From Deltaproteobacteria bacterium (GTDB taxonomy: Bacteria; Desulfobacterota; Desulfobulbia; Desulfobulbales; SURF-16): a DNA stretch of 52,998 nucleotides. The DNA lies in contig JACQYM010000061.1 in the NCBI GenBank assembly GCA_016208225.1, forward strand, positions 1-52,998, written 5' to 3'. The translations under genes and the position numbers were made by a program. How positions within the stretch are numbered: position 1 is the first letter of the stretch; each line of letters starts with the position of its first letter. Of this stretch, positions 1 through 52,998 are shown in pieces. The notes under the pieces are model-generated. The model had not been told where the DNA came from. It searched no databases and was given only the letters and a program-made list of their open reading frames with translations.

Positions 1-1362
1 CTGTTAAAAATCATCCTGTTCGCCTATTCCCGGGGTATTACCTCCAGCCGCAAGATTGCTAAATGCTGCGAGGAAAACGTCATCTTCATGGCCCTATCCG
101 CCAACAGTCGGCCTCATTTCACCACTATCTCCGATTTTATCTCCGCCATGGACACGGAGGCCATTACCATCTTCCGGGAGGTCCTGCTGCTGTGTGATGA
201 GATGGGCCTGATCGGCAAGGAGATGTTTGCCATCGACGGCTGCAAACTGCCGTCCAACGCTGCCAAGGAGTGGAGCGGCACCAGGGCGGACTTTAAGAAG
301 AAGGCAGTCAAGATGGAGAAGGCCATAGCGTCGATGGTAAAAAACCACCATGTCAGCGACCGCAATCAGGGTGAGGAAGCACAGGCCAGCCGTGATGAGC
401 AGTAAGTGGCCACCCTGCGCAACCGGCTTACGAAAATAAGGAAATGGCTGAATGGCAATGATGACAAACCGGGTAAAACCGGCAAGCCGCGCAAGAGCAA
501 CATCACCGACAATGATTCCGCCAAGATGAAAACCTCCAAGGGAGTTATCCAGGGTTATGACGGGGTAACGGCGGTTGACGGCAAGCACCAGATCATCGTC
601 CATGCCGAGGCCTTTGGCCAGGGGCAGGAGCATGACCTGCTGAAACCGATGATTGACGGCACCCGCGAGAATTTCCAGGCCATCGGCAAGGAAGAGAACA
701 TCTTTGCCGAGACAAAGCTGAGTGCTGACAGTGGTTTTCACAGCGGCAAGAACATGGAAATGCTGCAAGAGCAGCGGATTGATGCCTATGTGGCAGACCC
801 CCATTTCCGGAAACGTGTTCCCCGTTTTGCCGACGCGGATCGCTACAAAGAGCGGACCCGAAAAGAAAGGGCAAGACGCTCCGGCCACTCCAGACTTTTT
901 GCCACCGAAGATTTTACCTTTGCGGATGACATGCGCTATTGCCTCTGCCCGGCAGGCAAGCGTCTGTACCGGAGCGGCGCCAATGCCGTAACCAAGGGGC
1001 TATGCTCAATCCGCTTCAAGGGGCCGAAATCAGCCTGCCTGTCCTGCACCCTCAGGACCCAATGCCTGCGGCATCCGGAAAGAACCGAGATCAGGCAAGT
1101 TGCTTATTTTCATGGTCGTACGGAAAAGGCCAAGGACTCCTGCATTGAAAAGATGAAACGCAAGATCGATTCGACAGTGGGCCGGGCCATGTATGCCATG
1201 CGGTTGGCCATCGCGGAGCCGCCCTTTGCCCACATATGCCGGGTAATGGGACTGGATCGGTTTACTCTTCGAGGACGAAACAAGGTCAACAGCCAATGGA
1301 ATCTGTTCTGTGTCGTCCATAACCTGAAAAAAATCCACCGCTATGGCGAAGGGTTCGCGTAG
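1..1362 (+). pseudogene. IS1182-family (IS5-like) DDE transposase, 5' partial at window edge, interrupted by in-frame TAA at 403-405
   Basis: Frame 1 is open from nt 1 (LLKIILFAYSRGITSSRKIAKCCEENVIFMALSAN...FTTISDF, the DUF772-type transposase N-terminus). ORFs 88-405 and 406-1362 are in the same frame, separated only by TAA. The C-terminal half has the Cys-rich block CPAGKRLY...C..C..QC and the tail RFTLRGRNKVNSQWNLFCVVHNLKKI typical of IS1182 transposases (family assignment from memory). Confidence 0.75.
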
Positions 1363-1418
1363 AAAGCGGAAATCAGAAAAAAGCAGTCATGAACAGGGCA
1401 AAAAGAACATGAAAGCGA
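1..1418 (+). mobile_element. Insertion sequence body (IS1182-like); left end outside window, right end unresolved (somewhere 1363-1418)
   Basis: Transposase reading frame fills 1-1362. No terminal inverted repeat can be defined because the left end is not in the window. Confidence 0.45.
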
Positions 1419-1552
1419 CGTAAACGAGTCACGAACTGAATAGCCGGGAATAGTAAACCGGATCGCGGATAGCTCTGGGGATTTTCAAAAATGAGACCTT
1501 CCCGGCGACGCCAGGTGTCGCAAAAATGGCTTTTTCTACAGACTCGTTGTGC
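1419..1552 (+). repeat. attC-like site 0 (integron cassette recombination site)
   Basis: Imperfect palindrome with AAC...GTT polarity. CGTAAAC-GAGTC (1419-1430) pairs with GACTC-GTTGTGC (1541-1552). Internal hairpin GGCGAC/GTCGC at 1505-1520. Length 134 bp. The motif after its R'' box (AACGAGTCA) is shared with site 1. Confidence 0.6.
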
Positions 1553-1561
1553 TGAAATAAT

Positions 1562-2359
1562 ATGAACGATAATAAATTGGCAAAGAATAAAATTATCAAT
1601 ATCATTGGCGCAGCATTTCTCACTTTTTTAATGCTCGGCCTTGGCCAGATATCATGTGGCAAAATTAAACGCGGAATAATTATCTATTTCGCAAGTTTTC
1701 TGCTCGCCGCCATCGCTGTATTCATTTGCACCAAACCGTTTCCTCCCTTTAACATCCTAATTCCTGCCATTATATTTATCGGCCTTTATGTTTTTGCCAT
1801 CGTTGATGCCATTCTCATTGCCCGAGATCCAGAAAATACTCTCAGGCTAAAACCAATAGTTGGATATCTTATTCAGGCATACAAAATTCCGTCAGGAGCA
1901 ATGATTCCAACACTTTTAATCGGTGACCAGATACTTGTTGATAAGCATATATACAAAAATAAGGAACTGTCCCGTGGGGACATTGTGATATTTCCTTATC
2001 CTGTTAAGCCTGAGCAGGATTTTATTAAAAGAGTTGTGGCATTGGGCGGAGATACTTTTGAAATAAAGGGAAAACAAACTTACCTAAACGGCAAGCTTTT
2101 GCAAGAACCTTATGCAATCCATAAAGACCCCAAAATTTTTCCCGCAGAAGAAAACCAAAGAGATTTTTATGGCCCAATAACGGTCCCCACTGATTCAGTG
2201 TTTGTTATGGGGGACAATCGAGACAATGCTTATGATAGTCGTTTTTGGGGGGTAGTCAAAAAAGACACAATTAAAGCCAAAATAATCAATATCTATTGGT
2301 CCTGGGACAAAGAGGCTGGTTCTGTCAGATGGTACAGGATCGGAAAGCAAATTTTGTGA
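1562..2359 (+). CDS. Signal peptidase I (S26)-like membrane protein with the conserved box B and box E Ser residues replaced by Ala; cassette-encoded
   Basis: 265 aa. S26 boxes present: KIPSGAMIPTLLIGD, GDIVIF, FIKRVVALGGD, VMGDNRDNAYDSRFWG. The N-terminal ~100 aa has about 3 hydrophobic helices. AT-rich codon usage, unlike the backbone. Confidence 0.85.
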   Translation: MNDNKLAKNKIINIIGAAFLTFLMLGLGQISCGKIKRGIIIYFASFLLAAIAVFICTKPFPPFNILIPAIIFIGLYVFAIVDAILIARDPENTLRLKPIVGYLIQAYKIPSGAMIPTLLIGDQILVDKHIYKNKELSRGDIVIFPYPVKPEQDFIKRVVALGGDTFEIKGKQTYLNGKLLQEPYAIHKDPKIFPAEENQRDFYGPITVPTDSVFVMGDNRDNAYDSRFWGVVKKDTIKAKIINIYWSWDKEAGSVRWYRIGKQIL

Positions 2360-2385
2360 ACTAACCAATTGAAAATACATTGAAA

Positions 2386-2475
2386 GCACAACGAGTCAAT
2401 TCAGGCGACGGGAAGGGACTCGGGGGCGCTGACGCGGCAAGGCTTTTGGCCCGCGCCTGATTTCTGCCGTTCGCT
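2386..2475 (+). repeat. attC-like site 1
   Basis: Starts with GCACAAC (2386-2392), the exact reverse complement of GTTGTGC (1546-1552) that opens this cassette. TCAGGCG(A)CGGG 2401-2412 pairs with CCCGCGCCTGA 2450-2460. Ends with GTTCGCT 2469-2475. Length 90 bp. A GC-rich island in AT-rich DNA. Confidence 0.7.
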
Positions 2476-2488
2476 TCCAAATAATAAA

Positions 2489-2517
2489 TTGACTGACGTA
2501 ACCCAAAGGGTTACAAT
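2489..2517 (+). promoter_or_regulatory. Sigma-70 type promoter of higBA with overlapping palindromic operator
   Basis: TTGACT (2489-2494), 17 nt spacer, TACAAT (2512-2517). The perfect palindrome GTAACCC-AAA-GGGTTAC (2498-2514) lies inside the spacer and -10 element. The higB ATG is at 2524, 7 nt after the -10, with no Shine-Dalgarno. Confidence 0.6.
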
Positions 2518-2523
2518 TAATAC

Positions 2524-2802
2524 ATGATCAAGTCATTTAAGCATAAAGGTCTGGAGCAGTTTTTTTACACCGGCACCAAGAAAGGCATAAAGCCGGAACA
2601 TGCTGGAAAGCTGGAAAGAATATTGGACCGATTAAATGCGGCAAATGATTTAAAAGATATGAATTATCCAGGATCAAACCTGCACGCGCTGAGTGGAGAC
2701 CGTAAAGGTCAGTATTCAGTAAAGGTTTCTGGTAATTGGCGTGTAATTTTCGAATTCGAAAATGGTGACGCCTATATTGTCGATTACGACGATTATCATT
2801 AA
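2524..2802 (+). CDS. higB: HigB toxin (RelE/ParE superfamily, plasmid maintenance system killer type)
   Basis: 92 aa. MIKSFKHKGLEQFF...GIKPEHAGKLERILDRLNAA...LHALSGDRKGQYSVKVSGNWRVIFEFENGDAYIVDYDDYH is the classic HigB pattern. Toxin-first order, followed by an HTH antitoxin. Confidence 0.9.
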   Translation: MIKSFKHKGLEQFFYTGTKKGIKPEHAGKLERILDRLNAANDLKDMNYPGSNLHALSGDRKGQYSVKVSGNWRVIFEFENGDAYIVDYDDYH

Positions 2803-2817
2803 AAAAGGAGGTGGCTC

Positions 2818-3132
2818 ATGGCTACTATGAAAAGACAACCCACCCATCCAGGCAATATACTGAAGGAAGATTATCTTATACCACTATCAATTACTATTCA
2901 GGATATGTCATCAATTCTTGGAGTTTCAAGGAAAACCCTATCAAAAATCATCAACTGTCGCGGCTCTGTTACGCCTGACATGGCTTTGCGGTTATCTCGT
3001 GCTTTTGATACAACGCCTGAACTTTGGCTGAATCTCCAGAAAAATTATGATCTTTGGCATGCAGCACATGATTCAGAATCTTGGAAAAACGTAAAACCAA
3101 TTTTCCATTCCACTATGCCAAATCATATATAA
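2818..3132 (+). CDS. higA: HigA antitoxin (XRE-type HTH)
   Basis: 104 aa. HPGNILKEDYL...GVSRKTLSKIINCRGSVTPDMALRLSRAFDTTPELWLNLQKNYDLW matches the HigA family pattern. Strong RBS AAGGAGG at 2804-2810. Confidence 0.9.
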   Translation: MATMKRQPTHPGNILKEDYLIPLSITIQDMSSILGVSRKTLSKIINCRGSVTPDMALRLSRAFDTTPELWLNLQKNYDLWHAAHDSESWKNVKPIFHSTMPNHI

Positions 3133-3136
3133 ATAA

Positions 3137-3264
3137 AGCGAACAAGCGCATGAAGAGGGACCGGCGAGCACCGGGCTCCATCGTGCAGTTGCAACATTGT
3201 CAATCCCGGCCAGGTGAGTGCAACTCCACCGCCGGCCCCTTTGCAAAGCGTTTAGCGGTTAAAA
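3137..3264 (+). repeat. attC-like site 2
   Basis: Starts with AGCGAAC (3137-3143), the exact reverse complement of GTTCGCT (2469-2475) that opens this cassette. AGGGACCGGCG 3156-3166 pairs with CGCCGGCCCCT 3230-3240. The 3' core is either GTTTAGC (3250-3256) or GTTAAAA (3258-3264). About 120-128 bp. Confidence 0.7.
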
Positions 3265-3279
3265 AAGCGGGGCACTCAA

Positions 3280-3750
3280 ATGTCTCTGTCAGTAAAATTA
3301 AACGATATCATTAACGAAATGGAAATCCAATCTAATGACCATTCATACTATCTCAACAAAAAAACAGGTGAGATTGTAATGGTCACTGATGAGCATTTTT
3401 CCTTAGCCGATGATAGTGAAGACATTTCTCATTATTCGGACTGGGAGCAAGAAGCTATTCGCGTAGCAATCAATGTGCTTGAATCAGAAGAAAATTTTAT
3501 TCCATTGCCTTCCAAATTTGACATACATGAGTATCAAATCATGGAAGATTTTTGCCTTTCCCTGGATGACGAGAATTTGAGGGGCAAAATGTATCGCTCA
3601 GTCAAAGGCTCAGGCGCTTTCCGAAGATTCAAGGACAGCATTTTTGAATATGGTATTGAAAAAAATTGGTTCCAACATCGCAGAGAAGCGTTCAAACGTA
3701 TAGCTGTTGATTGGTGTGAGGGAAACGACATTCCATACACAGAGGAATGA
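3280..3750 (+). CDS. UPF0158 family protein (function unknown), cassette-encoded
   Basis: 156 aa, acidic. The pattern ...IPLPSKFDIHEYQIMEDFC...LRGKMYRSVKGSGAFRRFKDSI...W...R resembles the UPF0158 family as I remember it. AT-rich. Confidence 0.7.
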   Translation: MSLSVKLNDIINEMEIQSNDHSYYLNKKTGEIVMVTDEHFSLADDSEDISHYSDWEQEAIRVAINVLESEENFIPLPSKFDIHEYQIMEDFCLSLDDENLRGKMYRSVKGSGAFRRFKDSIFEYGIEKNWFQHRREAFKRIAVDWCEGNDIPYTEE

Positions 3751-3842
3751 AACGCCTGGGGGCATAGGGACATCCTTAATATTTTAAGCGCCCGCAGGCA
3801 CATCCCGCCAGATCTCACACCAGCCAGTCCCCGGCGTCTCTG
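3747..3842 (+). repeat. attC-like site 3 (left arm convincing, right arm tentative)
   Basis: The left arm ATGAAAC-GCCTGGGGGCATAGGGAC is homologous to the left arm of site 2 (AAC-AAGCGCATGAAGAGGGAC). GAAACGCC 3749-3756 pairs 7/8 with GGCGTCTC 3833-3840, and GGGAC 3767-3771 pairs with GTCCC 3827-3831. The 3' core is GTC rather than GTT, and the right arm overlaps the last codons of the minus-strand DUF4143 remnant. Confidence 0.4.
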
Positions 3843-4348
3843 CTGAAAAAATCGGCCAGCGGAATGCCCGGTCCGCCTGCCAGCAGGGCGCGGGCCTCGG
3901 GGTAGCGGGCGCGGAAGCGGCTCAGGCCGGAGGTCTTGGCGCTTCTGCCGCTTTTTACCTCGATGGCCCAGATGTCGTTTCCCCTGGCGACTACGAAATC
4001 CACCTCATGGTCCCTTTCCCGCCAATAGGTGACGGTATATTCCACCGAATTGAGGCTGTTGCACAGATGGCCGCCCACCGCGTTTTCCACCAGCCGTCCC
4101 CACCAGATCGTGTCACCCAGGGCATCGGTAAAATTCCGGGTGGAAAGGGCGTTCACCAGGGCATTGTTCCACAGCACCAGCTTGGGGCTGCTGCCGCGCT
4201 TGCGTTGTCGGCCCCGTGAAAAGAGTTCCAGGCCGCTGGCCAGGAAGGCGGCCTCCAGCAGTTTCAGGTAGTGGGCGAGGGTGGGTGTTCCCGTGCAGCC
4301 GGCACCCTGCTCATAAGCTGCCGGCGTTGCCGGGTTATGGATTCCGGC
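3815..4348 (-). pseudogene. C-terminal remnant of a DUF4143-type AAA+ ATPase (N-terminal roughly two thirds missing)
   Basis: The frame is open from 4348 down to the stop at 3815. It reads ...TPTLAHYLKLLEAAFLASGLELFSRGRQRKRGSSPKLVLWNNALVNAL...WRERDHEVDFVVARGNDIWAIEVKSGR, which is the DUF4143 C-terminal region. No Walker A/B part and no plausible start upstream; TGA at 4349-4351. Confidence 0.7.
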
Positions 4349-4412
4349 TCAACACCCTACCGGAATGATATAATTTTCGATTTCAATAGAGACGGATCGG
4401 AAGCCGATTTAT

Positions 4413-4537
4413 ATGAAAGTCTCTTTCCTGTCTTGTTGTGCCGACCGGAACGTAGGAGCGGGCCATGCCCGCGACCTCAGGGGTTGCGGATATTCTAATC
4501 GCGGGCAAGGCCCGCTCCTACGCCGCGTGACTTTCAT
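4413..4537. repeat. Nested palindrome: inverted pair of REP-like units inside an outer 9-bp inverted repeat
   Basis: Inner arms are CGTAGGAGCGGGCCATGCCCGCGA (4451-4474) and TCGCGGGCAAGGCCCGCTCCTACG (4499-4522), with 23/24 complementarity. Each arm is itself a small hairpin (GCGGGC...GCCCGC). Outer arms are ATGAAAGTC (4413-4421) and GACTTTCAT (4529-4537). Confidence 0.7.
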
Positions 4538-4747
4538 GCTTCGTTGTTCCCGCTTGCGGAGATGGCGGTTAGCGTCAATCTCCCGCAGTAAAGTTTCGGA
4601 TACGATGTGCCCCATTGGCAATTGCCGCAGGGGCGATGTGAAACCATACAAAATTATTTCTCGCCGGTTATCTTTACTGGACCCCGGCGAAAAGCATGCC
4701 GGGGTGACGACTTGAGGAAGATTGACGCTCATCAGGAATCGGTAACT

Positions 4748-6488
4748 TTATTCCCTAACCTCGAAAACCAGCTTTTCCGCCGAGATGTTGTTGTGTACAT
4801 CGGTAGTCTGCACGCGCACCTGATGCGAACCCGGCGTCAGGTCGTCCGGCACGGCGCAGGTCCAGACATGGGTTGAGCCGGTGGTCTGCAGAAATGTCGG
4901 CAGGGGCTGGGGCGGCGCCGGTAACTGCGTGCCGTTCCACAGGGTGAAGCCGTCCGTGTAGCGGAAGACGTAGGCCTGGGTGCGCAGGGCGAACGGATCG
5001 GCTGTGTTTTGGTCCCGCAGTGCCGGTTCCGGCAGGCGGTCGTCATACTGGCAGGTGACCTGGGAGGCGGTGGAGCCGTTCCAGACATTGGCCACCAGGG
5101 CCAGGTTCGGGCTGGTCAGATCCTCCGGGGTCAGCACCCGCTGATCGCCCAGATCATGCAGGGTGACGGGAGGGGCTGCCGGCCGCGTGGCGGGATCGCT
5201 GTTCTGCCAGGTGCGCAGCGCCTCATACCAGGCGAGAAACGAATCGGTGCGCAGGGAAAGATTCATCTGCCTGTCCGCGGCCAGCCCTGAGGCCTTAAAG
5301 CTGTCCGTATACTGGTTGCCGTTGAACTCGATGATCATATGGCCTTTGGGGCCGCCGTCGCGCTGGTAGGAAAAGGGCACGCCGGCGTCGGTGAAATCGC
5401 CGCTCCACCAGGAACCGCAGGAAGCGCCGACAATGATCTGGCTAATGGGGGTCGGCTGGCCCCAGCCCTCTTCCTCATCGCCGGGCTGGAAATGTTCCAG
5501 GGTGTGGGTGTGGCCCCCCCAGGGACAGCACCCGGCGGCCGGCCAGCAGCTCGTAGATCTCCTCGCGGTTGTTCACCTGGTGGTTGGCGGCCAGCCGGTC
5601 GATATAGGAAACCAGGGGGATATGCATGTTGAGCACGATCAGCCGGTCCTTCGGCACCTGGCGCAGGTCGTTGATCAGCCACTGCATTTGGGCGTCGTCA
5701 ATCTCGCCGTGGTAGCTTGATGAAAGCGTGGAGGGGTAGACGATGGAGTCCAGCACCACGAAGTGGACCCGGCCGTAATTGAACGAATAGTAGGCCGGCC
5801 CGTACTGGCTCTTGAAGGTGTCGAGGGAATGGGCGTCGTCCGGGGCGTCCAGGTTCATGTCATGGTTGCCGGCCGTCAGGTAGTAGGGGATGCCCAGCTC
5901 CTTCATGACCGAGATAAAGCGGGGGTAGAGCGAGAGTTTGTCGCCGATGTTGTCGCCCAGGGTGACGGCCACCACGGCGTCGCTCTCCGCCACTTCCTTG
6001 ACCGTGGTGTCGCGGAAATAGGCAAGCTCGGTGTCGTTGTATACTTGGGTATCGCCCAAAAAGACGGCCTTGAAGGAATCGGATTCACGCACTTTGTGCA
6101 GGGGGAAATCGATGCTGGCCGGCAGCGGGCCGGTGGGCGCAAGCCCTGGATACTGCTGGATCTCCGGCGGCGAGCCTGCCGGCTGGTGGATGTAAAAGAA
6201 ACGGGGGATATTGTTTTCGCCGAGCGGCGGGGCATAGCCCGCCGGCTTGCTGACAAATACCGCCATCTCGTCATAGGCGGGCAGGGTATAGCGGCCCTGG
6301 CCGTTGGTCTGCACCACTTCATGACTGTTGGATACGCTGACTCCGGCGATACCGGGCTCTCCTTTTTCCCGTAAGCCGTTGCCGTTTTTGTCCCAGAAAA
6401 CCGTACCGCTGATGTCCTGGGCCGCCGCGGCGAGCGAAACATTGCCCAGCAGCAGGGCGGCGCAGGTGATAATGGTTGCCTTGTTCAT
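4748..6488 (-). pseudogene. Secreted calcineurin-like metallophosphoesterase, reading frame broken at a G7 run (C7 on + strand, 5514-5520)
   Basis: Signal peptide MNKATIITCAALLLGNVSLAAAAQ. Motifs GDTQ, GDNIGD and GNHD are in ORF 5475-6605. After SLGG the frame is lost. Removing one G restores GGHTHTLEHFQPGDEEEGW...VPFSYQRDGGPKGHMIIEF, which runs straight into ORF 4748-5380. ATG at 6488 with AGGAGAG upstream. Confidence 0.8.
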
Positions 6489-7091
6489 TTTCTCTCTCCT
6501 TGTCTGTTGGTGATGGTGGTTTGCACCCGGTGCACGATGCGGACAGAGGGCCCTTCCGCCGGTATCATCTGCAGGGCGCGCCACCGTTTTTCCTGTCTCA
6601 CGCATGTTGCGGCTCCATCCCGGGAAAATGATGCCGAGTGCGCGGGAAAGTTAGTAAAAATTTAAAGGTCGTATGTTAGGATTTGATAAATGAAGGGATA
6701 AAAAAAGGATAGCAGGCGGTTATCATTTCATGAGCGGTTGGTTAGCCGCGGCATATCATCCCCGGAAAACCGCGGGTCCCATTTGACGGCCGGCCAGGGC
6801 ACCAGATAAAAGAAAAAGAGCAAACAAGGGTGAAAATGTTGATTTCTTACCAAAAAATGCCAAATTTTTCTGGTGTATAGCCCCCCTGTCCTTTACAATT
6901 ATTTCCGGGGCGTCTTGAAAAGTTGGTGGAAGTTGGCATATCCGATGAGCCGTTGTAAAAAAATACTGCAACATCCCATGCGATGCCCGACATAGGGGCG
7001 GTTACGAAATGATGCAAACTGTGATGGTTATTTTGTAACGGCCTCAACAAATCGCCTTACTGATAAGTTGGAAAAAAGAAATTTTCATTTC

Positions 7092-8558
7092 ATGACTGAT
7101 GCCAGTTTGCATAACAAGGGAAAACTTGCGGACATTTTTGCCAGAATCAACATGAGTGAACTTCCCGCCATGTCTGTGCATGTGCAGGAACTCCTTGCCC
7201 TTACCGGCAGCAAAAAAAGCCAAAGCGCAAACTATGATGATCTGGCCCGGATCATTCTGAAGGATTTTTCCCTTACCCACAAAGTTCTGCAGATTGCCAA
7301 TTCGGCCTACTACGCCCTGGGGCAGAAAGTTTCAACGGTTTCCATGGCCGTGGCCGTGCTCGGTTTTGATACGGTGCGGGACCTGGCCATCGGCATCGCC
7401 CTGCTGGACGATTTTATGAAGGCCGGAGTCAATACCGAGGAGATCGGCAAACTTCTGGCCCGTTCATTCATGGCGGCCTTGCTGGCCCGCAGCATTGCGG
7501 AGTCCAGATATCTGAAGGTGCTGCCGGAAGAGGCGTTTATCTGCGGCCTCATGCACGATCTCGGCCGGGTCATTTCCTGCATCTATCTGCCCGTCATGTA
7601 TCGGGCCATCCATGAGAAGACCGGCAGCGGGATGACGGAGGAGGAGGCGGCCATGTCGGTTCTCGACGGCCTGACCTACGCCGGCGTCGGCCGCGAGGTT
7701 GCTATTTTCTGGAATATGACGGAAAGTGTGATAAAGTGTATGGAGCCTGATCCCGCTCTGCCGGAAGAGGCGCGCGATGCGGAAAAATATCTGCACGGTA
7801 TCGTTGATTTCAGCAACCGTTATGTTGACTGTCTGTTGCGGCAGCAGAATATTGCGCCATTGATGGACAAGTATGCCTTCCCGCTTTCTCTTGACGAGGA
7901 AGAGGCGGTGGAGATGCTGACTGACGCCACCAGGGCATCCGAGGCGATTTTTGACTCCATCCGACCGGAGATACTCAAATTTGATTTCTGCAAACGGCTT
8001 GAGGAAATCCAGGCCCTGTATGCGGCGGAGGAGCCTGTTGCGCCGGTAAAGGGCGTAAAAAAAGATTTTTGGCAGGAAATCACGAACATGGTAAAGGGTG
8101 ATTTCCGGCTTAATGATTTTTTCGTGCTGCTGCTGGACGCCCTCTGGCAAGGGATCGGTTTTGACCGGGCGGTTTTTGCCATGATCCAGAACCGGGGCGA
8201 CGACAAGGTGCTGGTCGGTCAGCTGGGCCGCGGCGATATTTCCCCGGCCCAGGTGAAAAAATTTGAACTGGTTCTTTCCCGCGCCTTGCCTGACGTGCTG
8301 CAGAAATCCTTGTCCATGGGGCGGGACATCGCTCTCGGTTCAGATAAGGTTGCCGTGCTGCCGGAAGAACTGCAGTATCTTGCGCAGGAACGGACGGTCT
8401 ATCTTTTTCCCCTGTGTCTCAAGGGAAAAGGAGTCGCCCTGCTCTATCTCGACAGAACAAAAGAAAAGCCGAAGCTGCAGAAGGATGAAGTTGAGGATGT
8501 CAGAAAGCTGAGGGATTTTGCCGCAATGACAATTGAAATGAAACGAAAAAAAGAATAG
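7092..8558 (+). CDS. HDOD domain protein with C-terminal GAF-like domain (paralog of 38113-39630)
   Basis: LPAMSVHVQELLAL...ILKDFSLTHKVLQIANSAYYALGQKVSTVSMAVAVLGFDTVRDLA...GLMHDLGRV is an HDOD signature. The C-terminus reads FDRAVFAMI...TVYLFPLCLKGKGVALLYLDR. Start set at ATG 7092 by alignment with the paralog; the TTG at 7068 is the ORF-track start. Confidence 0.85.
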   Translation: MTDASLHNKGKLADIFARINMSELPAMSVHVQELLALTGSKKSQSANYDDLARIILKDFSLTHKVLQIANSAYYALGQKVSTVSMAVAVLGFDTVRDLAIGIALLDDFMKAGVNTEEIGKLLARSFMAALLARSIAESRYLKVLPEEAFICGLMHDLGRVISCIYLPVMYRAIHEKTGSGMTEEEAAMSVLDGLTYAGVGREVAIFWNMTESVIKCMEPDPALPEEARDAEKYLHGIVDFSNRYVDCLLRQQNIAPLMDKYAFPLSLDEEEAVEMLTDATRASEAIFDSIRPEILKFDFCKRLEEIQALYAAEEPVAPVKGVKKDFWQEITNMVKGDFRLNDFFVLLLDALWQGIGFDRAVFAMIQNRGDDKVLVGQLGRGDISPAQVKKFELVLSRALPDVLQKSLSMGRDIALGSDKVAVLPEELQYLAQERTVYLFPLCLKGKGVALLYLDRTKEKPKLQKDEVEDVRKLRDFAAMTIEMKRKKE

Positions 8559-8561
8559 GTC

Positions 8562-10112
8562 ATGAATATGATGATGTATATCGGTTGGACGACGGTTTCT
8601 TCCCGGGAAGAGGCGGACAAACTGGCCAGGGAAGCGGTGAACGAGCGGCTGGCTGCCTGTGCCCAGATCGATGGGCCGATCCGTTCTTTTTATCTGTGGC
8701 AGGACAAGCTGGTGGATGAGGAAGAGTACCGCATTACTTTCAAATTCCTGGCCAGGAATGCCGGCAAGCTCGAAATGTGGCTCAAGGAAAACCATTCCTA
8801 TGAGATGCCGCAGTGGATCACGGTGCAGACCGAACACGTCATGGCCGAGTATCTGCAGTGGGCCAAAGGCAATATGCAGTCGGATCATAAAAGGGCCATC
8901 GAGCTCTCCCGCCAGGGTTCGGAATTTCTGAAAAAAAGGAACTGGAAAGAGGCGGAACACGCCTTTCTGGAAGCCCTGGAAATCGACAGTGAAAATTCCT
9001 ACGTTCTGGTCGGGCTTGGCGATCTGCATCGGGAAACAGGGAAGTATCATAAGTCGCTTGGCTTTTATGAAAAAACCCTGGAGGTGGACCCGCTGAACAT
9101 GTTTGCCCTGCGCGGTGTCGGCGATGCTTACCGGGGACTGGGCCAGGCGGGCAAGGCGATTTCTTACTGGCAGCGCTATCTGGAGCAGAATCCCGACGAT
9201 ATTCATGTGCTGACCAGGCTGGCCGATTCCTATGTCAAGATCGGCAATTTTTCCGAATCGGAAAATCTTTATCTCAAAGCCCTTTCCCTGGACGGCACTG
9301 ATAAATATGCCCTGCGCGGCATCGGCAATCTCTACTATAAGCTGGCGGACCATGACAAGGCCCTGTCCTATTTTGAAAAGTTCATTGAACTCGATGACAC
9401 TTACATCGCCGTGCTCACCATGGCCGGCAATATCCACCGCCGCCGCAAGCAGTATGAAAGGGCGGCCTTCTTCTATGAAAAGGCGCTGAAGCAGGAGCCC
9501 TGGAACATCTTTGCCCTTTACGGCATGGGGGATTCGCAGCGGGGGTTGAAAAATTATGAGAAATCGGTCGCTTCCTGGCTGAAAATCCTTGAAAAAGAGC
9601 CTCACAACCAGAACCTCCATTCCCGGGTGGGCGATGCGCTGGTCATTCTGGATAAGCTGGATGACGCGCTGGAGCATTACAGGCGGAGCATGAAGATCGG
9701 TTTTGATCAGTTTGCCCTGCTCGGCATGGTGCGCGCCCACCGGCTCAAGAAAGAGCTGGCCGAAGCGGAGAAATGCTGCATGCAGCTCCTGGAAACGAAG
9801 ATATGGGTGATACCGGCAGGGCTGCTGAAATACGGGCCAGACTATGATGAAAGCTGCAGGGCCTTGGCTATGGCTTTGCGCAGGGCGGGGTGCGGATGGT
9901 CGCTGTGGGCCAGGAGAAAGTTTCTGCTTGCCTCGTCATTGATTCTGCCGAGATGCTCCACGGCCAGGATGGTGGTAAGGTTGCACTGCCGGTCCGGGAT
10001 ATCGAGGTTCTCATCACTGTTGATCATATCGAAGAGGATTTCCCGCACATCGGCATTTTCAATGCCGGTTAACGCCTCCATGGCCCAGGAGAGAATGGTC
10101 GGGTCCGGATGA
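8562..10112 (+). CDS. CutA1-like domain fused to a TPR-repeat protein; 3' end uncertain
   Basis: The N-terminal ~105 aa (YIGWTTVSSREEADKLAREAVNERLAACAQIDGPIRSFYLWQDKL...EYRITFKF...HSYEMPQWI) is CutA-like. About 8 TPR-like repeats follow (YVLVGLGDLHRETGKYHKSLGFYEKTLEVDP etc.). The last 270 nt overlap the convincing convergent gene 9842-10528 and look non-protein-like. Confidence 0.7.
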   Translation: MNMMMYIGWTTVSSREEADKLAREAVNERLAACAQIDGPIRSFYLWQDKLVDEEEYRITFKFLARNAGKLEMWLKENHSYEMPQWITVQTEHVMAEYLQWAKGNMQSDHKRAIELSRQGSEFLKKRNWKEAEHAFLEALEIDSENSYVLVGLGDLHRETGKYHKSLGFYEKTLEVDPLNMFALRGVGDAYRGLGQAGKAISYWQRYLEQNPDDIHVLTRLADSYVKIGNFSESENLYLKALSLDGTDKYALRGIGNLYYKLADHDKALSYFEKFIELDDTYIAVLTMAGNIHRRRKQYERAAFFYEKALKQEPWNIFALYGMGDSQRGLKNYEKSVASWLKILEKEPHNQNLHSRVGDALVILDKLDDALEHYRRSMKIGFDQFALLGMVRAHRLKKELAEAEKCCMQLLETKIWVIPAGLLKYGPDYDESCRALAMALRRAGCGWSLWARRKFLLASSLILPRCSTARMVVRLHCRSGISRFSSLLIISKRISRTSAFSMPVNASMAQERMVGSG

Positions 10113-10528
10113 AAGAGATACGGGCAGAGGATATCGATCAGGGCCGGATCCTTGAAGCTGCCCAGGGCCATGATGATGGCGCCGATGACCTCCGTGTCGG
10201 TGCTGGTGCGCAGCAGCTCTGAAAGGGCGGGGACCGCCGACCTGGTCTGGGATTTCATGGCGCGGCGGATGCTGAGCAGCTGGATGCGGTAGGATGGATG
10301 GCGGATTCCTGCCCTGATCCATTCCTCGTCGTCTTTCATGAGACTGAAAAGGGTGTGATAGATCATCTCGTGGGTGGCCTGCTCGCATTTTTTGGCGGCC
10401 AGCAGGTCAAAAAGCGCGGGAATGGCCTCTTTTTCCCCGCCCTCCCTGAGGTCATCCAGGATGACCATCTGCTCCAGCATTTCTTTCTCGGTAAATCCCT
10501 GCAGCGCGTCCATGCGTGCCTCCATCAT
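9842..10528 (-). CDS. HEAT-repeat protein
   Basis: 228 aa with repeated helical units (AIPALFDLLAAKK..., AVPALSELLRTSTDTEVIGAIIMALGSFKDPALIDIL, PDPTILSWAMEALTGI). Confidence 0.65.
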   Translation of the reverse strand: MMEARMDALQGFTEKEMLEQMVILDDLREGGEKEAIPALFDLLAAKKCEQATHEMIYHTLFSLMKDDEEWIRAGIRHPSYRIQLLSIRRAMKSQTRSAVPALSELLRTSTDTEVIGAIIMALGSFKDPALIDILCPYLFHPDPTILSWAMEALTGIENADVREILFDMINSDENLDIPDRQCNLTTILAVEHLGRINDEASRNFLLAHSDHPHPALRKAIAKALQLSS

Positions 10529-10567
10529 CGCAATTCCCCTTGCCGGTCGGCGCGGGAGAAACCGGCT

Positions 10568-10608
10568 GGGGCACAGAGCCCGGCGAAACCGGGAGAATCC
10601 TGTGCCCC
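10568..10608 (-). terminator. Stem-loop downstream of the cyd operon (possible terminator or attenuator)
   Basis: GGGGCACAG (10568-10576) pairs with CTGTGCCCC (10600-10608), with an inner CCCGG/CCGGG hairpin. Only a weak U-tract on the minus strand. Confidence 0.3.
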
Positions 10609-10622
10609 TGTGCCGGGTGATT

Positions 10623-10715
10623 TTATAAGCTGTCCGTCTTTTTCAACATGATGATCGCCCCCTGGTAGGAAACAACCAACAGGACAATCCAACTGAATAT
10701 GAGTAGTACGTTCAT
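10623..10715 (-). CDS. Small hydrophobic protein after cydB (CydX/CydS-like accessory subunit candidate); not in ORF track
   Basis: 30 aa: MNVLLIFSWIVLLVVSYQGAIIMLKKTDSL, a single TM helix. ATG at 10715 is preceded by GAGGAGAAACACC, 27 nt after the cydB stop, on the same strand. Confidence 0.5.
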   Translation of the reverse strand: MNVLLIFSWIVLLVVSYQGAIIMLKKTDSL

Positions 10716-10742
10716 GGTGTTTCTCCTCGGATTTGGAATGGA

Positions 10743-11879
10743 TCAATACATCTCGTCCGGACTTTCGTTCTGCAGCTCGGCCATGCTCAGCTTCCTGCTG
10801 TCCATCTGCTTCCAGACATAGGCGATATAGGCCAGCACAAAGGGAACGGTCAAGGCCACATAGGTCATGGCCGTCAGGGTGTAATGGCTGCTTGAGGCAT
10901 TGAAGATGGTCAGGCTGCTCTGCGGATCAAAAGTCGACGGGTAAAAGGCCGTATTGTTGAAGCCGGCCAGGAAAAAAACGGCCAGGCCGACCAGGACGGT
11001 GCCGATGCCGGCATACCAGATGCCGCAGTTTTTGGCCTTGAAACGGGTGAGCACCACCCCGTAGATAACCAGGACCAGACCAAGAAGAAGCAGGAGCAGG
11101 GTCACCGGGTTGCCGAACAGGTTGCGCAGGTATTTGCCGTTCTGCAGAAAGATCTCGCCGGTGTCCGGATTAACGGCATGGCCCGGCATGAACAGCAGGT
11201 TGACCAGGACAAAGAGCAGGAAGGGCAGGGACCAGAGGAAGCTCTTCCAGCATGATTGCCGGCAGCGGTCGGTCAAAGGCTTATGGTCAATATTGTTGAC
11301 CAGGTACATGGCGCCGAGCGCCCGGGCGTTGAAAACCAGAAAGAGGCCCAGGGAAAGATTGAAAAAGTTTCTGGCCGCCTCCAGGCCCCGATAGGGGGTC
11401 TGCCAGGTTACCTGGTTATACTCGTTCAGGGAGAAGCTGGAGCCGGTGAAAAAGGTGCCGACCGCGGCGCCGATGAGCAGAATGCCGACACTGCCGTTGA
11501 TGAACAGAAAAGACTCATAGGTGGCGGCGCCGAGAAAATTGTTCGGTTTTTTCCGGTACTCGTAGCTGACGGCCTGAATAATAAAGGTGAACAGGATGAG
11601 CATCCACACCCAGTAGGCGCCGCCGAAGCTGGTGGCATAAAATTTGGGAAAGGCGGCAAACAGCGCCCCGCCGAACAGCACCAGGGTGGTAAAGGTCAAT
11701 TCCCATTTGCGGCCGAGGGAGTTGATGATCAGCGCCTTTTCCTCATCCCCCCTGGGCACGGTGAAGAGCAGGGTCTGTCCGCCCTGGACAAAGGTGAGGA
11801 AAAGAAAGAGGGAGCCGACCAGGGAGGCGATGATCCACCAGATGGCCTGCAGGGTCGAATAATCAAGATTTCCGATCAT
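10743..11879 (-). CDS. cydB: Cytochrome bd ubiquinol oxidase subunit II
   Basis: 378 aa polytopic protein immediately downstream of cydA (1-nt gap), with a typical CydB N-terminus (LQAIWWIIASLVGSLFLFLTFVQGG). Confidence 0.9.
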   Translation of the reverse strand: MIGNLDYSTLQAIWWIIASLVGSLFLFLTFVQGGQTLLFTVPRGDEEKALIINSLGRKWELTFTTLVLFGGALFAAFPKFYATSFGGAYWVWMLILFTFIIQAVSYEYRKKPNNFLGAATYESFLFINGSVGILLIGAAVGTFFTGSSFSLNEYNQVTWQTPYRGLEAARNFFNLSLGLFLVFNARALGAMYLVNNIDHKPLTDRCRQSCWKSFLWSLPFLLFVLVNLLFMPGHAVNPDTGEIFLQNGKYLRNLFGNPVTLLLLLLGLVLVIYGVVLTRFKAKNCGIWYAGIGTVLVGLAVFFLAGFNNTAFYPSTFDPQSSLTIFNASSSHYTLTAMTYVALTVPFVLAYIAYVWKQMDSRKLSMAELQNESPDEMY

Positions 11880-11880
11880 G

Positions 11881-13416
11881 TTAGTTTTCCTCCGGTCCGA
11901 TGTTGATCTGTTTCAGCATGATGCTGATCTCGGCAATCATCAGCAGGGTAAAGAGGCCGAGAAAGACAAAGAACGTGGTCTGGACGGCGCCGGTGCTGAG
12001 CCTGGTGTTGGCCACGGTGACCGGCAGCAGTCCCTGGATGGCCCATGGCTGCCGGCCGACCTCGGCCAGCACCCAGCCGGCCTGGGAGGAAATGTAGCCC
12101 AGGGGAATGCAGAAGAGGCCGAGGACCTGCAGCCAGCGCTGATAGTCCAGGGTGCCCCTGGCCTGAAAATAGAGAAAAAGGAGAAAAACAAGCGGGAAAA
12201 TCGCGCCGGTGATGACCATGATATGAAAGGCGTAAAAGGTGATGCCGACAGGAGGCACGGCTTCGGCAGGCGCGCGCAGATAACCGTAGCCCAGATGGTC
12301 GGCAAAGTCCTGGAAATCTTTCAAAGTCGTCTCAGCCAGGGCGGTATTGCCTGCTTTGCGCGCCTCCTTGTAGGTACGCAGCAGTTCCACCGCGATCCTG
12401 CCCTTTTCAATCCGTTCAACGGCGCCCATGATATTGTGCTCCTTGTTGCCGAATACCAGGTCATTGATCCCCGGCACAAAAGAGCCGATTTCCCGGTTGG
12501 CCAGCAGCGACAGCAGGCCCGGAATCTTGATCTCCATGCCACACGGCTGCTGGTTGTCGCCTGGCTTCTTGGCGCTGTTGATCAGACCGGCGGCAACGAG
12601 CGGGGCGTTGGTCTGGCCGTCGAACAGGCCCTCCATGGCCGCAAGCTTCATGGGTTGCCGCTGGGCGACGCTGTAAGCCGCCTCATCACCGGTAAAACCG
12701 ACATAGGCGGCGGAAAGCAGGCCGAACACCGAGGCGACGATAATGCTTCTTCTGGCCATGGTCTGATGCCTCTCCTGCAGGAGATACCAGGAGGAGACGC
12801 CGACGACGAAAAGCGAGGCCAGCAGAAAGCCGGAGCTGGTGGCATGGGTGAATTTGCTGATGGCCACCGGCGAGAAGAGGATATCCCAGAAATTGTGCAT
12901 TTCAAAGCGGGCGGTGTCCGGATTGAATTTCATGCCGACCGGGAACTGCATCCAGCCGTTGGCCACGAGAATCCACAGGGCCGAAAGATTGGAGCCGATG
13001 GCCACCATCCAGGTGGAGAAGAGATGAAAGCCTTTGGAAACCCTGTTCCAGCCGAAGAACATGACGGCAAAAAAGGTGGCTTCCAGGAAAAAGGCGAAGA
13101 TGCCTTCAACCGCCAGGGGGGCGCCGAAGATATCACCCACCATCCAGGAGTAATTTGACCAGTTGGTGCCGAATTCAAATTCCAGAATGATGCCGGTGGC
13201 AACGCCGATGGCAAAGTTGATGCCGAACAGCGTCATCCAGAATTTGGTAAGCCGTTTCCACTCTTCATTTGCCGTGCGCACGTAAATGCTCTCAAAGAAC
13301 GCCACCAGAAAGGAGAGTCCCAGGGTAAGCGGGACAAAAATCCAGTGGTACATGGCGGTGAGAGCAAATTGGGCGCGGGCCCAGTTGACCTGCGACAGAT
13401 CGATTTGTTCAACCAT
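11881..13416 (-). CDS. cydA: Cytochrome bd ubiquinol oxidase subunit I
   Basis: 511 aa. LSQVNWARAQFALTAMYHWIFVPLTLGL..., GAPLAVEGIFAFFLEATF and the EVGRQPW motif near the C-terminus are characteristic of CydA. Confidence 0.95.
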   Translation of the reverse strand: MVEQIDLSQVNWARAQFALTAMYHWIFVPLTLGLSFLVAFFESIYVRTANEEWKRLTKFWMTLFGINFAIGVATGIILEFEFGTNWSNYSWMVGDIFGAPLAVEGIFAFFLEATFFAVMFFGWNRVSKGFHLFSTWMVAIGSNLSALWILVANGWMQFPVGMKFNPDTARFEMHNFWDILFSPVAISKFTHATSSGFLLASLFVVGVSSWYLLQERHQTMARRSIIVASVFGLLSAAYVGFTGDEAAYSVAQRQPMKLAAMEGLFDGQTNAPLVAAGLINSAKKPGDNQQPCGMEIKIPGLLSLLANREIGSFVPGINDLVFGNKEHNIMGAVERIEKGRIAVELLRTYKEARKAGNTALAETTLKDFQDFADHLGYGYLRAPAEAVPPVGITFYAFHIMVITGAIFPLVFLLFLYFQARGTLDYQRWLQVLGLFCIPLGYISSQAGWVLAEVGRQPWAIQGLLPVTVANTRLSTGAVQTTFFVFLGLFTLLMIAEISIMLKQINIGPEEN

Positions 13417-13434
13417 TTATAACCTCCGCTGTTT

Positions 13435-13773
13435 CTAGTTTAGATTCCAAGTCGCCTTCAACCCAATACCTTTGTCGGCTGCGCTGTGCGGCTCCTCGCC
13501 GTACTCCATGTACTGTCTCGTCGCTGCGCGCTTGCCTTCGCGGTCTTGGGCCGAATACAACTTGGAATGGGGGAGCCGGGTGATGTTTTCCAACACATGG
13601 CCGGCCCTCTCCTCATCATTTGTAAAATGTGTTTCCAGATAGTTGGGGAAAAAAAAGAGCTTGAGTATGGCAAACATGACAAACAGTTTAATGAAAATAA
13701 TCACCCACAGGCGGCGACCTGTTTTCATGGACCTGAATCCATCGATATAGAAGAGAAGAATTCGTTTAAGCAT
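13435..13773 (-). CDS. DUF4492-like small membrane protein at the head of the cyd operon
   Basis: MLKRILLFYIDGFRSMKTGRRLWVIIFIKLFVMFAILKLFFFPNYL matches my memory of the DUF4492 proteins found upstream of cydA in Bacteroidetes. The C-terminal ~45 aa extension is non-conserved-looking. Confidence 0.6.
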   Translation of the reverse strand: MLKRILLFYIDGFRSMKTGRRLWVIIFIKLFVMFAILKLFFFPNYLETHFTNDEERAGHVLENITRLPHSKLYSAQDREGKRAATRQYMEYGEEPHSAADKGIGLKATWNLN

Positions 13774-13967
13774 CTTATTAATTGATAATAGTTATTAAAG
13801 TGTAAGAGAAACTATTAAAAATCAACCGGCTTGTCAAGTAGAATCCTATTTCAGCAATAAAAAAGTCAAGAAAAAAAATAGGATAAAGCGTTTTGACCGG
13901 GGCGTTGCCCGCCGGCGGCGGGAGGGAGAAAAGGGAAAAGCGATGCTGCAACGGTGTGCAGGCAGTG

Positions 13968-14945
13968 CTATCCTTCGATGGTGTATTCCTTGATCTTGTA
14001 GAGGAGGGCGGGCAGGCTGATTTCGAGCAGGGATGCAGCCTTGGTCTTGTTGCCTTTCGTCTCGGCCATGGCTTTGGTGATCAGTTGTTTTTCCAGCTTC
14101 TTGGAGTTGCTCTTGATGGAAAATTCGTCCCAGAAAAAAACGTCGTCGCGCACCGGGCCGCTGCTTTGCCGCAAGAGTTCAGGGGGAAGGATTTCCATGG
14201 TCAATATATCCTTTTCAGCCAGCACCATGCTCCGTTCCACCACATTTTCCAGCTCGCGGACATTGCCGGGCCAGTTGTAATTCATCAGCCGCTGCAGGCA
14301 GTCGGCATGCACTTCCCGGATGTTCAGGCCGAGGCGCTGATTGTACTTCTGCACAAAATGCTCAGCCAGCAGCGGAATATCCTCCCGGCGGTCGCGCAGG
14401 GGCGGCATCTCGATGGTCAGCACGTTGATCCGGTAGAAGAGGTCTTCGCGGAACAGGCCCTTGTTCACCATATCCCCGAGATTTCTGGCCGTGGCCGTGA
14501 TGATGCGGACATCGACCTTGACCGTCTTGCTGTCGCCCAGGGGGCGGATCTCGTCTTCCTGCAGAGCGCGCAGCAGCTTGACCTGCAGGGACAGGGGCAG
14601 CTCGCCCATCTCGTCCAGAAAAAGGGTGCCGCCGTCCGCCTCTTCAAAAAGCCCCTTTTTCACCCGGTAGGCATCGGTGAAGGCCCCCTTGACGTGGCCG
14701 AACAGCTCGCTTTCAAGCAGGGTTTCCGGGATGCCGCCGCAATTGACGGCAATCATCGGGTTGTTGGCGCGGCCGCTGTTATAGTGGATGGCCTTGGCGA
14801 TCAGCTCCTTTCCCGTGCCGGATTCACCGGTGATCAGGATGGAGGTTTTAAAATCGGCAATTTTCCGGATCGTCTGGAAAATTGCCTGCATTTTGTGGCT
14901 TCTGGCGATGATGTTCGCGAAGCTGTATTGGCGAGGGGCATCCAT
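13968..14945 (-). CDS. Sigma-54-dependent transcriptional activator, AAA+ plus Fis-type HTH only (no N-terminal sensory domain)
   Basis: Walker A GESGTGKELIAKAIH, GHVKGAFTDA loop (GAFTGA variant), Walker B GTLFLDEMGEL, RIITATARNL, WPGNVRELENVVER. C-terminal HTH: KGNKTKAASLLEISLPALLYKIKEY. The AAA+ core begins about 10 aa after Met1. Confidence 0.9.
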   Translation of the reverse strand: MDAPRQYSFANIIARSHKMQAIFQTIRKIADFKTSILITGESGTGKELIAKAIHYNSGRANNPMIAVNCGGIPETLLESELFGHVKGAFTDAYRVKKGLFEEADGGTLFLDEMGELPLSLQVKLLRALQEDEIRPLGDSKTVKVDVRIITATARNLGDMVNKGLFREDLFYRINVLTIEMPPLRDRREDIPLLAEHFVQKYNQRLGLNIREVHADCLQRLMNYNWPGNVRELENVVERSMVLAEKDILTMEILPPELLRQSSGPVRDDVFFWDEFSIKSNSKKLEKQLITKAMAETKGNKTKAASLLEISLPALLYKIKEYTIEG

Positions 14946-15178
14946 ATTTTTTAACGTTTTCGTCGAGTTATTTGCTGGAATGTGAAAATTATGGGGCGTG
15001 CCGACCGGCGCTCTGCCTCAGGACGGTTGCATCCGGCGGCCTGATTTTATACTATCAAACAATACCACAAGCGCGTCCGGGAGTAAAAGGGATCGTAAGC
15101 CGCTGTGAAAAATAATATCGTCGTCCGGCTGGAAGAAACGGCGTAAGGGCGGCAACGAACGGCGCAGCAATGAAGCGG

Positions 15179-15955
15179 TCAGTATAAAACCGTTGCTATA
15201 TAAGATTGGATCTGCGGTGCAAAAAAGAGATAGAGCAGGGCGGCCGCCGCCAGAAACGGGCCGTAGGGAATGACCGTCTGGCCGCCTTTTTTCTGTTTGA
15301 TCATGGCCCCCACGCCGGCCACGGTGCCTAACAGCGAACTGCTGAAAATGACAAAGGGCAGCGACTGGTAGCCGAGAAAGGCGCCGATCATGGCCAGCAG
15401 TTTGATGTCCCCGCCGCCCATGCCCACCCGCTTGGTTAACAGATAGTACCCATAGGCGATGATGAAGAGGATGCCGCCGCCGAAAAGAATGCCGAGTCCC
15501 GAGTCGATCCATGTCAGGGAGGGGTTGAGGAAGGAAAACCCGAACCCCAGGATGACCCCCGGCAGGCTGATGATGTCGGGAATGATCTGATGCTTGAAAT
15601 CAATGACCATGATGACGAGCAGGGCCGCGGTAAAGAGAAAAAAACCGAAAAAAGGCCAGGGGAAGGGGAAGAGAAAAAACAGGGCCATGGAAAAAAGACC
15701 CATGGCCAGTTCGATCATAGGATATTGCCAGGAAATGAGGCATTGACAGGCGCGGCATCTGCGGCGGAGAATGATGAAACTCAGCAGGGGGATGTTGTCG
15801 TACCATCTGAGCGGTGTTTTGCATTGCGGACAATGGGATGGGGGAAAGACCACCGACTGGTCCGGCCGGGGAATGCGGAGAATCGCCACATTGAGAAAGC
15901 TGCCGACAATGATGCCGAAAAAAAAGGATAGGAAAAAGCCGGGATGTACCGTCAT
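15179..15955 (-). CDS. pilD: Prepilin peptidase / N-methyltransferase (A24 family)
   Basis: FLNVAILRIP...CPQCKTPLRWYDNIPLLSFIILRRRCRACQCLISWQYPMIEL, then GGGDIKLLAMIGAFLG. Start placed at ATG 15955; the ORF is open to 16063. Confidence 0.9.
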   Translation of the reverse strand: MTVHPGFFLSFFFGIIVGSFLNVAILRIPRPDQSVVFPPSHCPQCKTPLRWYDNIPLLSFIILRRRCRACQCLISWQYPMIELAMGLFSMALFFLFPFPWPFFGFFLFTAALLVIMVIDFKHQIIPDIISLPGVILGFGFSFLNPSLTWIDSGLGILFGGGILFIIAYGYYLLTKRVGMGGGDIKLLAMIGAFLGYQSLPFVIFSSSLLGTVAGVGAMIKQKKGGQTVIPYGPFLAAAALLYLFFAPQIQSYIATVLY

Positions 15956-16085
15956 GTCTTTGTCTGCTATGAATGGATTGCCGATGGTCGGGGTCGAGCT
16001 TGCAGCTTGCAACAGAGAAAAATTATTGGTAAGAATACCACAAAATGCAATTATGGCATACAATGAAAAAATGTGACCGATTCAG

Positions 16086-17369
16086 ATGGCAGCTTCCAAG
16101 GAGAAAAAAGTGATTCAATTGTCCATCGATGAGTCAATCAAACGGCTCAAGGTAGAAATTATTGCGCAGGACTGGGGGCTGAGCGAGAAGAGGATTGACC
16201 TGCTGGAGGCGGCTTTTGCCTGCCTGAAACAGCGGTTCAAAAACCGCAAGGCGGCGCATGCCATCCTGATCATGGCCGGCAGCGTGCTCGATTATGTGAA
16301 GAGAAAGGGGGAAAGCACCCCTTCCGAATCCATTGATTTTCTCAAGGAGGCAATGGCCCACATCGTCAATCTGTACGAGGCGGACGAGTTTGATCCCGAA
16401 AAGGATGAAAAACTTTTCAAGGGGCTCTATTTCCGCTTCAATTCCCTCAAGGAGAAGATCAAGGCGGGCAGCGTCCCGGTGGCGGCCGCGGAGCTGCCAG
16501 GCGGCCCAGCCAACATCGGCGCAGGGGGCGGCAGGTCTGTGCCGGAAGATGACTTTGAAGAGGACGCGTTGATCCCGGAAAATATCGATCAGCTGCGCAA
16601 AAAGGTCCTTAATTTCCGGGAAAACGAGTTTGACCTCGACCGCTCCGAGGTTGACCGGCTGGTGCATGATCTGCAGGCTTCCCTGGAAAGGGCCGAATAT
16701 GTGGGAGAAACAATCCGCCAGTTGCTGGCCGAGCTGATGCGGGTCAGGGAAAAAAGCAGAGCGGAAGAAAGCCGTGAAGAAGAGCGAGGCCCGGCAAGAG
16801 AACAAACCGGGCCGGAAAACCCTCCTGAAAGAGAAAGGGTTGCCCCGGCCGGCGAGGGTGAGGAGAATTCGGTAAAGAATTGTCCGGCCACTGAGCTGCG
16901 GGGTGTTTCCCTGGCAGGTTCGCAGGTTTTCATCCAGGAAAACGCCATTTCCATGATTCGGCAGGTGGCCAAGGAAAAGCAGCAGGGATATTTGAAAAAC
17001 AGCTATGTGCCGCTGAAGGATTTCGGTACCTTTTTCAAACGGTTGTCAAGACAGTTCAAGGGCTCGCTGGCAAACATTCCTGACAAGAAACTGAAAAAAC
17101 TTACCCTGCCGATCATGGTTCCCACCGGTCTTATGCTGGAAGATATCCCGGATGAAAATGGGCTGCATATGGTTTTTGTGGCCAATGGGCAGTGGAACGG
17201 GGTGATCGCCTGCTCTGAGGTGGCCAAGGATACCGTGACCATGGTAAAGTTTAAAAGCGCCAAAAATGGGGATTTTGTCGGTTTCGGTTATGCCGACGAC
17301 GGCCGGGAACTGCCGCTGCTGAATGTCGTCTCGATTTTGCGCCGGGAAGGATTTCTGACAATGGTATAA
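16086..17369 (+). CDS. Hypothetical protein with acidic low-complexity centre; C-terminal ~150 aa possibly CheW-like
   Basis: 427 aa, no motif I can name with confidence. The C-terminal segment (ELRGVSLAGSQVFIQENAI...ELPLLNVVSILRREG) is only vaguely reminiscent of CheW-like domains. Confidence 0.6.
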   Translation: MAASKEKKVIQLSIDESIKRLKVEIIAQDWGLSEKRIDLLEAAFACLKQRFKNRKAAHAILIMAGSVLDYVKRKGESTPSESIDFLKEAMAHIVNLYEADEFDPEKDEKLFKGLYFRFNSLKEKIKAGSVPVAAAELPGGPANIGAGGGRSVPEDDFEEDALIPENIDQLRKKVLNFRENEFDLDRSEVDRLVHDLQASLERAEYVGETIRQLLAELMRVREKSRAEESREEERGPAREQTGPENPPERERVAPAGEGEENSVKNCPATELRGVSLAGSQVFIQENAISMIRQVAKEKQQGYLKNSYVPLKDFGTFFKRLSRQFKGSLANIPDKKLKKLTLPIMVPTGLMLEDIPDENGLHMVFVANGQWNGVIACSEVAKDTVTMVKFKSAKNGDFVGFGYADDGRELPLLNVVSILRREGFLTMV

Positions 17370-17505
17370 TTTTGGTAACTACTCGATGGTCTGACGAGGT
17401 TTCGTGCCTCAGCAAACGGGAAATTCCCTCTGCGGCCCCTTTGGCCATCCGGGCGTTTTTCCAGACTTTTTACGGGACCATCATTTTTACACGGGGGGCA
17501 ACATC

Positions 17506-17892
17506 ATGACACATGAGGAGAGGCGCAAGAATACCCGGGTACTTTTTCATACAACCGCCTCTGTCTGTTTTGGCGGCGAGGTTTGTGAACAGCTCACGAT
17601 CAGAAATCTGAGCCTGAAAGGCATGTATATTGACGGCATCACCAATCACAGTGCCGGGGAGCGGTGTGAGATCCAGCTTTTTTTGTCCGGCGCCGGCAGT
17701 GAACTGAAACTCTCCATGAAGGGCGAGGTGGTCCGGGTCGATGTTGGCGGCATGGTGGTGCATTTCAATGAACTTGATATTGATACGTTCTTTCACCTGA
17801 AAAATATTATTTATTATAATGCCGCGGACCCGGACAAACTGGTGGATGACCTGCTGGTGGCCACCTCACCTGACGGATCTTTTGTCGAGTAG
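17506..17892 (+). CDS. PilZ domain protein (c-di-GMP receptor candidate)
   Basis: RRKNTR (RxxxR) followed by NLSLKGMYIDG (D/NxSxxG). 128 aa counted from ATG 17506. Confidence 0.75.
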   Translation: MTHEERRKNTRVLFHTTASVCFGGEVCEQLTIRNLSLKGMYIDGITNHSAGERCEIQLFLSGAGSELKLSMKGEVVRVDVGGMVVHFNELDIDTFFHLKNIIYYNAADPDKLVDDLLVATSPDGSFVE

Positions 17893-17908
17893 CGGCGAGG
17901 AGTCTGGC

Positions 17909-18205
17909 ATGGCGCTGTTGCAGCTTACCATCATTCCGCTCGGCACGGGAACCCCGAGCGTCGGCGAGTATGTTGCCGATATCCAACGGGCCCTGGAAAA
18001 AGAAAATGTCCCTTTCCGGTTGAACGATATGGGCACCGTCATCGAAGGCGAGGTCGGACAGCTGCTCGCCCTTGTGGCGAAAATCTACGAGCTTCCGTTC
18101 CAGAGGGGAGCGCAGCGCGTGGTGACCCAGATGGTTATCGATGACCGGCGGGACAGGCATGTTGCCATCGGCGACAAGATTGAGGCGGTGCACGCCAGGA
18201 TGTGA
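17909..18205 (+). CDS. MTH1187/YkoF (DUF77) family protein
   Basis: MALLQLTIIPLGTGTPSVGEYVADIQRALEKENVPFRLNDMGTVIEGEVGQLLALV... is the typical DUF77 pattern. RBS GGCGAGGAG lies upstream of ATG 17909. Confidence 0.75.
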   Translation: MALLQLTIIPLGTGTPSVGEYVADIQRALEKENVPFRLNDMGTVIEGEVGQLLALVAKIYELPFQRGAQRVVTQMVIDDRRDRHVAIGDKIEAVHARM

Positions 18206-18360
18206 ATCGGGCCGGACCGCGCCCGCGCCTGACAGGGCTTGTGGGTGGCTCACCCTGCCCGGCCACGTGCGGCGCCTGCCGCAATGACACTTCATGAAGC
18301 AGCAACCCCGTAATCGCCTGCCGTGTCCGAACCTGAAACAACACTGGAGACGTCCCTTTT

Positions 18361-18516
18361 ATGGTAATGAAAAAAAAGAAGCCGATACAGAAACTTCCCT
18401 TTGTTGTCCTGCTCTTTTTCCTCCTGCTCTTTCTGGCCGGGGTGATGAGCGGCGAGCCTTCCCGGGTTCTTGAACAGTCATGGCAGATCTGCCTGAGCTG
18501 CATCGGGATCGGCTGA
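18361..18516 (+). CDS. Small membrane protein with C-terminal CxxC motif (CD1871A-like); not in ORF track
   Basis: 51 aa: MVMKKKKPIQKLPFVVLLFFLLLFLAGVMSGEPSRVLEQSWQICLSCIGIG. Its stop at 18514-18516 is 1 nt before the ATG of the following 4Fe-4S membrane protein. Confidence 0.5.
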   Translation: MVMKKKKPIQKLPFVVLLFFLLLFLAGVMSGEPSRVLEQSWQICLSCIGIG

Positions 18517-18517
18517 C

Positions 18518-19414
18518 ATGGAACTGGGAAGAAAATGGGTGCAGCTGGTTATCGCCTTTCTGACCAACGGCTACTGGGGATTTCCGGCGACCCGGACCAT
18601 TTACCAGGGCCCGCTCAAGGTGGTCTGCGCGCCGGGGCTCAACTGTTATTCCTGCCCGGCCGCCACCACCTATTGTCCCATGGGCGCTCTGCAGCAGCTG
18701 ATGCTCAGCATCCGCTTCAACCTGGAAAACGGCCAGTATTTCCTTGGCTGGTATGTCCTGGGGTGTATCGGGGTGGTGGGCGCCTTTCTCGGCCGGCTTG
18801 TCTGCGGCTGGGCCTGCCCTTTCGGGTTTATCCAGGAGCTGCTGTATAAAATCCCCACCCGTAAATTTTTGGTGCCGCGGCCCCTGCGTTTTGTCAAATA
18901 CGGCATGCTCTTTTTTCTGGTCATCCTGCTGCCCCTGGTGGTGGTCAATGAATTCGGCATGGGCATCACATGGTATTGCAAGTATATCTGTCCGGCAGGC
19001 ACCCTGGAGGCCGGACTGCCCTTGCTCTGGCTGCAGCCGGAGCTCAGGCAGACCGTCGGGCTTCTTTTTTACAACAAGCTGGCCCTCTTGGTTTTTTTTC
19101 TTTCCTGGGCGGTGGTGGCGAGCCGGCCGTTCTGCCGGGTTGCCTGTCCCCTCGGGGCCTTTTACGGGCTGTTCAGCCGGGCCAGACTGGTGAAACTGCA
19201 GCTTGATCCCGCGAAATGCACCAACTGCAAGGCGTGTCATTATGTGTGCCCCATGGGGGTGAAATTTAATGAATCGCCGGAGGATGCGGAATGTATCACC
19301 TGTCTTGCCTGCATGGAGAGGGCCTGCAAATTTGACGCGATAAGCCTGACCGTGGGGGGCATCCCTTTACGGGCCGGCGAGGTACGGAAAATCGTGGTGG
19401 AGAAAACAGAGTAG
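18518..19414 (+). CDS. NapH/MauN-like integral membrane 4Fe-4S (polyferredoxin) protein
   Basis: CYSCPAATTYCPMG, CGWACPFGFIQELL, CKYICPAGTLEAG, CRVACPLGAFYGL, plus the ferredoxin motifs CTNCKACHYVCP and CITCLACMERAC. Confidence 0.85.
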   Translation: MELGRKWVQLVIAFLTNGYWGFPATRTIYQGPLKVVCAPGLNCYSCPAATTYCPMGALQQLMLSIRFNLENGQYFLGWYVLGCIGVVGAFLGRLVCGWACPFGFIQELLYKIPTRKFLVPRPLRFVKYGMLFFLVILLPLVVVNEFGMGITWYCKYICPAGTLEAGLPLLWLQPELRQTVGLLFYNKLALLVFFLSWAVVASRPFCRVACPLGAFYGLFSRARLVKLQLDPAKCTNCKACHYVCPMGVKFNESPEDAECITCLACMERACKFDAISLTVGGIPLRAGEVRKIVVEKTE

Positions 19415-19491
19415 GACGCTGAGGATTGGCAAGGAAACGGTTTGGGCCGGCTGTCGTTTTCGTCAAGCAGGGCGGGGTAGGGCGGTCCCCT

Positions 19492-19917
19492 TCAGGGGGG
19501 TGGTTCCTTTCGCCATGTGATATGCGATTGATTCTTGAATGAGAGCGTGCCGCCGTTGCCCGGCTCATAGGTCAGGGAAAAGCGGTAGGGGCTGTTCTCC
19601 AGGTCCCGGCATTCAATGGTGAAAACTATCTGTTTCCCGTCCGCGGAAGCGGAAGTTGCGGTCTTGTCGATAAAATATTCGTTCACGGTTGATTCGCTGG
19701 TGGCAAAGAGCAGCGATACGTTATTGATTTCCAGATATCGGTCCTCGTAACCGGGAGCGGAGGTGAGCCATCTGCCGATCAGATAGTCGGGAATTTCTTC
19801 CCTGGTCATATCCTTTCTGGCCGCCCAGAAAATAACAAATCCGATGCAGACGGCGATCCCGGCGAGCACCAGCGGGGTTCTGTCCGGTTTTTTTACGATT
19901 TTCTTTTTTTTTCTCAT
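19492..19917 (-). CDS. Hypothetical membrane-anchored protein
   Basis: 141 aa. Lys-rich N-terminus, then one TM helix (LVLAGIAVCIGFVIFWAA). No recognisable motif. Confidence 0.55.
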   Translation of the reverse strand: MRKKKKIVKKPDRTPLVLAGIAVCIGFVIFWAARKDMTREEIPDYLIGRWLTSAPGYEDRYLEINNVSLLFATSESTVNEYFIDKTATSASADGKQIVFTIECRDLENSPYRFSLTYEPGNGGTLSFKNQSHITWRKEPPP

Positions 19918-19944
19918 ATCCGCCTCCTCTTTTCCCGCCGCCGG

Positions 19945-21951
19945 TTACATGCGGATCGTGCTGGTGGCCAGGGTGCCGAGGAATGCTTCCACCACATCCG
20001 GATCAAACTGACGGCCCGCCTCGTTTTTCAGCAGATCCACCACCTTGTCCTCAATCCACCCCTGCCGGTACGGCCGGCTTGAGATCAGGGCATCATACAC
20101 ATCGGCAACGGCGAGAATGCGGGCACTGATGTCGATTGCCGTGCCGGCGAGGCCCAGCGGATAGCCTTTGCCGTCATATCGTTCATGGTGCTGGAGGACC
20201 ATGGGGATGATATCGGCATAGGCGTTGATCGGTTCGAGAATCTTGGCGCCGATGGCGGAATGGTCCTTGACCTTGGCATACTCCTCTTCGGTCAGTTTAT
20301 CCGGTTTGTCGAGGATGGCCAGCGGCACGCCGATCTTGCCGATATCGTGCAGCAGTCCTCCCCGGTAGAGCGTTTGCACCTGTTTGTCATCCCATCCCAT
20401 GGTTGTCGCGATTTTAACGGCCATTTCCGCCACCCGTTCCGAATGGCCGGAGGTCCAGGATGATTTCGCATCAACGGTGCGGGCCAGGGCCTCAATGGTG
20501 CCCAGGGTAAGATGCTCCATGTCCTCGATGAGCCGGGCGTTGGACAGGGCCACGGCCAGCTGGTCGGCGAGGTGGCGGGCCTGCAGCAGCTGTTCCTCGG
20601 CAAGCGGCCGCTGTCCGGTGGTGCCCAGGGTCACAAAACCGGCCAGCCTGCTTTTCAGAAATACCGGCAGGAGATGGAAGGTGTCCATGCCCTTGTCGGT
20701 AAAGGCTGCCAGGTGGGCCGGGGTTGTTTCCGGTCTGTCGCACAACAGAGATTGGCTGGTGCCGGCCAGCAGCCGGGCCTCATCCCCGGAGATTTTGATG
20801 GTCTCCATGGCCGGTTTTTCCTGCTGGTGTTTTTGCAGGGAAAAAAGCTGGGCGGTATTTTCCTGCAGCGGGTTGATCAGGCTGAAAGCGACGAGGTCGC
20901 AGTCGAACAGATCGTGCATGTGGGTAAGGGCGGTGTTGATGATTTCGAGTTCCTCAAACTCATCCCCGCTGTTCACCGTCACCCGGCTGAGGAAATCATG
21001 CCTGGCCACGCGCCGGGTCCCTTCGGTCAAGACCTCCACGGGCGCCAGGGTGCGTCTGATATAGATCAGGCTGAGAAGCAGCACGATCCACAGGGAGAGG
21101 AGCACCACCAGCGGGAAAATCTTTTTGAAATGGGCAAGGGGGGCAAGGACTTCGGTTTTAGACTGTCCGAGCACAATCATCCAGGGCTGGGAGAAAAATT
21201 TTGATTTGAGGAAGATGGACCAGTAGCTGGCCAGATATGTTGCGTTGTTGCGCTGGTATTCAAACTGACGGGATACTTCCCCATCCTGCCGGAAGGCCAC
21301 CATGTGGGCCATATTTTCCGGGACCGGATGGGAGCTGACCAGTATTCTTTTGGTCATGTCCAGGACAAAAAGTTCGGTCTGGGAGGGCAGGAAATTCTCA
21401 AAGCCGATGCCCCATACATACGAAGGGATGATCTCGCCGTACAGCAGCTGTTGTTCCTCCGTGCCTGCCTGAAACGGTTTGATGATGAAGAGGCGCGCCG
21501 GCTGATCGGCCTGGGGCTGGGCGACGATGACGGTCTTGCCTTTAACGAGATTCTCCTTTTCAATCGGGACAAGCTCGGGGGGATCAACTATCCGGTCGCC
21601 GAGAATGGGGGTAAAGCCCGCACCGGCGCTGAACCGGCTGATGGCCTTAAAGCGCTGCTTGAGCCGCTCCCCGAAATGGTCGGATGCATTGCTTTGCAAT
21701 CCCGCGATCCGGGCATGGGCGGTCAGCACCTCCAGGTCGGTATCAAGCAGCAGGAGCCGTTCGTACACGGACATGCCATAGGCTTTGGTCTCTTCCTGCA
21801 GCCGTTTGTGACTTTGGAGCGCAAGCTGACGGGTGACCTGATTAAAGGAAAGGATGGTCAAAGCAATCATGGGCAGCAGCGCACAGCAGATAAACAACAG
21901 GAAAAAACGGCGTGCGACTTTGCTGCGAAGAAAACCAGAGGTAAAATTCAT
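19945..21951 (-). CDS. Membrane sensor HD-GYP phosphodiesterase (periplasmic sensor, HAMP, GAF, HD-GYP)
   Basis: Two TM segments flank a ~260 aa extracytoplasmic region, followed by a HAMP-like segment. The C-terminus reads HSERVAEMAVKIA...GGLLHDIGKIGVP...HHERYDGKGYPLGL, the HD-GYP signature. Confidence 0.9.
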   Translation of the reverse strand: MNFTSGFLRSKVARRFFLLFICCALLPMIALTILSFNQVTRQLALQSHKRLQEETKAYGMSVYERLLLLDTDLEVLTAHARIAGLQSNASDHFGERLKQRFKAISRFSAGAGFTPILGDRIVDPPELVPIEKENLVKGKTVIVAQPQADQPARLFIIKPFQAGTEEQQLLYGEIIPSYVWGIGFENFLPSQTELFVLDMTKRILVSSHPVPENMAHMVAFRQDGEVSRQFEYQRNNATYLASYWSIFLKSKFFSQPWMIVLGQSKTEVLAPLAHFKKIFPLVVLLSLWIVLLLSLIYIRRTLAPVEVLTEGTRRVARHDFLSRVTVNSGDEFEELEIINTALTHMHDLFDCDLVAFSLINPLQENTAQLFSLQKHQQEKPAMETIKISGDEARLLAGTSQSLLCDRPETTPAHLAAFTDKGMDTFHLLPVFLKSRLAGFVTLGTTGQRPLAEEQLLQARHLADQLAVALSNARLIEDMEHLTLGTIEALARTVDAKSSWTSGHSERVAEMAVKIATTMGWDDKQVQTLYRGGLLHDIGKIGVPLAILDKPDKLTEEEYAKVKDHSAIGAKILEPINAYADIIPMVLQHHERYDGKGYPLGLAGTAIDISARILAVADVYDALISSRPYRQGWIEDKVVDLLKNEAGRQFDPDVVEAFLGTLATSTIRM

Positions 21952-22036
21952 TTTTCTATCTCCTGATGCGCTATGCTGAAAACTCCCTCAACTTTTTCCC
22001 GCTGAGCTAATTATTGATGGATCCGTAAAACTGAAA

Positions 22037-22124
22037 ATTAACCACAGAGAGCACAGAGCCCACAGAGATAACTAATTGTAATTAAAAACATTTTATCTGT
22101 GACCTCTGTGGACTCCGTGGTGAA
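22037..22124 (+). repeat. MITE-like palindromic repeat, copy 1 (CACAGAG family)
   Basis: AATTAACCACAGAGAGCACAGAGCCCACAGAGATAAC...TTATCTGTGACCTCTGTGGACTCCGTGGTGAAAA is internally self-complementary. About 80% identical to the reverse complement of 24272-24356. Confidence 0.75.
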
Positions 22125-22145
22125 AATAGACTTTTTACGAATTCA

Positions 22146-22673
22146 TCAATAATTTGCAACAAGCCCTAAATACTGACCGTCATTGGCGCGGACAATGTCG
22201 TCCCGGCTGTTTTTAGCGGTAAACGGGGATGCGGTTTTGCCGTCTTTGCCCATGCTGTAAAGATCAAAATCCGAGTTGACCGGCACCATGAAGTGATCCT
22301 TGCGCAACTTGCCCGGCGGGGTTCCCTCCACCGGCAGATATCGATACGGATTGCCCCAGGGGTCCTGCAGCTTGTCCAGGCCGATCTCGGCCAGATTTTG
22401 CGGAAACCGGCCATATGTGCCCTGAAAAATGGTGATTTCCTTTTCCAGCAGGCGGATTTCACTGTAAACCCGCTGCAGCTGCACCCGTTCTATGTAGCTG
22501 TGAAACATCGGCGTGGCGATGGCGGCCAGGGTTCCCATGATGGCACAGGCGATCATCAACTCAATAAGGGTAAAACCGGCGGTCAGGATTCCGGACTTAC
22601 AGCCCGGCCACAAGGCTGCAGGGCCTTTGCGGTGCAGACGTTTCAGGAGGGAGATGAGGGGGATAAACATCAT
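22146..22673 (-). CDS. GspG-like pseudopilin / type IV pilin-like protein with prepilin N-terminal methylation motif
   Basis: G/FTLIELMIACAIMGTLAAIATP follows a ~32 aa leader. DPWGNPYRY is the motif I associate with GspG-type pseudopilins. Confidence 0.75.
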   Translation of the reverse strand: MMFIPLISLLKRLHRKGPAALWPGCKSGILTAGFTLIELMIACAIMGTLAAIATPMFHSYIERVQLQRVYSEIRLLEKEITIFQGTYGRFPQNLAEIGLDKLQDPWGNPYRYLPVEGTPPGKLRKDHFMVPVNSDFDLYSMGKDGKTASPFTAKNSRDDIVRANDGQYLGLVANY

Positions 22674-22915
22674 ACATTTGTATTATATGTACTGGACATT
22701 GCAAAAGCTGGGGTGCAACGAACATATGTTAAATACTAGCAAAGTTGCGGGGCGAATGCAATCGGTCAATAGAGAGGGGAGCGATAAAAGAAAGGAACAG
22801 CGAAACTCGTTGCCGGACTGTTCATCATGGGTGCCGCCGCAGTCCGGGCAGAGCGGCTGCGAGGTGTAACAGAAATGTGGACAAAAAAGAATGCGTCGGG
22901 CCCCGGAAGGCGGGG

Positions 22916-23308
22916 TCAGCCGTCGTGATCGCTCTGCGGCCACGGCACGAACCAGATGGCGGCGACGACCAGCAGATCCAGGGTCCCGTGAAAGGCAATG
23001 TACTGCCAGGGCCTGGCCGGTTGCAGGCTTTTACCGATCGCCTCCATTCCCGCCGGGAGCATGTCCAGGAGAGCGGTGCGGAGTTCGCCGAGGCGGAGAA
23101 TCGCATCGAGATTCGAGTAGGCAAAGATAACGAACGCCACCGTCAGGAAGACTTGCAACGACCTGCTCCGCGTGAATCCCTTGCCCGAGGACATGACGCC
23201 AACCAGGCCGGTTGCGACGGCGATGTACAGATTCCAGTAACCGTTTATCGCGGACGCCCTGTCTATCGCCAATCCCAGAATGTCTTTCGTCTCCATCACC
23301 ATGCCCAC
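22916..23308 (-). CDS. Hypothetical membrane protein
   Basis: 130 aa with 3-4 hydrophobic helices. No recognised motif. Confidence 0.5.
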   Translation of the reverse strand: MGMVMETKDILGLAIDRASAINGYWNLYIAVATGLVGVMSSGKGFTRSRSLQVFLTVAFVIFAYSNLDAILRLGELRTALLDMLPAGMEAIGKSLQPARPWQYIAFHGTLDLLVVAAIWFVPWPQSDHDG

Positions 23309-23369
23309 TCTCCTGGTGAACTTTCAGAAATGCCCTTGCGGCAGCGTGCCAGCCATTAATGGAACCGCA

Positions 23370-23786
23370 TTATTTCTTTACGGTCAGAGGGGTATCCCGC
23401 GCCCCGGCATAGAAAACTACTATCTCGGCGGGGCCATTCCCGGTGTTCCTGCCGTGGTGCCATTTATTGACAACCTCCACGATCGGATCGCCGGCTTTGA
23501 GAAGGAGCGTTCGATCATCTTCGGTTATGACGGTCAGCTCGCCACTGAGTAAAACACCGGCATTGATCACCGGATGCTTATGCAGCGGCAAAGCTGCTCC
23601 AGCCGGAATCGTTATGCGCAGAATTGTTATTTCAGGCATCTCCTGTGGGTATGCCGGCAGGGTGCTGCCGTCCCAGCTTGATCCCGTCCTCGCCAATTCC
23701 GCCACGGTGACGCCTGGGTGATCGTCAGCGTGCCCGGTGGTTGCCAGCAATAATACCAGCCAGAGAATGCAGAGTATTTTTTTCAT
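23370..23786 (-). CDS. Secreted cupin-domain protein
   Basis: Signal peptide MKKILCILWLVLLLATTGHA. Cupin-like core: GAALPLHKHPVINAGVLLSGELTV...WHHGRNTG. Confidence 0.7.
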   Translation of the reverse strand: MKKILCILWLVLLLATTGHADDHPGVTVAELARTGSSWDGSTLPAYPQEMPEITILRITIPAGAALPLHKHPVINAGVLLSGELTVITEDDRTLLLKAGDPIVEVVNKWHHGRNTGNGPAEIVVFYAGARDTPLTVKK

Positions 23787-23864
23787 TGTATTTCCCTGTT
23801 CCTGTGCCGCAACGAACGCTTGCCCCAGCCGCGCCCGGCTGTTTCCCTTGGCTGTTGCGGCCCT

Positions 23865-24236
23865 TTACGATGGTGTCTGCTGCCTGGACCGTGAAAGCAG
23901 ATAGTCGCGCAGGACGACTGCCTGGTTGCATTCGCCATCACGAGCTGAAAATAAAAGGGTCAGGCGGCCTTTTGCCGCTGCCTCAAGGAGCTGCGCCACG
24001 GCCTCGGGTTGGGCATCAAGCTCAACCCAGAAACGGCGCCTGAATTCCTCCCACTTTGATCGGTCGTGGCCAAACCATTGCCGCAAGGCCGTGCTCGGGG
24101 CAATGCTCTTCAACCATAAGTCGGCCCGTACCTGCTCTTTCGTCATGCCGCGCGGCCATACCCGATCGACAAGCACCCGAAAACCATCGGCCGCATCGGC
24201 CTGCTCGTATACCCTCTTTGTTCGAATATCGGTCAT
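23865..24236 (-). CDS. DUF488 (YeaO-like) family protein
   Basis: IRTKRVYEQADAADGFRVLVDRVWPRGMTKEQVRADLWLKSIAPSTALRQWFGHDRSKWEEFRRRF is the DUF488 pattern. ATG at 24236. Confidence 0.8.
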   Translation of the reverse strand: MTDIRTKRVYEQADAADGFRVLVDRVWPRGMTKEQVRADLWLKSIAPSTALRQWFGHDRSKWEEFRRRFWVELDAQPEAVAQLLEAAAKGRLTLLFSARDGECNQAVVLRDYLLSRSRQQTPS

Positions 24237-24271
24237 ATCCCAGCAGCCCACGTTTGATTATCAGTTTGTCT

Positions 24272-24356
24272 TTTTACCGCGGAACCCGCGAGATCACAGA
24301 GATCATTTTCATTACAGTTTGTTATCTCTGCGGGCTCTGTGCTCTCCGTGGTTAAT
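24272..24356 (-). repeat. MITE-like palindromic repeat, copy 2 (inverted relative to copy 1)
   Basis: The reverse complement reads AATTAACCACGGAGAGCACAGAGCCCGCAGAGATAACAAACTGTAATGAAAATGATCTCTGTGATCTCGCGGGTTCCGCGGTAAAA. About 41 of the first 45 nt are identical to copy 1. Confidence 0.75.
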
Positions 24357-24366
24357 TGTGACGAGT

Positions 24367-24972
24367 TCATCGTATTTGCCCTGGCGGGAAATATGCGTTC
24401 ACCGTTTGGCTGACTTCCTGCAGCCACGTTTTTCTTTGCGCTGCAGAGCTCATGACCATGATGCTGAACATTTTCCGGTAGAAGTCATGGATGCCGCATA
24501 AGGCGAAAATGCAATTTTTCCAGATGGTTTCAAGGGGATCACCGAATATGTTCTTCTCCCGTTCACTCCCGGTGTTCGAGGTATTGAAAACAAGGGCTGA
24601 TCTTGCCTTCAGCAAACCATGTGGCACACCCTCGCCTGCATCACCGGCAAGAAACTCATAGGCTACTCCCGGGCGAATCACCCTGTCAACCCATCCCTTT
24701 AAAATTGCCGGGGGCTGACCCCACCAGTTCGGGTGAATGACAATAATCCCGCCCGCTTCCGCGATCTCGGCGCAGTATTTTTCAATTGCCGGCGGCAGAG
24801 GGGCATCTTTCGGAATTTCTGCCGCCACCAATATCGGGTCAAACTTTTCTGCATAGAGGTCGTGAAAATCGACCCCGTAGCCGTTTTGCTGCAACGTGTT
24901 GATTGCCGCAGCCGCAATGGCGTGGTTAAAGCTCCCTTTGTCAGGGTGGGCAAGGATGACGGATATTCTCAT
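24367..24972 (-). CDS. Flavodoxin-like fold NAD(P)H-dependent oxidoreductase (NQO/azoreductase type)
   Basis: MRISVILAHPDKGSFNHAIA...IVIHPNWWGQPPAILKGWVDRV. ATG at 24972. Confidence 0.8.
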   Translation of the reverse strand: MRISVILAHPDKGSFNHAIAAAAINTLQQNGYGVDFHDLYAEKFDPILVAAEIPKDAPLPPAIEKYCAEIAEAGGIIVIHPNWWGQPPAILKGWVDRVIRPGVAYEFLAGDAGEGVPHGLLKARSALVFNTSNTGSEREKNIFGDPLETIWKNCIFALCGIHDFYRKMFSIMVMSSAAQRKTWLQEVSQTVNAYFPPGQIR

Positions 24973-25064
24973 TTCGGTCTTGTTTCCTCCGTACTTCACA
25001 TATAGCGGTTCGGGACGCCGGCAGGGCGAATGCGGCGCGCCCGGTGACCATTGGGCCGCGGCCA

Positions 25065-25526
25065 TCAGCGCCGCAGCTTCTCCATAAATACGAGGTCAAC
25101 CTGCGGCGATAATCGCTCGGTGCGAAATATTCGATAGCCAAGCCTCTCGTAGAGGCGGATATTTCCTGCGCTCCTGCTGCCGGTGAACAGTTCAAATCGT
25201 TGCACGGCCGGAAACCGCGCCTCGACAGCCGCCATCAATTGCGTGCCGGTTCCCTTGCAGCGAAAGTCCGGGTGCACGATCAGCCGGCCGATTTTGCAGG
25301 TACCGTGATGATCTGATGCCCTGACGGAGCCGATGATTTTCCCCGCGTCGCACACCTTGAGAAAGATTGTCGCGTGGAATTCTTTTTTGATTTCATTGAG
25401 GGTTTGGGTCAAGGGCGGGAGGGTCCAGTCGGAATAGATGACAGCCTCGCTTTGATATGCCAGTTTCTGCAGTTCCAGTATCTCTGCAGCATCAATTATA
25501 TCTGCCCGCAATACCTGGTTCATCAT
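25065..25526 (-). CDS. GNAT family N-acetyltransferase
   Basis: IGRLIVHPDFRCKGTGTQLMAAVE...LFTGSRSAGNIRLYERLGY (acetyl-CoA binding motif A). Start taken at ATG 25526; the ORF-track start at 25556 is TTG and lies inside the terminator hairpin. Confidence 0.8.
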   Translation of the reverse strand: MMNQVLRADIIDAAEILELQKLAYQSEAVIYSDWTLPPLTQTLNEIKKEFHATIFLKVCDAGKIIGSVRASDHHGTCKIGRLIVHPDFRCKGTGTQLMAAVEARFPAVQRFELFTGSRSAGNIRLYERLGYRIFRTERLSPQVDLVFMEKLRR

Positions 25527-25553
25527 TTTTTTCGGATCGGATGGATCATACAA

Positions 25554-25585
25554 CAAAAAAAGCCCTGATTATTCAGGGCCTTTTT
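25554..25585 (-). terminator. Rho-independent terminator after the tRNA-Ser pair
   Basis: GCCCTGA (25562-25568), loop TTAT, TCAGGGC (25573-25579). On the minus strand the stem is followed by a run of 7 U. Confidence 0.7.
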
Positions 25586-25615
25586 AATAGTTCCGGGCAT
25601 GCCGGACTATGGAAC

Positions 25616-25708
25616 TGGCGGAGAGAGAGGGATTCGAACCCTCGGTAGAGCTTTTGGCCCTACACTCGCTTAGCAGGCGAGCACCATCGGCCTCTCGGTC
25701 ATCTCTCC
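25616..25708 (-). tRNA. tRNA-Ser (anticodon GCU)
   Basis: The reverse complement reads GGAGAGATGACCGAG...CTCGC-CTGCTAA-GCGAG...long variable arm...GGTTCGAATCCCTCTCTCTCCGCCA. The acceptor stem pairs, and CCA is encoded. Confidence 0.9.
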
Positions 25709-25725
25709 GGAATCAGCAATAGAAA

Positions 25726-25813
25726 TGGCGGAGGAAGTAGGATTCGAACCCACGGAACTTTCGTTCAACGGTTTTCAAGACCGCCGCCTTCAACCACTCG
25801 GCCATTCCTCCGC
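25726..25813 (-). tRNA. tRNA-Ser (anticodon UGA)
   Basis: The reverse complement reads GCGGAGGAATGGCCGAGTGGTTGAAGGCGGCGGT-CTTGAAA-ACCGT...GGGTTCGAATCCTACTTCCTCCGCCA. Long variable arm; CCA is encoded. Confidence 0.9.
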
Positions 25814-26120
25814 TTTTATGTGCGCGTTATTTACCATTTCGAAATTTTCATGTCAATGTTAGATCTTCTTTCCCTGACAGAGAAGAGAATTTTTATTCCC
25901 GGATATTAAGCCGTTGTAAAAAAATTACATGGCCAGCGAAATGTACGGAACGGCATAAAGAGCCGTAACGAGATTGAAAAATGGCCATGTTGTTTCGTAA
26001 CGGCTCCTAAATGATAAATCATTTGCCACATGGCGGAGAGCACGCGCCGGAAAAAAACCGGTGTGCGCCGCGTGCTCCGCGGTCAGTCATTGCCGGGCGG
26101 CGGGAGAAGGCGTGCGATTT

Positions 26121-27485
26121 TCACAGATCAGCGATGGCAGCCAGGGCGTCGGTCAGTTTTTCCACGGCAAAGAGGGTCATGCCGGAAAATTTTTCCTGCG
26201 GGGCGTTTGCCTTGGGAATAATGGCGCGTCGGAAGCCGTGCTTGGCGGCCTCCTTGAGGCGCTCCTGACCGTTCGGCACCGGCCTGATCTCGCCGGCCAG
26301 GCCGATTTCGCCGAAAATAATCAGATCGGTCGGCAGCGGCCGGTCCCGCAGGCTTGAGGTGATGGCCAGGAGGATGGCCAGGTCCGCGCCGGTTTCATTC
26401 ACCTTGACGCCCCCCACCACATTGACAAAGACATCCTGATTATAGGTGACAATGTCGCCGTGCCGATGCAGCACGGCAAGGAGCATGACGAGTCTGTTCT
26501 GTTCAATGCCCACGGTGACCCGGCGCGGGTTTTCCGCATGGCTCTCATCCACCAGGGCCTGCACCTCTACCAGCAGGGGGCGGCTGCCCTCCCAGATCAC
26601 CATGACTGCACTGCCCGGCATGGGCTGGGACGGGCGGCTCAGAAAAATTGCCGAAGGGTTGCTGATCTCTTTCAGGCCGCTTTCCGTCATGGCAAAGACG
26701 CCCAGCTCGTTTACCGCGCCATATCTGTTTTTCACGGCCCGCATGACGCGGTACCTGCTGTCGCTGTTGCCTTCGAAATAGCAGACCACGTCGATGATAT
26801 GTTCGAGCACCCTGGGGCCGGCCAGATCGCCTGATTTGGTGACATGGCCGACCAGGAAGACGGCCAGGTCGCTCTGTTTGGCAAAATGGGTAAGCGCTGC
26901 CGCTGATTCCCGCACCTGGGAAACACTGCCCGGCGCCGAGCCGACGGCTGCCGTGTGCATGGTCTGGATTGAATCGATGACCATGATCTGCGGTTGCTCC
27001 CGCGTCGCGGTGATGCAGATATTTTCCACCGAAGTTTCCGCCATGAGCAGCAGATGCTGATTCGGCAGACGCAGTCTTTGGGCGCGCATGGCAATCTGCT
27101 GCGGTGATTCTTCGCCTGTGACATAGAGCACCTTTGTATCTTCGCTGAGCCGGCAGCAGACCTGCAGCAGGAAGGTGCTTTTGCCCACCCCGGGATCGCC
27201 GCCGATGAGCACAACCGAACCGCGCACCAGGCCGCCGCCCAGGACCCGGTCAAATTCCGAGATGCCGGTATTGATGCGGGGCAGGCTGGTGAGCGCCACC
27301 TGGGAAATCGGCTGCACAGGGGAGAGTTCTCCGCTGTAGCCGCTGAAGGGGTTGGGGGCCGGAGCCGGACGATGTTCCTTGATGGTGTCCCATTCACGGC
27401 ATTCGGGGCATTGGCCGAGCCATTTGCTGAAGGTGGCGCCGCAACTGTCACAGGCAAAGATTATTTTGGCTTTGCCTTCTTTCAT
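26121..27485 (-). CDS. radA: DNA repair protein RadA/Sms
   Basis: Zinc finger FACDSCGATFSKWLGQCPECREW, Walker A GDPGVGKSTFLLQ, KNRYGAVNE motif, Lon-like C-terminal domain. Confidence 0.95.
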   Translation of the reverse strand: MKEGKAKIIFACDSCGATFSKWLGQCPECREWDTIKEHRPAPAPNPFSGYSGELSPVQPISQVALTSLPRINTGISEFDRVLGGGLVRGSVVLIGGDPGVGKSTFLLQVCCRLSEDTKVLYVTGEESPQQIAMRAQRLRLPNQHLLLMAETSVENICITATREQPQIMVIDSIQTMHTAAVGSAPGSVSQVRESAAALTHFAKQSDLAVFLVGHVTKSGDLAGPRVLEHIIDVVCYFEGNSDSRYRVMRAVKNRYGAVNELGVFAMTESGLKEISNPSAIFLSRPSQPMPGSAVMVIWEGSRPLLVEVQALVDESHAENPRRVTVGIEQNRLVMLLAVLHRHGDIVTYNQDVFVNVVGGVKVNETGADLAILLAITSSLRDRPLPTDLIIFGEIGLAGEIRPVPNGQERLKEAAKHGFRRAIIPKANAPQEKFSGMTLFAVEKLTDALAAIADL

Positions 27486-27751
27486 TTAACTTTCTTAAGT
27501 TCTTTTTCGATTTCACGCAATTTTTTTTTGTAATATCGGAGGCATCTCTTGACGTAGAGGCTGCGTTGCCAGCCGGATTCAAGGCTGCCCCGTTCAATCG
27601 GCGCATCCTTGCAGGCGAGGAGGTGCAGGGCGGGCGAGAGATTCCTGTTGCTCAGACAGGCAATCTTGCTTTCATAATAGAGCTTGTAGGTCTGAATGCG
27701 GGCCAGCAGACGGCTCTTTTCTGATTTTTGCTGTACTGTTGGTTCGGTCAT
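27482..27751 (-). CDS. Hypothetical basic coiled-coil protein, translationally coupled to radA
   Basis: 89 aa counted from ATG 27751. Its TGA overlaps the radA ATG (ATGA at 27482-27485). No recognisable motif. Confidence 0.45.
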   Translation of the reverse strand: MTEPTVQQKSEKSRLLARIQTYKLYYESKIACLSNRNLSPALHLLACKDAPIERGSLESGWQRSLYVKRCLRYYKKKLREIEKELKKVK

Positions 27752-28033
27752 ATATTCTCTCTGTTTTACCTTATCATAAAATATGCAAAAAAAAAGCCAG
27801 CGGAGGGTAGTTTTTTTTGAGCGACCACGGCCTTTTCGGAAAAATGGACAAAGGGTGGCTTCCCACCACACTGCGCCCCCTGACCCTCCCCGCCTTGGCA
27901 GTGGGCTTGGTCCTGCTGGGCTGCGCGGCCCACTTCCCCCAGAGCACGGCGGGCAGCCTGCCCTTCAGCGGCCGCGCGGACAGCCTGTTCCTCTCCCCCT
28001 TGGCTAAATTGCGCCCCTGTTGGAACATGAACG

Positions 28034-28651
28034 CTACTGGCCGCTTATCATGCGCTCGGCAAGGGCGATGATCGGCATGAGCACCTTCTGGAGGAAACCG
28101 GTATAAAAGAGCGCCAGCAGAATCAGGAAGCCGAAAGGTTCGAGTCTGGCAAAAGCCGCGGCCTGGCGGGGCGGCAGGATACCCATCAGCACTTTGCTGC
28201 CGTCCAGCGGCGGAATCGGCAGCAGGTTGAAAACCGCAAGCACGATATTGATCCAGATGCTGGCCATCACCATCTGCAGCAGGGGAAAGAGAACGGCCTG
28301 GGGAATCACGGCCGCCAAAAAAACAAGGATCTGGGCAAGCAGGCTGCTGGCGATCGCCGTCAGCAAATTGGCCGCCGGTCCGGCCAGCGCCACCCATATC
28401 ATGTCTTTCAAGGGATTTTTGAAATAGCTGGCATTGACCGGCACCGGTTTGGCCCAGCCTATTTTCATGATGATAAAGGCCAGCACGCCCAGCGGGTCCA
28501 GGTGTTTCAGCGGGTTTAAGGTCAGGCGGCCCAGGTTGCTGGCAGTCGGGTCGCCCAGCCGGTAGGCGACCACGCCATGGCTGTACTCATGGATGGTGAG
28601 GGCGAACAGAAAGGGCGGCGCCAGGATGATGATCTGCTGGATGATGTTCAT
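28034..28651 (-). CDS. Site-2 protease family (M50) zinc metalloprotease
   Basis: HEYSHGVVAYRLGDPTA (HExxH), NPLKHLDPLG, and a polytopic membrane profile. Confidence 0.85.
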   Translation of the reverse strand: MNIIQQIIILAPPFLFALTIHEYSHGVVAYRLGDPTASNLGRLTLNPLKHLDPLGVLAFIIMKIGWAKPVPVNASYFKNPLKDMIWVALAGPAANLLTAIASSLLAQILVFLAAVIPQAVLFPLLQMVMASIWINIVLAVFNLLPIPPLDGSKVLMGILPPRQAAAFARLEPFGFLILLALFYTGFLQKVLMPIIALAERMISGQ

Positions 28652-31296
28652 GGTCTATTCTTTTTGTCCCCGGCAAGCAGCGGGTACTCTTTTTCAAGAA
28701 GTTTGATTTCGTCCTCCCGGGTGCGCAGATCCCCGTCCAGTTTTTTTTCCAGCAGATGATTCAGCATGGTTTGGAATATGGGGCCGGTGCGGTAGCCCAT
28801 CTTGATCAAATCTTCCCCGCGCAGGCGGGTTTTCACATGACGCAGCCGGGTGACATAGAGGGAGACAGCCTGCTTGCCCGCTTTGTTCCGGCAAAGCGCC
28901 ATGGCAAAAAGCAGCCCTTCATGGCTCAGTCCCTTCAGCAGCCAGTAGATCTCGCTGGGGCAGAGGTGGGCCCGCCTTTCCAGGACGCGGACAATCCGTT
29001 TTGTCTCGACCTTTTCCTTGATTAACAGATGCGTGTATCTTTCCGGCGCCTCGAATTTCCGGCAGAAGGCGAGCAGCGCCCTGGTCTGGATGCGCGCCGT
29101 CAGGGCCAGCAGATAAACAATCCATGGCTGGCAGCTTTCGGCGAGATAGAGCAGTTTGTGCCAGGAGACGGCCCGCTGCGCCTCCTCCAGTATTTCGGCC
29201 AGCGGCGGGTCGAGAATCAGGGAATGATGCAGGAATTTCAACAGGTCGAACTGGGCCATGCGCTGGATGGCCGGCAGCGGATTCGGTTCGGAAAGGATCA
29301 GTTTGATCTCCTGGAAATAGCGGCGACCGAATTGCTGATCAAACATGTTCATCTTCACCGCATTCTTCAGCTGTTTTTCCGTCAGTTTGCCCAGCGCGAA
29401 ACCCATGCGCTGTTCCAGACGGATGGCCCGGAAAATACGGGTCGGATCCTCCACAAAGCTCAAATTGTGCAGGATGCGGATTTTCCTGTCCTTTAAATCG
29501 TTCTGGCAGTTGAAGAAATCGACCAGGATGCCGAACTTTTCCGGATTGAGGTGAACGGCCATGGCGTTGATGGTGAAGTCGCGCCGGAAAAGATCGAGCT
29601 TGATGGAGCTCAACTCCACCGTGGGCATGGCGGCCGGGTATTCATAGTACTCGAGGCGGGCCGTGGCGATATCGACCTTGAAGCCGCTGGGCATCTTCAC
29701 CACGGCGGTGTTGAATTTGACGTGGGTGCGGATGGTCCCCCCCACCGCCTCGGCCAGTTGTTTGGCAAAGGTGATGCCGTCCCCTTCGACCACAACATCC
29801 AGATCATAATTTTCAATGTGCAGCATCAGGTCGCGGACAAAGCCGCCCACGGCATAGGCGGTGAAATGGTTGTGGTGGGCCACCTCGCCGATGGTCTGCA
29901 GCAGGATGAGCATATCCCGGTTGAGGGATTGGGTGAGCAGATTGGTCAGGTTGCGGTTGCGCTCCCCGGAAGGCTCGCTCTGGGTGGTGTTCAGGCTGGG
30001 CAGGTAGGCCGGGTCATTGACCAGCAGGTTGAACAGGTCCGTTCTGGTAATGACCCCATCCAGGCGGCCGTTTTCCACGATGGGGATAAAGCGCTGCCGG
30101 TGCTCGATGATCAGTTCCTGGATATCGGCCAGGGTGGCGGAAGGCGGCAGGGTGGCGAATTCCGTGGTCATGAATTCGGTGACCGGCAGATGGCCGAGAT
30201 TATGGAAAATCGCCTTGCTGGCATCCCGCCGGGAAAAGAGACCGAGAATGGCGTTGTCCTTCAGGACCGGCAGCATGGTGATGCCGTAGCGGATCAGGAT
30301 GTCGTTGGCCTCCATGATGGTCAGTTCCGGGCCGACGGAAATAATCGGCGAGGACATCAGTTCCCAGGCCTTGCTTTCCGGGCGCACGTGTTTGTGCAGC
30401 AAGCGGATCAGCTTTTCTTCCGCCTCGATCAGGGTCATGTCGTTGATGGTGGCCGCCGCCGCCGAGGCATGGCCGCCCCCATTGAATTCCATGGCGATCA
30501 TGCCGACATTGACCTCCGGGATGCGGCTCCTGGCAATGAGGTAAATCCGTTCCCCCATGCTGGCCAGGGCAAAGATGACATTGAGGTTTTCCATGCTCAT
30601 GAACTGGCGGACAATGAGGGAAAATTCGTCAATGTAATGGCTGGTGGTGATGCGGGTCACGGTGATCGGAATGGACTGGATGGTGTAGGTGGTGGCGGAT
30701 TTGATCAGTTCGTTGAGCAGGGTGATATCGTTGCTGGTCAGCTCGTGGGTGATGTACTGGGTAACGGTGGACAGTTGCGCCCCGCGCTCCATCAACCAGG
30801 CCATGGCCCGCAGGTCGGCGGCGGCGGTGGTGCTGAAGGTGAACGAGCCGGTATCTTCATGTTCCGCCATGGCCAGCAGGGTCGCCTCCTCCCGGCTGAT
30901 GTCGATGTGCCGCTCCTGAAAGATCTCGATGAAGACCGTGGCGGTGGAGCCGACCGGCCGCACCACTTCAACGTCGCCCTTCATGTCGCCGGGGGCGTCG
31001 GGGTGGTGATCGTAGAGGTGAACCTCAATGCCGGGATTGTTGAGGCATTTTGCGAAGTTGCCGATACGCGCCACCTGCCTGGTGTCCACGACGATCAGTT
31101 TTGTTACTTTTTCCAGCTCAATATTCTTGATGCGCTGGAAATCGTAAATCATCACGGACTGGACAAAAAAGCGGCGCAGATTTTTTTCCTGGGAACCGGA
31201 AAAAACCAGCACGGCCTCGGGGTAGAGCTTTTTGGCGGCAACCATGGAGGCCATGCTGTCAAAGTCGGCGTTTAGATGCGTGGTAATGACTTCCAT
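28648..31296 (-). CDS. DHH-DHHA1 / CBS-pair / poly(A) polymerase-type tRNA nucleotidyltransferase fusion protein
   Basis: The N-terminus HLNADFDSMASMVAA plus LYDHHPD gives the DHH domain. A CBS pair sits in the middle. AYAVGGFVRDLML...DLDVVVEG...RDFTINAM is the nucleotidyltransferase head. 4-nt overlap with the downstream M50 gene. Confidence 0.85.
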   Translation of the reverse strand: MEVITTHLNADFDSMASMVAAKKLYPEAVLVFSGSQEKNLRRFFVQSVMIYDFQRIKNIELEKVTKLIVVDTRQVARIGNFAKCLNNPGIEVHLYDHHPDAPGDMKGDVEVVRPVGSTATVFIEIFQERHIDISREEATLLAMAEHEDTGSFTFSTTAAADLRAMAWLMERGAQLSTVTQYITHELTSNDITLLNELIKSATTYTIQSIPITVTRITTSHYIDEFSLIVRQFMSMENLNVIFALASMGERIYLIARSRIPEVNVGMIAMEFNGGGHASAAAATINDMTLIEAEEKLIRLLHKHVRPESKAWELMSSPIISVGPELTIMEANDILIRYGITMLPVLKDNAILGLFSRRDASKAIFHNLGHLPVTEFMTTEFATLPPSATLADIQELIIEHRQRFIPIVENGRLDGVITRTDLFNLLVNDPAYLPSLNTTQSEPSGERNRNLTNLLTQSLNRDMLILLQTIGEVAHHNHFTAYAVGGFVRDLMLHIENYDLDVVVEGDGITFAKQLAEAVGGTIRTHVKFNTAVVKMPSGFKVDIATARLEYYEYPAAMPTVELSSIKLDLFRRDFTINAMAVHLNPEKFGILVDFFNCQNDLKDRKIRILHNLSFVEDPTRIFRAIRLEQRMGFALGKLTEKQLKNAVKMNMFDQQFGRRYFQEIKLILSEPNPLPAIQRMAQFDLLKFLHHSLILDPPLAEILEEAQRAVSWHKLLYLAESCQPWIVYLLALTARIQTRALLAFCRKFEAPERYTHLLIKEKVETKRIVRVLERRAHLCPSEIYWLLKGLSHEGLLFAMALCRNKAGKQAVSLYVTRLRHVKTRLRGEDLIKMGYRTGPIFQTMLNHLLEKKLDGDLRTREDEIKLLEKEYPLLAGDKKNRP

Positions 31297-31371
31297 CAGT
31301 AGTTACGCTCCCATGCAGTCATCATGAATGAAGGGGTGCGGAAAGTAAAGAGCCATGTGGTTGAGCGGCCT

Positions 31372-32358
31372 TCATTCCTTTCTGGTGCTGCGGGGGTGGA
31401 ATTTGCGGTGTACGGCCTGCAGGCGGCCGGTGTCCACATGGGTGTAGATCTGGGTGGTGGCGATGTCGGCGTGGCCCAGCATGAGCTGCACGGATCTGAG
31501 GTCGGCGCCCTGGGCCAGCAGGTGGGTGGCAAAGGAGTGGCGCAGCATGTGGGGGCTGATTTTTTTGGCAATGCCGGCGGCGTAGGCCGTTTCCTGGATA
31601 ATCTGCCAGAAGCGGAGCCTGGTCATGGCTGTGCCCCGGCTGGTGACAAACATGGCCCTGCTTTTTTTCGCCTTGAGCAGCCGGCCCCTGCTGTGCTGCA
31701 GATAGAGGAGCAGTTTGTCCTTGGCTTCCTCGCCAAAGGGGACAAGCCGTTCCTTGGTTCCCTTGCCGAGCACCCGGACAAAGCCGGCGTTCAGGTTGAG
31801 GGCCGCCAGCGGCAGGGTGACCAGTTCGGAGACGCGCATGCCGGTCGCGTACAGCAGATGCAGCATGGCGGTGTTGCGCAGGGTGAGATCCGTTTTTTCT
31901 CCCGGGCCGGCCAGGAGCATGTCCACCTCGGCGACCGAGAGGTCAGTGGGCAGGGAGCGGCCGCTTTTAGGGATGTCGAGGATGCAGGTCGGGTCCTGGC
32001 CGATGATTTTTTCGGCCAGCAGGAAACGGAAAAAGCTTCTGAGGCAGGAAAGACGCCGGGCGTTGCTGCGGTTGGCGATGCCGTTTTTTTTACAGGCGGC
32101 AAAAAAGTCGCGGATATGGTCCGGGCCCGTATGTGGCAGGGAGATCTTTATTCTGGCCAGAAAGGAAAGAAAGGCGCCGAGATCCGCCTGGTAGGAGCGA
32201 ATCGTGTTGTCTGAAAGTCTTTTTTCCGCGGCGAGATAATGGAGAAACAGATCCTGGCAATGAAGCATTTCCGCTGGAAGACTCATGCCAGGAACCCTGT
32301 TCCGGTATCGGTGCGCAGTGCTTGAATGAGGCTGAATGTTTCCCCGTTTGTTTGTCAT
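31372..32358 (-). CDS. xerD: Tyrosine site-specific recombinase XerD (XerC not excluded); start may be ATG 32286
   Basis: [23 protein letters not shown]...; catalytic region [39 protein letters not shown]. Confidence 0.8.
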
Positions 32359-32374
32359 CCGAGGAATGCGGGCA

Positions 32375-32572
32375 TTACGCTTCCCGCTCTATACGGTACA
32401 TGACCTTGCGGAGTTTGCGTTTTGCTTCCGCTTGTTTACGCCGTTTTCTCACGCTCGGTTTCTCGTAATGTTCGCGTCGTTTCAGCTCTTTTTTGATGCC
32501 GTCAAGCTGCAGTTTTTTCTTGAGCTGACGAATGGCGTATTCGATGTCTCCTCGTACCTCAACCTCGATCAT
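32375..32572 (-). CDS. rpsU: 30S ribosomal protein S21
   Basis: 65 aa: [46 protein letters not shown]. Confidence 0.95.
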
Positions 32573-32677
32573 GGTAACTCCGAAAAATTAAGTAAGTTAA
32601 TTTGTGCAACCCGGTGGAAAAGGTTTAATTTTTAAATTCCGAAAACATAACTCTATAATCTACCGGCCGCGGCTTTG

Positions 32678-34072
32678 TCAATTATTTTTTGGACAACCCG
32701 GCCCGGGAAAAATCTTTCCAGGGTTGAGAATGTTGTTCGGGTCAAAGAATTTTTTTATGCCCTGCATGACGGCAAGGCTGGCCGGGTCAAGCTCCAGGGG
32801 GAGGAAGCAGGCCTTGGTGATGCCGATGCCGTGTTCGCCCGACAGCGTGCCGCCGAGCCTGATCACCTCTTTGAATAAGGCGCCGGCGGCGGTTTCGGCG
32901 CCGGCCGCCTCCTGCGGATTGCTTTTATCCAGCATGATGTTGACGTGGATGTTGCCGTCGCCCGCGTGGCCAAAGGTGAAAATAGTCAGCCCGTGGCGGG
33001 CCGCCAGCTCTTCCACGAAGAGGACCAGCTCCGGAATCCTGCTGCGGGGCACCACCACATCTTCACTGACCTTGTGCGGTTTCAGGGTAAAGGCGGCCGG
33101 GGAGACGGCGCGGCGGGCCGCCCACAGCGCCTCGGTTTCCGCGGCACTCTCGGCCCGCATGATGGCGGGCAGTTCTTTTTCGGCAAGAAATTCATGAAGC
33201 GCGGCAGCCTGGATGGCCACCGCGCCGGCATCGCCATCCACCTCGAGCAGCAGCAGGGCCTGGCTGTCCGGGGCCAGGGCAAAGGGCAGCCTGTCCCTGA
33301 CGATATGCAGGGCGGTGCGGTCCAGGTATTCAAGGGTGCAGGGCCGGTGGGCGGCCAGGATTTCCGTGACCAGCGAGGTCGCCTGCCGGATGTCCCGGCA
33401 CTGGACCAGAAATGATTTTCTGGCGGCTGGATAGGGGATGAGTCTGACCGTTATTTTCGTGATAATGCCCAGGGTCCCCTCCGAGCCGGTGAAGAGGCGG
33501 GTGAGGTCATAACCCACCACGCCTTTGGCGGTTCTAACCCCGGTCCGGATCACGGTACCGTCCGGCAGGACCACCTCGAGTCCGAGCACATAATCGCGGG
33601 TCACCCCGTATTTGACCGCACTCGGGCCCCCGGCGCATTCCGCCACATTGCCTCCCATGGTGCAGAATTTCAGACTGGCGGGATCAGGGGGATAAAAGAG
33701 ACCACGGCATTTGACCGCATCCCGCAGATGGCCGGTAATCACCCCCGGTTCCACCACCGCCAGCTGGTTTTTTTCGTCAATTTCCAGGATGCGGTTGAGC
33801 CGGCTCAAGGCCAGAACCAGTCCGCCGGCCACGGGGAGGGAGCCGCCGGTCATGCCGCTGCCCGCCCCTCTCGGCACCACGGGAAACGGCGCGGCATTGG
33901 CCAGCCGCATGATGGCGCTTATCTCCGCCGTGTCGGCGGGAAAGGCTACCGCGTCGGGCGGGTATTCCCTGCCCGTGCCGTCATAGGAGTAACAGAGCAG
34001 CTCTTCCGGCGTTGTGGTCAGCTGGTTCTTGCCGACAATGCGCTGCAGTTTGCTGATAATTTCGCGTTTCAT
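32678..34072 (-). CDS. FAD-binding oxidoreductase, GlcD / D-lactate dehydrogenase family
   Basis: PVVPRGAGSGMTGGSLP (FAD-binding PCMH) and a C-terminal GGTLSGEHGIG motif. Start at ATG 34072 (MKREIISKLQ). Confidence 0.85.
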   Translation of the reverse strand: MKREIISKLQRIVGKNQLTTTPEELLCYSYDGTGREYPPDAVAFPADTAEISAIMRLANAAPFPVVPRGAGSGMTGGSLPVAGGLVLALSRLNRILEIDEKNQLAVVEPGVITGHLRDAVKCRGLFYPPDPASLKFCTMGGNVAECAGGPSAVKYGVTRDYVLGLEVVLPDGTVIRTGVRTAKGVVGYDLTRLFTGSEGTLGIITKITVRLIPYPAARKSFLVQCRDIRQATSLVTEILAAHRPCTLEYLDRTALHIVRDRLPFALAPDSQALLLLEVDGDAGAVAIQAAALHEFLAEKELPAIMRAESAAETEALWAARRAVSPAAFTLKPHKVSEDVVVPRSRIPELVLFVEELAARHGLTIFTFGHAGDGNIHVNIMLDKSNPQEAAGAETAAGALFKEVIRLGGTLSGEHGIGITKACFLPLELDPASLAVMQGIKKFFDPNNILNPGKIFPGPGCPKNN

Positions 34073-34145
34073 AGCCTTGCTAATGTAAAGGGGAAAATGT
34101 AATATGCAAGCCCAATCGGAATGATCATCAACAAAAGGGGACGAT

Positions 34146-35084
34146 ATGAATAAAAAATTACGCCTTGCCCTGCTGGCCGGCGGCAAATCAGGCGAACGCG
34201 AGGTGTCGCTGGCCGGGGCCCGGGGGGTGCTGGCGGCCCTTGACAAGGAAAAATATGAGGTGCGGCAGTATGATCCGGCGGTTGACCTGGCCAGGCTGGC
34301 GCAGGATGCGGCGGAGCTTGATGTGGCCTTTATCCTGCTGCACGGGCCGCTGGGCGAAGATGGTTCCGTGCAGGGATTTCTTGATCTGCTCGGCCTGCCC
34401 TACCAGGGTTCAGGGGTGCTGGGCAGCGCCATGGCCATGAATAAGAACATGGCCAAAATTCTCTACCGCCAGGCCGGTTTGCGTGTTGCCGAATGGCGGA
34501 TGGCCTCGCCGCAGGACATGATTGATCCGGCAAGCCTGGCCGCCGGGCTGCGCTTCCCCGTGGTCGTGAAGCCGGTGGCCCAGGGATCGAGTCTGGGCAT
34601 GAGCATTGTCCGTGACGGCGACGGTCTTGCCGCCGGCCTCAGGCAGGCATTTGGGTATGATAAGGAAGTGATGGTGGAGGAGTTTATCCGCGGCCGCGAG
34701 ATCACGGGCGGCGTCCTCGGCAATGACAGCCTGCAGGCCCTGCCCCTGGTTGAGATTATTCCGAATAAGGAGTACGCCTTTTTTGATTATGAGGCCAAGT
34801 ATAAGGCCGGCGCAAGCCGCGAAATCTGTCCGGCTGACTTTTCGGCCGAGATAACCGGCAAGGCCCAGGACTACGCGGTGCGCGCCCATCGCGCCCTGCG
34901 CTTACGGGGTTACAGCCGCACGGATATGATCGTGTCGGAACAGGGGGAGGTTTTTGTTATTGAAACCAATACGATCCCCGGCATGACCCCCACCAGTCTT
35001 CTGCCCCAGGCGGCGCTTGCCGCCGGCTTCAGCTTCCCGCAGCTCCTTGATTTGCTGATCGGGCTGGCCCTGGCCCAAAGATAA
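34146..35084 (+). CDS. ddl: D-alanine--D-alanine ligase
   Basis: LAGGKSGEREVSLAGARGV, LHGPLGEDGSVQGFLDLLGLPYQGSG, PVVVKP...GSSLGMS, NTIPGMTPTSLLP. Confidence 0.95.
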   Translation: MNKKLRLALLAGGKSGEREVSLAGARGVLAALDKEKYEVRQYDPAVDLARLAQDAAELDVAFILLHGPLGEDGSVQGFLDLLGLPYQGSGVLGSAMAMNKNMAKILYRQAGLRVAEWRMASPQDMIDPASLAAGLRFPVVVKPVAQGSSLGMSIVRDGDGLAAGLRQAFGYDKEVMVEEFIRGREITGGVLGNDSLQALPLVEIIPNKEYAFFDYEAKYKAGASREICPADFSAEITGKAQDYAVRAHRALRLRGYSRTDMIVSEQGEVFVIETNTIPGMTPTSLLPQAALAAGFSFPQLLDLLIGLALAQR

Positions 35085-35086
35085 TA

Positions 35087-35281
35087 TTACTGCACCGCCC
35101 TGAGGGACTTGCCGTCAATGCGTGAAGGTTTGATGGTGTAGCCGGTGACCAGCATGCCCAGGGGGGTGCAGACATAATGCCATTCTATCACTTCGCCGGG
35201 GTAAAGCCATACCCCTTTCGATGAGGTTCCTTCCACCTCCGGACTTCTGACCCATATCGGGTCCTTCTCGCGCGTAAACAT
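35087..35281 (-). CDS. Hypothetical small protein (weak call)
   Basis: 64 aa ORF convergent with ddl. No motif and a weak RBS. Confidence 0.3.
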   Translation of the reverse strand: MFTREKDPIWVRSPEVEGTSSKGVWLYPGEVIEWHYVCTPLGMLVTGYTIKPSRIDGKSLRAVQ

Positions 35282-35678
35282 TGCATGCCCCTGACTATGT
35301 ATAGGATTTCTGTATGCCGTAGAGAGTTATCAACAATAATTGACAGGAGGTAACAGCAATAAGGGTGCCATTTTTCGTTTTTCGTTGCGGACTTTGCGGG
35401 TTATTGTTTGTAGATACTTGATTTGATAATATAAAATTTGTGATCGTGGGGAGGGGGCTATTGGCTGGGCAGGCAGCGGCGCATAGTCCGACTGGGTGAT
35501 ATGACCATATTGTGCGGGCCGCTCACTCGCTGGAAGCCCATGCTGGTGGGGAATTTGGCGTATCCGGGGATTCAGGGGGGGGGACGGGACCAGGGATCGC
35601 CCCGTGCCGTACCTGGGAGGAAATGCGGCGGAGCCGGTGACGGCTCCGCCGGGGCAGTGCGGAAAGCGGGAAAGCGGG

Positions 35679-36500
35679 TTATTTTTTTCTGAACTTCCGC
35701 CGCTGCATCGCGGCCAGGCCGAAAATGCCTGAGCCGAAGAGCATCATGGTTGCGGGTTCGGGCACCGGAGCGGTTGTGCCGCGGCCCATCAGGTTGTCGT
35801 TGCCGCAGCCCATGGTGAAATGGGCCACGAACTGCTGGGCCGGATCAAGAAAGGAGAGGTCGACGCCCGCTGCGTAGTGGATGCCGCCGACCAGTCCGCC
35901 CACCGCCGCGTCGGCGAGACCCGCCGCGTAGTCGATGCTGCCGCTGCCTATCATTGTGCCGCCCGACAGATAAAGCCAGGGATTGGCCGCCGGGTCGAGC
36001 ACGTTGTCCGGGATCTCGTTCTGCGGATAATAGGCGGTGATGGTCTTCACATCCGCTGTGTCAAGCCGGTACACCAGATAGGTGAGATTGGTGAAGTTCA
36101 GATCCAGGACATACTCATAGCCGAAACTGCCGGAAACGATGCTGTTGCCCGTTTTGGGAATATAGCCGGCCGGGGCTTGCGATGCGCCGTAGCTGCCGTT
36201 GGTATCAAGAAAAATATCGCCGGAGGTGAAGGTTGGATAGCCGCTTACCCCGTTTTTGAAGTTGAAGCCGCCGACCATGGTCAGGCTGTTGTGCTGCTGA
36301 TAAAATGCCTCCAGGTCCCAGACCTGGCTGTTCACCATGCCCGGTTCCGTTTCCCGGTCTTCGCCGCCCGTGCCGAGGCCGGTATAGCCGGAGCCGTCAT
36401 AGATGGTGATATTGTTGGCGTAACTCAAGGCAGATGCGTGGACGGCGCAAAAAAGGCAGGCGGCAAGACACAGGGTAACGGAGGTTGCGTATATTTTCAT
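35679..36500 (-). CDS. PEP-CTERM sorting-domain secreted protein
   Basis: Signal peptide MKIYATSVTLCLAACLFCAVHASA. C-terminal VPEPATMMLFGSGIFGLAAMQRRKFRKK gives PEP, a TM helix and a basic tail. Confidence 0.85.
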   Translation of the reverse strand: MKIYATSVTLCLAACLFCAVHASALSYANNITIYDGSGYTGLGTGGEDRETEPGMVNSQVWDLEAFYQQHNSLTMVGGFNFKNGVSGYPTFTSGDIFLDTNGSYGASQAPAGYIPKTGNSIVSGSFGYEYVLDLNFTNLTYLVYRLDTADVKTITAYYPQNEIPDNVLDPAANPWLYLSGGTMIGSGSIDYAAGLADAAVGGLVGGIHYAAGVDLSFLDPAQQFVAHFTMGCGNDNLMGRGTTAPVPEPATMMLFGSGIFGLAAMQRRKFRKK

Positions 36501-36837
36501 GTAAATGGCGCTCCTTGTTGAATGCGGCATTGGTGGCGAAATCGTATTTCAGCATCGTGCTGTCCCTGTTGTACTGCACTGATTGTGCCACATGATTGAG
36601 CCGAGACAATTTGTCGCAGTTTCAATGGGTTGTCTGGAGCGGGATTGTGGGGCGGGCGGCGGGTATGGCCGGCCTTTCCGTCATTTCGGACAAGTTAATT
36701 CAAAAAAGCGGAAAAGCCTGTCTGTTTTGGCGGAAAGAAGCGGATGCTTGGGTCTGCCAGGCCTTCTTTGCTTGCTGCCTTCGCATTGCCGGGGCGGGCA
36801 GCAAGCGGAGAACGCCTGGGAAAGATCGGGTTACGGA

Positions 36838-38106
36838 TCAGGCGAAGCGGTTGGTGAAATAGGGGGCCAGCACTTCGGGCAGCCTGATGGAACCGTCTTC
36901 CTGCTGGTAATTTTCATAGATTGCAGCCAGGGTGCGGCCCACGGCCAGGCCGCTGCCGTTCAAGGTATGCACGAGGGCGCTCTTTTTTTCGCCTTTGGGG
37001 CGATAGCGGATGCCGCCTCTTCTGGCCTGGAAATCGAGAAAGTTGCTGCAGGAGGAGATTTCCCGGTATCTGTTCTGGGCCGGCATCCACACCTCGATGT
37101 CGTAGGTCTTGGTGGCGGAAAAGCCCAGGTCGCCGGTGCAGAGCACGACGACGCGATAGGGGAGCTTGAGCAGCTGCAGCACCTCTTCGGCGTCGGCCAG
37201 CAGGGATTCGAGTTCGGCGTCGGAGGTTTCAGGGGTGGTGAATTTGACCAGTTCCACCTTGTCGAACTGATGCTGCCGGATGAGGCCCTTGGTATCCTTG
37301 CCGTATGAGCCGGCTTCAGAGCGGAAACAGGGGGTGTAGGCGCAGTATTTGACCGGCAGCTCATCGGCGGCAAGGGTTTCGTCGCGGTGGATGTTGGTCA
37401 CCGGCACCTCGGCCGTGGGGATGAGATAAAGATCCCAGCCTTTGGCCTGAAACAGGTCGGCTTCGAATTTCGGCAGCTGGCCGGTGGCGGTCATGGTGGC
37501 GCTGTTGACCAGAAAGGGAGGCAGTACCTCCTGGTAGCCGTGCTTCTGGGTATGCAGGTCAAGCATGAAGTTGATCAGGGCGCGTTCCAGCCGGGAGGCA
37601 AAACCTTTCAGCAGGGCAAAACGGGCCCCGGATATCTTGGCCGCCCGCTTGAAATCAAGGGAGCCGTCCGCTTCGCCGAGTTCCCAGTGGGCCTTCGGCT
37701 GAAAGGCCAAGGGGGTGGGTTCGCCCCATTTTTTCACCTCGACATTATCGCTGTCATCCTTGCCGGCGGGCACAGAATCATGACAGATGTTGGGGATTTC
37801 CATGACGATTTCCTGGAGATCCGCCTCGATCTTCGTAAGATTTGTCTCAATCTCCTTGATTCGGTCGTTCACCTGCCGCATCTCGGCAATAAGGGCCTCG
37901 GCGTCGGCCTTCTGTTTTTTCAGCTCGGCGATGGTCTGGGACACGGTATTGCGGCGGTTGCGCAGCACCTCGACTTCAGCGAGCTGCTCCCGCCGTTGGC
38001 GGTCAATGTCAACAAATGCATCGATCCGGCTGCTGGTGATGTTGCGGAGTTTGATTTTTTCCTTGACCAGGTCGATATTGTCCCGGATGAAGCGGAGTTC
38101 CAGCAT
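36838..38106 (-). CDS. serS: Serine--tRNA ligase
   Basis: [21 protein letters not shown]..., a coiled-coil N-arm, and the class II motifs [25 protein letters not shown] and [18 protein letters not shown]. Confidence 0.95.
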
Positions 38107-38112
38107 GGTTTC

Positions 38113-39630
38113 TTATCCTTTTCTGCTGCTTTTCTTGATTGCCATGGCCGCGAAATCACGAAACAGACTCAGGGCCTTGATGCTGTTTTTGTTCAGTTTC
38201 GGTCTGCCCGTTTTGCGGTCCATATAAAGCAGGGCGATGGCCTTATTGTTGACAACGATCGGGAAGAGGTAAACGGTTCTGTCTTTGACGAGATAATGGA
38301 TATTGTCCGGAAAAGCCCTGGTGGTATCGGCTTCTATGGCAATATCCTTGCACAGCTTCATGGCGCGCGGGATGGCCTGGTCCGCATTGGACATCGGCTG
38401 TTCAAAATTGCTGATATCCGCGGCATCAATGTCGCCCAGGCCAAAGCGGCCGGTCAGCACGGTTCTGGTGGCCTGGATGCTCAGCACGCACAGAATGACC
38501 CGGTCAAAGCCGATGCCCCGGTAAATGGCTTCGAGCAGGTTGGCATAAAATTCATTGAGCTGAAAGGGTCCCATCAGCGTCTCGGTCATCTCCATGATGA
38601 ACTGGTTGATGGACTTGTCGGTGGAAGGCAGCTCGCCCAGTTCCTCCACTTCCTGCCATCCCTGCTTTGTCCCGTCCGCCCGCATTTCTTCCTGCCCCGG
38701 GGGGATGGGCTCAAATCTGGCGGCCTTTTCCAGTTTGCTGTGGATTTTCAGTTTCGACAGGCCGTAGCGGATGGAGTCGGAGATGTCCTGGGATGCCTCC
38801 ACGCCTTTATGCAGGAGAGCCAGGGCCTGTTCCTGATTGATGGCGATGATCTCTCCGTACCTGCCCAGCAGTTCGCTGGTATCTTCCTCGTTGCAGACCA
38901 TGTCGACAAAGCGGTTGCTGAAATCGGCGAGGTTCTGCAGGTAGCCTTCCGAGTCGTAACTGTTTTTGGGCTTGGCCGGGTGAATGTCCATGGAGATGAC
39001 GATCTTGTGTGAGAGATTCCAGAATTTGGCAATCTCCTGGCCCAGATCGGCAAAGGTCAGATTTTCGAGCAGTTCCCGGGTCGCCGTTTCCTCCGGGATG
39101 CCTTTGGCCAGGCTGCTTTCTATCTTTTTATAGATATCGGGCATGTAGATGAAGGTGATAATCTTGCCCAGATTGTGGAGAAGCCCGCAGATAAAGGCCT
39201 CTTCCGGCAGCACGTTCAGTTTTTTTTCGTTGACCAGGTCCCGGCACTGCAGGGCGCTGAGAAAGGAGCGGGTCATCAGCTTGCTGATGCCTTCTTTTTC
39301 GACCCCCGCCTTGATGAAATTTTCAAAAATGGCGATGCCGGTGGCCAGGTCCCGCACCGCGTCAAAGCCGAGAATGGTGACCGCCTTGGAAATGGAGCTG
39401 ACCGGTTGGCCCAGCGAGTAATAGGCGGAATTGACCACCTGCAGGACCTTGTTGGTCAGGGAATAGTCTTTCAGGATGACGCGTGACAGGTCGTAGGATG
39501 TGCTGCGGCTGCTGTGTACCAGAGAGATGAGCTCCTGCACGTGGCTTGACATGGCGGGCAGCGCGTTGATGTTCATCTTGGCAAAGATTTCCGCCAGTTT
39601 CCCTGATGCGGGGTTTTTTGATTCCGTCAT
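38113..39630 (-). CDS. HDOD domain protein with C-terminal GAF-like domain (paralog of 7092-8558)
   Basis: LPAMSSHVQELISL...ILKDYSLTNKVLQVVNSAYYSLGQPVSSISKAVTILGFDAVRDLA...GLLHNLGKI. The C-terminus reads FDRVILCVL...TVYLFPIVVNNKAIALLYMDR. Collinear with the 7092 protein along its full length. Confidence 0.85.
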   Translation of the reverse strand: MTESKNPASGKLAEIFAKMNINALPAMSSHVQELISLVHSSRSTSYDLSRVILKDYSLTNKVLQVVNSAYYSLGQPVSSISKAVTILGFDAVRDLATGIAIFENFIKAGVEKEGISKLMTRSFLSALQCRDLVNEKKLNVLPEEAFICGLLHNLGKIITFIYMPDIYKKIESSLAKGIPEETATRELLENLTFADLGQEIAKFWNLSHKIVISMDIHPAKPKNSYDSEGYLQNLADFSNRFVDMVCNEEDTSELLGRYGEIIAINQEQALALLHKGVEASQDISDSIRYGLSKLKIHSKLEKAARFEPIPPGQEEMRADGTKQGWQEVEELGELPSTDKSINQFIMEMTETLMGPFQLNEFYANLLEAIYRGIGFDRVILCVLSIQATRTVLTGRFGLGDIDAADISNFEQPMSNADQAIPRAMKLCKDIAIEADTTRAFPDNIHYLVKDRTVYLFPIVVNNKAIALLYMDRKTGRPKLNKNSIKALSLFRDFAAMAIKKSSRKG

Positions 39631-39771
39631 TTTACCTTTGGATATTCTTTAATATAGTTACACTATGGTTCGTTTAAATGTTATTATACGGGAAAAGAAA
39701 AAGAATTGCCATAGGATAGGTCAACATTCTCAACCGCTGCGGCATCGACGTATAACAATCGCTGTGAGCAT

Positions 39772-40752
39772 ATGATAAAAAATGAGGCGCCCAAGGCCCT
39801 GTTGAAACTGGTGGCTGGCGGAGAAGAACAGACATGGCCGCTGGCCGGCAGAACCACGTACCGCCTGGGACGGGGGGAGGGGAGTGATATTCTCCTGCCC
39901 TATCCGTGGGTGTCCCGCCAGCACGCCATGGTGCAGGTGGAGGCCAATGCCAGCCATAATATCGTCGATCTCGGCAGCGCCAACGGCACCTTTGTGAACA
40001 ACAGACGGGTCTATACCCCCACCAGATTAAGCAGCAACGACCGGGTCAGGATCGGCAGATCGGAGCTGATTTTTCTGCAGGAAAATTTGCTGCCGGCCGA
40101 TACCGGAGATGAATCGGACGCGACCGGCGATGAAACGGTCGCCTTTCTGCAGAAAAACCGGATGACGATTCTGGTCTGCGATATCCGGGGGTTCACCTCG
40201 CTGGCCGAAGAAATCGGCGCCGGCCGCATCTCGGCGTTTCTCGCCCTGTGGACCAGGGAGGTGGCGGCGGTGATCCGGAAAAACGGCGGCCAGGTGGACA
40301 AATTCATCGGCGACGCGGTGCTGGCCGTGTGGCCCGGCGGGGCGGATTTCACCGCGGTGGCCATGGCCCTGCTGTCGGCGCTCGAGGTCAGCATGGTGAC
40401 GGCAAGACTCGGCCGCAGCATGGAGGGGGGCGCCAGGGAATTGAAGATAGGGGCTGCGGTCAATACCGGCGAAGCGGTGATGGGCAATATCGGCGTTGAC
40501 GGGCAGCGGGATTCCACCATTGTCGGCGATGCGGTGAATGTGGCCTTCCGGCTGCAGGACATGACATCCCGGCAGAAAACGGATCTGCTGCTCGGGCACG
40601 ACAGTTTTCTGCAGCTGCCGGATGCGGGCGCCTGTTTCACCCCGGGGGAATTCACGGTCAAGGGCAAGGCGGGGTCGCTGGCCGCCCACAGCGCCACGTT
40701 TGCCGATGTGCGGCGCTATCTTGCGGCAAGGCGGTCGATGCTGAAAAAATAG
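39772..40752 (+). CDS. FHA domain fused to a class III adenylate/guanylate cyclase
   Basis: FHA: YRLGRGEGSDILLPYPWVSRQHAMV...DLGSANGTFVNNRRV. Cyclase: ILVCDIRGFTSLAE, KFIGDAVLAVW, TIVGDAVNVAFRLQD. Confidence 0.9.
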   Translation: MIKNEAPKALLKLVAGGEEQTWPLAGRTTYRLGRGEGSDILLPYPWVSRQHAMVQVEANASHNIVDLGSANGTFVNNRRVYTPTRLSSNDRVRIGRSELIFLQENLLPADTGDESDATGDETVAFLQKNRMTILVCDIRGFTSLAEEIGAGRISAFLALWTREVAAVIRKNGGQVDKFIGDAVLAVWPGGADFTAVAMALLSALEVSMVTARLGRSMEGGARELKIGAAVNTGEAVMGNIGVDGQRDSTIVGDAVNVAFRLQDMTSRQKTDLLLGHDSFLQLPDAGACFTPGEFTVKGKAGSLAAHSATFADVRRYLAARRSMLKK

Positions 40753-40912
40753 CTGCGGGAAATGACATTTGTCAAATTATGTGACATAGTTGGAGATGAG
40801 CGGGCAATCATTGTATTGGTCCGGTGGTGTTTTGTGACAATTTGCCGGCATGGATACGGAGAAACGATCAGTCAATTAACTTCGGCACAGTCAGGGGTGA
40901 TAGGGGTGGATT

Positions 40913-41674
40913 ATGGCTGTTTGGGCGATTAAGCTGCATGACAAGGTTGTGAAGCAGTTTGCGATTGATGAGGGGGAACGGTTGGTCATCGGCCGCAGTT
41001 CCGAAGCGGATGTGGTTGTTGATAATACGGCCATATCCCGCAAGCATACGGCTCTTGAAAGAAGGAACGGCGTCTATTTCCTGGAGGACCTCGGCAGTCT
41101 GAACGGCACCATGGTCAACGGCAAAAAGATAGATTCCTGCGTGCAGCTTTTTGATGAAGATGTGGTCGAGATCGGCAAATTTCTGCTGATTCGGGCCGAG
41201 GCGTTGAAAGATGCCAAGTTCTCGTCCCAGAGCGCGCCGCTGGATTATGGCGATGAAACGGTTTTCGTCAAGCGGGATGCCGGGGCCGCGGAGAAGGCCA
41301 GGGAAAAGGTGAAGGCCCTCCACAGCCTGACCGTGATCAAAGGGGCGGGCAGCCCGGCGGATGTGCCGCTGCATGGCCGGAGCAGCGTCAAAATCGGCAA
41401 GGACATCAATTGCGATCTGCGGATCTCCGGCTGGTTTGTGGCCCAGGCCCAGTGCTATGTCATTAACCGGGACAAGAAGTTTTATCTCGTGCCGCAGCGC
41501 AGCTGGGTGAAGACCAGCGTGAACGGCATGCCGGTCAAGGAGGAGCGGGAACTGAACAAGGGGGATGTCATTGAAATCCGCGGAGTGCAGATCCGTTTTG
41601 TCTGGCCGCCATGCCTGTCATGCCTTTTCATTGAAATATCGAGAGACTGCAGCAATGACGCTGCAACCCTGTGA
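40913..41674 (+). CDS. Tandem FHA-domain protein
   Basis: FHA 1: LVIGRSSEADVVVDNTAISRKHTAL...DLGSLNGTMVNGKKI. FHA 2: VKIGKDINCDLRISGWFVAQAQCYV...TSVNGMPV...GDVIEIRGVQIRF. Confidence 0.85.
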   Translation: MAVWAIKLHDKVVKQFAIDEGERLVIGRSSEADVVVDNTAISRKHTALERRNGVYFLEDLGSLNGTMVNGKKIDSCVQLFDEDVVEIGKFLLIRAEALKDAKFSSQSAPLDYGDETVFVKRDAGAAEKAREKVKALHSLTVIKGAGSPADVPLHGRSSVKIGKDINCDLRISGWFVAQAQCYVINRDKKFYLVPQRSWVKTSVNGMPVKEERELNKGDVIEIRGVQIRFVWPPCLSCLFIEISRDCSNDAATL

Positions 41675-41727
41675 TCGCGGGCTTTCCGGCAGCGAGCACG
41701 GTTTTCACTGTTTGCGGGATAGGAACC

Positions 41728-43083
41728 ATGCTGAGCCGGTTTTTTAAATGGGGGAGCAAGGGGGTGAAGACGGAGGAGCCCGGGGAGGTTTCGCCGCCCG
41801 CGATGGCGACCCGGGTGTTGCCTGCGCAGCAGCCTGCCGCCGAGCATATCGATCACCTGAACTGGCTGCCCGGCGAGATTATCAATGACCGGTACCGCGT
41901 CGAGCGCATCTTCAGCGGCGCCATGGGCAAGGTGTACATTGCCGAGCATCTGGCCTGGGGCGTGCTGATGGCCATCAAGGTGCCCAGGCCCGAGGTGTGG
42001 GCCGACCGGGAAGGGCTGCAGCGCATCCTGCGGGAGGCCAACGGCTGGATCAGCCTTGGCCTGCATCCGAATATCGCCTCCTGCTACTATGTCCGCACCA
42101 TTTCCAGAATACCCCATATCTTCATCGAATATGTGTCCGGCGGCACCCTGGAGGAATGGATCAACCGGGGCCGCTGCCAGGACATGCGCACCGCCCTGTC
42201 CATTGCCATCCAATTCTGCAACGGCATGGAATACACCCATGCCAAGGGATTCATCCATCGCGACATCAAGCCGCAGAATATCCTGCTCACCAAGGACGGG
42301 CTGGTAAAAATCACCGATTTCGGCATCCTGCGTCTGATCCGGGACAACAGCCGGGAGGTTGATGCGCCGCAGAAGAACGGGCAGAACAAAAACGCCACCG
42401 TCGGTTTCCGCGGCACCCCCAACTACGCCTCGCCGGAACAGCTGCGCAATGCCCATCGGGTGGACCGGCGTACCGATATCTTTTCCTTCGGTCTCTGCCT
42501 GTGGATGATGTTCTGCGGCAAAAGGCCTTATAAGCAGAATCTGGAAGGCACCTGCCCCGAACCGGTGGCGGTAAAACCGGAAATCGTCCTGCCCGAGAGT
42601 CTGAAAGCGATTTTAAAAAAATGCGTGGCCTTCAAGCCGGATGATCGGTTCCCGGATTTTACCGAACTGAAGGAGTCGCTGAATCAGGTTTATCTGGAGC
42701 TGTTTCATGTGGCCTGCCCCTATGCCATTATGGGGAAAATCGATCTCCGCGCCGAAAATATGAATAACCGGGCCGTGTCGCTGGCGGAACTGGGGAGGTA
42801 TCAGGAGGCGGAATCGGTCCTGATGCACACCCTGGAAATCAATGAAACGATGATCGAGGCCCTTTATAACTCCTACATGCTGAAATGGTGCAAAGGCGCG
42901 GAAAGTCCGGAGCGGCTGCTGCGCAGCATCGAGGCGAGCAAGAAACGGTTCCCCAAGCTCTCCATCTTTGATGATCTGGAAAAAGAGATTGCCGAATACA
43001 TCGAGCATGCGGACGACGGGCGCGGCCCAGAGCGGACCAGGGAGCCCCAGCTGCTCCCAGCTGCGCAGCTCTGTCCATCATAA
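41728..43083 (+). CDS. Hanks-type Ser/Thr protein kinase with TPR-like C-terminal region
   Basis: GAMGKVYIAEH...AIKVPRP, HRDIKPQNILL, KITDFG, GTPNYASPEQ. Start assumed at ATG 41728; the ORF opens at GTG 41671. Confidence 0.85.
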   Translation: MLSRFFKWGSKGVKTEEPGEVSPPAMATRVLPAQQPAAEHIDHLNWLPGEIINDRYRVERIFSGAMGKVYIAEHLAWGVLMAIKVPRPEVWADREGLQRILREANGWISLGLHPNIASCYYVRTISRIPHIFIEYVSGGTLEEWINRGRCQDMRTALSIAIQFCNGMEYTHAKGFIHRDIKPQNILLTKDGLVKITDFGILRLIRDNSREVDAPQKNGQNKNATVGFRGTPNYASPEQLRNAHRVDRRTDIFSFGLCLWMMFCGKRPYKQNLEGTCPEPVAVKPEIVLPESLKAILKKCVAFKPDDRFPDFTELKESLNQVYLELFHVACPYAIMGKIDLRAENMNNRAVSLAELGRYQEAESVLMHTLEINETMIEALYNSYMLKWCKGAESPERLLRSIEASKKRFPKLSIFDDLEKEIAEYIEHADDGRGPERTREPQLLPAAQLCPS

Positions 43084-44152
43084 TATTCTGACTCTGCTGC
43101 AGAACAGGCGTCTGACGGAGTGTTACGATACCCTGCTGGTCAGCTGGGGCAATGAACGGTTCAAGAAGGATAAATTTTATTATAAAATCTACGAGCAGCT
43201 GCTGCCCGAGGGCAGAAAGCGGGCCCTGTCCGCGGTACAGCGGGTCATGACCCATGCCGGCGCCGGCGGGCCTGCCGTTCTGCTGGCCAGCCTGCCGGCC
43301 CGCAAACTGCTCTTTTCCGCGGCGCCCGGCATGAAAGTGCATGTGTGCAATGTGACGGAAAAAAAACCGGGAGTACTTTTTGTCGAGACCGGCAGCCGCG
43401 TCACCGCCCTGGCCGCGGGGAGTTCCTCTCTTGCCGTGGGGCAGGAAAACGGTGCGGTGCTGTTCCGTTCCTTTAAGAGCGGGACGGAGAATACGGTGCC
43501 GGTGGGGAAAAGCGCCGTGCAGGCGCTCGCCTTCAGCACTGACGGCAGGCAGCTGCTGGCCGGGCTGGCGGACGGCGGCATCGTGCTGGTGGAAACGGCC
43601 GGGGGAAAATTAAGGAAGATCGCCTCCGGCGTGGGCGGCGGGATCCGCGTTGTCGGCTGGGCAAAGGATTTCTCCTTTGCCGTGGCCTGCGAGGATGGAT
43701 CGCTGCGTTTTTACAACGGGAAATCAGGGGAGTGTCAGCGGGAGATCGCGGCCCATGCGCTGCCGACGGCCTCCATGTGGGTCAGTGGCGACGGGACAAA
43801 AATCGCAACCGGCAGTGCCGACCGGCTGGTCAGGGTCTGGGACTGGATGACGGGACGCTGCCTGCAGACGATGGAGGGCCATGAAGACGCGGTAACCTCC
43901 GTGCTGCTGCTGGAGGACGGGCAGACAGTGGTCGCCGGTTTCGAGGATGATATCATCAAGCTCTGGAACTGGCAGACCGGCAAATGCACCCAGATTCTTG
44001 ATGCCCGGGGAGACGGGGTGCGCAGTCTGGCGCCGGGGCCGAAGCCCCACACCTTTCTTTCCGGCCGCCAGGACGGGGCCATTGTCCTGTGGACCATCAT
44101 TTATTACCTTGAGTTTGAGGACGGGATGCCCTCCGCCCTGCGCAGCTATTGA
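42968..44152 (+). CDS. WD40-repeat protein; 5' end uncertain (possibly the frameshifted C-terminal part of the kinase)
   Basis: Repeats end in VRVWDWMTGRC, IKLWNWQTGKC and IVLWTI. The first ~38 codons overlap the kinase 3' end in another frame and look non-protein-like. Confidence 0.7.
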   Translation: MMIWKKRLPNTSSMRTTGAAQSGPGSPSCSQLRSSVHHNILTLLQNRRLTECYDTLLVSWGNERFKKDKFYYKIYEQLLPEGRKRALSAVQRVMTHAGAGGPAVLLASLPARKLLFSAAPGMKVHVCNVTEKKPGVLFVETGSRVTALAAGSSSLAVGQENGAVLFRSFKSGTENTVPVGKSAVQALAFSTDGRQLLAGLADGGIVLVETAGGKLRKIASGVGGGIRVVGWAKDFSFAVACEDGSLRFYNGKSGECQREIAAHALPTASMWVSGDGTKIATGSADRLVRVWDWMTGRCLQTMEGHEDAVTSVLLLEDGQTVVAGFEDDIIKLWNWQTGKCTQILDARGDGVRSLAPGPKPHTFLSGRQDGAIVLWTIIYYLEFEDGMPSALRSY

Positions 44153-44242
44153 CCCCATGCCGGGGAGCGCAACCGGATAGAAGGGTATATCTACAATTAC
44201 TGGGGCCTGGCCCTCACGCCGCTAAAATCAGGGAGAGGCAGC

Positions 44243-45010
44243 ATGCTGCGGTTTCTGAAAAATTTGTTCAAAGCTCCTCAGGAGGCCCTTGCCTGTTTCG
44301 GCCGCACCGACACCGGCATGGTGCGCAAAAATAATGAGGATAATTTTGCCATTCTGGCGGAGCGGAATCTTTTCGTGGTTGCCGACGGCATGGGCGGCCA
44401 TCAGGCCGGTGAAATCGCCAGCCGGGTGGCAACGGAGAATCTGATCGATTTTTTTTCAGCGGAGAAAATCAGGGAGATCCGGGGCAATCCCGCCGCCATC
44501 CAGCACGGGCTCATCGCCAGTTTCTACCGGACCAATGAGAGGGTGATGGACATGGCGGCGGAGCAGGCGGAGCTGCATGGCATGGGCTGCACCCTGGTGG
44601 CCTGCCTGGTCGATGGCGATGCCGCCTATATCTGTCATGTCGGCGATGTCCGCGCCTATCTTGATGACGGGTATATTTTAAAGCAGCTCACCAATGACCA
44701 TTCCCTGGTCGTTGATCAGGCCGCTGGCCTGAATGGGACGGGGGCGGCAAGCGGGGCGGGCCGCAATATCATCACCCGGGCCATCGGCTTTCCCTTTGCC
44801 GAAGACCCGGAATTTCACCGGGTGGCGCTGACCCCGGGCCATAAGATCCTGCTCTGTTCGGATGGTCTGTGGGGCATGGTGGGTGATGAGGAGATGCAGC
44901 AGATCCTGAGCAGCGCCGGCTCGCCCGAGGAGGCGTGTGACAATCTGGTGCGCCGGGCGAATGAGGCGGGCGGCAAGGACAATATCACGGCGGTGGTCGT
45001 CTATGTGTAA
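44243..45010 (+). CDS. PP2C-family Ser/Thr protein phosphatase
   Basis: GRTDTGMVRKNNEDNF, VADGMGGHQAGEIAS, LLCSDGLW, GGKDNITAVVV. Confidence 0.9.
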   Translation: MLRFLKNLFKAPQEALACFGRTDTGMVRKNNEDNFAILAERNLFVVADGMGGHQAGEIASRVATENLIDFFSAEKIREIRGNPAAIQHGLIASFYRTNERVMDMAAEQAELHGMGCTLVACLVDGDAAYICHVGDVRAYLDDGYILKQLTNDHSLVVDQAAGLNGTGAASGAGRNIITRAIGFPFAEDPEFHRVALTPGHKILLCSDGLWGMVGDEEMQQILSSAGSPEEACDNLVRRANEAGGKDNITAVVVYV

Positions 45011-45087
45011 GAGTCAGGAGTCAAAATCCGGGAGCCGGAATTCAGAAGGAAGAAAAGCATTTATTCTGACTCCTGAATTCTGAATCG

Positions 45088-45705
45088 TCAGCCGCGGCCG
45101 TTCTCCCGGTCAAGGAGCTGCTGCAGGTCCGTGGTGCGGTTGATGTTATGAAAGGAGGTCAGATCGCCGGTGACGGCGAGCACCTCCGCCTGGCTCACCT
45201 TGCGGAGTCTGAGCATGTCCAGGGTGAGGCGGATCTTGCCCTGTTTTTCCTGGAGCTGCCTGGTGATGACCGGCAGGCAGCTTGTGCGGTAAACGGCGCA
45301 AAGCGGCTCAGGCCCGGTGTCAAGCCACGGCAGGGCCACGTCCCAGTCGCCGGACAGGCGGCAGAGATGGGCAATCAGTCTGCTGTCGATGCGGGGCATG
45401 TCGCAGCCGGCAACAAAGGCCTGGGTGCCGCCGATGTTGAGCAGGGCCGCGTGAATGCCTGCCAGCGGCCCGCTGTCGGCATGGATGTCGCCGATCATCG
45501 GCCAGCCCAGAAACCGGTAGGTGTCCGGAGAATTGGTCACCAGCAGACGGTGCGGGAAGAGTTTTTCCAGGGTGGACGCCACATGCCGGATGATGGGGGT
45601 GCCATGCAGCAGGGCCAGGGCCTTGTTGCTGCCGAATCGCGAGCTGGCCCCGCCGGCCAGGATAACCCCGGTGGTGTCCTCTGTCTCCAGTGGCCCGGTC
45701 GGCAT
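45088..45705 (-). CDS. mobA: Molybdenum cofactor guanylyltransferase
   Basis: GVILAGGASSRFGSNKALALLHGTPII...; DSGPLAGIHAAL; GCDMP. Confidence 0.85.
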   Translation of the reverse strand: MPTGPLETEDTTGVILAGGASSRFGSNKALALLHGTPIIRHVASTLEKLFPHRLLVTNSPDTYRFLGWPMIGDIHADSGPLAGIHAALLNIGGTQAFVAGCDMPRIDSRLIAHLCRLSGDWDVALPWLDTGPEPLCAVYRTSCLPVITRQLQEKQGKIRLTLDMLRLRKVSQAEVLAVTGDLTSFHNINRTTDLQQLLDRENGRG

Positions 45706-45706
45706 C

Positions 45707-46051
45707 TCAACCCGGCGGCCAGTGCATGGGCCGGCCGCCCAGAATGTGCATGTGAATGTGGAAAACGGACTGACCAGCCTCGGCGCCGTTATTGAAGACG
45801 ACCCGGAAGCCGTCGCCGATGCCGTTTTCCCGGGCCAGTCTGGCGCCGACGCGCATCATCTTGCCGATGAGCTGCTCATCGTCGCTGCCCAGGGCCGCGG
45901 GGCCGGCGATATGCTTTCTGGGGATGACGAGAAAATGTTTGGGGGCCTGGGGCGCAATGTCCCAGAAGGCGAAAACGTCCTCATCCTCATAGATTTTTTT
46001 GCAGGGGATGTGGCCGCTGATGATTTTGCAGAACAGGCAGTTCGGGTCCAT
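45707..46051 (-). CDS. HIT family (histidine triad) protein
   Basis: CLFCKIISGHIPCKKIYEDEDVFAFWDIAPQAPKHFLVIPRKH and the histidine triad VFHIHMHILGG. ATG at 46051. Confidence 0.9.
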   Translation of the reverse strand: MDPNCLFCKIISGHIPCKKIYEDEDVFAFWDIAPQAPKHFLVIPRKHIAGPAALGSDDEQLIGKMMRVGARLARENGIGDGFRVVFNNGAEAGQSVFHIHMHILGGRPMHWPPG

Positions 46052-46226
46052 GAAGGTTCCTCGTTTCTTTGTCAGAGGGATACGTATGTCATTTCCGTAA
46101 AATGTACTGAAGCGAATCGCTGATGTCAATACCTCATCATGGTCCGCGGCGCGGACCTCAAGCCCATGGGCGCGGGGAGATAAAATTTCCCTTTGCACCC
46201 CGCAGCTTTTGCACTATTTTCACCGG

Positions 46227-47546
46227 ATGACCAGAGATATCGTTATTATCAATGCGAAAATCGCCGCACCCGACCCCCCCGGCGGGCTGCTGGCGGACCA
46301 TTATGTCGAAATCGGCGCGGGCCGCATTCAGGCCCTGGGCCCCATGGCCGACTATCCCCATGCGGCCGGCGCCAGGGTCATCGACGCCGCCGGCTCGCTG
46401 GTGATGCCCGGACTGGTCAACTGCCATAATCATGCGGCCATGACCCTTTTCCGTGGTTTGGCGGACGATCTGCCCCTCATGACCTGGCTTGAACAGCACA
46501 TTTTTCCGGCCGAGGCCCGCTTTGTCAGACCGGAGATGGTCTATTGGTGCACCAGGCTGGCGGCGGCGGAAATGATTCTCTCCGGCACCACGACCGTGGC
46601 TGACAGTTATTTTTACGAGGATGAGGCGGCCAGAGCCTTTGTGGAAGCGGGGATGCGCGCGGTCGCGGCCCAGGGCGTCATTGATTTTCCGGCCCCCGGC
46701 GTGCCTGATCCGGCGGAAAACGTGGCGGCCGCGGCCCGTTTTGTCGAGCACTGGCAGGGCGTTGACCTGCTCACGCCGGCTGTGTTCGCCCATTCGCCCT
46801 ATACCTGTTCCAGCCGCACCCTGCTGGGGGCCAAACAACTTGCCAGGGACGCAGGCGTGCCCTTTTTCATCCATCTTGCCGAAACCGGGGCGGAGAAAAA
46901 GCTGCTGGCCGGAAAATGGCAGGGGTCGCCCGCCGCCTATCTGCACAGCCTCGGTCTGCTCGATGGGCAGACGGTCTGTGCCCATGCCGTCTGGCTGGAT
47001 GAGCGGGACATCGCCCTGCTGGCGGCAAGCGGCGCCGGGGTGGTCACCTGTCCGGAGAGCAACATGAAACTGGCTTCCGGCGCTGCGCCGCTTGCCGCGC
47101 TGCGCGCCGCCGGGGTGCGGGTCGGTCTGGGCACGGATGGCTGCGCCAGCAATAATGATCTTGATCTGTTTGGCGAAATGGACACCTGCGCCAAGCTGCA
47201 GAAGGTGCGGGACCTTGACCCGGCTGCGGTCCGGGCGGGCGAGGTGCTGGCCATGGCAACGGCGGAGGGCGCCGGACTGCTGGGGCTGGCCGATGTCGGT
47301 CGGGTGGCCCCGGGCATGCTGGCCGATGTCATCATCATTGACCTGCAGCAGCCGCATCTCACCCCGTTTCATGCAGCGGCTAATCTCGTCTATGCCGCGC
47401 GGGGCGCCGATGTGCAGAGCGTCATCATCAACGGCCGACTCGTCATGGAAAACAGGCGGATATTGACTTTTGACGTGGCTGAAACTATGGAGATGGTGCG
47501 GCGGATGGCGGCGGAGGTGAGGCACTGCAGATCAGGGTCTGCCTGA
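46227..47546 (+). CDS. mtaD: Amidohydrolase, 5-methylthioadenosine/S-adenosylhomocysteine deaminase type
   Basis: VMPGLVNCHNHAAMTLFRGLADDLPLMTWLEQHIFPAE, HLAET, and a GTDG...NNDLD motif. Confidence 0.8.
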   Translation: MTRDIVIINAKIAAPDPPGGLLADHYVEIGAGRIQALGPMADYPHAAGARVIDAAGSLVMPGLVNCHNHAAMTLFRGLADDLPLMTWLEQHIFPAEARFVRPEMVYWCTRLAAAEMILSGTTTVADSYFYEDEAARAFVEAGMRAVAAQGVIDFPAPGVPDPAENVAAAARFVEHWQGVDLLTPAVFAHSPYTCSSRTLLGAKQLARDAGVPFFIHLAETGAEKKLLAGKWQGSPAAYLHSLGLLDGQTVCAHAVWLDERDIALLAASGAGVVTCPESNMKLASGAAPLAALRAAGVRVGLGTDGCASNNDLDLFGEMDTCAKLQKVRDLDPAAVRAGEVLAMATAEGAGLLGLADVGRVAPGMLADVIIIDLQQPHLTPFHAAANLVYAARGADVQSVIINGRLVMENRRILTFDVAETMEMVRRMAAEVRHCRSGSA

Positions 47547-47592
47547 TGGAACGAAAGCGTGCACAGGGGGGCCGCCCTTGCGGCATCAGGGG

Positions 47593-48240
47593 TTATGCGG
47601 CCCAGCCGGCGCTGCCGATCAGGCTGACAAAACGGACCCGTTCGATGTTTTGCCGGGAGAGGACGCCGCCGTTTTTGTTGATCGCCAGCAGGTCCTGGCC
47701 GGCGCGGTCGCCCACCGGGATCACCAGCCGGCCCGGATCAGCCAGCTGTTCCAGCAGCGGGGCGGGAATCTGCGGGCCGGCCGCGGTGACAATAATGGCA
47801 TCGTAGGGGCCGTGTTCCGGCCAGCCGAGGGTGCCGTCATCGATTTTGCAGACGATATTGAGGAGTTTCAGCCGGTCGAAGATGCGGCGGGCCTTGATGT
47901 GCAGACTTTTGATCCGCTCCACCGTATAGACCCGTTCGCAGAGATGGGCCAGAATGGCGCTCTGGTATCCGCAGCCGGTGCCGATTTCCAGCACCTTTTC
48001 GTGGCCCTGCAGCTGCAGGGCCTGGGTCATGAGGGCAACGATATAGGGCTGAGAGATGGTCTGCCCTTCGCCGATGGGCAGCGGAAAATCGCCGTATGCC
48101 TGACTCTGCAGGGCGTCCTCGACAAAGGCGTTCCTGGGCACCGCGGCCATGGCGTCCAGGACGCGCTGGTCGCTGATTCCCCGGGGAATCAGCTGTTCCC
48201 GTATCATTCTGGCACGGGCCAGCTCGTAATTATTCGACAT
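47593..48240 (-). CDS. pcm: Protein-L-isoaspartate O-methyltransferase
   Basis: VPRNAFVEDALQSQAYGDFPLPIGEGQTISQPYIVALMTQAL, VLEIGTGCGYQSAILA. Alternative start codons at 48249 (ATG) and 48261 (TTG). Confidence 0.9.
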   Translation of the reverse strand: MSNNYELARARMIREQLIPRGISDQRVLDAMAAVPRNAFVEDALQSQAYGDFPLPIGEGQTISQPYIVALMTQALQLQGHEKVLEIGTGCGYQSAILAHLCERVYTVERIKSLHIKARRIFDRLKLLNIVCKIDDGTLGWPEHGPYDAIIVTAAGPQIPAPLLEQLADPGRLVIPVGDRAGQDLLAINKNGGVLSRQNIERVRFVSLIGSAGWAA

Positions 48241-48622
48241 GAAAATCATCGTGGCGGGCAATGCCCGATTTCTTGAACTCTTCCACGGTCAACGAGCGGT
48301 ACGCGCAGGTGATGACCTTGTCGCCCTCAAAGCGAACGGTGACCACATCAACATCCTCGGTGCCCAGATTGTCGCCGATATACGGGGTCTTGCGCAGCAG
48401 GCTTTTATTCACCTGGAAATAGATCCAGATTTCGCCGTACTGGTCAACCTGCTGGTCATCAGGCGGCCCCATATAGGCCAGCACCTCCTGTCTGGTGGTG
48501 CCCTGGGTCATCAGGCAGACATCGGAGGCCAGATGGCGGACAGGCCCTTTGAAGAAAGAACAGCCGGACAGGAAAAACAGGCTCAGGCCGAGCAGGAAAA
48601 CGGCAGGGAATCTTGTTCTCAT
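48230..48622 (-). CDS. BamE/SmpA-OmlA-like lipoprotein
   Basis: Lipobox LFFLSGC after MRTRFPAVFLLGLS. GTTRQEVLAYMGPPD resembles the SmpA/OmlA motif. Overlaps the pcm start. Confidence 0.65.
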   Translation of the reverse strand: MRTRFPAVFLLGLSLFFLSGCSFFKGPVRHLASDVCLMTQGTTRQEVLAYMGPPDDQQVDQYGEIWIYFQVNKSLLRKTPYIGDNLGTEDVDVVTVRFEGDKVITCAYRSLTVEEFKKSGIARHDDFHVE

Positions 48623-49051
48623 TTTTTTGATTGTTTGCACGGTTAAGGTTTTCAGTCAGGGGCAAAGGATTACGCTATAAATATACCGAAGGTTCGATTT
48701 TTGCAAGATTTCAAAACGCCAGGCATGGCTGAATATGGCAAAACCATAAAAAATGGGGCCGCCTGACCGGGAATGTCTTGACCTGAACCGGAAGATTATA
48801 ATATTTATTATTTTAACATGCGGAGTTTCTGAAACATTTTTAACGGAAAGCAGATTGCCCGGGCGGAGAGACGCCAGGGCAATAATGCTGCACGGATTTT
48901 TCTGCATTCCTGATGCTTGAAGGTTGATTGCATACTATTTCGGAAAAAAATCGTTGTTTTTCGCGGGTAATCGCCGGAACGCCCGAAAGGTTGCCGGATC
49001 GGGGCAACATCTGAATTTTGTGAGGAACCATTGTAATGCGCTGCCCAAAAT

Positions 49052-49963
49052 GTGGATACATCTCTTTTGACCAGGAAGATACCCTTTTTTCTTGCCTCCG
49101 TAACAGGGCAGGCTGTTCAGCAGGGTCTGGCCACGGAAGAGGTGGAGTTCGATCTGGCGGTGGCTGATGCGAGCCCTGAATCGGATGTGGATATTGAAGC
49201 GGCCGAGTATGACGAAGGCATCCCCATGGTGGATTTGTCCGCTTTTGCCCAGGAAGAGCCGGGAGAGACCGCGGCGGAGGAGGGCATCAGTTTTCCCCTG
49301 CCGGAAGAGCCGGAGGCGGAGACGGCAGGGCTTGAGGTCGGCATGGGCACCGAACAGGGCACCATCGACTTTACCTTTGAGGAAGAGCTTCTGCCGGAAA
49401 ACGCACTGCAGCTTGAGGAGGAGGCCGCTGACGTTGATCTTGCCCTGACTGGTCTCCCCCGGGAAGCTGGCGGGGCACAGCCGGGCGGCATGGAGTACGA
49501 ACCGGGGGCAGAAGAGGAAGCACTGCCGGAACTGGACCTGCAGATGGCCGGTGAGACTGAGGAAGAGGTTGACTTTGATGAAGAGCTGCTGCCGGACCTT
49601 GAGGAGCAGGCTCAGGCTGAGGAGCCAGCTGCCGCAGCAGTGGCAGCTGCTACGGCAGGGTCCGGACTGGACCTGGATATTGATGTTGATCTGGAAGATG
49701 AGCCGTCTGAAGAAGAGCTGGTTTTTAATCTGGAAGACATTGACATGTCCGATCTCGTCATCGATGAATCGGGGGCAGCAAAGGAGAAGGCGGCCCGGCC
49801 CGAAGATACGGCCCTTGATCTGGAGGATTTCCTCAACGAAGGCAAAGGTGATGATGCGGGCATACCCATGGACCTGACCATGGAAGACATTGATCTTGGC
49901 GATGACCGCGACAAGGAAGAAGCGAATAAAAAGTCCGGAGATCTGCCGGATCTCGAACTGTGA
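49052..49963 (+). CDS. Extremely acidic, probably disordered protein; likely true start is the zinc-knuckle ATG at 49036 in another frame
   Basis: 303 aa, very rich in Asp and Glu, with repeated E/D-L-x motifs. Upstream ATG 49036 (MRCPKCGYISFDQEDT, RBS GAGGAA) joins this frame if one T of the T6 run at 49085-49090 is removed. Confidence 0.6.
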   Translation: MDTSLLTRKIPFFLASVTGQAVQQGLATEEVEFDLAVADASPESDVDIEAAEYDEGIPMVDLSAFAQEEPGETAAEEGISFPLPEEPEAETAGLEVGMGTEQGTIDFTFEEELLPENALQLEEEAADVDLALTGLPREAGGAQPGGMEYEPGAEEEALPELDLQMAGETEEEVDFDEELLPDLEEQAQAEEPAAAAVAAATAGSGLDLDIDVDLEDEPSEEELVFNLEDIDMSDLVIDESGAAKEKAARPEDTALDLEDFLNEGKGDDAGIPMDLTMEDIDLGDDRDKEEANKKSGDLPDLEL

Positions 49964-50469
49964 ACGGCGCAGCCATGACAGAGAACGCATTGTCTCCGAC
50001 CGGTTCCGCCGCGCTGGACCAGGGGGAATCAAACGGCAGGGCCGCTGATTTCAGTACTCGCTTCATGGCCCTGCTCATTGACTGGGTTTTCCTCACCTCC
50101 CTGGCCGGCTGCTCCTTTTTTCTCGTTGCCCGCATGGCCATGGCGCCCCCTTCGCCGGATTGGGGGAATCTGTTCCTGCTGCTGGTCACCGGCCTGTTTG
50201 TGCTGCTGATCTGGCCGCTCTTTCTGTCGTCCTTTTATTTTATCGTGCTGCACAGCTACGGCGGGCAGACCCTGGGCAAAGTCTTCATGGGCATAAAGGT
50301 CGTGTCCGAAGATGGCCTGCTGCTGCCGGTCGGCGCTTCCTTTCTGCGGCTGGTCGGTTATCTCCTGTCCATGATGCCGCTGGGGGCCGGTTTTCTGTGG
50401 GCCGCGGTGGATAAGAACCATGCCGCCTGGCACGATAAACTGGCATGCAGCCGGGTCATTTATCTGTAA
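49960..50469 (+). CDS. RDD family membrane protein
   Basis: RFMALLIDWVFL...GQTLGKVFMGIKVVSEDG...WHDKLACSRV (RDD pattern). The GTG at 49960 overlaps the upstream stop (GTGA). An alternative ATG lies at 49975. Confidence 0.8.
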   Translation: MNGAAMTENALSPTGSAALDQGESNGRAADFSTRFMALLIDWVFLTSLAGCSFFLVARMAMAPPSPDWGNLFLLLVTGLFVLLIWPLFLSSFYFIVLHSYGGQTLGKVFMGIKVVSEDGLLLPVGASFLRLVGYLLSMMPLGAGFLWAAVDKNHAAWHDKLACSRVIYL

Positions 50470-50523
50470 CGCCAGAAAAATTTCTTGACAAGGACACGGG
50501 TTTTCGATATTTTCCCCCTTTCT

Positions 50524-50599
<76 letters not shown>

Positions 50600-50605
50600 G
50601 AATAT

Positions 50606-50650
50606 GAAAGGGGCTGCAGCCGCAAAAGCTGCAGCCCCTTTCTTTTATTG
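50606..50650 (+). terminator. Rho-independent terminator after tRNA-Phe
   Basis: GAAAGGGGCTGCAGC (50606-50620), loop CGCAAAA, GCTGCAGCCCCTTTC (50628-50642), followed by TTTTATT. Confidence 0.85.
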
Positions 50651-50810
50651 CTTTATTCCCCTTTCTTGCCGTTGCAACTGCGCATCTTCCAGGGGGTCCT
50701 TGGCAAAGTCGGGTGGTAACTTGACGCCTCCCCCCGCCCCGACCAGCCCCTGTTTCGCGCAGCTTCTTATTGACTTCTGAGTGTCTCCGTTTGATAATGC
50801 TGAAGTGATT

Positions 50811-52998
50811 ATGGAAACCGAAGATCTGCAGCAGGCGTATCTTTTCCAGGGGCTCCCCGCCTCTGAATTGCAGCAGGTTGCCGCGGCAGCCGGGGACGCA
50901 ACCTATGAACCCGGCGAACATATTTATAAAAGGGGAGATAAGGGCGAGACTTTTTACATCATTGCCGCCGGCAAGGTCGAACTGATCATTGAAAAACAAG
51001 ACGGCACCGCCTCTGTGGTCGGCCAGGTGAGCGCCGGCGGCCATTTCGGCGAGGTTTCCCTGCTGACCGGCCATTGCCGGTCCCTCACGGTGCGGGCCCT
51101 TACCAGGGTCCGGCTCTTCTCTTTTGACCGGGAAAAATTTGAAACAGTGCTCCTGGCCAATCCCCTGCTGCATCGGAACCTTGATAAAACTCTGGCCGAA
51201 CGGCTGGTGGCTGCATCCGGCGGCTGGCATGATGCCGATCTCGCCGGCAACTCGCTTGGCGGCTCTTCCCAGACTCTTTTTCCCGCGCCCAGAGCGGCAG
51301 ACCGGGCCGACCGGCAGGCAGCAGCGCCGGGGATCGGCGGCGGGCAGCTGCATGATATCGATCTGGCGAAAAAAATAAGCAAGCAGATCAACCAGTTTGC
51401 CGCCGGGACCAGGCCGTTGATCATCAGCGGTGAGTCCGGCACCGGCCGGCGGCTGGCGGCAAAACAGATCCATCTGCACGGCGCCGGCAAATCAATGCCG
51501 TTTATTGAACTGGACCTCCGCCAGTTTGATCCGTGGATCTGGGAGGACAAGCTTTTCGGTTATGAGCAGGACGCCTTTCCCTATTCCTCGGGCCGGCAGC
51601 TCGGCATCCTGGAGCAGATCAATAACGGCACGGTGGTCCTCTACCATGCCGAGAAACTGAGCAAAGAGCTGCAGCAGAAAATATATGAGGCGGTGACCCG
51701 AGGAAAATTTTCCACCAACGACGGCGGGGTGGAGCAGGTACTGCGCGCCCGTCTGATTCTGATCACCAACGCCCCGCTCGACACCCTGGGTCGGGAATCA
51801 GTTTTTATTCCGGAGTTCGCCGCCCTGTTTGCGGGGCAGCAGTTTCTGCTTCCGCCGCTGCGGCAACACAAGCGGGATATTCTGCCGCTGGTCGAGTATT
51901 ATCTGCAGCGCTACAGTGCCGAGTACAACAAGCGGGTGACGAAAATATCCCAGGACGCCCTCGGCCTGCTGATGAAGTATGACTGGCCCGGCAATCTGAC
52001 CGAGCTCTCCAATGTCATGCAGCGGGCGGTGATGGTGGCCTCGCAGGACGAGATCATCTCCGAGCAGATTTTTCTGGGCCTGCCGCGCACCGAGGGCAAA
52101 CTGGTCTATAACCTGCTGCGGCTGCCATGGGTGCGGGAGCTCATTGAGCACCGGTTCTTCCCTGGGCTCCCCAGGATGGCCATAACCGTTCTCTTTTGCC
52201 TGGTGGTGCTGATTCTTTTCGCCGGGCCGCAGGAAGCGGAGAAAAATCTCGGCATTACCCTGTGCTGGTATATCGGCTGGCCCCTGCTCATGATTTCGTT
52301 CTTTTTTCTGCCCCGCTTCTGGTGCACCCTCTGCGCCCTTTCCGCGCCGGGCAAGTGGCTGCAGAAATTCATCCGGCCCGCCCGCCGCCTGCCGCCGGTG
52401 ATCGCCTCCCATTCAGGCTGGATCATGGCCGTGCTGTGTCTCGTGGTCTTCTGGGTGGAGATCGTCTTCAACGCCTATGAGAGCCCGCGGCTCACGGGAG
52501 CGATCCTGCTCTCCATCAGCAGCGGCGCCCTGCTGTTCAGCGTCATGTTTGAACGATACACCTGGTGCCGCTATGTCTGCCCGCTCGGCGCGCTCAATGC
52601 CGTTTTTTCCATGCCCTCCATTCTCGAGGTGCGCGCCAACCGGCAGATATGCCTCAATCAGTGCCGCGATCATGTCTGCTACCGGGGCACGGCTGGGGCG
52701 CCGGGCTGTCCCATGTTCCGCCACCCGTTCATGGTTGACAACAATAAGGATTGCATCCTGTGCGGCCGCTGCATTAAAAACTGCCGGCTGCGCTCGACGC
52801 AGCTGAATCTGCGTCTGGCGCCGCAGGAACTCTGGTCCATCCAGACCCCGCTGTTGTCCGACAGTTTTCTGATCGTTTCGCTCGGGGCGATTTATTTTCT
52901 GGTGGCGCTGCACCGGCCTTCCCTGGATTTTCTCCACGGGCAGACCGCTCTTCCCCTCACCGGTCTGCACATGGACCCCGCTGTGGCCGGCAGTTTGC
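50811..52998 (+). CDS. cNMP-binding domain / degenerate sigma-54-type AAA+ module / NapH-like membrane 4Fe-4S domain fusion protein (3' partial; absent from ORF track)
   Basis: Hand translation from ATG 50811 stays open to the window end (729 codons).
- cNMP domain: LFQGLPASELQQVAAAAGDATYEPGEHIYKRGDKGETFYIIAAGKVELI...FGEVSLLTG...RSLTVRA.
- AAA+ module: LIISGESGTGRRLAAKQIH, GTVVLYHAEKL, RARLILITN, PLRQHKRDILPLVEYYL, WPGNLTELSNVMQRAV.
- Membrane domain: TM helices with CRYVCPLGALNAVFS, CPMFRHP, CILCGRCIKNC. Confidence 0.85.
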   Translation, partial: METEDLQQAYLFQGLPASELQQVAAAAGDATYEPGEHIYKRGDKGETFYIIAAGKVELIIEKQDGTASVVGQVSAGGHFGEVSLLTGHCRSLTVRALTRVRLFSFDREKFETVLLANPLLHRNLDKTLAERLVAASGGWHDADLAGNSLGGSSQTLFPAPRAADRADRQAAAPGIGGGQLHDIDLAKKISKQINQFAAGTRPLIISGESGTGRRLAAKQIHLHGAGKSMPFIELDLRQFDPWIWEDKLFGYEQDAFPYSSGRQLGILEQINNGTVVLYHAEKLSKELQQKIYEAVTRGKFSTNDGGVEQVLRARLILITNAPLDTLGRESVFIPEFAALFAGQQFLLPPLRQHKRDILPLVEYYLQRYSAEYNKRVTKISQDALGLLMKYDWPGNLTELSNVMQRAVMVASQDEIISEQIFLGLPRTEGKLVYNLLRLPWVRELIEHRFFPGLPRMAITVLFCLVVLILFAGPQEAEKNLGITLCWYIGWPLLMISFFFLPRFWCTLCALSAPGKWLQKFIRPARRLPPVIASHSGWIMAVLCLVVFWVEIVFNAYESPRLTGAILLSISSGALLFSVMFERYTWCRYVCPLGALNAVFSMPSILEVRANRQICLNQCRDHVCYRGTAGAPGCPMFRHPFMVDNNKDCILCGRCIKNCRLRSTQLNLRLAPQELWSIQTPLLSDSFLIVSLGAIYFLVALHRPSLDFLHGQTALPLTGLHMDPAVAGSL

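Follow-up and report, generated by a model that had tools for sequence, protein, structure and literature searches.

Group IIC-attC introns, which lie opposite to the direction of cassette transcription, are one of the mobile-element lineages that have specialised on attC, the recombination sites of integron gene cassettes. They are retroelements with an insertion chemistry of their own and without a DDE transposase (PMC3001079). The insertion sequences of the IS1111-attC group are likewise found specifically in attC sites, in a single orientation relative to the cassettes; they encode DEDD (IS110/IS1111) transposases, and their targeting is RNA-guided (PMC11187229). A preference for DNA that forms stem-loops is also known from IS1272 and other hairpin-targeting members of the IS1182 family, of which IS1272 inserts without primary-sequence specificity and without target duplication, part of the hairpin being deleted (PMC4923244, PMC5678879). 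With regard to the cassettes themselves, IntegronFinder applies the term CALIN to clusters of two or more attC sites within 4 kb that lack a nearby integrase. CALINs are reportedly common in IntegronFinder surveys. From established integron biology it is expected that the bottom strand of each attC would fold into an imperfect hairpin with extra unpaired bases, and that the integron integrase would cut the folded site at G↓TT, whereby cassettes would be excised or inserted.

The window analysed here is a whole contig of 52,998 nt (Table 1). We interpret its positions 1546-3774 as a chromosomal integron gene-cassette array of an uncultured Desulfobulbaceae-like bacterium akin to sulfate reducers, present here as a CALIN, and assign this reading a probability of roughly 0.9. 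The first-pass annotation had proposed an integron-type array directly downstream of an IS, a view that is borne out by attC model matches and by the cassette logic described below. The chromosomal surroundings of the array include radA, serS, xerD, cydAB and tRNAs. In itself the array is ordinary, consisting of three cassettes, and represents a routine catalogue entry for chromosomal integron cassettes. Like CALINs and sedentary chromosomal integron arrays it combines promoterless, AT-rich single-gene cassettes with a self-promoted toxin-antitoxin cassette. Unlike them, only three cassettes are in view, the array being cut at one end by an IS and the contig edge and at the other by a deletion that reaches into a gene of the backbone. 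As had been noted previously, the cassettes are AT-rich compared with the backbone (GC content of the cassette bodies 38-39% versus about 57%); the attCs have a GC content of 61-64% and the IS one of 54%.

Table 1. Features at the left end of the window and the basis of their assignment
Feature	Position	Strand	Basis
Right-hand part of IS1182-family IS; contig starts inside the element	1-1545	+	Pfam DDE_Tnp_1_6, NCBIfam IS1182
IS transposase reading frame, interrupted by TAA at 403-405	88-1362	+	
Non-coding 3' end of IS, includes site 0	1363-1545	+	
Right terminal inverted repeat of IS, GGCTTTTTCTACAGACTC	1528-1545	+	Exact recurrence with GTT in 76 GTDB genomes
GTT triplet flanking IS, also GTT core opening cassette 1 (GTTGTGC)	1546-1548	+	GTTGTGC junction also before S26 cassette in L001 and L021
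Cassette 1: S26 signal-peptidase-I-like gene (1562-2359) and attC	1547-2469	+	Pfam S26, TIGR02227
attC of cassette 1 (site 1)	2386-2475	+	Model matches, attC(aadA2) geometry
Cassette 2: higB (2524-2802), higA (2818-3132) and attC	2470-3250	+	Pfam HigB-like toxin, HTH_3
attC of cassette 2 (site 2), VCR-like	3137-3256	+	R2 match, VCR pattern
Cassette 3, truncated: UPF0158 gene (3280-3750), without usable attC	3251-3774	+	Pfam UPF0158
Possible remnant (left arm) of the attC that cassette 3 has lost, ATGAAAC GCCTG GGGGCATAGGGAC, left part of site 3	3747-3790	+	Putative, from VCR-type likeness
3' fragment of DUF4143 ATPase gene (backbone)	3815-4177	-	Pfam DUF4143

Four attC-like palindromes, here referred to as sites 0 to 3, had been listed in the first-pass annotation. 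All sequence features quoted there are present where it placed them, including AACGAGTC after the first box of sites 0 and 1 (at 1423 and 2390) and the motif common to sites 2 and 3 (AAGCGC...AGGGAC and AAACGCC...AGGGAC, respectively). As to their nature, however, only half of the list stands. Two narrow covariance models were used as surrogates for IntegronFinder's curated attC model: R1, built from 8 class 1 integron attCs only, and R2, built from 50 attCs of unrelated genomes. Their matches fall exactly on sites 1 and 2, whereas sites 0 and 3 gave none. According to these surrogate models the array contains two attCs within 4 kb, located on the same strand and separated by 663 bp.

Both supported sites are built like attCs, in the order R''-spacer-L''...L'-spacer-R'; their cores are AAC/GTT, and the unpaired bases lie on the L'' side. 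Site 1 consists of R'' GCACAAC, a 5-nt spacer (GAGTC), L'' AAT[T]CAGGCG[A]CGGG, L' CCCGCGCCTGATT, a 6-nt spacer (TCTGCC) and R' GTTCGCT. It agrees with attC(aadA2) in the succession of a 7-nt R'', a 5-nt spacer, 3 bp, an extra base, 6 bp, an extra A, the stem, a 6-nt spacer and R', with its extra bases at positions 16 and 23. It scored 40.5 bits with R2 (E 1.6e-7) and, with default filters, 23.9 bits over its full length with R1; with filters off R1 yielded only a local match of 13.3 bits, which was nevertheless the best in the window. Site 2 comprises R'' AGCGAAC, spacer AAGCG, L'' CA[TG]AAG[A]GGG[A]CCGGCG, L' CGCCGGCCCCTTTG, spacer CAAAGC and R' GTTTAGC. It is a real attC, but its right end had been set too far downstream (3137-3264) because R' at 3250-3256 already closes the site. 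Its match to R2 was weak (15.7 bits, E 0.01 in 3.1 kb, filters off) and escaped a search with default filters. The orthologous site in relatives with 97-99% identity (L112-L115) scored 30.9 bits with the same model, and compared with these relatives the L' arm of the window copy appears to carry a small change.

The suspected likeness of site 2 to VCR, the attC family of the Vibrio superintegron, was substantiated by comparison with a published VCR oligonucleotide, whose left arm AAC-AAACG-CCTCAAGAGGGAC is matched by site 2 (PMC2095811). VCR and site 2 have in common the left arm AAC-AA(A/G)CG-C(C/A)T(C/G)AAGAGGGAC, a right arm of the GCCCCTTA type and unpaired bases at the same three positions (PMC2095811 Table 3), site 2 conforming to the VCR pattern AAG[A]GGG[A]C. 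They differ in phylum, in their unrelated central regions, in the small L' change of the window copy and in the first unpaired base of the bottom strand, which is C in site 2 instead of G. In site 1 this base is A, G being the usual one. Extra bases, which the first-pass annotation had suggested looking for, are thus present on the L'' side of sites 1 and 2, but the first of them is not the usual G. The folding energies of all four candidate sites were nothing unusual compared with shuffled sequence (z -0.5 to -1.6). Since such MFE z-scores fail to separate sites from shuffles, folding energy is a poor test here.

The 7-mer that opens a cassette is the exact reverse complement of R'' of the cassette's own attC in cassettes 1 and 2 (7/7 in both; GTTGTGC at 1546 versus GCACAAC at 2386, and GTTCGCT at 2469 versus AGCGAAC at 3137), the chance of each exact match being 1/256 with AAC/GTT held fixed. 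This rule, emphasised in the first-pass annotation, is broken by cassette 3 (GTTTAGC versus ATGAAAC, 4/7), where an intact attC is absent. Related genomes document the turnover of individual cassettes, and both the boundaries at G↓TT and the replacement that one would look for in relatives were found. The higBA cassette is preceded by three different attCs, in the window, in L113 and in L123/L124, and every junction is at G↓TTCGCT. From position 2469 onward L113 is 97.9% identical to the window, and upstream of this point it has instead a cassette composed of DUF5677 and an attC of its own; in L123/L124, higBA follows a third attC, the end of which is GTTCGCT. Likewise, two other attCs precede the S26 cassette in L001 and L021, both junctions being G↓TTGTGC. 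Cassettes have been exchanged exactly at G↓TT between near-identical genomes, and in view of this replacement within the population an integrase has been active recently.

Positions 1545-2395 are 91-94% identical to L001, with homology ending at GTTGTGC and GCACAAC, and the S26 cassette of the window has a 75-bp in-frame deletion relative to its homologues. The attC interiors of the S26 cassettes of the window and L001 are unrelated. This is largely explained by the fact that the L021 site has retained a related left arm (CAGTCAATTAACGC) and that in L001 and L021 the remainder of the site is replaced by a 70-90-nt element starting with GGGGTCAAGTCTGCCGTTGAC. The relatives yielded by a metagenome scan with the S26 protein all had identities of 30-58% and were uninformative. 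In L002-L004 and L023-L027, S26 homologues reside in contexts other than cassettes, and GmrSD_N genes are apparently linked to them.

In a promoter scan, the sequence TTGACT-17-TACAAT (2489-2517) in front of higB was the sole good plus-strand match directly upstream of any cassette gene, in agreement with the earlier statement that only the toxin-antitoxin cassette carries an obvious promoter. The -10 box is covered by an inverted repeat, GTAACCC-AAA-GGGTTAC (2498-2514). Because higBA has its own promoter and the IS separates the array from any upstream Pc, higBA is likely to be the only part of the array that is expressed reliably.

One might argue that there is no integron at all and that an AT-rich genomic islet contains intergenic hairpins which are terminators or REP-like repeats, given that the contig is without integrase and the hairpin energies are unremarkable. 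This model has next to no probability. It does not account for the attC-specific geometry and the covariance-model matches, the stems are not followed by a T run, and it is already contradicted by the cassette replacement with exact G↓TT breakpoints observed in relatives.

The integron array carries a complete attC on the S26 peptidase cassette and on the higBA cassette, while the UPF0158 cassette has lost its own. At the right edge of the array this third cassette is joined to the 3' end of a backbone gene whose 5' part has been lost. Residues 1-119 of the DUF4143 fragment align to the last ~120 residues of homologues of 320-430 amino acids, and the last codons of the fragment form what had been regarded as the right arm of site 3. 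By its sequence, the DUF4143 C-terminus is native coding sequence. As a consequence of this fusion site 3 is no working attC, contrary to its listing as a complete one. That positions 3747-3842 might still function as a divergent attC closing the array is very unlikely. An outer stem of 12 bp that is interrupted by one bulge (GAAACGCC(T)GGGG versus CCCCGGCGTCTC) and the VCR-type resemblance of the left arm are compatible with such a role, but R' reads GTC instead of GTT, neither model matches, folding is no better than that of shuffles (z -0.46), and the right arm codes for the conserved DUF4143 C-terminus. Moreover, homologous UPF0158 cassettes have a second gene ahead of the attC: in L116 and L119, a UPF0158 gene with 85% identity is preceded by an attC ending in GTTAGCG and followed by a second gene and then the next attC. 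The putative remnant of the lost site resembles a VCR-type left arm, but gave zero attC model matches. Positions 3234-3774 are missing from L123/L124 (541-bp difference). Integrase-mediated excision of the UPF0158 cassette was considered for these two loci but does not explain the difference, since neither endpoint (3233/3234 and 3774/3775) coincides with an R box.

The left edge of the array is the right end of an IS1182-family element which sits directly on the GTT of cassette 1. Assignment to this family relies on a DDE transposase (DDE_Tnp_1_6, E 3e-20; transpos_IS1182, E 1.5e-45, model positions 243-487), a conserved right repeat and a left repeat seen in full-length relatives, the left ends of the same IS elements reading GAGTCTGTAGAAAAAGCC. 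The transpos_IS1182 match stays under the whole-protein cut-off, as the gene is incomplete owing to the contig start and is interrupted by a stop codon, at whose position nine relatives have TAC or TAT (Tyr). The right repeat together with GTT has exact matches in 76 GTDB genomes from many phyla, and the sequences diverge directly after GTT. Site 0, previously counted among the attCs, is the 3' end of the IS with its terminal inverted repeat. The competing idea, a genuine attC at 1419-1552 whose cassette was interrupted by the IS, could invoke the 8-bp complementarity between AACGAGTC (1423) and GACTCGTT (1541) and the presence of AACGAGTCA in both site 0 and the left arm of site 1. It is exceedingly improbable, however, as the right arm consists of the IS terminal repeat with its exact matches in 76 genomes, the L boxes are unpaired, and there were zero model matches even at E 10 in a 3.1-kb search. 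In addition, positions 1363-1545 fit the 150-200 nt that separate the stop codon from the terminal repeat in full-length relatives.

The element is of a widespread IS type whose insertion appears to be specific to integron recombination sites. The 76 terminal-repeat matches are flanked by GTT-A-[G/T]-[G/A]-[C/T], an attC model match ends exactly at the junction in 20 of 38 IS left ends, and all but one of 62 R1 attC matches share the strand of the IS. Four of the IS loci encode IntI homologues (49-55% identity to IntI1) within a few kb of the elements. The clade comprises full-length copies of 1.8 kb and non-autonomous miniature derivatives of 99-292 bp, which occur in many phyla with a single orientation at the GTT of attC sites, sometimes beside intI. 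In Pseudoalteromonas the terminal repeat is present in a diverged form. A search of the accessible literature retrieved no description of an IS1182-type attC-targeting element or of its terminal repeat. We consider the chances even that the left-edge IS stands for a cross-phylum IS1182-family clade, miniatures included, which has not been described before and whose insertions share one orientation and lie precisely at the GTT crossover triplet of attC.

The clade resembles the IS1111-attC group in its attC specificity and uniform orientation, but the window IS encodes a DDE transposase of the IS1182 type and not the DEDD enzyme characteristic of that group, and members of its clade end in terminal inverted repeats, are flanked by GTT on either side and include many miniatures. 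With IS1272 it shares the family and the preference for stem-loop-forming DNA; unlike IS1272 it inserts at a fixed GTT at the base of the attC stem, where attC stays whole and GTT is found on both sides. From group IIC-attC introns, to which it is comparable as a lineage specialised on attC, it is set apart by its DDE transposase.

When the 53-kb window was searched for an integron integrase by tblastn with IntI1, the only ORF retrieved (31372-32358) turned out to be XerD (NCBIfam; 360.7 bits, versus 127.9 bits at a cut-off of 265 with the integron-integrase model), and within the contig no IntI-type tyrosine recombinase adjoins the array. Given that the insertion point of this IS family is the terminal GTT of an attC, another attC is expected just left of the IS, past the contig start, and the left end of the IS within this attC is predicted to read ...L'-spacer-GTT followed directly by GAGTCTGTAG. 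The same insertion behaviour makes the presence of intI, attI and Pc to the left more plausible. Slightly less than an even chance may be given to the possibility that the array is not an orphan CALIN but the distal part of a complete integron, whose intI, attI and Pc, perhaps together with further cassettes, would be situated just left of the IS. Apart from the expected attC, this model is compatible with the four other loci where IS elements lie a few kb from an IntI homologue, and with the recent cassette exchange upstream of higBA in the population, which needs an active integrase somewhere. By contrast, the contig begins inside the IS, the database matches include no longer contig of the same strain, and the similar small array of L001 has no integrase within 10 kb. 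Exact-protein look-ups gave zero matches for S26, UPF0158 and CydB of the window and only short contigs for HigA and HDOD, none of which reaches left of the IS. The 116.5-kb ENA contig P0242 encodes a SerS that is 100% identical to that of the window.

On the reading of an undescribed attC-specific clade, an attC would stay intact after insertion of the IS, as GTT followed by the IS tip GAGT would still read GTTRRRY, and the cassette downstream of the IS would also receive a GTT. The IS would then become the 5' part of the next cassette, and the integrase could carry it between integrons. Such carriage would explain why the 20-nt terminal repeat is conserved from Desulfobulbaceae to Nitrospirota and Omnitrophota.

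For the annotation of integrons it is relevant that IS ends of this family look like attC arms (AAC-GAGTC ... GACTC-GTT) and can be taken for attC, and that IS copies break assemblies inside arrays. In public metagenomes of the same population, cassette replacement is visible at single-base resolution. Should the attC-specific IS1182 clade prove to be new, it would join the IS1111-attC group and the group IIC-attC introns as the third kind of mobile element with a specialisation on attC, and would offer a tractable DDE transposase with a structured, sequence-specific target. Cassettes would probably be silenced by such an IS, which would come to lie between them and Pc, and the IS could in turn hitchhike on cassettes.

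Comparison across relatives provided the decisive evidence on the array. Positions 2469–6339 are 97.9% identical to locus L113 (ENA), and this identity begins at 2469, the G of GTTCGCT. Upstream of that point a DUF5677 cassette is present in L113; its own attC (27.5 bits) ends in GTTCGCT, and two loci of the same population (L123 and L124) hold a third attC (24.1 bits) with the same ending. The S26 cassette (cassette 1) is 91–94% identical to its counterpart in L001, from a MAG labelled Proteobacteria, and the shared stretch is delimited by GTTGTGC and GCACAAC; the attCs that precede this cassette in L001 and in the Desulfobulbaceae MAG L021 differ from each other, are both supported by the models and end alike in GTTGTGC. 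A given cassette thus has different neighbours upstream of it, with G|TT as the joint every time, and we therefore read these sequences as bearing the signature of integrase-mediated cassette exchange. The first-pass annotation had proposed an integron-type cassette array next to an insertion sequence (IS) and had suggested comparing related genomes for the presence or absence of individual cassettes; the proposed array is borne out by these joins and by sites 1 and 2.

The window is an entire contig of 52,998 bp with a chromosomal backbone (radA, serS, xerD, cydAB, the gene for the CCA-adding enzyme and three tRNAs). Proteins labelled "MAG: Desulfobulbaceae bacterium" share 88% identity with its SerS; judged from this protein, the host is uncultured and Desulfobulbaceae-like and belongs to the Thermodesulfobacteriota. 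Its close relatives were recovered in groundwater metagenomes. GC content is 38–39% in the cassette bodies, 61–64% in the intergenic sites and about 57% in the backbone. Beyond the array, a REP-like palindrome (GTAGGAGCGGGCC...GGCCCGCTCCTAC, 4452–4521) lies between the DUF4143 fragment and a metallophosphoesterase gene (4748–6605, minus strand) that is split into two frames (4748–5380 and 5475–6605). In the 97% identical L112 a single intact gene encodes 579 aa, and the split reflects a frameshift or else a fault in the assembly.

Genes of the array and its borders
Feature	Coordinates	Strand	Remark
IS1182-family transposase	88–1362	+	cut by contig start
S26 signal-peptidase-like gene	1562–2359	+	
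higB	2524–2802	+	
higA	2818–3132	+	
UPF0158 gene	3280–3750	+	
DUF4143 ATPase gene	3815–4177	-	last 120 codons

Four palindromes (sites 0 to 3) had been annotated as attC-like, and all strings quoted for them are present at the positions given. As surrogates for the attC model of IntegronFinder we used two covariance models. R1 was built from eight attCs of class 1 integron arrays on plasmids (aac(6')-29a, blaVIM-2, aacA4, aadB, aadA2, dfrA12, gcuF and arr-3) with their variable centres trimmed off, and R2 from 50 sites that R1 had matched in unrelated genomes, the window and its relatives being left out. Site 1 is the best R1 match in the whole window on both strands (full-length at 2386–2475 with 23.9 bits under default filters; local with 13.3 bits, filters off) and scores 40.5 bits with R2 (E 1.6e-7). 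Side by side, its layout is exactly that of attC(aadA2), with a 7-nt R'', a 5-nt spacer, 3 bp, an extra base, 6 bp, an extra A and the stem in the first arm, and a 6-nt spacer and R' in the other. Site 2 was missed by R2 in the whole-window search with default filters; with filters off over 1300–4400 it gave 15.7 bits (3138–3256, E 0.01), and the remainder of that stretch besides the two sites reached at most 7 bits. Its orthologue in relatives of 97–99% identity (L112–L115) scores 30.9 bits, the L' arm differing slightly (CCCCTTTGCAAAGC in the window, CCCCTTATGCGAAGC in the relatives). The R' box, GTTTAGC, occupies 3250–3256, so that the site ends there and not at 3264 as annotated. The suggested likeness to the left arm of Vibrio VCRs holds: site 2 reads AAC-AAGCG-CA[TG]AAG[A]GGG[A]CCG, and the VCR top strand AAC-AAACG-CCT[C]AAG[A]GGG[A]CTG (PMC2095811). 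The complementary 7-mers reported at the ends of cassettes 1 and 2 are present as quoted, but in cassette 3 GTTTAGC and ATGAAAC agree at only four of seven positions. Folded as single strands, all four sites give imperfect hairpins, but none folds more stably than shuffled sequence (z -0.5 to -1.6), and folding energy thus decides nothing on their identity.

Site 3 (3747–3842) was rejected as an attC. It has GTC where GTT is required, matches neither R1 nor R2 and folds no better than chance. Moreover, residues 1–119 of the DUF4143 fragment align with the C-terminal ~120 residues of full-length homologues (320–430 aa), and on this alignment the supposed right arm (3823–3842) is native coding sequence; at most, 3747–3790 is a remnant attC left arm. 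The UPF0158 gene of L116 and L119 (85% identical) follows an attC that ends in GTTAGCG, where the window has GTTTAGCG, and a second gene lies between this UPF0158 gene and the next attC. Because homologous cassettes hold this second gene and site 3 is not an attC, we regard cassette 3 of the window as truncated. L123 and L124 lack a 541-bp segment (3234–3774) comprising the right arm of site 2, the UPF0158 gene and the left part of site 3. Cassette excision was considered and rejected for this gap, since the breakpoints lie away from the R boxes, with 1–2 nt of microhomology at the junction; they point to an ordinary, illegitimate deletion.

Site 0 (1419–1552) likewise proved not to be an attC, leaving sites 1 and 2 of the four. 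Its right part, GGCTTTTTCTACAGACTCGTT, is also present in L021, and a scan of the GTDB genome collection gave exact matches in 76 stretches spread over many phyla (Thermodesulfobacteriota, Nitrospirota, several Pseudomonadota orders, Omnitrophota, Nitrospinota and others). The sequences 5' of it belong to a few IS subfamilies; those 3' of it diverge immediately and read GTT, then A (55 of 77), G/T, G/A and C/T, which is the cassette-boundary consensus. Full-length copies measure 1.77–1.86 kb and encode transposases 46–68% identical to that of the window, with 150–200 nt between stop codon and terminal repeat (183 nt in the window); many other copies are miniatures. Given the cross-phylum recurrence of the repeat and the fitting distance, 1363–1545, where the filters-off R2 search of 1300–4400 gave no attC match, is the 3' end of the IS itself. 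An imperfect internal copy of the IS tip (AACGAGTCACGAACTGAATAGCC, 1423–1445), of which 8 bp are complementary to the terminal repeat plus GTT, accounts for the palindromic appearance of site 0; a similar motif occurs in L043. The transposase frame of the window is interrupted by TAA (403–405), a position at which tyrosine (TAC/TAT) is encoded in nine relatives. This copy is probably inactive, or the TAA is a consensus error.

The left ends of these elements read GAGTCTGTAGAAAAAGCC; the triplet before them is GTT in 36 cases and ATT in two. With R1, a model built from class 1 attCs only, a match covered GTT and the element's first bases and stopped precisely there at 16 left ends; with R2, the same held for 20 of 38 left ends. 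Nearly all R1 matches in the IS loci (61 of 62) lie on the strand of the element, fifteen loci hold arrays of at least two attCs, and four (L110, L053, L106 and L064) encode an IntI homologue 49–55% identical to IntI1. On a Pseudoalteromonas chromid, an element with a 42% identical transposase ends in TTCTACAGGCTC|GTTAGAG, followed by an ORF and an attC. These sequences (loci L036–L111 and L125, and the IS end at 1528–1548 of the window) delineate an IS1182-type clade with miniatures of 99–292 bp that is found across phyla at the GTT of attCs, always in cassette orientation and sometimes beside intI. The IS of the window sits on the GTT opening cassette 1, oriented as the cassettes are, and the attC of the preceding cassette would therefore be expected directly to its left, beyond the contig start. 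A further small attC-associated mobile element may be represented by 70–90 nt starting with GGGGTCAAGTCTGCCGTTGACTTT, which replace the attC interior or right arm in L001 (10844–10920) and L021 (1608–1680, 3334–3380).

No integron integrase was detected within the 52,998-bp contig by tblastn with IntI1 (a query 100% identical to plasmid copies) or NCBIfam. The single tyrosine recombinase (31372–32358, minus strand) is XerD by NCBIfam, far under the integron-integrase cut-off. As seen in this contig, the array is a CALIN, an attC cluster with no integrase nearby. In characterised integrons the attC bottom strand folds, unpaired bases choose the strand and IntI cuts at G|TT. By analogy, the bottom strands of sites 1 and 2 would fold, their unpaired bases would set strand choice, and an IntI would cleave at G|TT.

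The IS would cut the array off from any upstream Pc. As first annotated, only the toxin–antitoxin cassette has an obvious promoter (TTGACT-17-TACAAT, 2489–2517); none was recognized for the S26 and UPF0158 genes. A perfect inverted repeat, GTAACCC-AAA-GGGTTAC (2498–2514), spans the -10 box and is likely the HigA operator, and the higB ATG follows the -10 box by only 6 nt; these features suggest control by HigA and a leaderless transcript. The S26 gene has an in-frame 75-bp deletion (25 codons, VLIAIWQANSQIVNPIVAKTVKQNF) near 1869 relative to L001, L021 and 290-aa homologues. Since the missing codons directly precede the catalytic serine motif (SGAM), the peptidase may be inactive. In L001 (7266–10804) and L002 (7382–10873), a GmrSD_N (DUF262) gene and a gene for an unknown protein of 200–240 aa closely precede homologues of this gene; in L001 the three are separate cassettes, and the S26 homologue of L002 is GC-rich and native-looking.

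To our knowledge, attC-specific IS are known in the IS1111 family only. Such IS1111-family elements are referred to through citations in PMC3971601 and PMC11187229, and members of the IS1182 family, such as IS1272, target hairpins (PMC4923244, PMC5678879). The literature that we searched contained no account of an IS1182-type group targeting attCs, nor of the terminal repeat; the group may have been described elsewhere. The array itself belongs to a familiar class; less expected was the attC-specific IS1182 clade.

Follow-up and report, generated by a model that had tools for sequence, protein, structure and literature searches.

The only S26 open reading frame (ORF) in the 53-kb window, that is, the whole stretch of 52,998 nucleotides analysed here, encodes a LepB-like protein in which the nucleophilic serine is replaced by alanine, and it is carried by a genuine, mobile single-gene integron cassette. 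Its family is a large and previously undescribed one in sulfate-reducer-type bacteria, in which catalytic residues have been lost repeatedly. As judged from alignments, this family appears able to dispense with the Ser/Lys dyad in evolution but strictly retains the fold and the S1/S3 peptide-binding pockets, which makes a non-cleaving peptide binder the most likely identity of the window protein. The reading that we favor, at slightly better than even chances, is a pseudo-signal-peptidase (Ala113, Lys156, Ala223) resembling SipA and SpsA, of which the window carries a probably impaired allele. The ORF and its parts are as follows.

1562–2359, plus strand: S26 (LepB-like) ORF of 265 aa, identified by Pfam, TIGR02227, and alignment to LepB.
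1562–1825, plus strand: N-terminal three-helix membrane module, residues 1–88, from AF2 helices and a profile search.
1870–1871, plus strand: point between L103 and I104 at which 75 bp are deleted in frame, located by comparison with homologues.
1871–2356, plus strand: compact S26 catalytic-type domain, residues 104–265, with box B PS111-G-A113-M, box D K156-R157, and box E GDNRDN-A223-YDSR.

The ORF matched Pfam Peptidase_S26 (PF10502) with an E value of 2.3e-41 and 142 bits (cut-off 22.9) and TIGR02227 with 143.5 bits (cut-off 47), in agreement with an earlier, sequence-only reading in which all S26 boxes were recognized. The match to TIGR02771 (TraF) was weak and below threshold (39.5 bits, cut-off 100). 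In E. coli LepB, Ser90 is the nucleophile, Lys145 is the general base, Ser278 positions the lysine, and Ser88 is normally an oxyanion-hole residue. HMMER aligned ‘ipsgAMiPtl’ of the window protein with ‘ipsgSMmPtl’ of the E. coli LepB structures, and ‘GDNRDNaYDSR’ with ‘GDNRDNsaDSR’, both without gaps. A113 thus falls on Ser90 and A223 on Ser278, indicating that the nucleophilic serine is absent from box B and the supporting serine from box E (GDNRDNAYDSR), as that reading had proposed. The lysine that it had seen retained in box D is indeed present as K156 (Lys145 of LepB) in FIKRVVA, and the oxyanion-hole serine is kept as S111 (Ser88). The GCA codon of A113 occupies 1898–1900, one nucleotide off the 1899–1901 first given, and the GCT codon of A223 occupies 2228–2230. 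The same reading had raised the possibility of a catalytic serine conserved at a shifted alignment position; a serine hidden by misalignment was rejected, since the alignment over box B is gapless. R157, G217-D218-N219-R220, D225, and R227 are also conserved, and the residues equivalent to LepB positions 84, 86, 91, 95, 101, 132, 142, and 144, which would line the peptide-binding cleft, are conserved or conservatively replaced. The S26 fold was predicted with confidence for the window protein (pLDDT 87.5) and for a full-length homologue, P0003 (pLDDT 89.9), and the model of the latter matched E. coli LepB 1t7d with a Foldseek E value of 4e-11.

The ORF lies in an array of cassettes, whose features are listed below.

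1419–1552, plus strand: attC-like site of the preceding cassette, R″ CGTAAAC (1419–1425) and R′ GTTGTGC (1546–1552).
1547–2469, plus strand: S26 gene cassette of 923 bp, one ORF with its own attC, from the sequence and the copies in loci L001 and L089.
2386–2475, plus strand: attC of the S26 cassette, R″ GCACAAC (2386–2392) and R′ GTTCGCT (2469–2475), repeat I21.
2470–3250, plus strand: next cassette, HigB toxin (2524–2802) and HigA antitoxin (2818–3132), with its own promoter-like site (2489–2517).
3251–3800, plus strand: third cassette, UPF0158 protein (3280–3750), with a degenerate 3′ end.
3815–4177, minus strand: truncated DUF4143 ATPase gene adjoining the array.

The left border of the S26 cassette is the recombination point G|TT at 1546|1547 of the preceding attC-like site, whose outer stems pair when the DNA is folded as a single strand. 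The cassette begins with TTGTGC, the last six bases of the 5′ GTTGTGC box, and this box is exactly complementary to the R″ (GCACAAC) of the same cassette; the L″ and L′ arms of the cassette's attC are AATTCAGGCG and CGCCTGATTT. The HigBA cassette is built in the same way, with an R″ AGCGAAC (3137–3143) complementary to its 5′ GTTCGCT and an R′ GTTTAGC (3250–3256). The S26 cassette was also found in two other arrays with other neighbors, L001 (92.5% amino acid identity) and L089 (64%); the GTTGTGC/GCACAAC pair occurs in all three, and the homology with both copies starts exactly at the GTTGTGC box. These results confirm the single-gene mobile cassette that had been read from the sequence, and its homologues do recur in integron cassettes with the same borders. 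The cassette call is based on border complementarity and copy comparison, and not on folding energy, which was weakly better than that of shuffled sequences (z from −0.2 to −1.8). With a strict consensus, the attC scanner matched no site, the proven one included, and with a relaxed consensus the family loci were not separable from canonical lepB loci; we assign cassette status to no loci other than the window, L001, and L089, and the sites in L090, L093, and L095 are attC-like by eye only.

The S26 cassette has a GC content of about 0.40, against 0.55–0.65 in the host DNA. The dN/dS between the window and L001 copies was 0.156 as an average over both lineages, indicating that the gene is maintained under purifying selection. 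The cassette lacks a promoter of its own, and the ORF lacks a recognizable Shine-Dalgarno sequence; the ATG stands 9 nt past the GTTGTGC box and 15 nt past the cassette border at 1547. A degraded IS precedes the array, which is located at the end of the contig. Neither IntI nor attI was found beside it; the only tyrosine-recombinase-like ORF in a motif scan of the window is XerD-like and 29 kb off (31372–32358, minus strand), and the array is either an attC cluster without an integrase or a truncated array.

The sequence-only reading had also described three N-terminal transmembrane helices with a motif. The GLGQISCGKIKRG motif and the three helices are present in the window protein, where AF2 placed helices at residues 3–23, 27–31, 35–56, and 63–88, but the arrangement is peculiar to this copy, as the homologues have a fourth helix. 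The module carries a GLGQ-x-x-x-G-x4-G motif; G26 and G33 are invariant in the family, as is the intramembrane Asp82. A profile of the module retrieved many PF18935-annotated proteins of 76–110 aa (E values of 1e-10 to 1e-5), with the motif GxGQ/H-x-Y-x-G in common; the direct Pfam PF18935 match was weak, at best 17 bits (cut-off 26.7), on the N-terminus of a relative. This similarity indicates that the module is probably related to DUF5683/‘TM2 YozV’-type small membrane proteins, which, unlike the window module, occur as stand-alone proteins or as fusions with zinc ribbons.

Between L103 and I104, the deletion removes exactly 25 residues, corresponding to the fourth transmembrane helix, a LepB-type anchor that all homologues carry directly before the S26 domain. 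The earlier reading had overlooked this loss. From D82 to the Ser90 column there are 50–61 residues in 192 of 196 relatives, compared with 31 in the window protein, and the deletion is unique to it among the 196. In relatives, the loop preceding helix 4 carries a strong positive charge, suggesting that this loop is cytoplasmic, with topology derived from hydropathy and charge only. Without the anchor helix, the S26 domain of the window allele has probably ended up on the wrong, cytoplasmic side of the membrane or is misassembled, and the allele is therefore likely impaired and doubtful as a representative of its family.

Whatever the family does, the window copy might be a decaying, non-functional cassette on its way to becoming a pseudogene, a course that we regard as a serious possibility, at roughly one chance in three. 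The uniqueness of the deletion speaks for it, as does the model of the window protein, which loses confidence at the junction (pLDDT below 50 at residues 95–103) and has a pTM of 0.65 instead of the 0.81 of the full-length homologue; the missing promoter and Shine-Dalgarno sequence, the degraded IS in front, the contig end, and the lack of an integrase in view fit as well. However, the reading frame is unbroken through 265 codons, the deletion preserves the frame exactly and leaves both flanking domains whole, and the dN/dS, an average over both lineages, shows no sign of relaxation.

To place the residue losses, 225 relatives with a long N-terminus were sampled by similarity to a Ser90-less query, and the statistics on them ignore phylogeny. 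The dyad was broken (Ser90 and/or Lys145 absent) in 153 of the 225, whereas canonical short LepBs of the same phyla kept it in 71 of 72. In the closest clade, P0001–P0031 (at least 47% identical), Ser90 or Lys145 was absent from 30 of 31 members, with Ser90 replaced by A, D, G, or T and Lys145 by R, M, E, or N. All 31 members share I86, M91, P93, R146, G272, D273, N274, and R282, and nearly all share T94, L95, I144, R275, and D280. The sister proteins of the window subclade have lost Lys145 (Arg in P0013 and Met in P0016), and Ser278 is lost in the subclade too. On a neighbor-joining tree, position 90 has changed independently about 40 times and position 145 has done so 28 times. In its S26 domain, the window protein has about 50% identity with LepBs from Desulfobacterales, Geobacter, and Nitrospirota. 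As to the alternatives of the sequence-only reading, a dead enzyme or one with a shifted nucleophile, both were the right ones to consider; for the window protein the comparative data favor the non-catalytic one, considering the 30 of 31 clade members and the loss of Ser278, and a shift finds its support family-wide.

The favored non-cleaving reading may be pictured as follows. The window gene, on a promoterless cassette in a Desulfobulbales-type genome, belongs to a mobile paralogue family derived from a Desulfobacterota/Nitrospirota LepB, with a DUF5683-like three-helix module, then a LepB-type anchor helix, and then the compact S26 domain. Full-length members would sit on the outer side of the cytoplasmic membrane, where exported preproteins would be bound by their cleavage-site region, or a ligand mimicking that region would be bound, without hydrolysis, a mode of action proposed for Streptococcus SipA and Staphylococcus SpsA. 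In the window allele, with the anchor helix gone, the S26 domain would be on the cytoplasmic side or misassembled. This raises the question of what selectable function a non-cleaving signal-peptide binder could provide.

There are precedents for such a protein. SipA, the pilus assembly factor of S. pyogenes, lacks the Ser/Lys dyad and keeps the peptide-binding cleft (PMC4049620), and SpsA of S. aureus, in which both catalytic residues are missing, has no peptidase activity and is suspected to bind peptides or proteins (PMC12414704). Literature searches for naturally Ser-less or cassette-borne type I signal peptidases gave these two alone. The compact S26 fold is common to SipA/LepA (PDB 4n31 and 4k8w) and our proteins, the model of the full-length homologue reaching a TM score of 0.77 against 4n31, and SipA matched the window protein in sequence at an E value of 0.003. 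SipA has Asp at the Ser90 position, as do some close relatives of the window protein. Whereas SipA is anchored by a single transmembrane helix, is missing Ser as well as Lys, and belongs to a Gram-positive pilus/sortase operon, the Lys is still present in the window protein, whose N-terminus is polytopic and DUF5683-like and whose gene is a Desulfobacterota integron cassette without pilin or sortase neighbors; neither a pilus/sortase operon nor an adjacent active paralogue was present in the window or in ten related loci. SpsA is, like the window protein, an S26 paralogue (of SpsB) with an incomplete dyad, but it is a fixed chromosomal neighbor of active spsB, is not mobile, has a single transmembrane helix, and has both dyad residues replaced.

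With canonical LepB, the window protein shares boxes B–E, the S1/S3 pocket residues, and the C-terminal YWSWD...RIG. In canonical LepB, SGSM/K/S is present in 71 of the 72 loci, and the N-terminus is short and contains one or two transmembrane helices; the window protein differs in the Ala residues at the Ser90 and Ser278 positions, the added three-helix module, and the missing anchor helix. Bacillus plasmid SipP and conjugative TraF (S26C) are S26 accessory genes on mobile DNA that keep the dyad and are active. They are mobile like the window gene, but plasmid-borne and not integron cassettes. Inactive signal-peptidase homologues have otherwise been known as isolated cases. The present family adds a large, mobile, integron-carried group in which Ser90 or Lys145 has been lost dozens of times, apparently independently, while the peptide-binding groove is strictly conserved and positions 88 and 90 covary according to a clear rule. 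It is also a defined, recurrent addition to the cassettes, for the most part unannotated, of environmental integrons in Desulfobacterota and Nitrospirota.

That covariation bears on whether the window protein could be an active peptidase in which S111 (LepB Ser88) attacks the scissile bond with Lys156 as the base, which we consider unlikely, at about one chance in five. We are equally hesitant about the family-wide version, in which Ser88 or Ser90 could pair with Lys145 in an integron-borne, LepB-derived family and the ‘SGAM + Lys’ proteins would be active peptidases. Ser/Thr88 was kept in 129 of 131 Ser90-less members and lost in 39 of 103 with Ser90 (Fisher p = 3e-14, kinship ignored), and the tree shows about 40 and about 30 independent changes behind this pattern. 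The hydroxyls at 88 and 90 are thus almost never lost together, which makes a Ser88/Lys145 dyad possible. Lys145 was kept in 118 of 130 Ser90-less members (91%), compared with 76% of the Ser90-bearing ones (p = 0.003, kinship ignored), and only small residues (A, G, T, D, and N) replace Ser90. Among representatives at 50% identity, the active-site entropy was 1.18 in Ser90-less members with Lys145, 1.32 in dyad-intact members, and 1.47 in the more relaxed Lys145-less ones. Two of these observations run counter to the favored reading: conservation of the active-site region in Ser90-less members equals or exceeds that in members with an intact dyad, and the retention of Ser/Thr88 and Lys145 is what a working Ser88/Lys145 enzyme would show.

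However, the S90A variant of E. coli LepB is inactive despite the presence of Ser88 and Lys145, Lys145 has been lost repeatedly in the window clade, where Ser90 has also become Asp as in inactive SipA, and a binding role for one hydroxyl and the lysine would give the same pattern in statistics that, moreover, ignore phylogeny. The window protein is the weaker candidate for a shifted nucleophile because both Ser278 and the anchor helix are lost. If true, such a shift would be a natural relocation of the nucleophile in a Ser/Lys dyad protease, and the question it raises is whether an oxyanion-hole serine can take over as nucleophile in this class.

A further reading, improbable in our view at around one chance in ten, is that a dead peptidase traps preproteins of phages or competitors or soaks up signal-peptidase inhibitors such as arylomycin-like lipopeptides or beta-lactam-type compounds. 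A selectable accessory phenotype of this kind would explain the spread on integrons, the arylomycin-binding pockets of LepB are conserved, and repeated independent inactivation could mean selection for non-cleaving binders. The cassettes also stand among toxin-antitoxin cassettes and GmrSD, HEPN, Gabija-like, and Imm8 genes, but toxin-antitoxin and defense cassettes are abundant in integron arrays generally, so this proximity carries little weight. The decoy, inhibitor, sensor, or phage-defense role suggested in the sequence-only reading found no support: neighbor genes are non-homologous between loci, no conserved operon partner was found (L001 and L002 have unrelated genes upstream of their homologues), and membership in a defense system was rejected, as PADLOC models gave no match and the only PHROG match was to a family of unknown function. 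A GmrSD_N gene lies near the homologue in both L001 and L002, with different architectures and different genes in between.

Finally, that the Ala codon or the deletion, or both, are sequencing or assembly errors has almost no probability: the window contig does come from a single metagenome assembly and the protein's cluster has one member, but the deletion has clean flanks and a length of exactly 25 codons, the independent copy in L001 has the same GCA codon, and Ala is the majority state of the Ser90 column, present in 77 of the 120 closest homologues.

The S26 gene occupies the first of three cassettes, whose features are as follows.

Features of the S26 cassette and of the units after it
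1546-1552, 5' box GTTGTGC, upstream of the S26 ATG and holding the recombination point, as read from the sequence
1562-2359, plus strand, S26 ORF of 265 residues
2386-2392, R'' box GCACAAC, 26 nt past the S26 stop codon, exact complement of GTTGTGC
2469-2475, box GTTCGCT, 3' end of the imperfect inverted repeat opened by GCACAAC
2470-3250, HigB/HigA unit, next after the S26 cassette
3251-3800, third unit, after the HigB/HigA unit, with the UPF0158 protein gene at 3280-3750

The product of ORF 1562-2359 matched Pfam Peptidase_S26 (E 2.3e-41) and NCBIfam TIGR02227 (143.5 bits, cut-off 47). HMMER alignment with E. coli LepB crystal-structure sequences ran through box B and box E without gaps, pairing Ala113 with Ser90, Lys156 with Lys145, and Ala223 with Ser278. 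Ser111 (equivalent to Ser88), Arg157, Gly217-Asp-Asn-Arg, Asp225, and Arg227 were retained. These matches bear out the sequence-only reading of an S26 homolog with Ala at both Ser positions; the missing serines are real and an artefact is excluded. The Ala223 codon is GCT (2228-2230), and the Ala113 codon, GCA, lies at 1898-1900, one base to the left of where it had been placed.

Over 7,600 relatives came out of a protein search, with the top 120 aligning along the full length, and a library-wide HMMER search gave 544 cluster representatives at E <= 1e-30. The S26 domain shared about 50% identity with the housekeeping LepB proteins of Desulfobacterales, Syntrophales, Geobacter, and Nitrospirota, which are short and carry SGSM/K/S in 71 of 72 loci. 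Among 225 sampled relatives with a long N-terminus, 153 lacked Ser90 and/or Lys145 (LepB numbering): 118 had lost Ser90 alone, 23 Lys145 alone, and 12 both. On a neighbour-joining tree the dyad must have passed between intact and broken states about 54 times, position 90 changing about 40 times and position 145 28 times; rough as this tree is, dyad states are clearly scattered among close relatives. In the closest 31 proteins (P0001-P0031), only P0021 kept both dyad residues; the others had A, D, G, or T in place of Ser90, or R, M, E, or N in place of Lys145. I86, M91, P93, R146, G272-D273-N274, and R282 were invariant in the same set, and T94, L95, I144, R275, and D280 nearly so. The cassette gene is maintained, since dN/dS was 0.156 between the window copy and the copy at locus L001. 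Selection acts on the fold and the S1/S3 pockets, the dyad excepted. This family-wide lability, together with the relation between positions 88 and 90 described below, is the main point of interest.

In the three N-terminal helices, G26, G33, and D82 were invariant, and the module appears related to DUF5683/'TM2 YozV'-type small membrane proteins, whose function is unassigned. Six stand-alone proteins of 120-145 aa (P0389-P0391 and P0402-P0404), some with the source label 'signal peptidase I', corresponded to nothing beyond the four-helix N-terminal part; split genes, calls cut short, or a membrane module that exists on its own could account for them.

The best-supported reading is that the window protein would be a non-cleaving, peptide-binding pseudo-signal-peptidase. 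In its clade many different changes have broken the dyad, one of them to the Asp that SipA also has at position 90, and Ser278 was also lost in its subclade, to which Ala278 was restricted. SipA and SpsA are S26 proteins without dyad or activity whose peptide cleft is conserved (SipA, PMC4049620; SpsA, PMC12414704), and they are precedents for the predicted binder; SipA was also a structural match to the full-length homologue model (TM 0.77). Such a binder could act as a holdase towards certain exported proteins, as a trap, or as an inhibitor decoy. The earlier framing of a dead enzyme or a shifted nucleophile was apt, and dyad lability favours its first half.

For the second half, Ser88 would take over as nucleophile, paired with Lys145. 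Ser/Thr88 was kept in 129 of 131 proteins without Ser90 and lost in 39 of 103 with it (Fisher p = 3e-14, a statistic that ignores phylogeny), Lys145 was retained in 91% of the former versus 76% of the latter (p = 0.003), and only small residues replaced Ser90. Among 50%-identity representatives, mean entropy of the active-site region was 1.18 in Ser90-less proteins with Lys145, against 1.32 in dyad-intact and a more relaxed 1.47 in Lys145-less proteins, so conservation in the first group is no lower than in the dyad-intact one. A Ser88/Lys145 dyad predicts this pattern; a substrate trap needing one hydroxyl and a Lys to hold the P1 carbonyl predicts it equally. E. coli LepB S90A is inactive although Ser88 is present. 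Lys145 is gone in sister proteins, and Ser278 is absent from the window protein itself. All three facts speak against a shifted nucleophile here; it is unlikely for this protein, and somewhat more likely for SGAM/Lys/Ser278 members at large.

A further feature, missed by the sequence-only reading, is a 25-residue deletion. All homologues have about 285-290 residues, and the window protein is short by exactly 25, between ...KPIVGYL and IQAYKIPSGAM, a clean in-frame deletion of 75 bp relative to L001. For a full-length homologue, the AF2 model (pLDDT 89.9, pTM 0.81) placed helices at 5-23, 27-31, 35-56, 63-87, and 98-127, with the S26 beta domain after them; most of the final helix, the counterpart of LepB's membrane anchor, is taken out by the deletion. 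In the window protein model (pTM 0.65), junction residues 95-103 had pLDDT below 50, and both flanking domains were confident. The invariant helix-3 Asp lies 50-61 residues from the Ser90 column in 192 of 196 relatives, and 31 in the window copy only. In relatives, the loop leading into helix 4 has a strong positive charge (4-8 Lys/Arg), suggesting that it is cytoplasmic, and helix 4 would therefore take the S26 domain to the outer side. Because helix 4 is missing, we infer that the window S26 domain probably lies on the membrane face opposite to the expected one. The allele has probably suffered damage, in a mobile subfamily that is otherwise well maintained.

The claim of a single-gene integron cassette held, given the complementary borders and two independent copies, at L001 (92.5% aa identity) and L089 (64%), which share the GTTGTGC...ATG and ...GCACAAC borders in different flanks, homology beginning precisely at the GTTGTGC box. 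The HigB/HigA unit follows the same rule, GTTCGCT complementing AGCGAAC (3137-3143) and the unit closing in GTTTAGC (3250-3256). GC content of the three cassettes was about 40% versus 55-65% in the genome, which is Desulfobulbales-like as judged by its RadA. Neither a promoter-like site of its own nor a Shine-Dalgarno sequence was found for the S26 cassette; a promoter-like site graded good (TTGACT-17-TACAAT, 2489-2517) lies just inside the border of the HigB/HigA toxin-antitoxin cassette. Comparison of L001 10805-10925 with window 2360-2480 showed homology up to and including the R'' box, then complete divergence, so the attC bodies of these 92.5%-identical copies differ, which is unexpected if the cassette always moves with its own attC and suggests exchange at the R'' side.

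At the contig end, the array is preceded by a degraded IS. Its transposase (DDE_Tnp_1_6/DDE_Tnp_1, 1-1362) extends past the left contig end and is broken by an in-frame TAA (403-405) into ORFs 88-405 and 406-1362; the IS was probably inserted into or borders the array, and is the likely reason the assembly ends there. The UPF0158 cassette has only a degenerate attC-like sequence at its 3' end. Adjoining the array is what is left of a DUF4143 ATPase gene, its C-terminal part (3815-4177, minus strand); this suggests either an insertion of the array into the gene or a truncation of the gene by the array. No integron integrase was seen in the window. A tyrosine recombinase 29 kb from the array (31372-32358, minus strand; motifs HMLRHSFA and [13 protein letters not shown]) resembles XerC/XerD and not the integrase of an integron.

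Settings of the relatives varied: integron arrays (window, L001, L089), an island with GmrSD, HEPN, Tle1-like, and patatin genes (L002), a site with IS110 copies on one side and a group II intron on the other (L004), co-directional series of small genes that contain attC-like sequences (L090, L093, L095), and contig ends adjoining housekeeping genes (L005, L088). At these loci no lepA, rnc, pilus gene, or second S26 gene adjoined the S26 gene, and their comparison gave no conserved neighbour. PADLOC models had no match, leaving the speculated role in phage or competitor defence unsupported. No description of this subfamily was found in the searchable literature; it is previously undescribed, mobile, and otherwise well maintained, and probably belongs to an already known class, the non-peptidase S26 homologues.

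In L001 (7266-8936) and L002 (5382-6578), a GmrSD_N (DUF262) gene precedes the S26 homologue, two or three genes away on its upstream side; the loci are otherwise unrelated, with non-homologous genes in between, and the shared arrangement may have arisen by chance among cassette or island cargo. In L093, a Gabija-like pair (11060-14855; AAA_15/OLD-TOPRIM protein, then UvrD-type helicase) shares the co-directional run with the family member, and in L095 an Imm8 immunity-like gene is directly downstream.

Elsewhere in the window, a calcineurin-like metallophosphatase (4748-6605, minus strand) is split into ORFs 5475-6605 (MetallophosN and Metallophos) and 4748-5380 (MetallophosC), which may reflect a frameshift or pseudogene. 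Three HDOD or HD-GYP-type signalling proteins (7068-8558, 19945-21951, 38113-39630) and a Ser/Thr kinase (41671-43083) form an unusually dense signalling set for 53 kb.

Follow-up and report, generated by a model that had tools for sequence, protein, structure and literature searches.

Sigma-54 activators of the bEBP type, such as NtrC1, PspF and NifA (PF00158), combine AAA+ alpha/beta and lid subdomains with an exchangeable N-terminal sensor, and both features are shared with the protein family described here. VpsR, TyrR and NtrX act with sigma-70 or lack the GAFTGA motif. CcoG/FixG and NosR belong to the same broad class of membrane-anchored polyferredoxins, with Cys motifs at the membrane interface, and polyferredoxins of the NosR/NirI type have historically been described as regulators. 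In the CNG and HCN channels and in bacterial MloK1, a CAP-type cNMP-binding domain covalently controls a membrane effector. For CcoG, activity as a cupric reductase has been demonstrated (Marckmann 2019, as cited in PMC8456105). The present analysis concerns a single gene that encodes a cNMP-binding domain, a degenerate bEBP-type AAA+ domain and a membrane iron-sulfur module, and that lies at the end of the window, i.e., the whole analysed stretch of 52,998 nucleotides (positions 1-52,998, plus strand) of contig JACQYM010000061.1 from Deltaproteobacteria bacterium GCA_016208225.1. On balance, its product appears to be a one-component, signal-gated membrane redox effector and not a transcription factor.

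The reading frame occupies 50811..52998 on the plus strand and, as the preliminary description had stated and translation bears out, is open for 729 codons from the ATG at 50811 until it is cut by the window end. Its full-length homologues measure 860-880 aa; the best of these, P0001, has 870 aa and is 91% identical to the window protein, and therefore about 141 C-terminal residues fall outside the window, which holds ~84% of a protein of ~870 aa. Minus-strand ORFs over this stretch (50535-51479, 50954-51550, 51798-52412, 52106-52471 and 52413-52970) are most simply putative frame shadows, because the plus-strand frame bears four Pfam domains. Upstream, a tRNA-Phe gene (50524-50599, ARAGORN) is followed on its 3′ side by a terminator-like hairpin (50606..50642, plus strand; a 15-bp stem with 10 G-C pairs and a T tract), which marks the upstream boundary of the ORF's transcription unit, and a predicted sigma-70-like promoter (TTGACT-17-GATAAT; 50770..50798, plus strand), which is a consensus match only, at 10 of 12 positions, stops 12 nt 5′ of the ATG. 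An ORF that reaches the window end, with its own C-terminus out of view, might be an assembly or fusion artefact, or a pseudogene, joining separate genes; however, the identical uninterrupted architecture and length are found in independent assemblies, the closed chromosomes of Desulfopila sp. IMCC35008 and Desulfosediminicola flagellatus carry the architecture intact, and all domains are under strong purifying selection. This explanation is thereby effectively refuted, and the ORF is confirmed as a real gene. All feature coordinates below are on the plus strand.

The N-terminal CAP-type cNMP-binding fold named in the preliminary description was recovered as a Pfam PF00027 match at residues 31-115 (50901..51155; E 4.9e-22; 78 bits against a cut-off of 27.5), and the domain also matches the PKA R-subunit at ~1e-23. 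Inside it lies the phosphate-binding cassette FGEVSLLTGHCRSLTVRA (51045-51098), which, judged by its residues, is intact: the Glu and the Arg-Ser pair are present, and they are retained across the family (Glu81 in 116/116, Arg90 in 101/116 and Ser91 in 110/116 sequences). The low-complexity linker between the cNMP-binding and AAA+ domains (residues 138-181, 51222..51353) is disordered, with a pLDDT of 25-33.

The AAA+ region consists of a bEBP-type alpha/beta subdomain (51366..51806; Sigma54_activat, PF00158, residues 186-332, E 5.5e-21) and a lid subdomain (51861..52067; AAA_lid_14, PF25601, residues 351-419, E 8e-20). It aligns with NtrC1 without gaps over ~225 residues at 32-34% identity, and Foldseek gave target-normalised TM-scores of 0.84-0.87 to NtrC1 and PspF. 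Motif positions were taken from the gapless phmmer alignment of P0001 with NtrC1 (1NY6; residues 186-410) and from the window protein, and the arginine-finger, sensor II and glutamate-switch positions were assigned via our own numbering of the PspF sequence. The alterations previously noted in Walker A, Walker B and GAFTGA are evident in this alignment: Walker A reads GESGTGRR (51429-51452), with Arg in place of Lys at position 213; Walker B reads VVLYHAE (51633-51653), with Tyr278-His279 in place of Asp-Glu; and the L1 loop at the GAFTGA position reads DAFPYS (residues 254-259, 51570-51587). Comparison with NtrC1/PspF confirms the loss of catalytic residues; no canonical Walker B or GAFTGA residues are present. 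The losses also extend beyond those noted earlier, to both arginine fingers, the sensor II Arg and the glutamate-switch Asn: Ile333 and Leu339 (within 51804-51830) correspond to the PspF fingers R162 and R168, Thr397 in WPGNLTEL (51984-52007) to the sensor II Arg (PspF R227 in GNIREL), and Asp235 (within 51507-51524) to the switch Asn (PspF N64), while Arg351 corresponds to PspF R180 of the PPLRER motif.

None of the 120 close members has the Walker B Asp-Glu pair or either arginine finger, and in 116 of them Pro stands at the position of the GAFTGA Thr; the Walker A position is occupied by Lys in 63 and by Arg in 58 of 121 sequences. By these alignments, the Lys-to-Arg change is a trait of one clade and the remaining losses are family-wide. 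Among 92 distant fused representatives, the GAFTGA sequence occurs in none, the acidic Walker B pair is possibly kept in at most one, and Arg is kept at the second finger position in five. The bEBP signatures that are retained comprise the glycine-rich P-loop, PPLR-x-[HR]-K-x-D and WPGN-x-x-EL. Mean pairwise identity is 66% in the lid, 45% in the alpha/beta subdomain and 20% in the linker, and the lid and its junction with TM1 rank among the most conserved parts, a pattern that points to purifying selection on the dead AAA+ domain.

The NCBI name of these proteins, “sigma 54-interacting transcriptional regulator,” would make the window protein a genuine membrane-anchored sigma-54 activator, in keeping with its PF00158 and PF25601 matches. 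The sequence already contradicts this name. The same Thr-to-Pro change in GAFTGA is reported to make NifA inactive (PMC4641369); the protein has neither the Walker B Asp-Glu pair nor the arginine fingers nor the sensor II Arg; no HTH was found by Pfam in the window protein or in the precomputed Pfam annotation of full-length homologues, the lid passing straight into TM1; and the NCBIfam bEBP equivalogs all score ≤129 bits against cut-offs of 443-1000 (best AtoC, 129 against 714). A genuine activator is thus extremely improbable, and the earlier statement that the protein is not a transcription factor holds. Because the dead AAA+ domain is joined to a cNMP sensor and a membrane iron-sulfur module, the sigma-54 label is almost certainly wrong for the whole family. 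The closeness with which the bEBP fold (by the identity and TM-scores given above) and its structural signatures PPLR-x-[HR]-K-x-D and WPGN-x-x-EL are kept would also suit a membrane-tethered sigma-54 antagonist, whose dead AAA+ domain poisons or sequesters genuine bEBPs under cNMP and redox control. We consider such an antagonist quite improbable: the loci examined show no conserved linkage to a bEBP or a sigma-54-dependent operon, one subclade has the Walker A sequence GxxGTEK and L1 deletions occur, which is unexpected if the subunit must fit a bEBP ring, and the 12 invariant Cys and nine TM helices described below would be left unexplained.

The membrane iron-sulfur module, truncated in the window to TM1-TM5 (52101..52997), has a Pfam Fer4_5 match at residues 565-600 (E 1.6e-5) and a partial NapH match. 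The window itself covers five hydrophobic TM segments, and nine TM helices, four before and five after the Fe-S insert, are present in an AlphaFold model of the homologue with 91% identity (pTM 0.82 for the module; the insert is of low confidence, pLDDT ~40). The preliminary description had at least four TM helices carrying the Fe-S motifs; five are counted here within the window, and the motifs sit outside the membrane, in the cytoplasmic insert that separates TM4 from TM5. The Cys motifs are one WCxxC(A/P), here WCTLCA (52320-52337), one CX3CP, here CRYVCP (C586-P591, 52566-52583), one atypical CX3CX4CX9CP, the first Fe-S motif (52650-52712), and one canonical CX2CX2CX3C (52752-52784), to be set against two CX3CP and two 4Fe-4S motifs flanking four TM helices in NapH/MauN. 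Twelve Cys are invariant across 116 sequences. The module also occurs by itself, as proteins of ~435-465 aa that are found in Firmicutes, and in an alignment of 30 sequences with 29 such stand-alone homologues, 11 of the 12 Cys columns are kept in 30/30 and the twelfth in 29/30; the module is therefore an autonomous functional unit. The likeness to the polyferredoxin at 18518-19414 that had been pointed out exists in the CX3CP/Fe-S region, but it is a weak one, restricted to a local stretch of 102 residues at 22% identity (E 6e-6). A Foldseek search of the module model against the PDB returned only generic helical transporters (best E 0.1, TM ~0.15), so the module is without a solved structural relative, and the full model gave AAA+ matches only. 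YtkA/FixH-like or His/Met-rich exported proteins adjoin the stand-alone homologues, which hints at metal chemistry.

Of the best 120 homologues, 116 combine the cNMP, AAA and membrane parts in a protein of 860-880 aa, and this architecture recurs in more than 100 close homologues, mostly from Desulfobulbales, and, beyond these, in many clusters defined at 50% identity. The species-representative genome set contains 169 loci, of which the best 80 are almost all from Desulfobulbales, and two copies per genome are frequent. Clustering at 50% identity gave 287 membrane-module clusters with E<1e-30, a number that rises to 827 at E<1e-10; among the 148 newly retrieved of the best 150 representatives, 78 are cNMP+AAA+membrane, 33 AAA+membrane and 37 membrane alone. 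In distant relatives the N-terminal sensor is exchanged (cNMP, cNMP+GAF, HisKA+receiver, FHA+GAF, GAF or AIM24+cNMP) and the dead AAA+ and membrane unit behind it is constant, which is the pattern of input domains preceding an output. This is a large, unstudied bacterial family: in agreement with the earlier remark that no characterised member was known, no paper on the architecture was found in literature searches covering cNMP/sigma-54/NapH-4Fe-4S, pseudo-ATPase bEBPs, Desulfobulbaceae polyferredoxins, GAFTGA-less EBPs with TM segments, and the Pfam pair.

A redox protein gated through a non-hydrolysing AAA+ domain, as proposed in the preliminary description, is the best reading of these observations, because relatives change the sensor but not the dead AAA+ domain or the membrane module, because the module also exists alone, and because the lid and the lid-to-TM1 junction are highly conserved; its redox activity, cNMP binding and gating are what we infer. 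In this scheme, the N-terminal domain would bind cAMP or cGMP as the input. The AAA+ domain, presumably derived from a sigma-54 activator, would neither hydrolyse ATP nor contact sigma-54 any longer but would relay the signal allosterically or through oligomerisation. Its glycine-rich P-loop is intact and may still hold a nucleotide, and its lid appears to join TM1 directly via a highly conserved junction of ~15 residues. The output would be the nine-helix module with its four-Cys site (WCxxC after TM2 and CX3CP after TM4) and two ferredoxin-type Cys clusters, most likely containing two [4Fe-4S] clusters. With a cytoplasmic N-terminus and two, then four, helices before the motifs, the predicted topology places all Cys motifs on the cytoplasmic face, and the module may move electrons like the NapH/NosR/CcoG class, with the quinone pool or an interfacial metal ion as a possible partner.

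Considered from its sequence alone, the membrane module could be an output or a redox sensor. In the latter case, the protein might be a scaffold integrating redox and cNMP signals, the module sensing quinone, ferredoxin or metal and a pseudo-AAA+ ring recruiting or releasing a cytoplasmic partner. The L1 loop of the close family has a motif of its own, x-x-F-P-[FY]-x (Phe in 103/120, Pro in 116/120), which would fit such a ring, but the wider fused family does not conserve this motif, part of which is deleted there. The P-loop is kept, no operon partner indicates a substrate, and the historical naming of NosR/NirI-type polyferredoxins as regulators (NCBIfam NF046105 is called “transcriptional regulator NosR”) would also agree with a scaffold; yet the occurrence of the module alone with all 12 Cys argues for a function of its own, and the swapped N-terminal sensors already provide inputs. 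We regard a scaffold of this kind as unlikely. As for the gated redox protein, it is possible, and we suggest it tentatively, that the family forms a new class of second-messenger-gated membrane redox enzymes, with a bEBP AAA+ ring recruited by exaptation as an allosteric gate that no longer catalyses. Perhaps a hexamer stabilised by nucleotide would sit atop six polyferredoxin membrane modules, and cAMP or cGMP would switch electron flow directly at the membrane, without transcription; in relatives this role would fall to phosphorylation, GAF ligands or FHA targets.

No conserved partner gene emerged from neighbourhood clustering of 80 loci, where the synteny seen was lineage-specific and of housekeeping genes only (prs, leuB, rsmG and hisD as recurrent neighbours), and the contexts of six fused members, including the 90%-identical L009, contain unrelated neighbours. 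In one MAG the neighbour is a hydrogenase-maturation cluster, an adjacency that was treated as coincidence; other members have rubrerythrin, an RND pump or HtpG nearby. The preliminary description had also suggested that the protein is the receiver of a cyclase encoded at 39772. That gene encodes an FHA domain with a weak Guanylate_cyc match (E 1.6e-7) and lies 10 kb from the ORF, within an FHA/Ser-Thr kinase/PP2C cluster; housekeeping-type genes, the tRNA-Phe gene and a strong terminator stand between them. No nearby cyclase was found at the orthologous loci examined or in the scanned ORFs neighbouring L009, and the unsupported pairing was rejected as not conserved.

Several hundred entries named “sigma 54-interacting transcriptional regulator” thus fail sequence tests for that function, and censuses of sigma-54 regulators based on PF00158 would over-count this family. 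It offers a clean case of a bEBP AAA+ domain that is under purifying selection after losing hydrolysis and sigma-54 contact and that is wired to a membrane protein, which bears on the evolution of pseudo-ATPases into signalling relays. If the gating is true, the family would show a membrane electron-transfer module being controlled directly, at the post-translational level, by a cyclic nucleotide, in carriers (sulfate-/sulfur-cycling Desulfobulbales) whose energy metabolism is of geochemical interest; the NapH/NosR/CcoG mechanism is poorly understood, and a ligand-switched version would be a useful experimental handle.

Compared with the bEBPs, the window protein keeps the P-loop, PPLR and WPGN-x-x-EL but lacks GAFTGA, Walker B Asp-Glu, the arginine fingers and the sensor II Arg, has Asp for the glutamate-switch Asn, and ends in a nine-TM Fe-S module in place of an HTH. 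VpsR (PDB 7v2b), TyrR and NtrX, which appear among the sequence, fold or family matches, likewise reuse the bEBP AAA+ domain without sigma-54 activation; these are soluble, HTH-bearing transcription factors, whereas the present family is integral to the membrane and has no DNA-binding domain. With NapH/MauN (TIGR02163, NF007013) it shares a CX3CP where a TM helix ends on the cytoplasmic side, with a ferredoxin-like Cys-rich domain after it. The profile match is partial (E 9e-11; 41 bits against cut-offs of 213-234; last ~100 model positions) and, like that to NosR, spans the CX3CP motif and the Fe-S region. It differs in that the first motif is CxxC(A/P), not CX3CP, in five extra C-terminal TM helices and ~430 N-terminal cytoplasmic regulatory residues, and in its variable, unrelated neighbours, among which no nap or mau operon and no NapG partner were found. 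The module has no match to TIGR02745 (CcoG) or FixG_C up to E 10; it matches NosR only locally (E 1.6e-4 over 50 residues), and no periplasmic FMN-binding domain (FMN_bind) was found by Pfam in the window protein or the module. In comparison with the CNG/HCN channels and MloK1, the effector is an Fe-S protein where theirs is an ion channel, a pseudo-AAA+ domain stands in between, and the sensor is N-terminal to the membrane part.

Read from the ATG at position 50811 on the forward strand, the frame stays open for 729 codons until the window ends (50811–52998), as the preliminary description had stated, and the overlapping minus-strand ORFs are most simply explained as frame shadows. A Pfam search of this protein placed four domains in one chain, namely cNMP_binding (residues 31–115, E 4.9e-22), Sigma54_activat (residues 186–332, E 5.5e-21), AAA_lid_14 (residues 351–419, E 8e-20) and Fer4_5 (residues 565–600, E 1.6e-5), bearing out the cyclic nucleotide-binding, sigma-54-type AAA+ and membrane iron-sulfur fusion proposed earlier. 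With few exceptions, the best 120 matches to the full protein are 860–880 amino acids long and carry the identical four Pfam domains, under the database names “sigma 54-interacting transcriptional regulator”, “polyferredoxin” and “cyclic nucleotide-binding domain-containing protein”; that the fusion is an artefact is scarcely conceivable. Upstream of the ORF lie a tRNA-Phe gene (50524–50599), a strong terminator-like hairpin (50606–50642) and a consensus match to a sigma-70-like promoter (TTGACT-17-GATAAT, 50770–50798), which suggests that the gene is transcribed as a unit of its own. Only 12 nt separate the −10 hexamer of this match from the ATG; the predicted mRNA leader would accordingly be very short or absent, and no obvious Shine-Dalgarno sequence stands out at 50770–50811.

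The N-terminal domain has the CAP-type fold recognized previously, as it matches PF00027 and, at E about 1e-23, PKA regulatory subunits. Here the phosphate-binding cassette remains intact, with Glu81 in 116, Arg90 in 101 and Ser91 in 110 of 116 family members; ligand binding is therefore plausible.

The AAA+ domain combines the fold of bacterial enhancer-binding proteins (bEBPs) with the loss of their chemistry. P0001, a full-length homologue of 870 amino acids with 91% identity, aligns with Aquifex aeolicus NtrC1 (1NY6) without a gap across residues 186–410, and target-normalised TM-scores of 0.84–0.87 were obtained when the predicted structure was compared with NtrC1 and PspF. Motif positions were taken column by column from the NtrC1 alignment, with residue numbers counted along the PspF sequence (N64, R162, R168 and, in GNIREL, R227). 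This alignment reproduced the altered Walker A, Walker B and GAFTGA motifs reported earlier: GESGVGK reads GESGTGR (Lys213 to Arg), the Walker B Asp-Glu is Tyr278-His279, and the GAFTGA sigma-54 contact loop (L1) is DAFPYS; in addition, the glutamate-switch Asn (N64) is Asp235, the arginine fingers (R162, R168) are Ile333 and Leu339, and the sensor II Arg (R227) is Thr397 (WPGNLTEL). In the 120 close homologues compared, His stands at the Walker B Glu position in 110 and Glu in none; L1 follows a conserved x-x-F-P-[FY]-x motif, aliphatic residues predominate at both arginine-finger positions, where Arg never occurs, and Asp235 does not vary. At the Walker A Lys position about half have Lys and half Arg, a split that follows clade. 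The identical Thr-to-Pro change in GAFTGA is reported to inactivate NifA (PMC4641369). The NCBIfam bEBP equivalogs matched only the AAA+ core, all far under cut-off (best 129 bits vs 714), and we regard a true sigma-54 activator as very improbable.

The glycine-rich P-loop and the PPLR-x-[HR]-K-x-D and WPGN-x-x-EL motifs are retained, and mean pairwise identity is 66% in the lid and 45% in the alpha/beta subdomain vs 20% in the linker. Purifying selection on the domain is thus clear, and it is a maintained pseudo-ATPase rather than a decaying one. A rival reading, in which the protein is tethered to the membrane as an antagonist of bEBPs or sigma-54, we consider unlikely.

Five hydrophobic segments fall within the window part of the protein and nine TM helices appear in AlphaFold models (whole protein, pLDDT 77; module alone, pLDDT 80, pTM 0.82), where at least four had been counted before. 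Twelve cysteines are shared by all 116 family members: WCxxC after TM2 (C505, C508), CX3CP after TM4 (C586, C590), CX3CX4CX9CP (C614, C618, C623, C633) and CX2CX2CX3C (C648, C651, C654, C658). Since the N-terminal domains must be cytoplasmic, topology would place all twelve on the cytoplasmic side. In NCBIfam, the NapH/MauN match is partial (E 9e-11; 41 bits vs cut-offs of 213–234), being confined to the CX3CP motif and the Fe-S part, the NosR match is faint and CcoG gives none. Foldseek found no relatives in the PDB (best E 0.1), and this module class is therefore without a solved structure for comparison. The resemblance to the window polyferredoxin (18518–19414) noted previously is genuine (E 6e-6), though slight at 22% identity over 102 residues.

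When one genome was searched for each species, 169 loci emerged, and the best 80 of these are almost all from Desulfobulbales, in Desulfobulbaceae and Desulfocapsaceae (among them Desulfopila, Desulforhopalus, Desulfoprunum benzoelyticum, Desulfosediminicola flagellatus, Desulfofustis, Desulfocapsa); some genomes carry two copies. The membrane part alone, searched against 1.84 billion cluster representatives, retrieved 287 clusters at E<1e-30 and 827 at E<1e-10. Among the best 150, 148 representatives were newly retrieved, of which 78 have cNMP, AAA and membrane parts, 33 have AAA and membrane parts (some being fragments, others having different sensors) and 37 have the membrane module alone. 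The AAA+ domain is also degenerate in the 92 distant fused representatives, some from Chloroflexota and Omnitrophota MAGs: the GAFTGA sequence occurs in none, Arg at the second arginine-finger position in five and the acidic Walker B pair in at most one. In a subclade of 24 of the 92, Walker A reads GxxGTEK, and the Glu replacing the last P-loop Gly would probably block nucleotide binding, so that the domain may be purely structural there. The N-terminal sensors of the distant representatives differ and comprise cNMP+GAF, FHA+GAF (P0213), GAF alone, AIM24+cNMP (P0207) and, in P0156, P0227 and P0252, HisKA and receiver domains (no HATPase_c reported) ahead of the pseudo-AAA+ and membrane parts. 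This range of inputs in front of one output is unusually broad.

The stand-alone module (about 435–465 amino acids) occurs in Clostridium, Desulforamulus, Desulfotomaculum, Pectinatus and Chloroflexi and retains the twelve cysteines, one column in 29 of 30. In four of five Firmicute genomes examined, a small gene closely abuts its 5′ side, overlapping it in one (L089:5444–5980, L091:5596–6000, L095:4613–5017 and L096:4500–4985). One of the four is YtkA/FixH-like (E 2e-14); the products of the other three combine a signal peptide, a His/Met/Asp-rich stretch (DPHAGHDMSTM...) and a TM anchor, and two-component or ArsR regulators lie close by in two of these genomes. Module and small gene look like a metal-handling pair, possibly for copper, that recalls CcoG and CcoH; CcoG is cited as a demonstrated cupric reductase (PMC8456105, citing Marckmann 2019). 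These partners and regulators hint at metal chemistry of the CcoG kind for the stand-alone module; for the fused family this is only a lead.

Unlike the stand-alone module, the fused gene lacks conserved neighbours. At six loci viewed individually the adjacent genes are unrelated, clustering of the flanks at 80 loci recovered nothing beyond housekeeping synteny within one lineage (prs, leuB, rsmG, hisD, mlaA), and the 90%-identical copy (L009) adjoins htpG and thiC, without a neighbouring tRNA-Phe gene. In a Desulfobulbaceae MAG (L001:6393–22401), a family member lies between hypF and hypCDE/NiFe-hydrogenase genes, with a convergent GGDEF gene; this neighbourhood was not seen in other lineages, and the adjacency is therefore probably coincidence. 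The suggestion that the ORF product receives the signal of the cyclase at 39772 was abandoned, as nothing links them: the cyclase gene lies 10 kb away in its own forward-strand signalling cluster, consisting of an FHA protein with a weak class III cyclase match (39772–40752), a double-FHA protein (40913–41674), a Ser/Thr kinase (41671–43083), a WD40 protein (42968–44152) and a PP2C phosphatase (44243–45010). The remaining window is dense in signalling genes and includes two HDOD proteins (7068–8558; 38113–39630, minus strand), a HAMP and HD-GYP-type HD_5 protein (19945–21951, minus), a DHH-DHHA1-CBS-PolyA_pol fusion (28648–31296, minus), a CutA1-TPR fusion (8562–10112) and cytochrome bd oxidase subunit I (11881–13416, minus).

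In true bEBPs, the AAA+ domain turns sensor state into oligomeric state. We lean towards reading the fused protein as a one-component system in which a membrane redox module replaces the HTH as output: an exchangeable sensor, here the cNMP domain, would provide the input, the dead AAA+ domain would act as relay, and the NapH-class polyferredoxin module, also able to work alone, would be the output, with a quinone, a metal ion or another partner as candidate electron donor or acceptor. The lid and the lid-to-TM1 junction rank among the best-conserved parts of the protein. The direction could also be reversed, with the Fe-S module as sensor and the pseudo-AAA+ ring as docking surface, which we hold to be rather improbable.

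Literature searches found no published description of the cNMP, dead AAA+ and membrane Fe-S architecture, and the sequences are already public under generic or misleading names; the architecture is well supported, widespread and unstudied, and its function we only infer. The protein shares the modular layout of bEBPs but fails every functional test of bEBP membership, in agreement with the preliminary view that it is not a transcription factor; the cyclic nucleotide-gated redox switch proposed with that view is still something we infer. Its motif layout is similar to that of NapH, NosR and CcoG, but it does not reach their thresholds and lacks their partners and extra domains. By analogy, it may embody the same idea as CNG-type channels, in which a cNMP domain controls a membrane effector.
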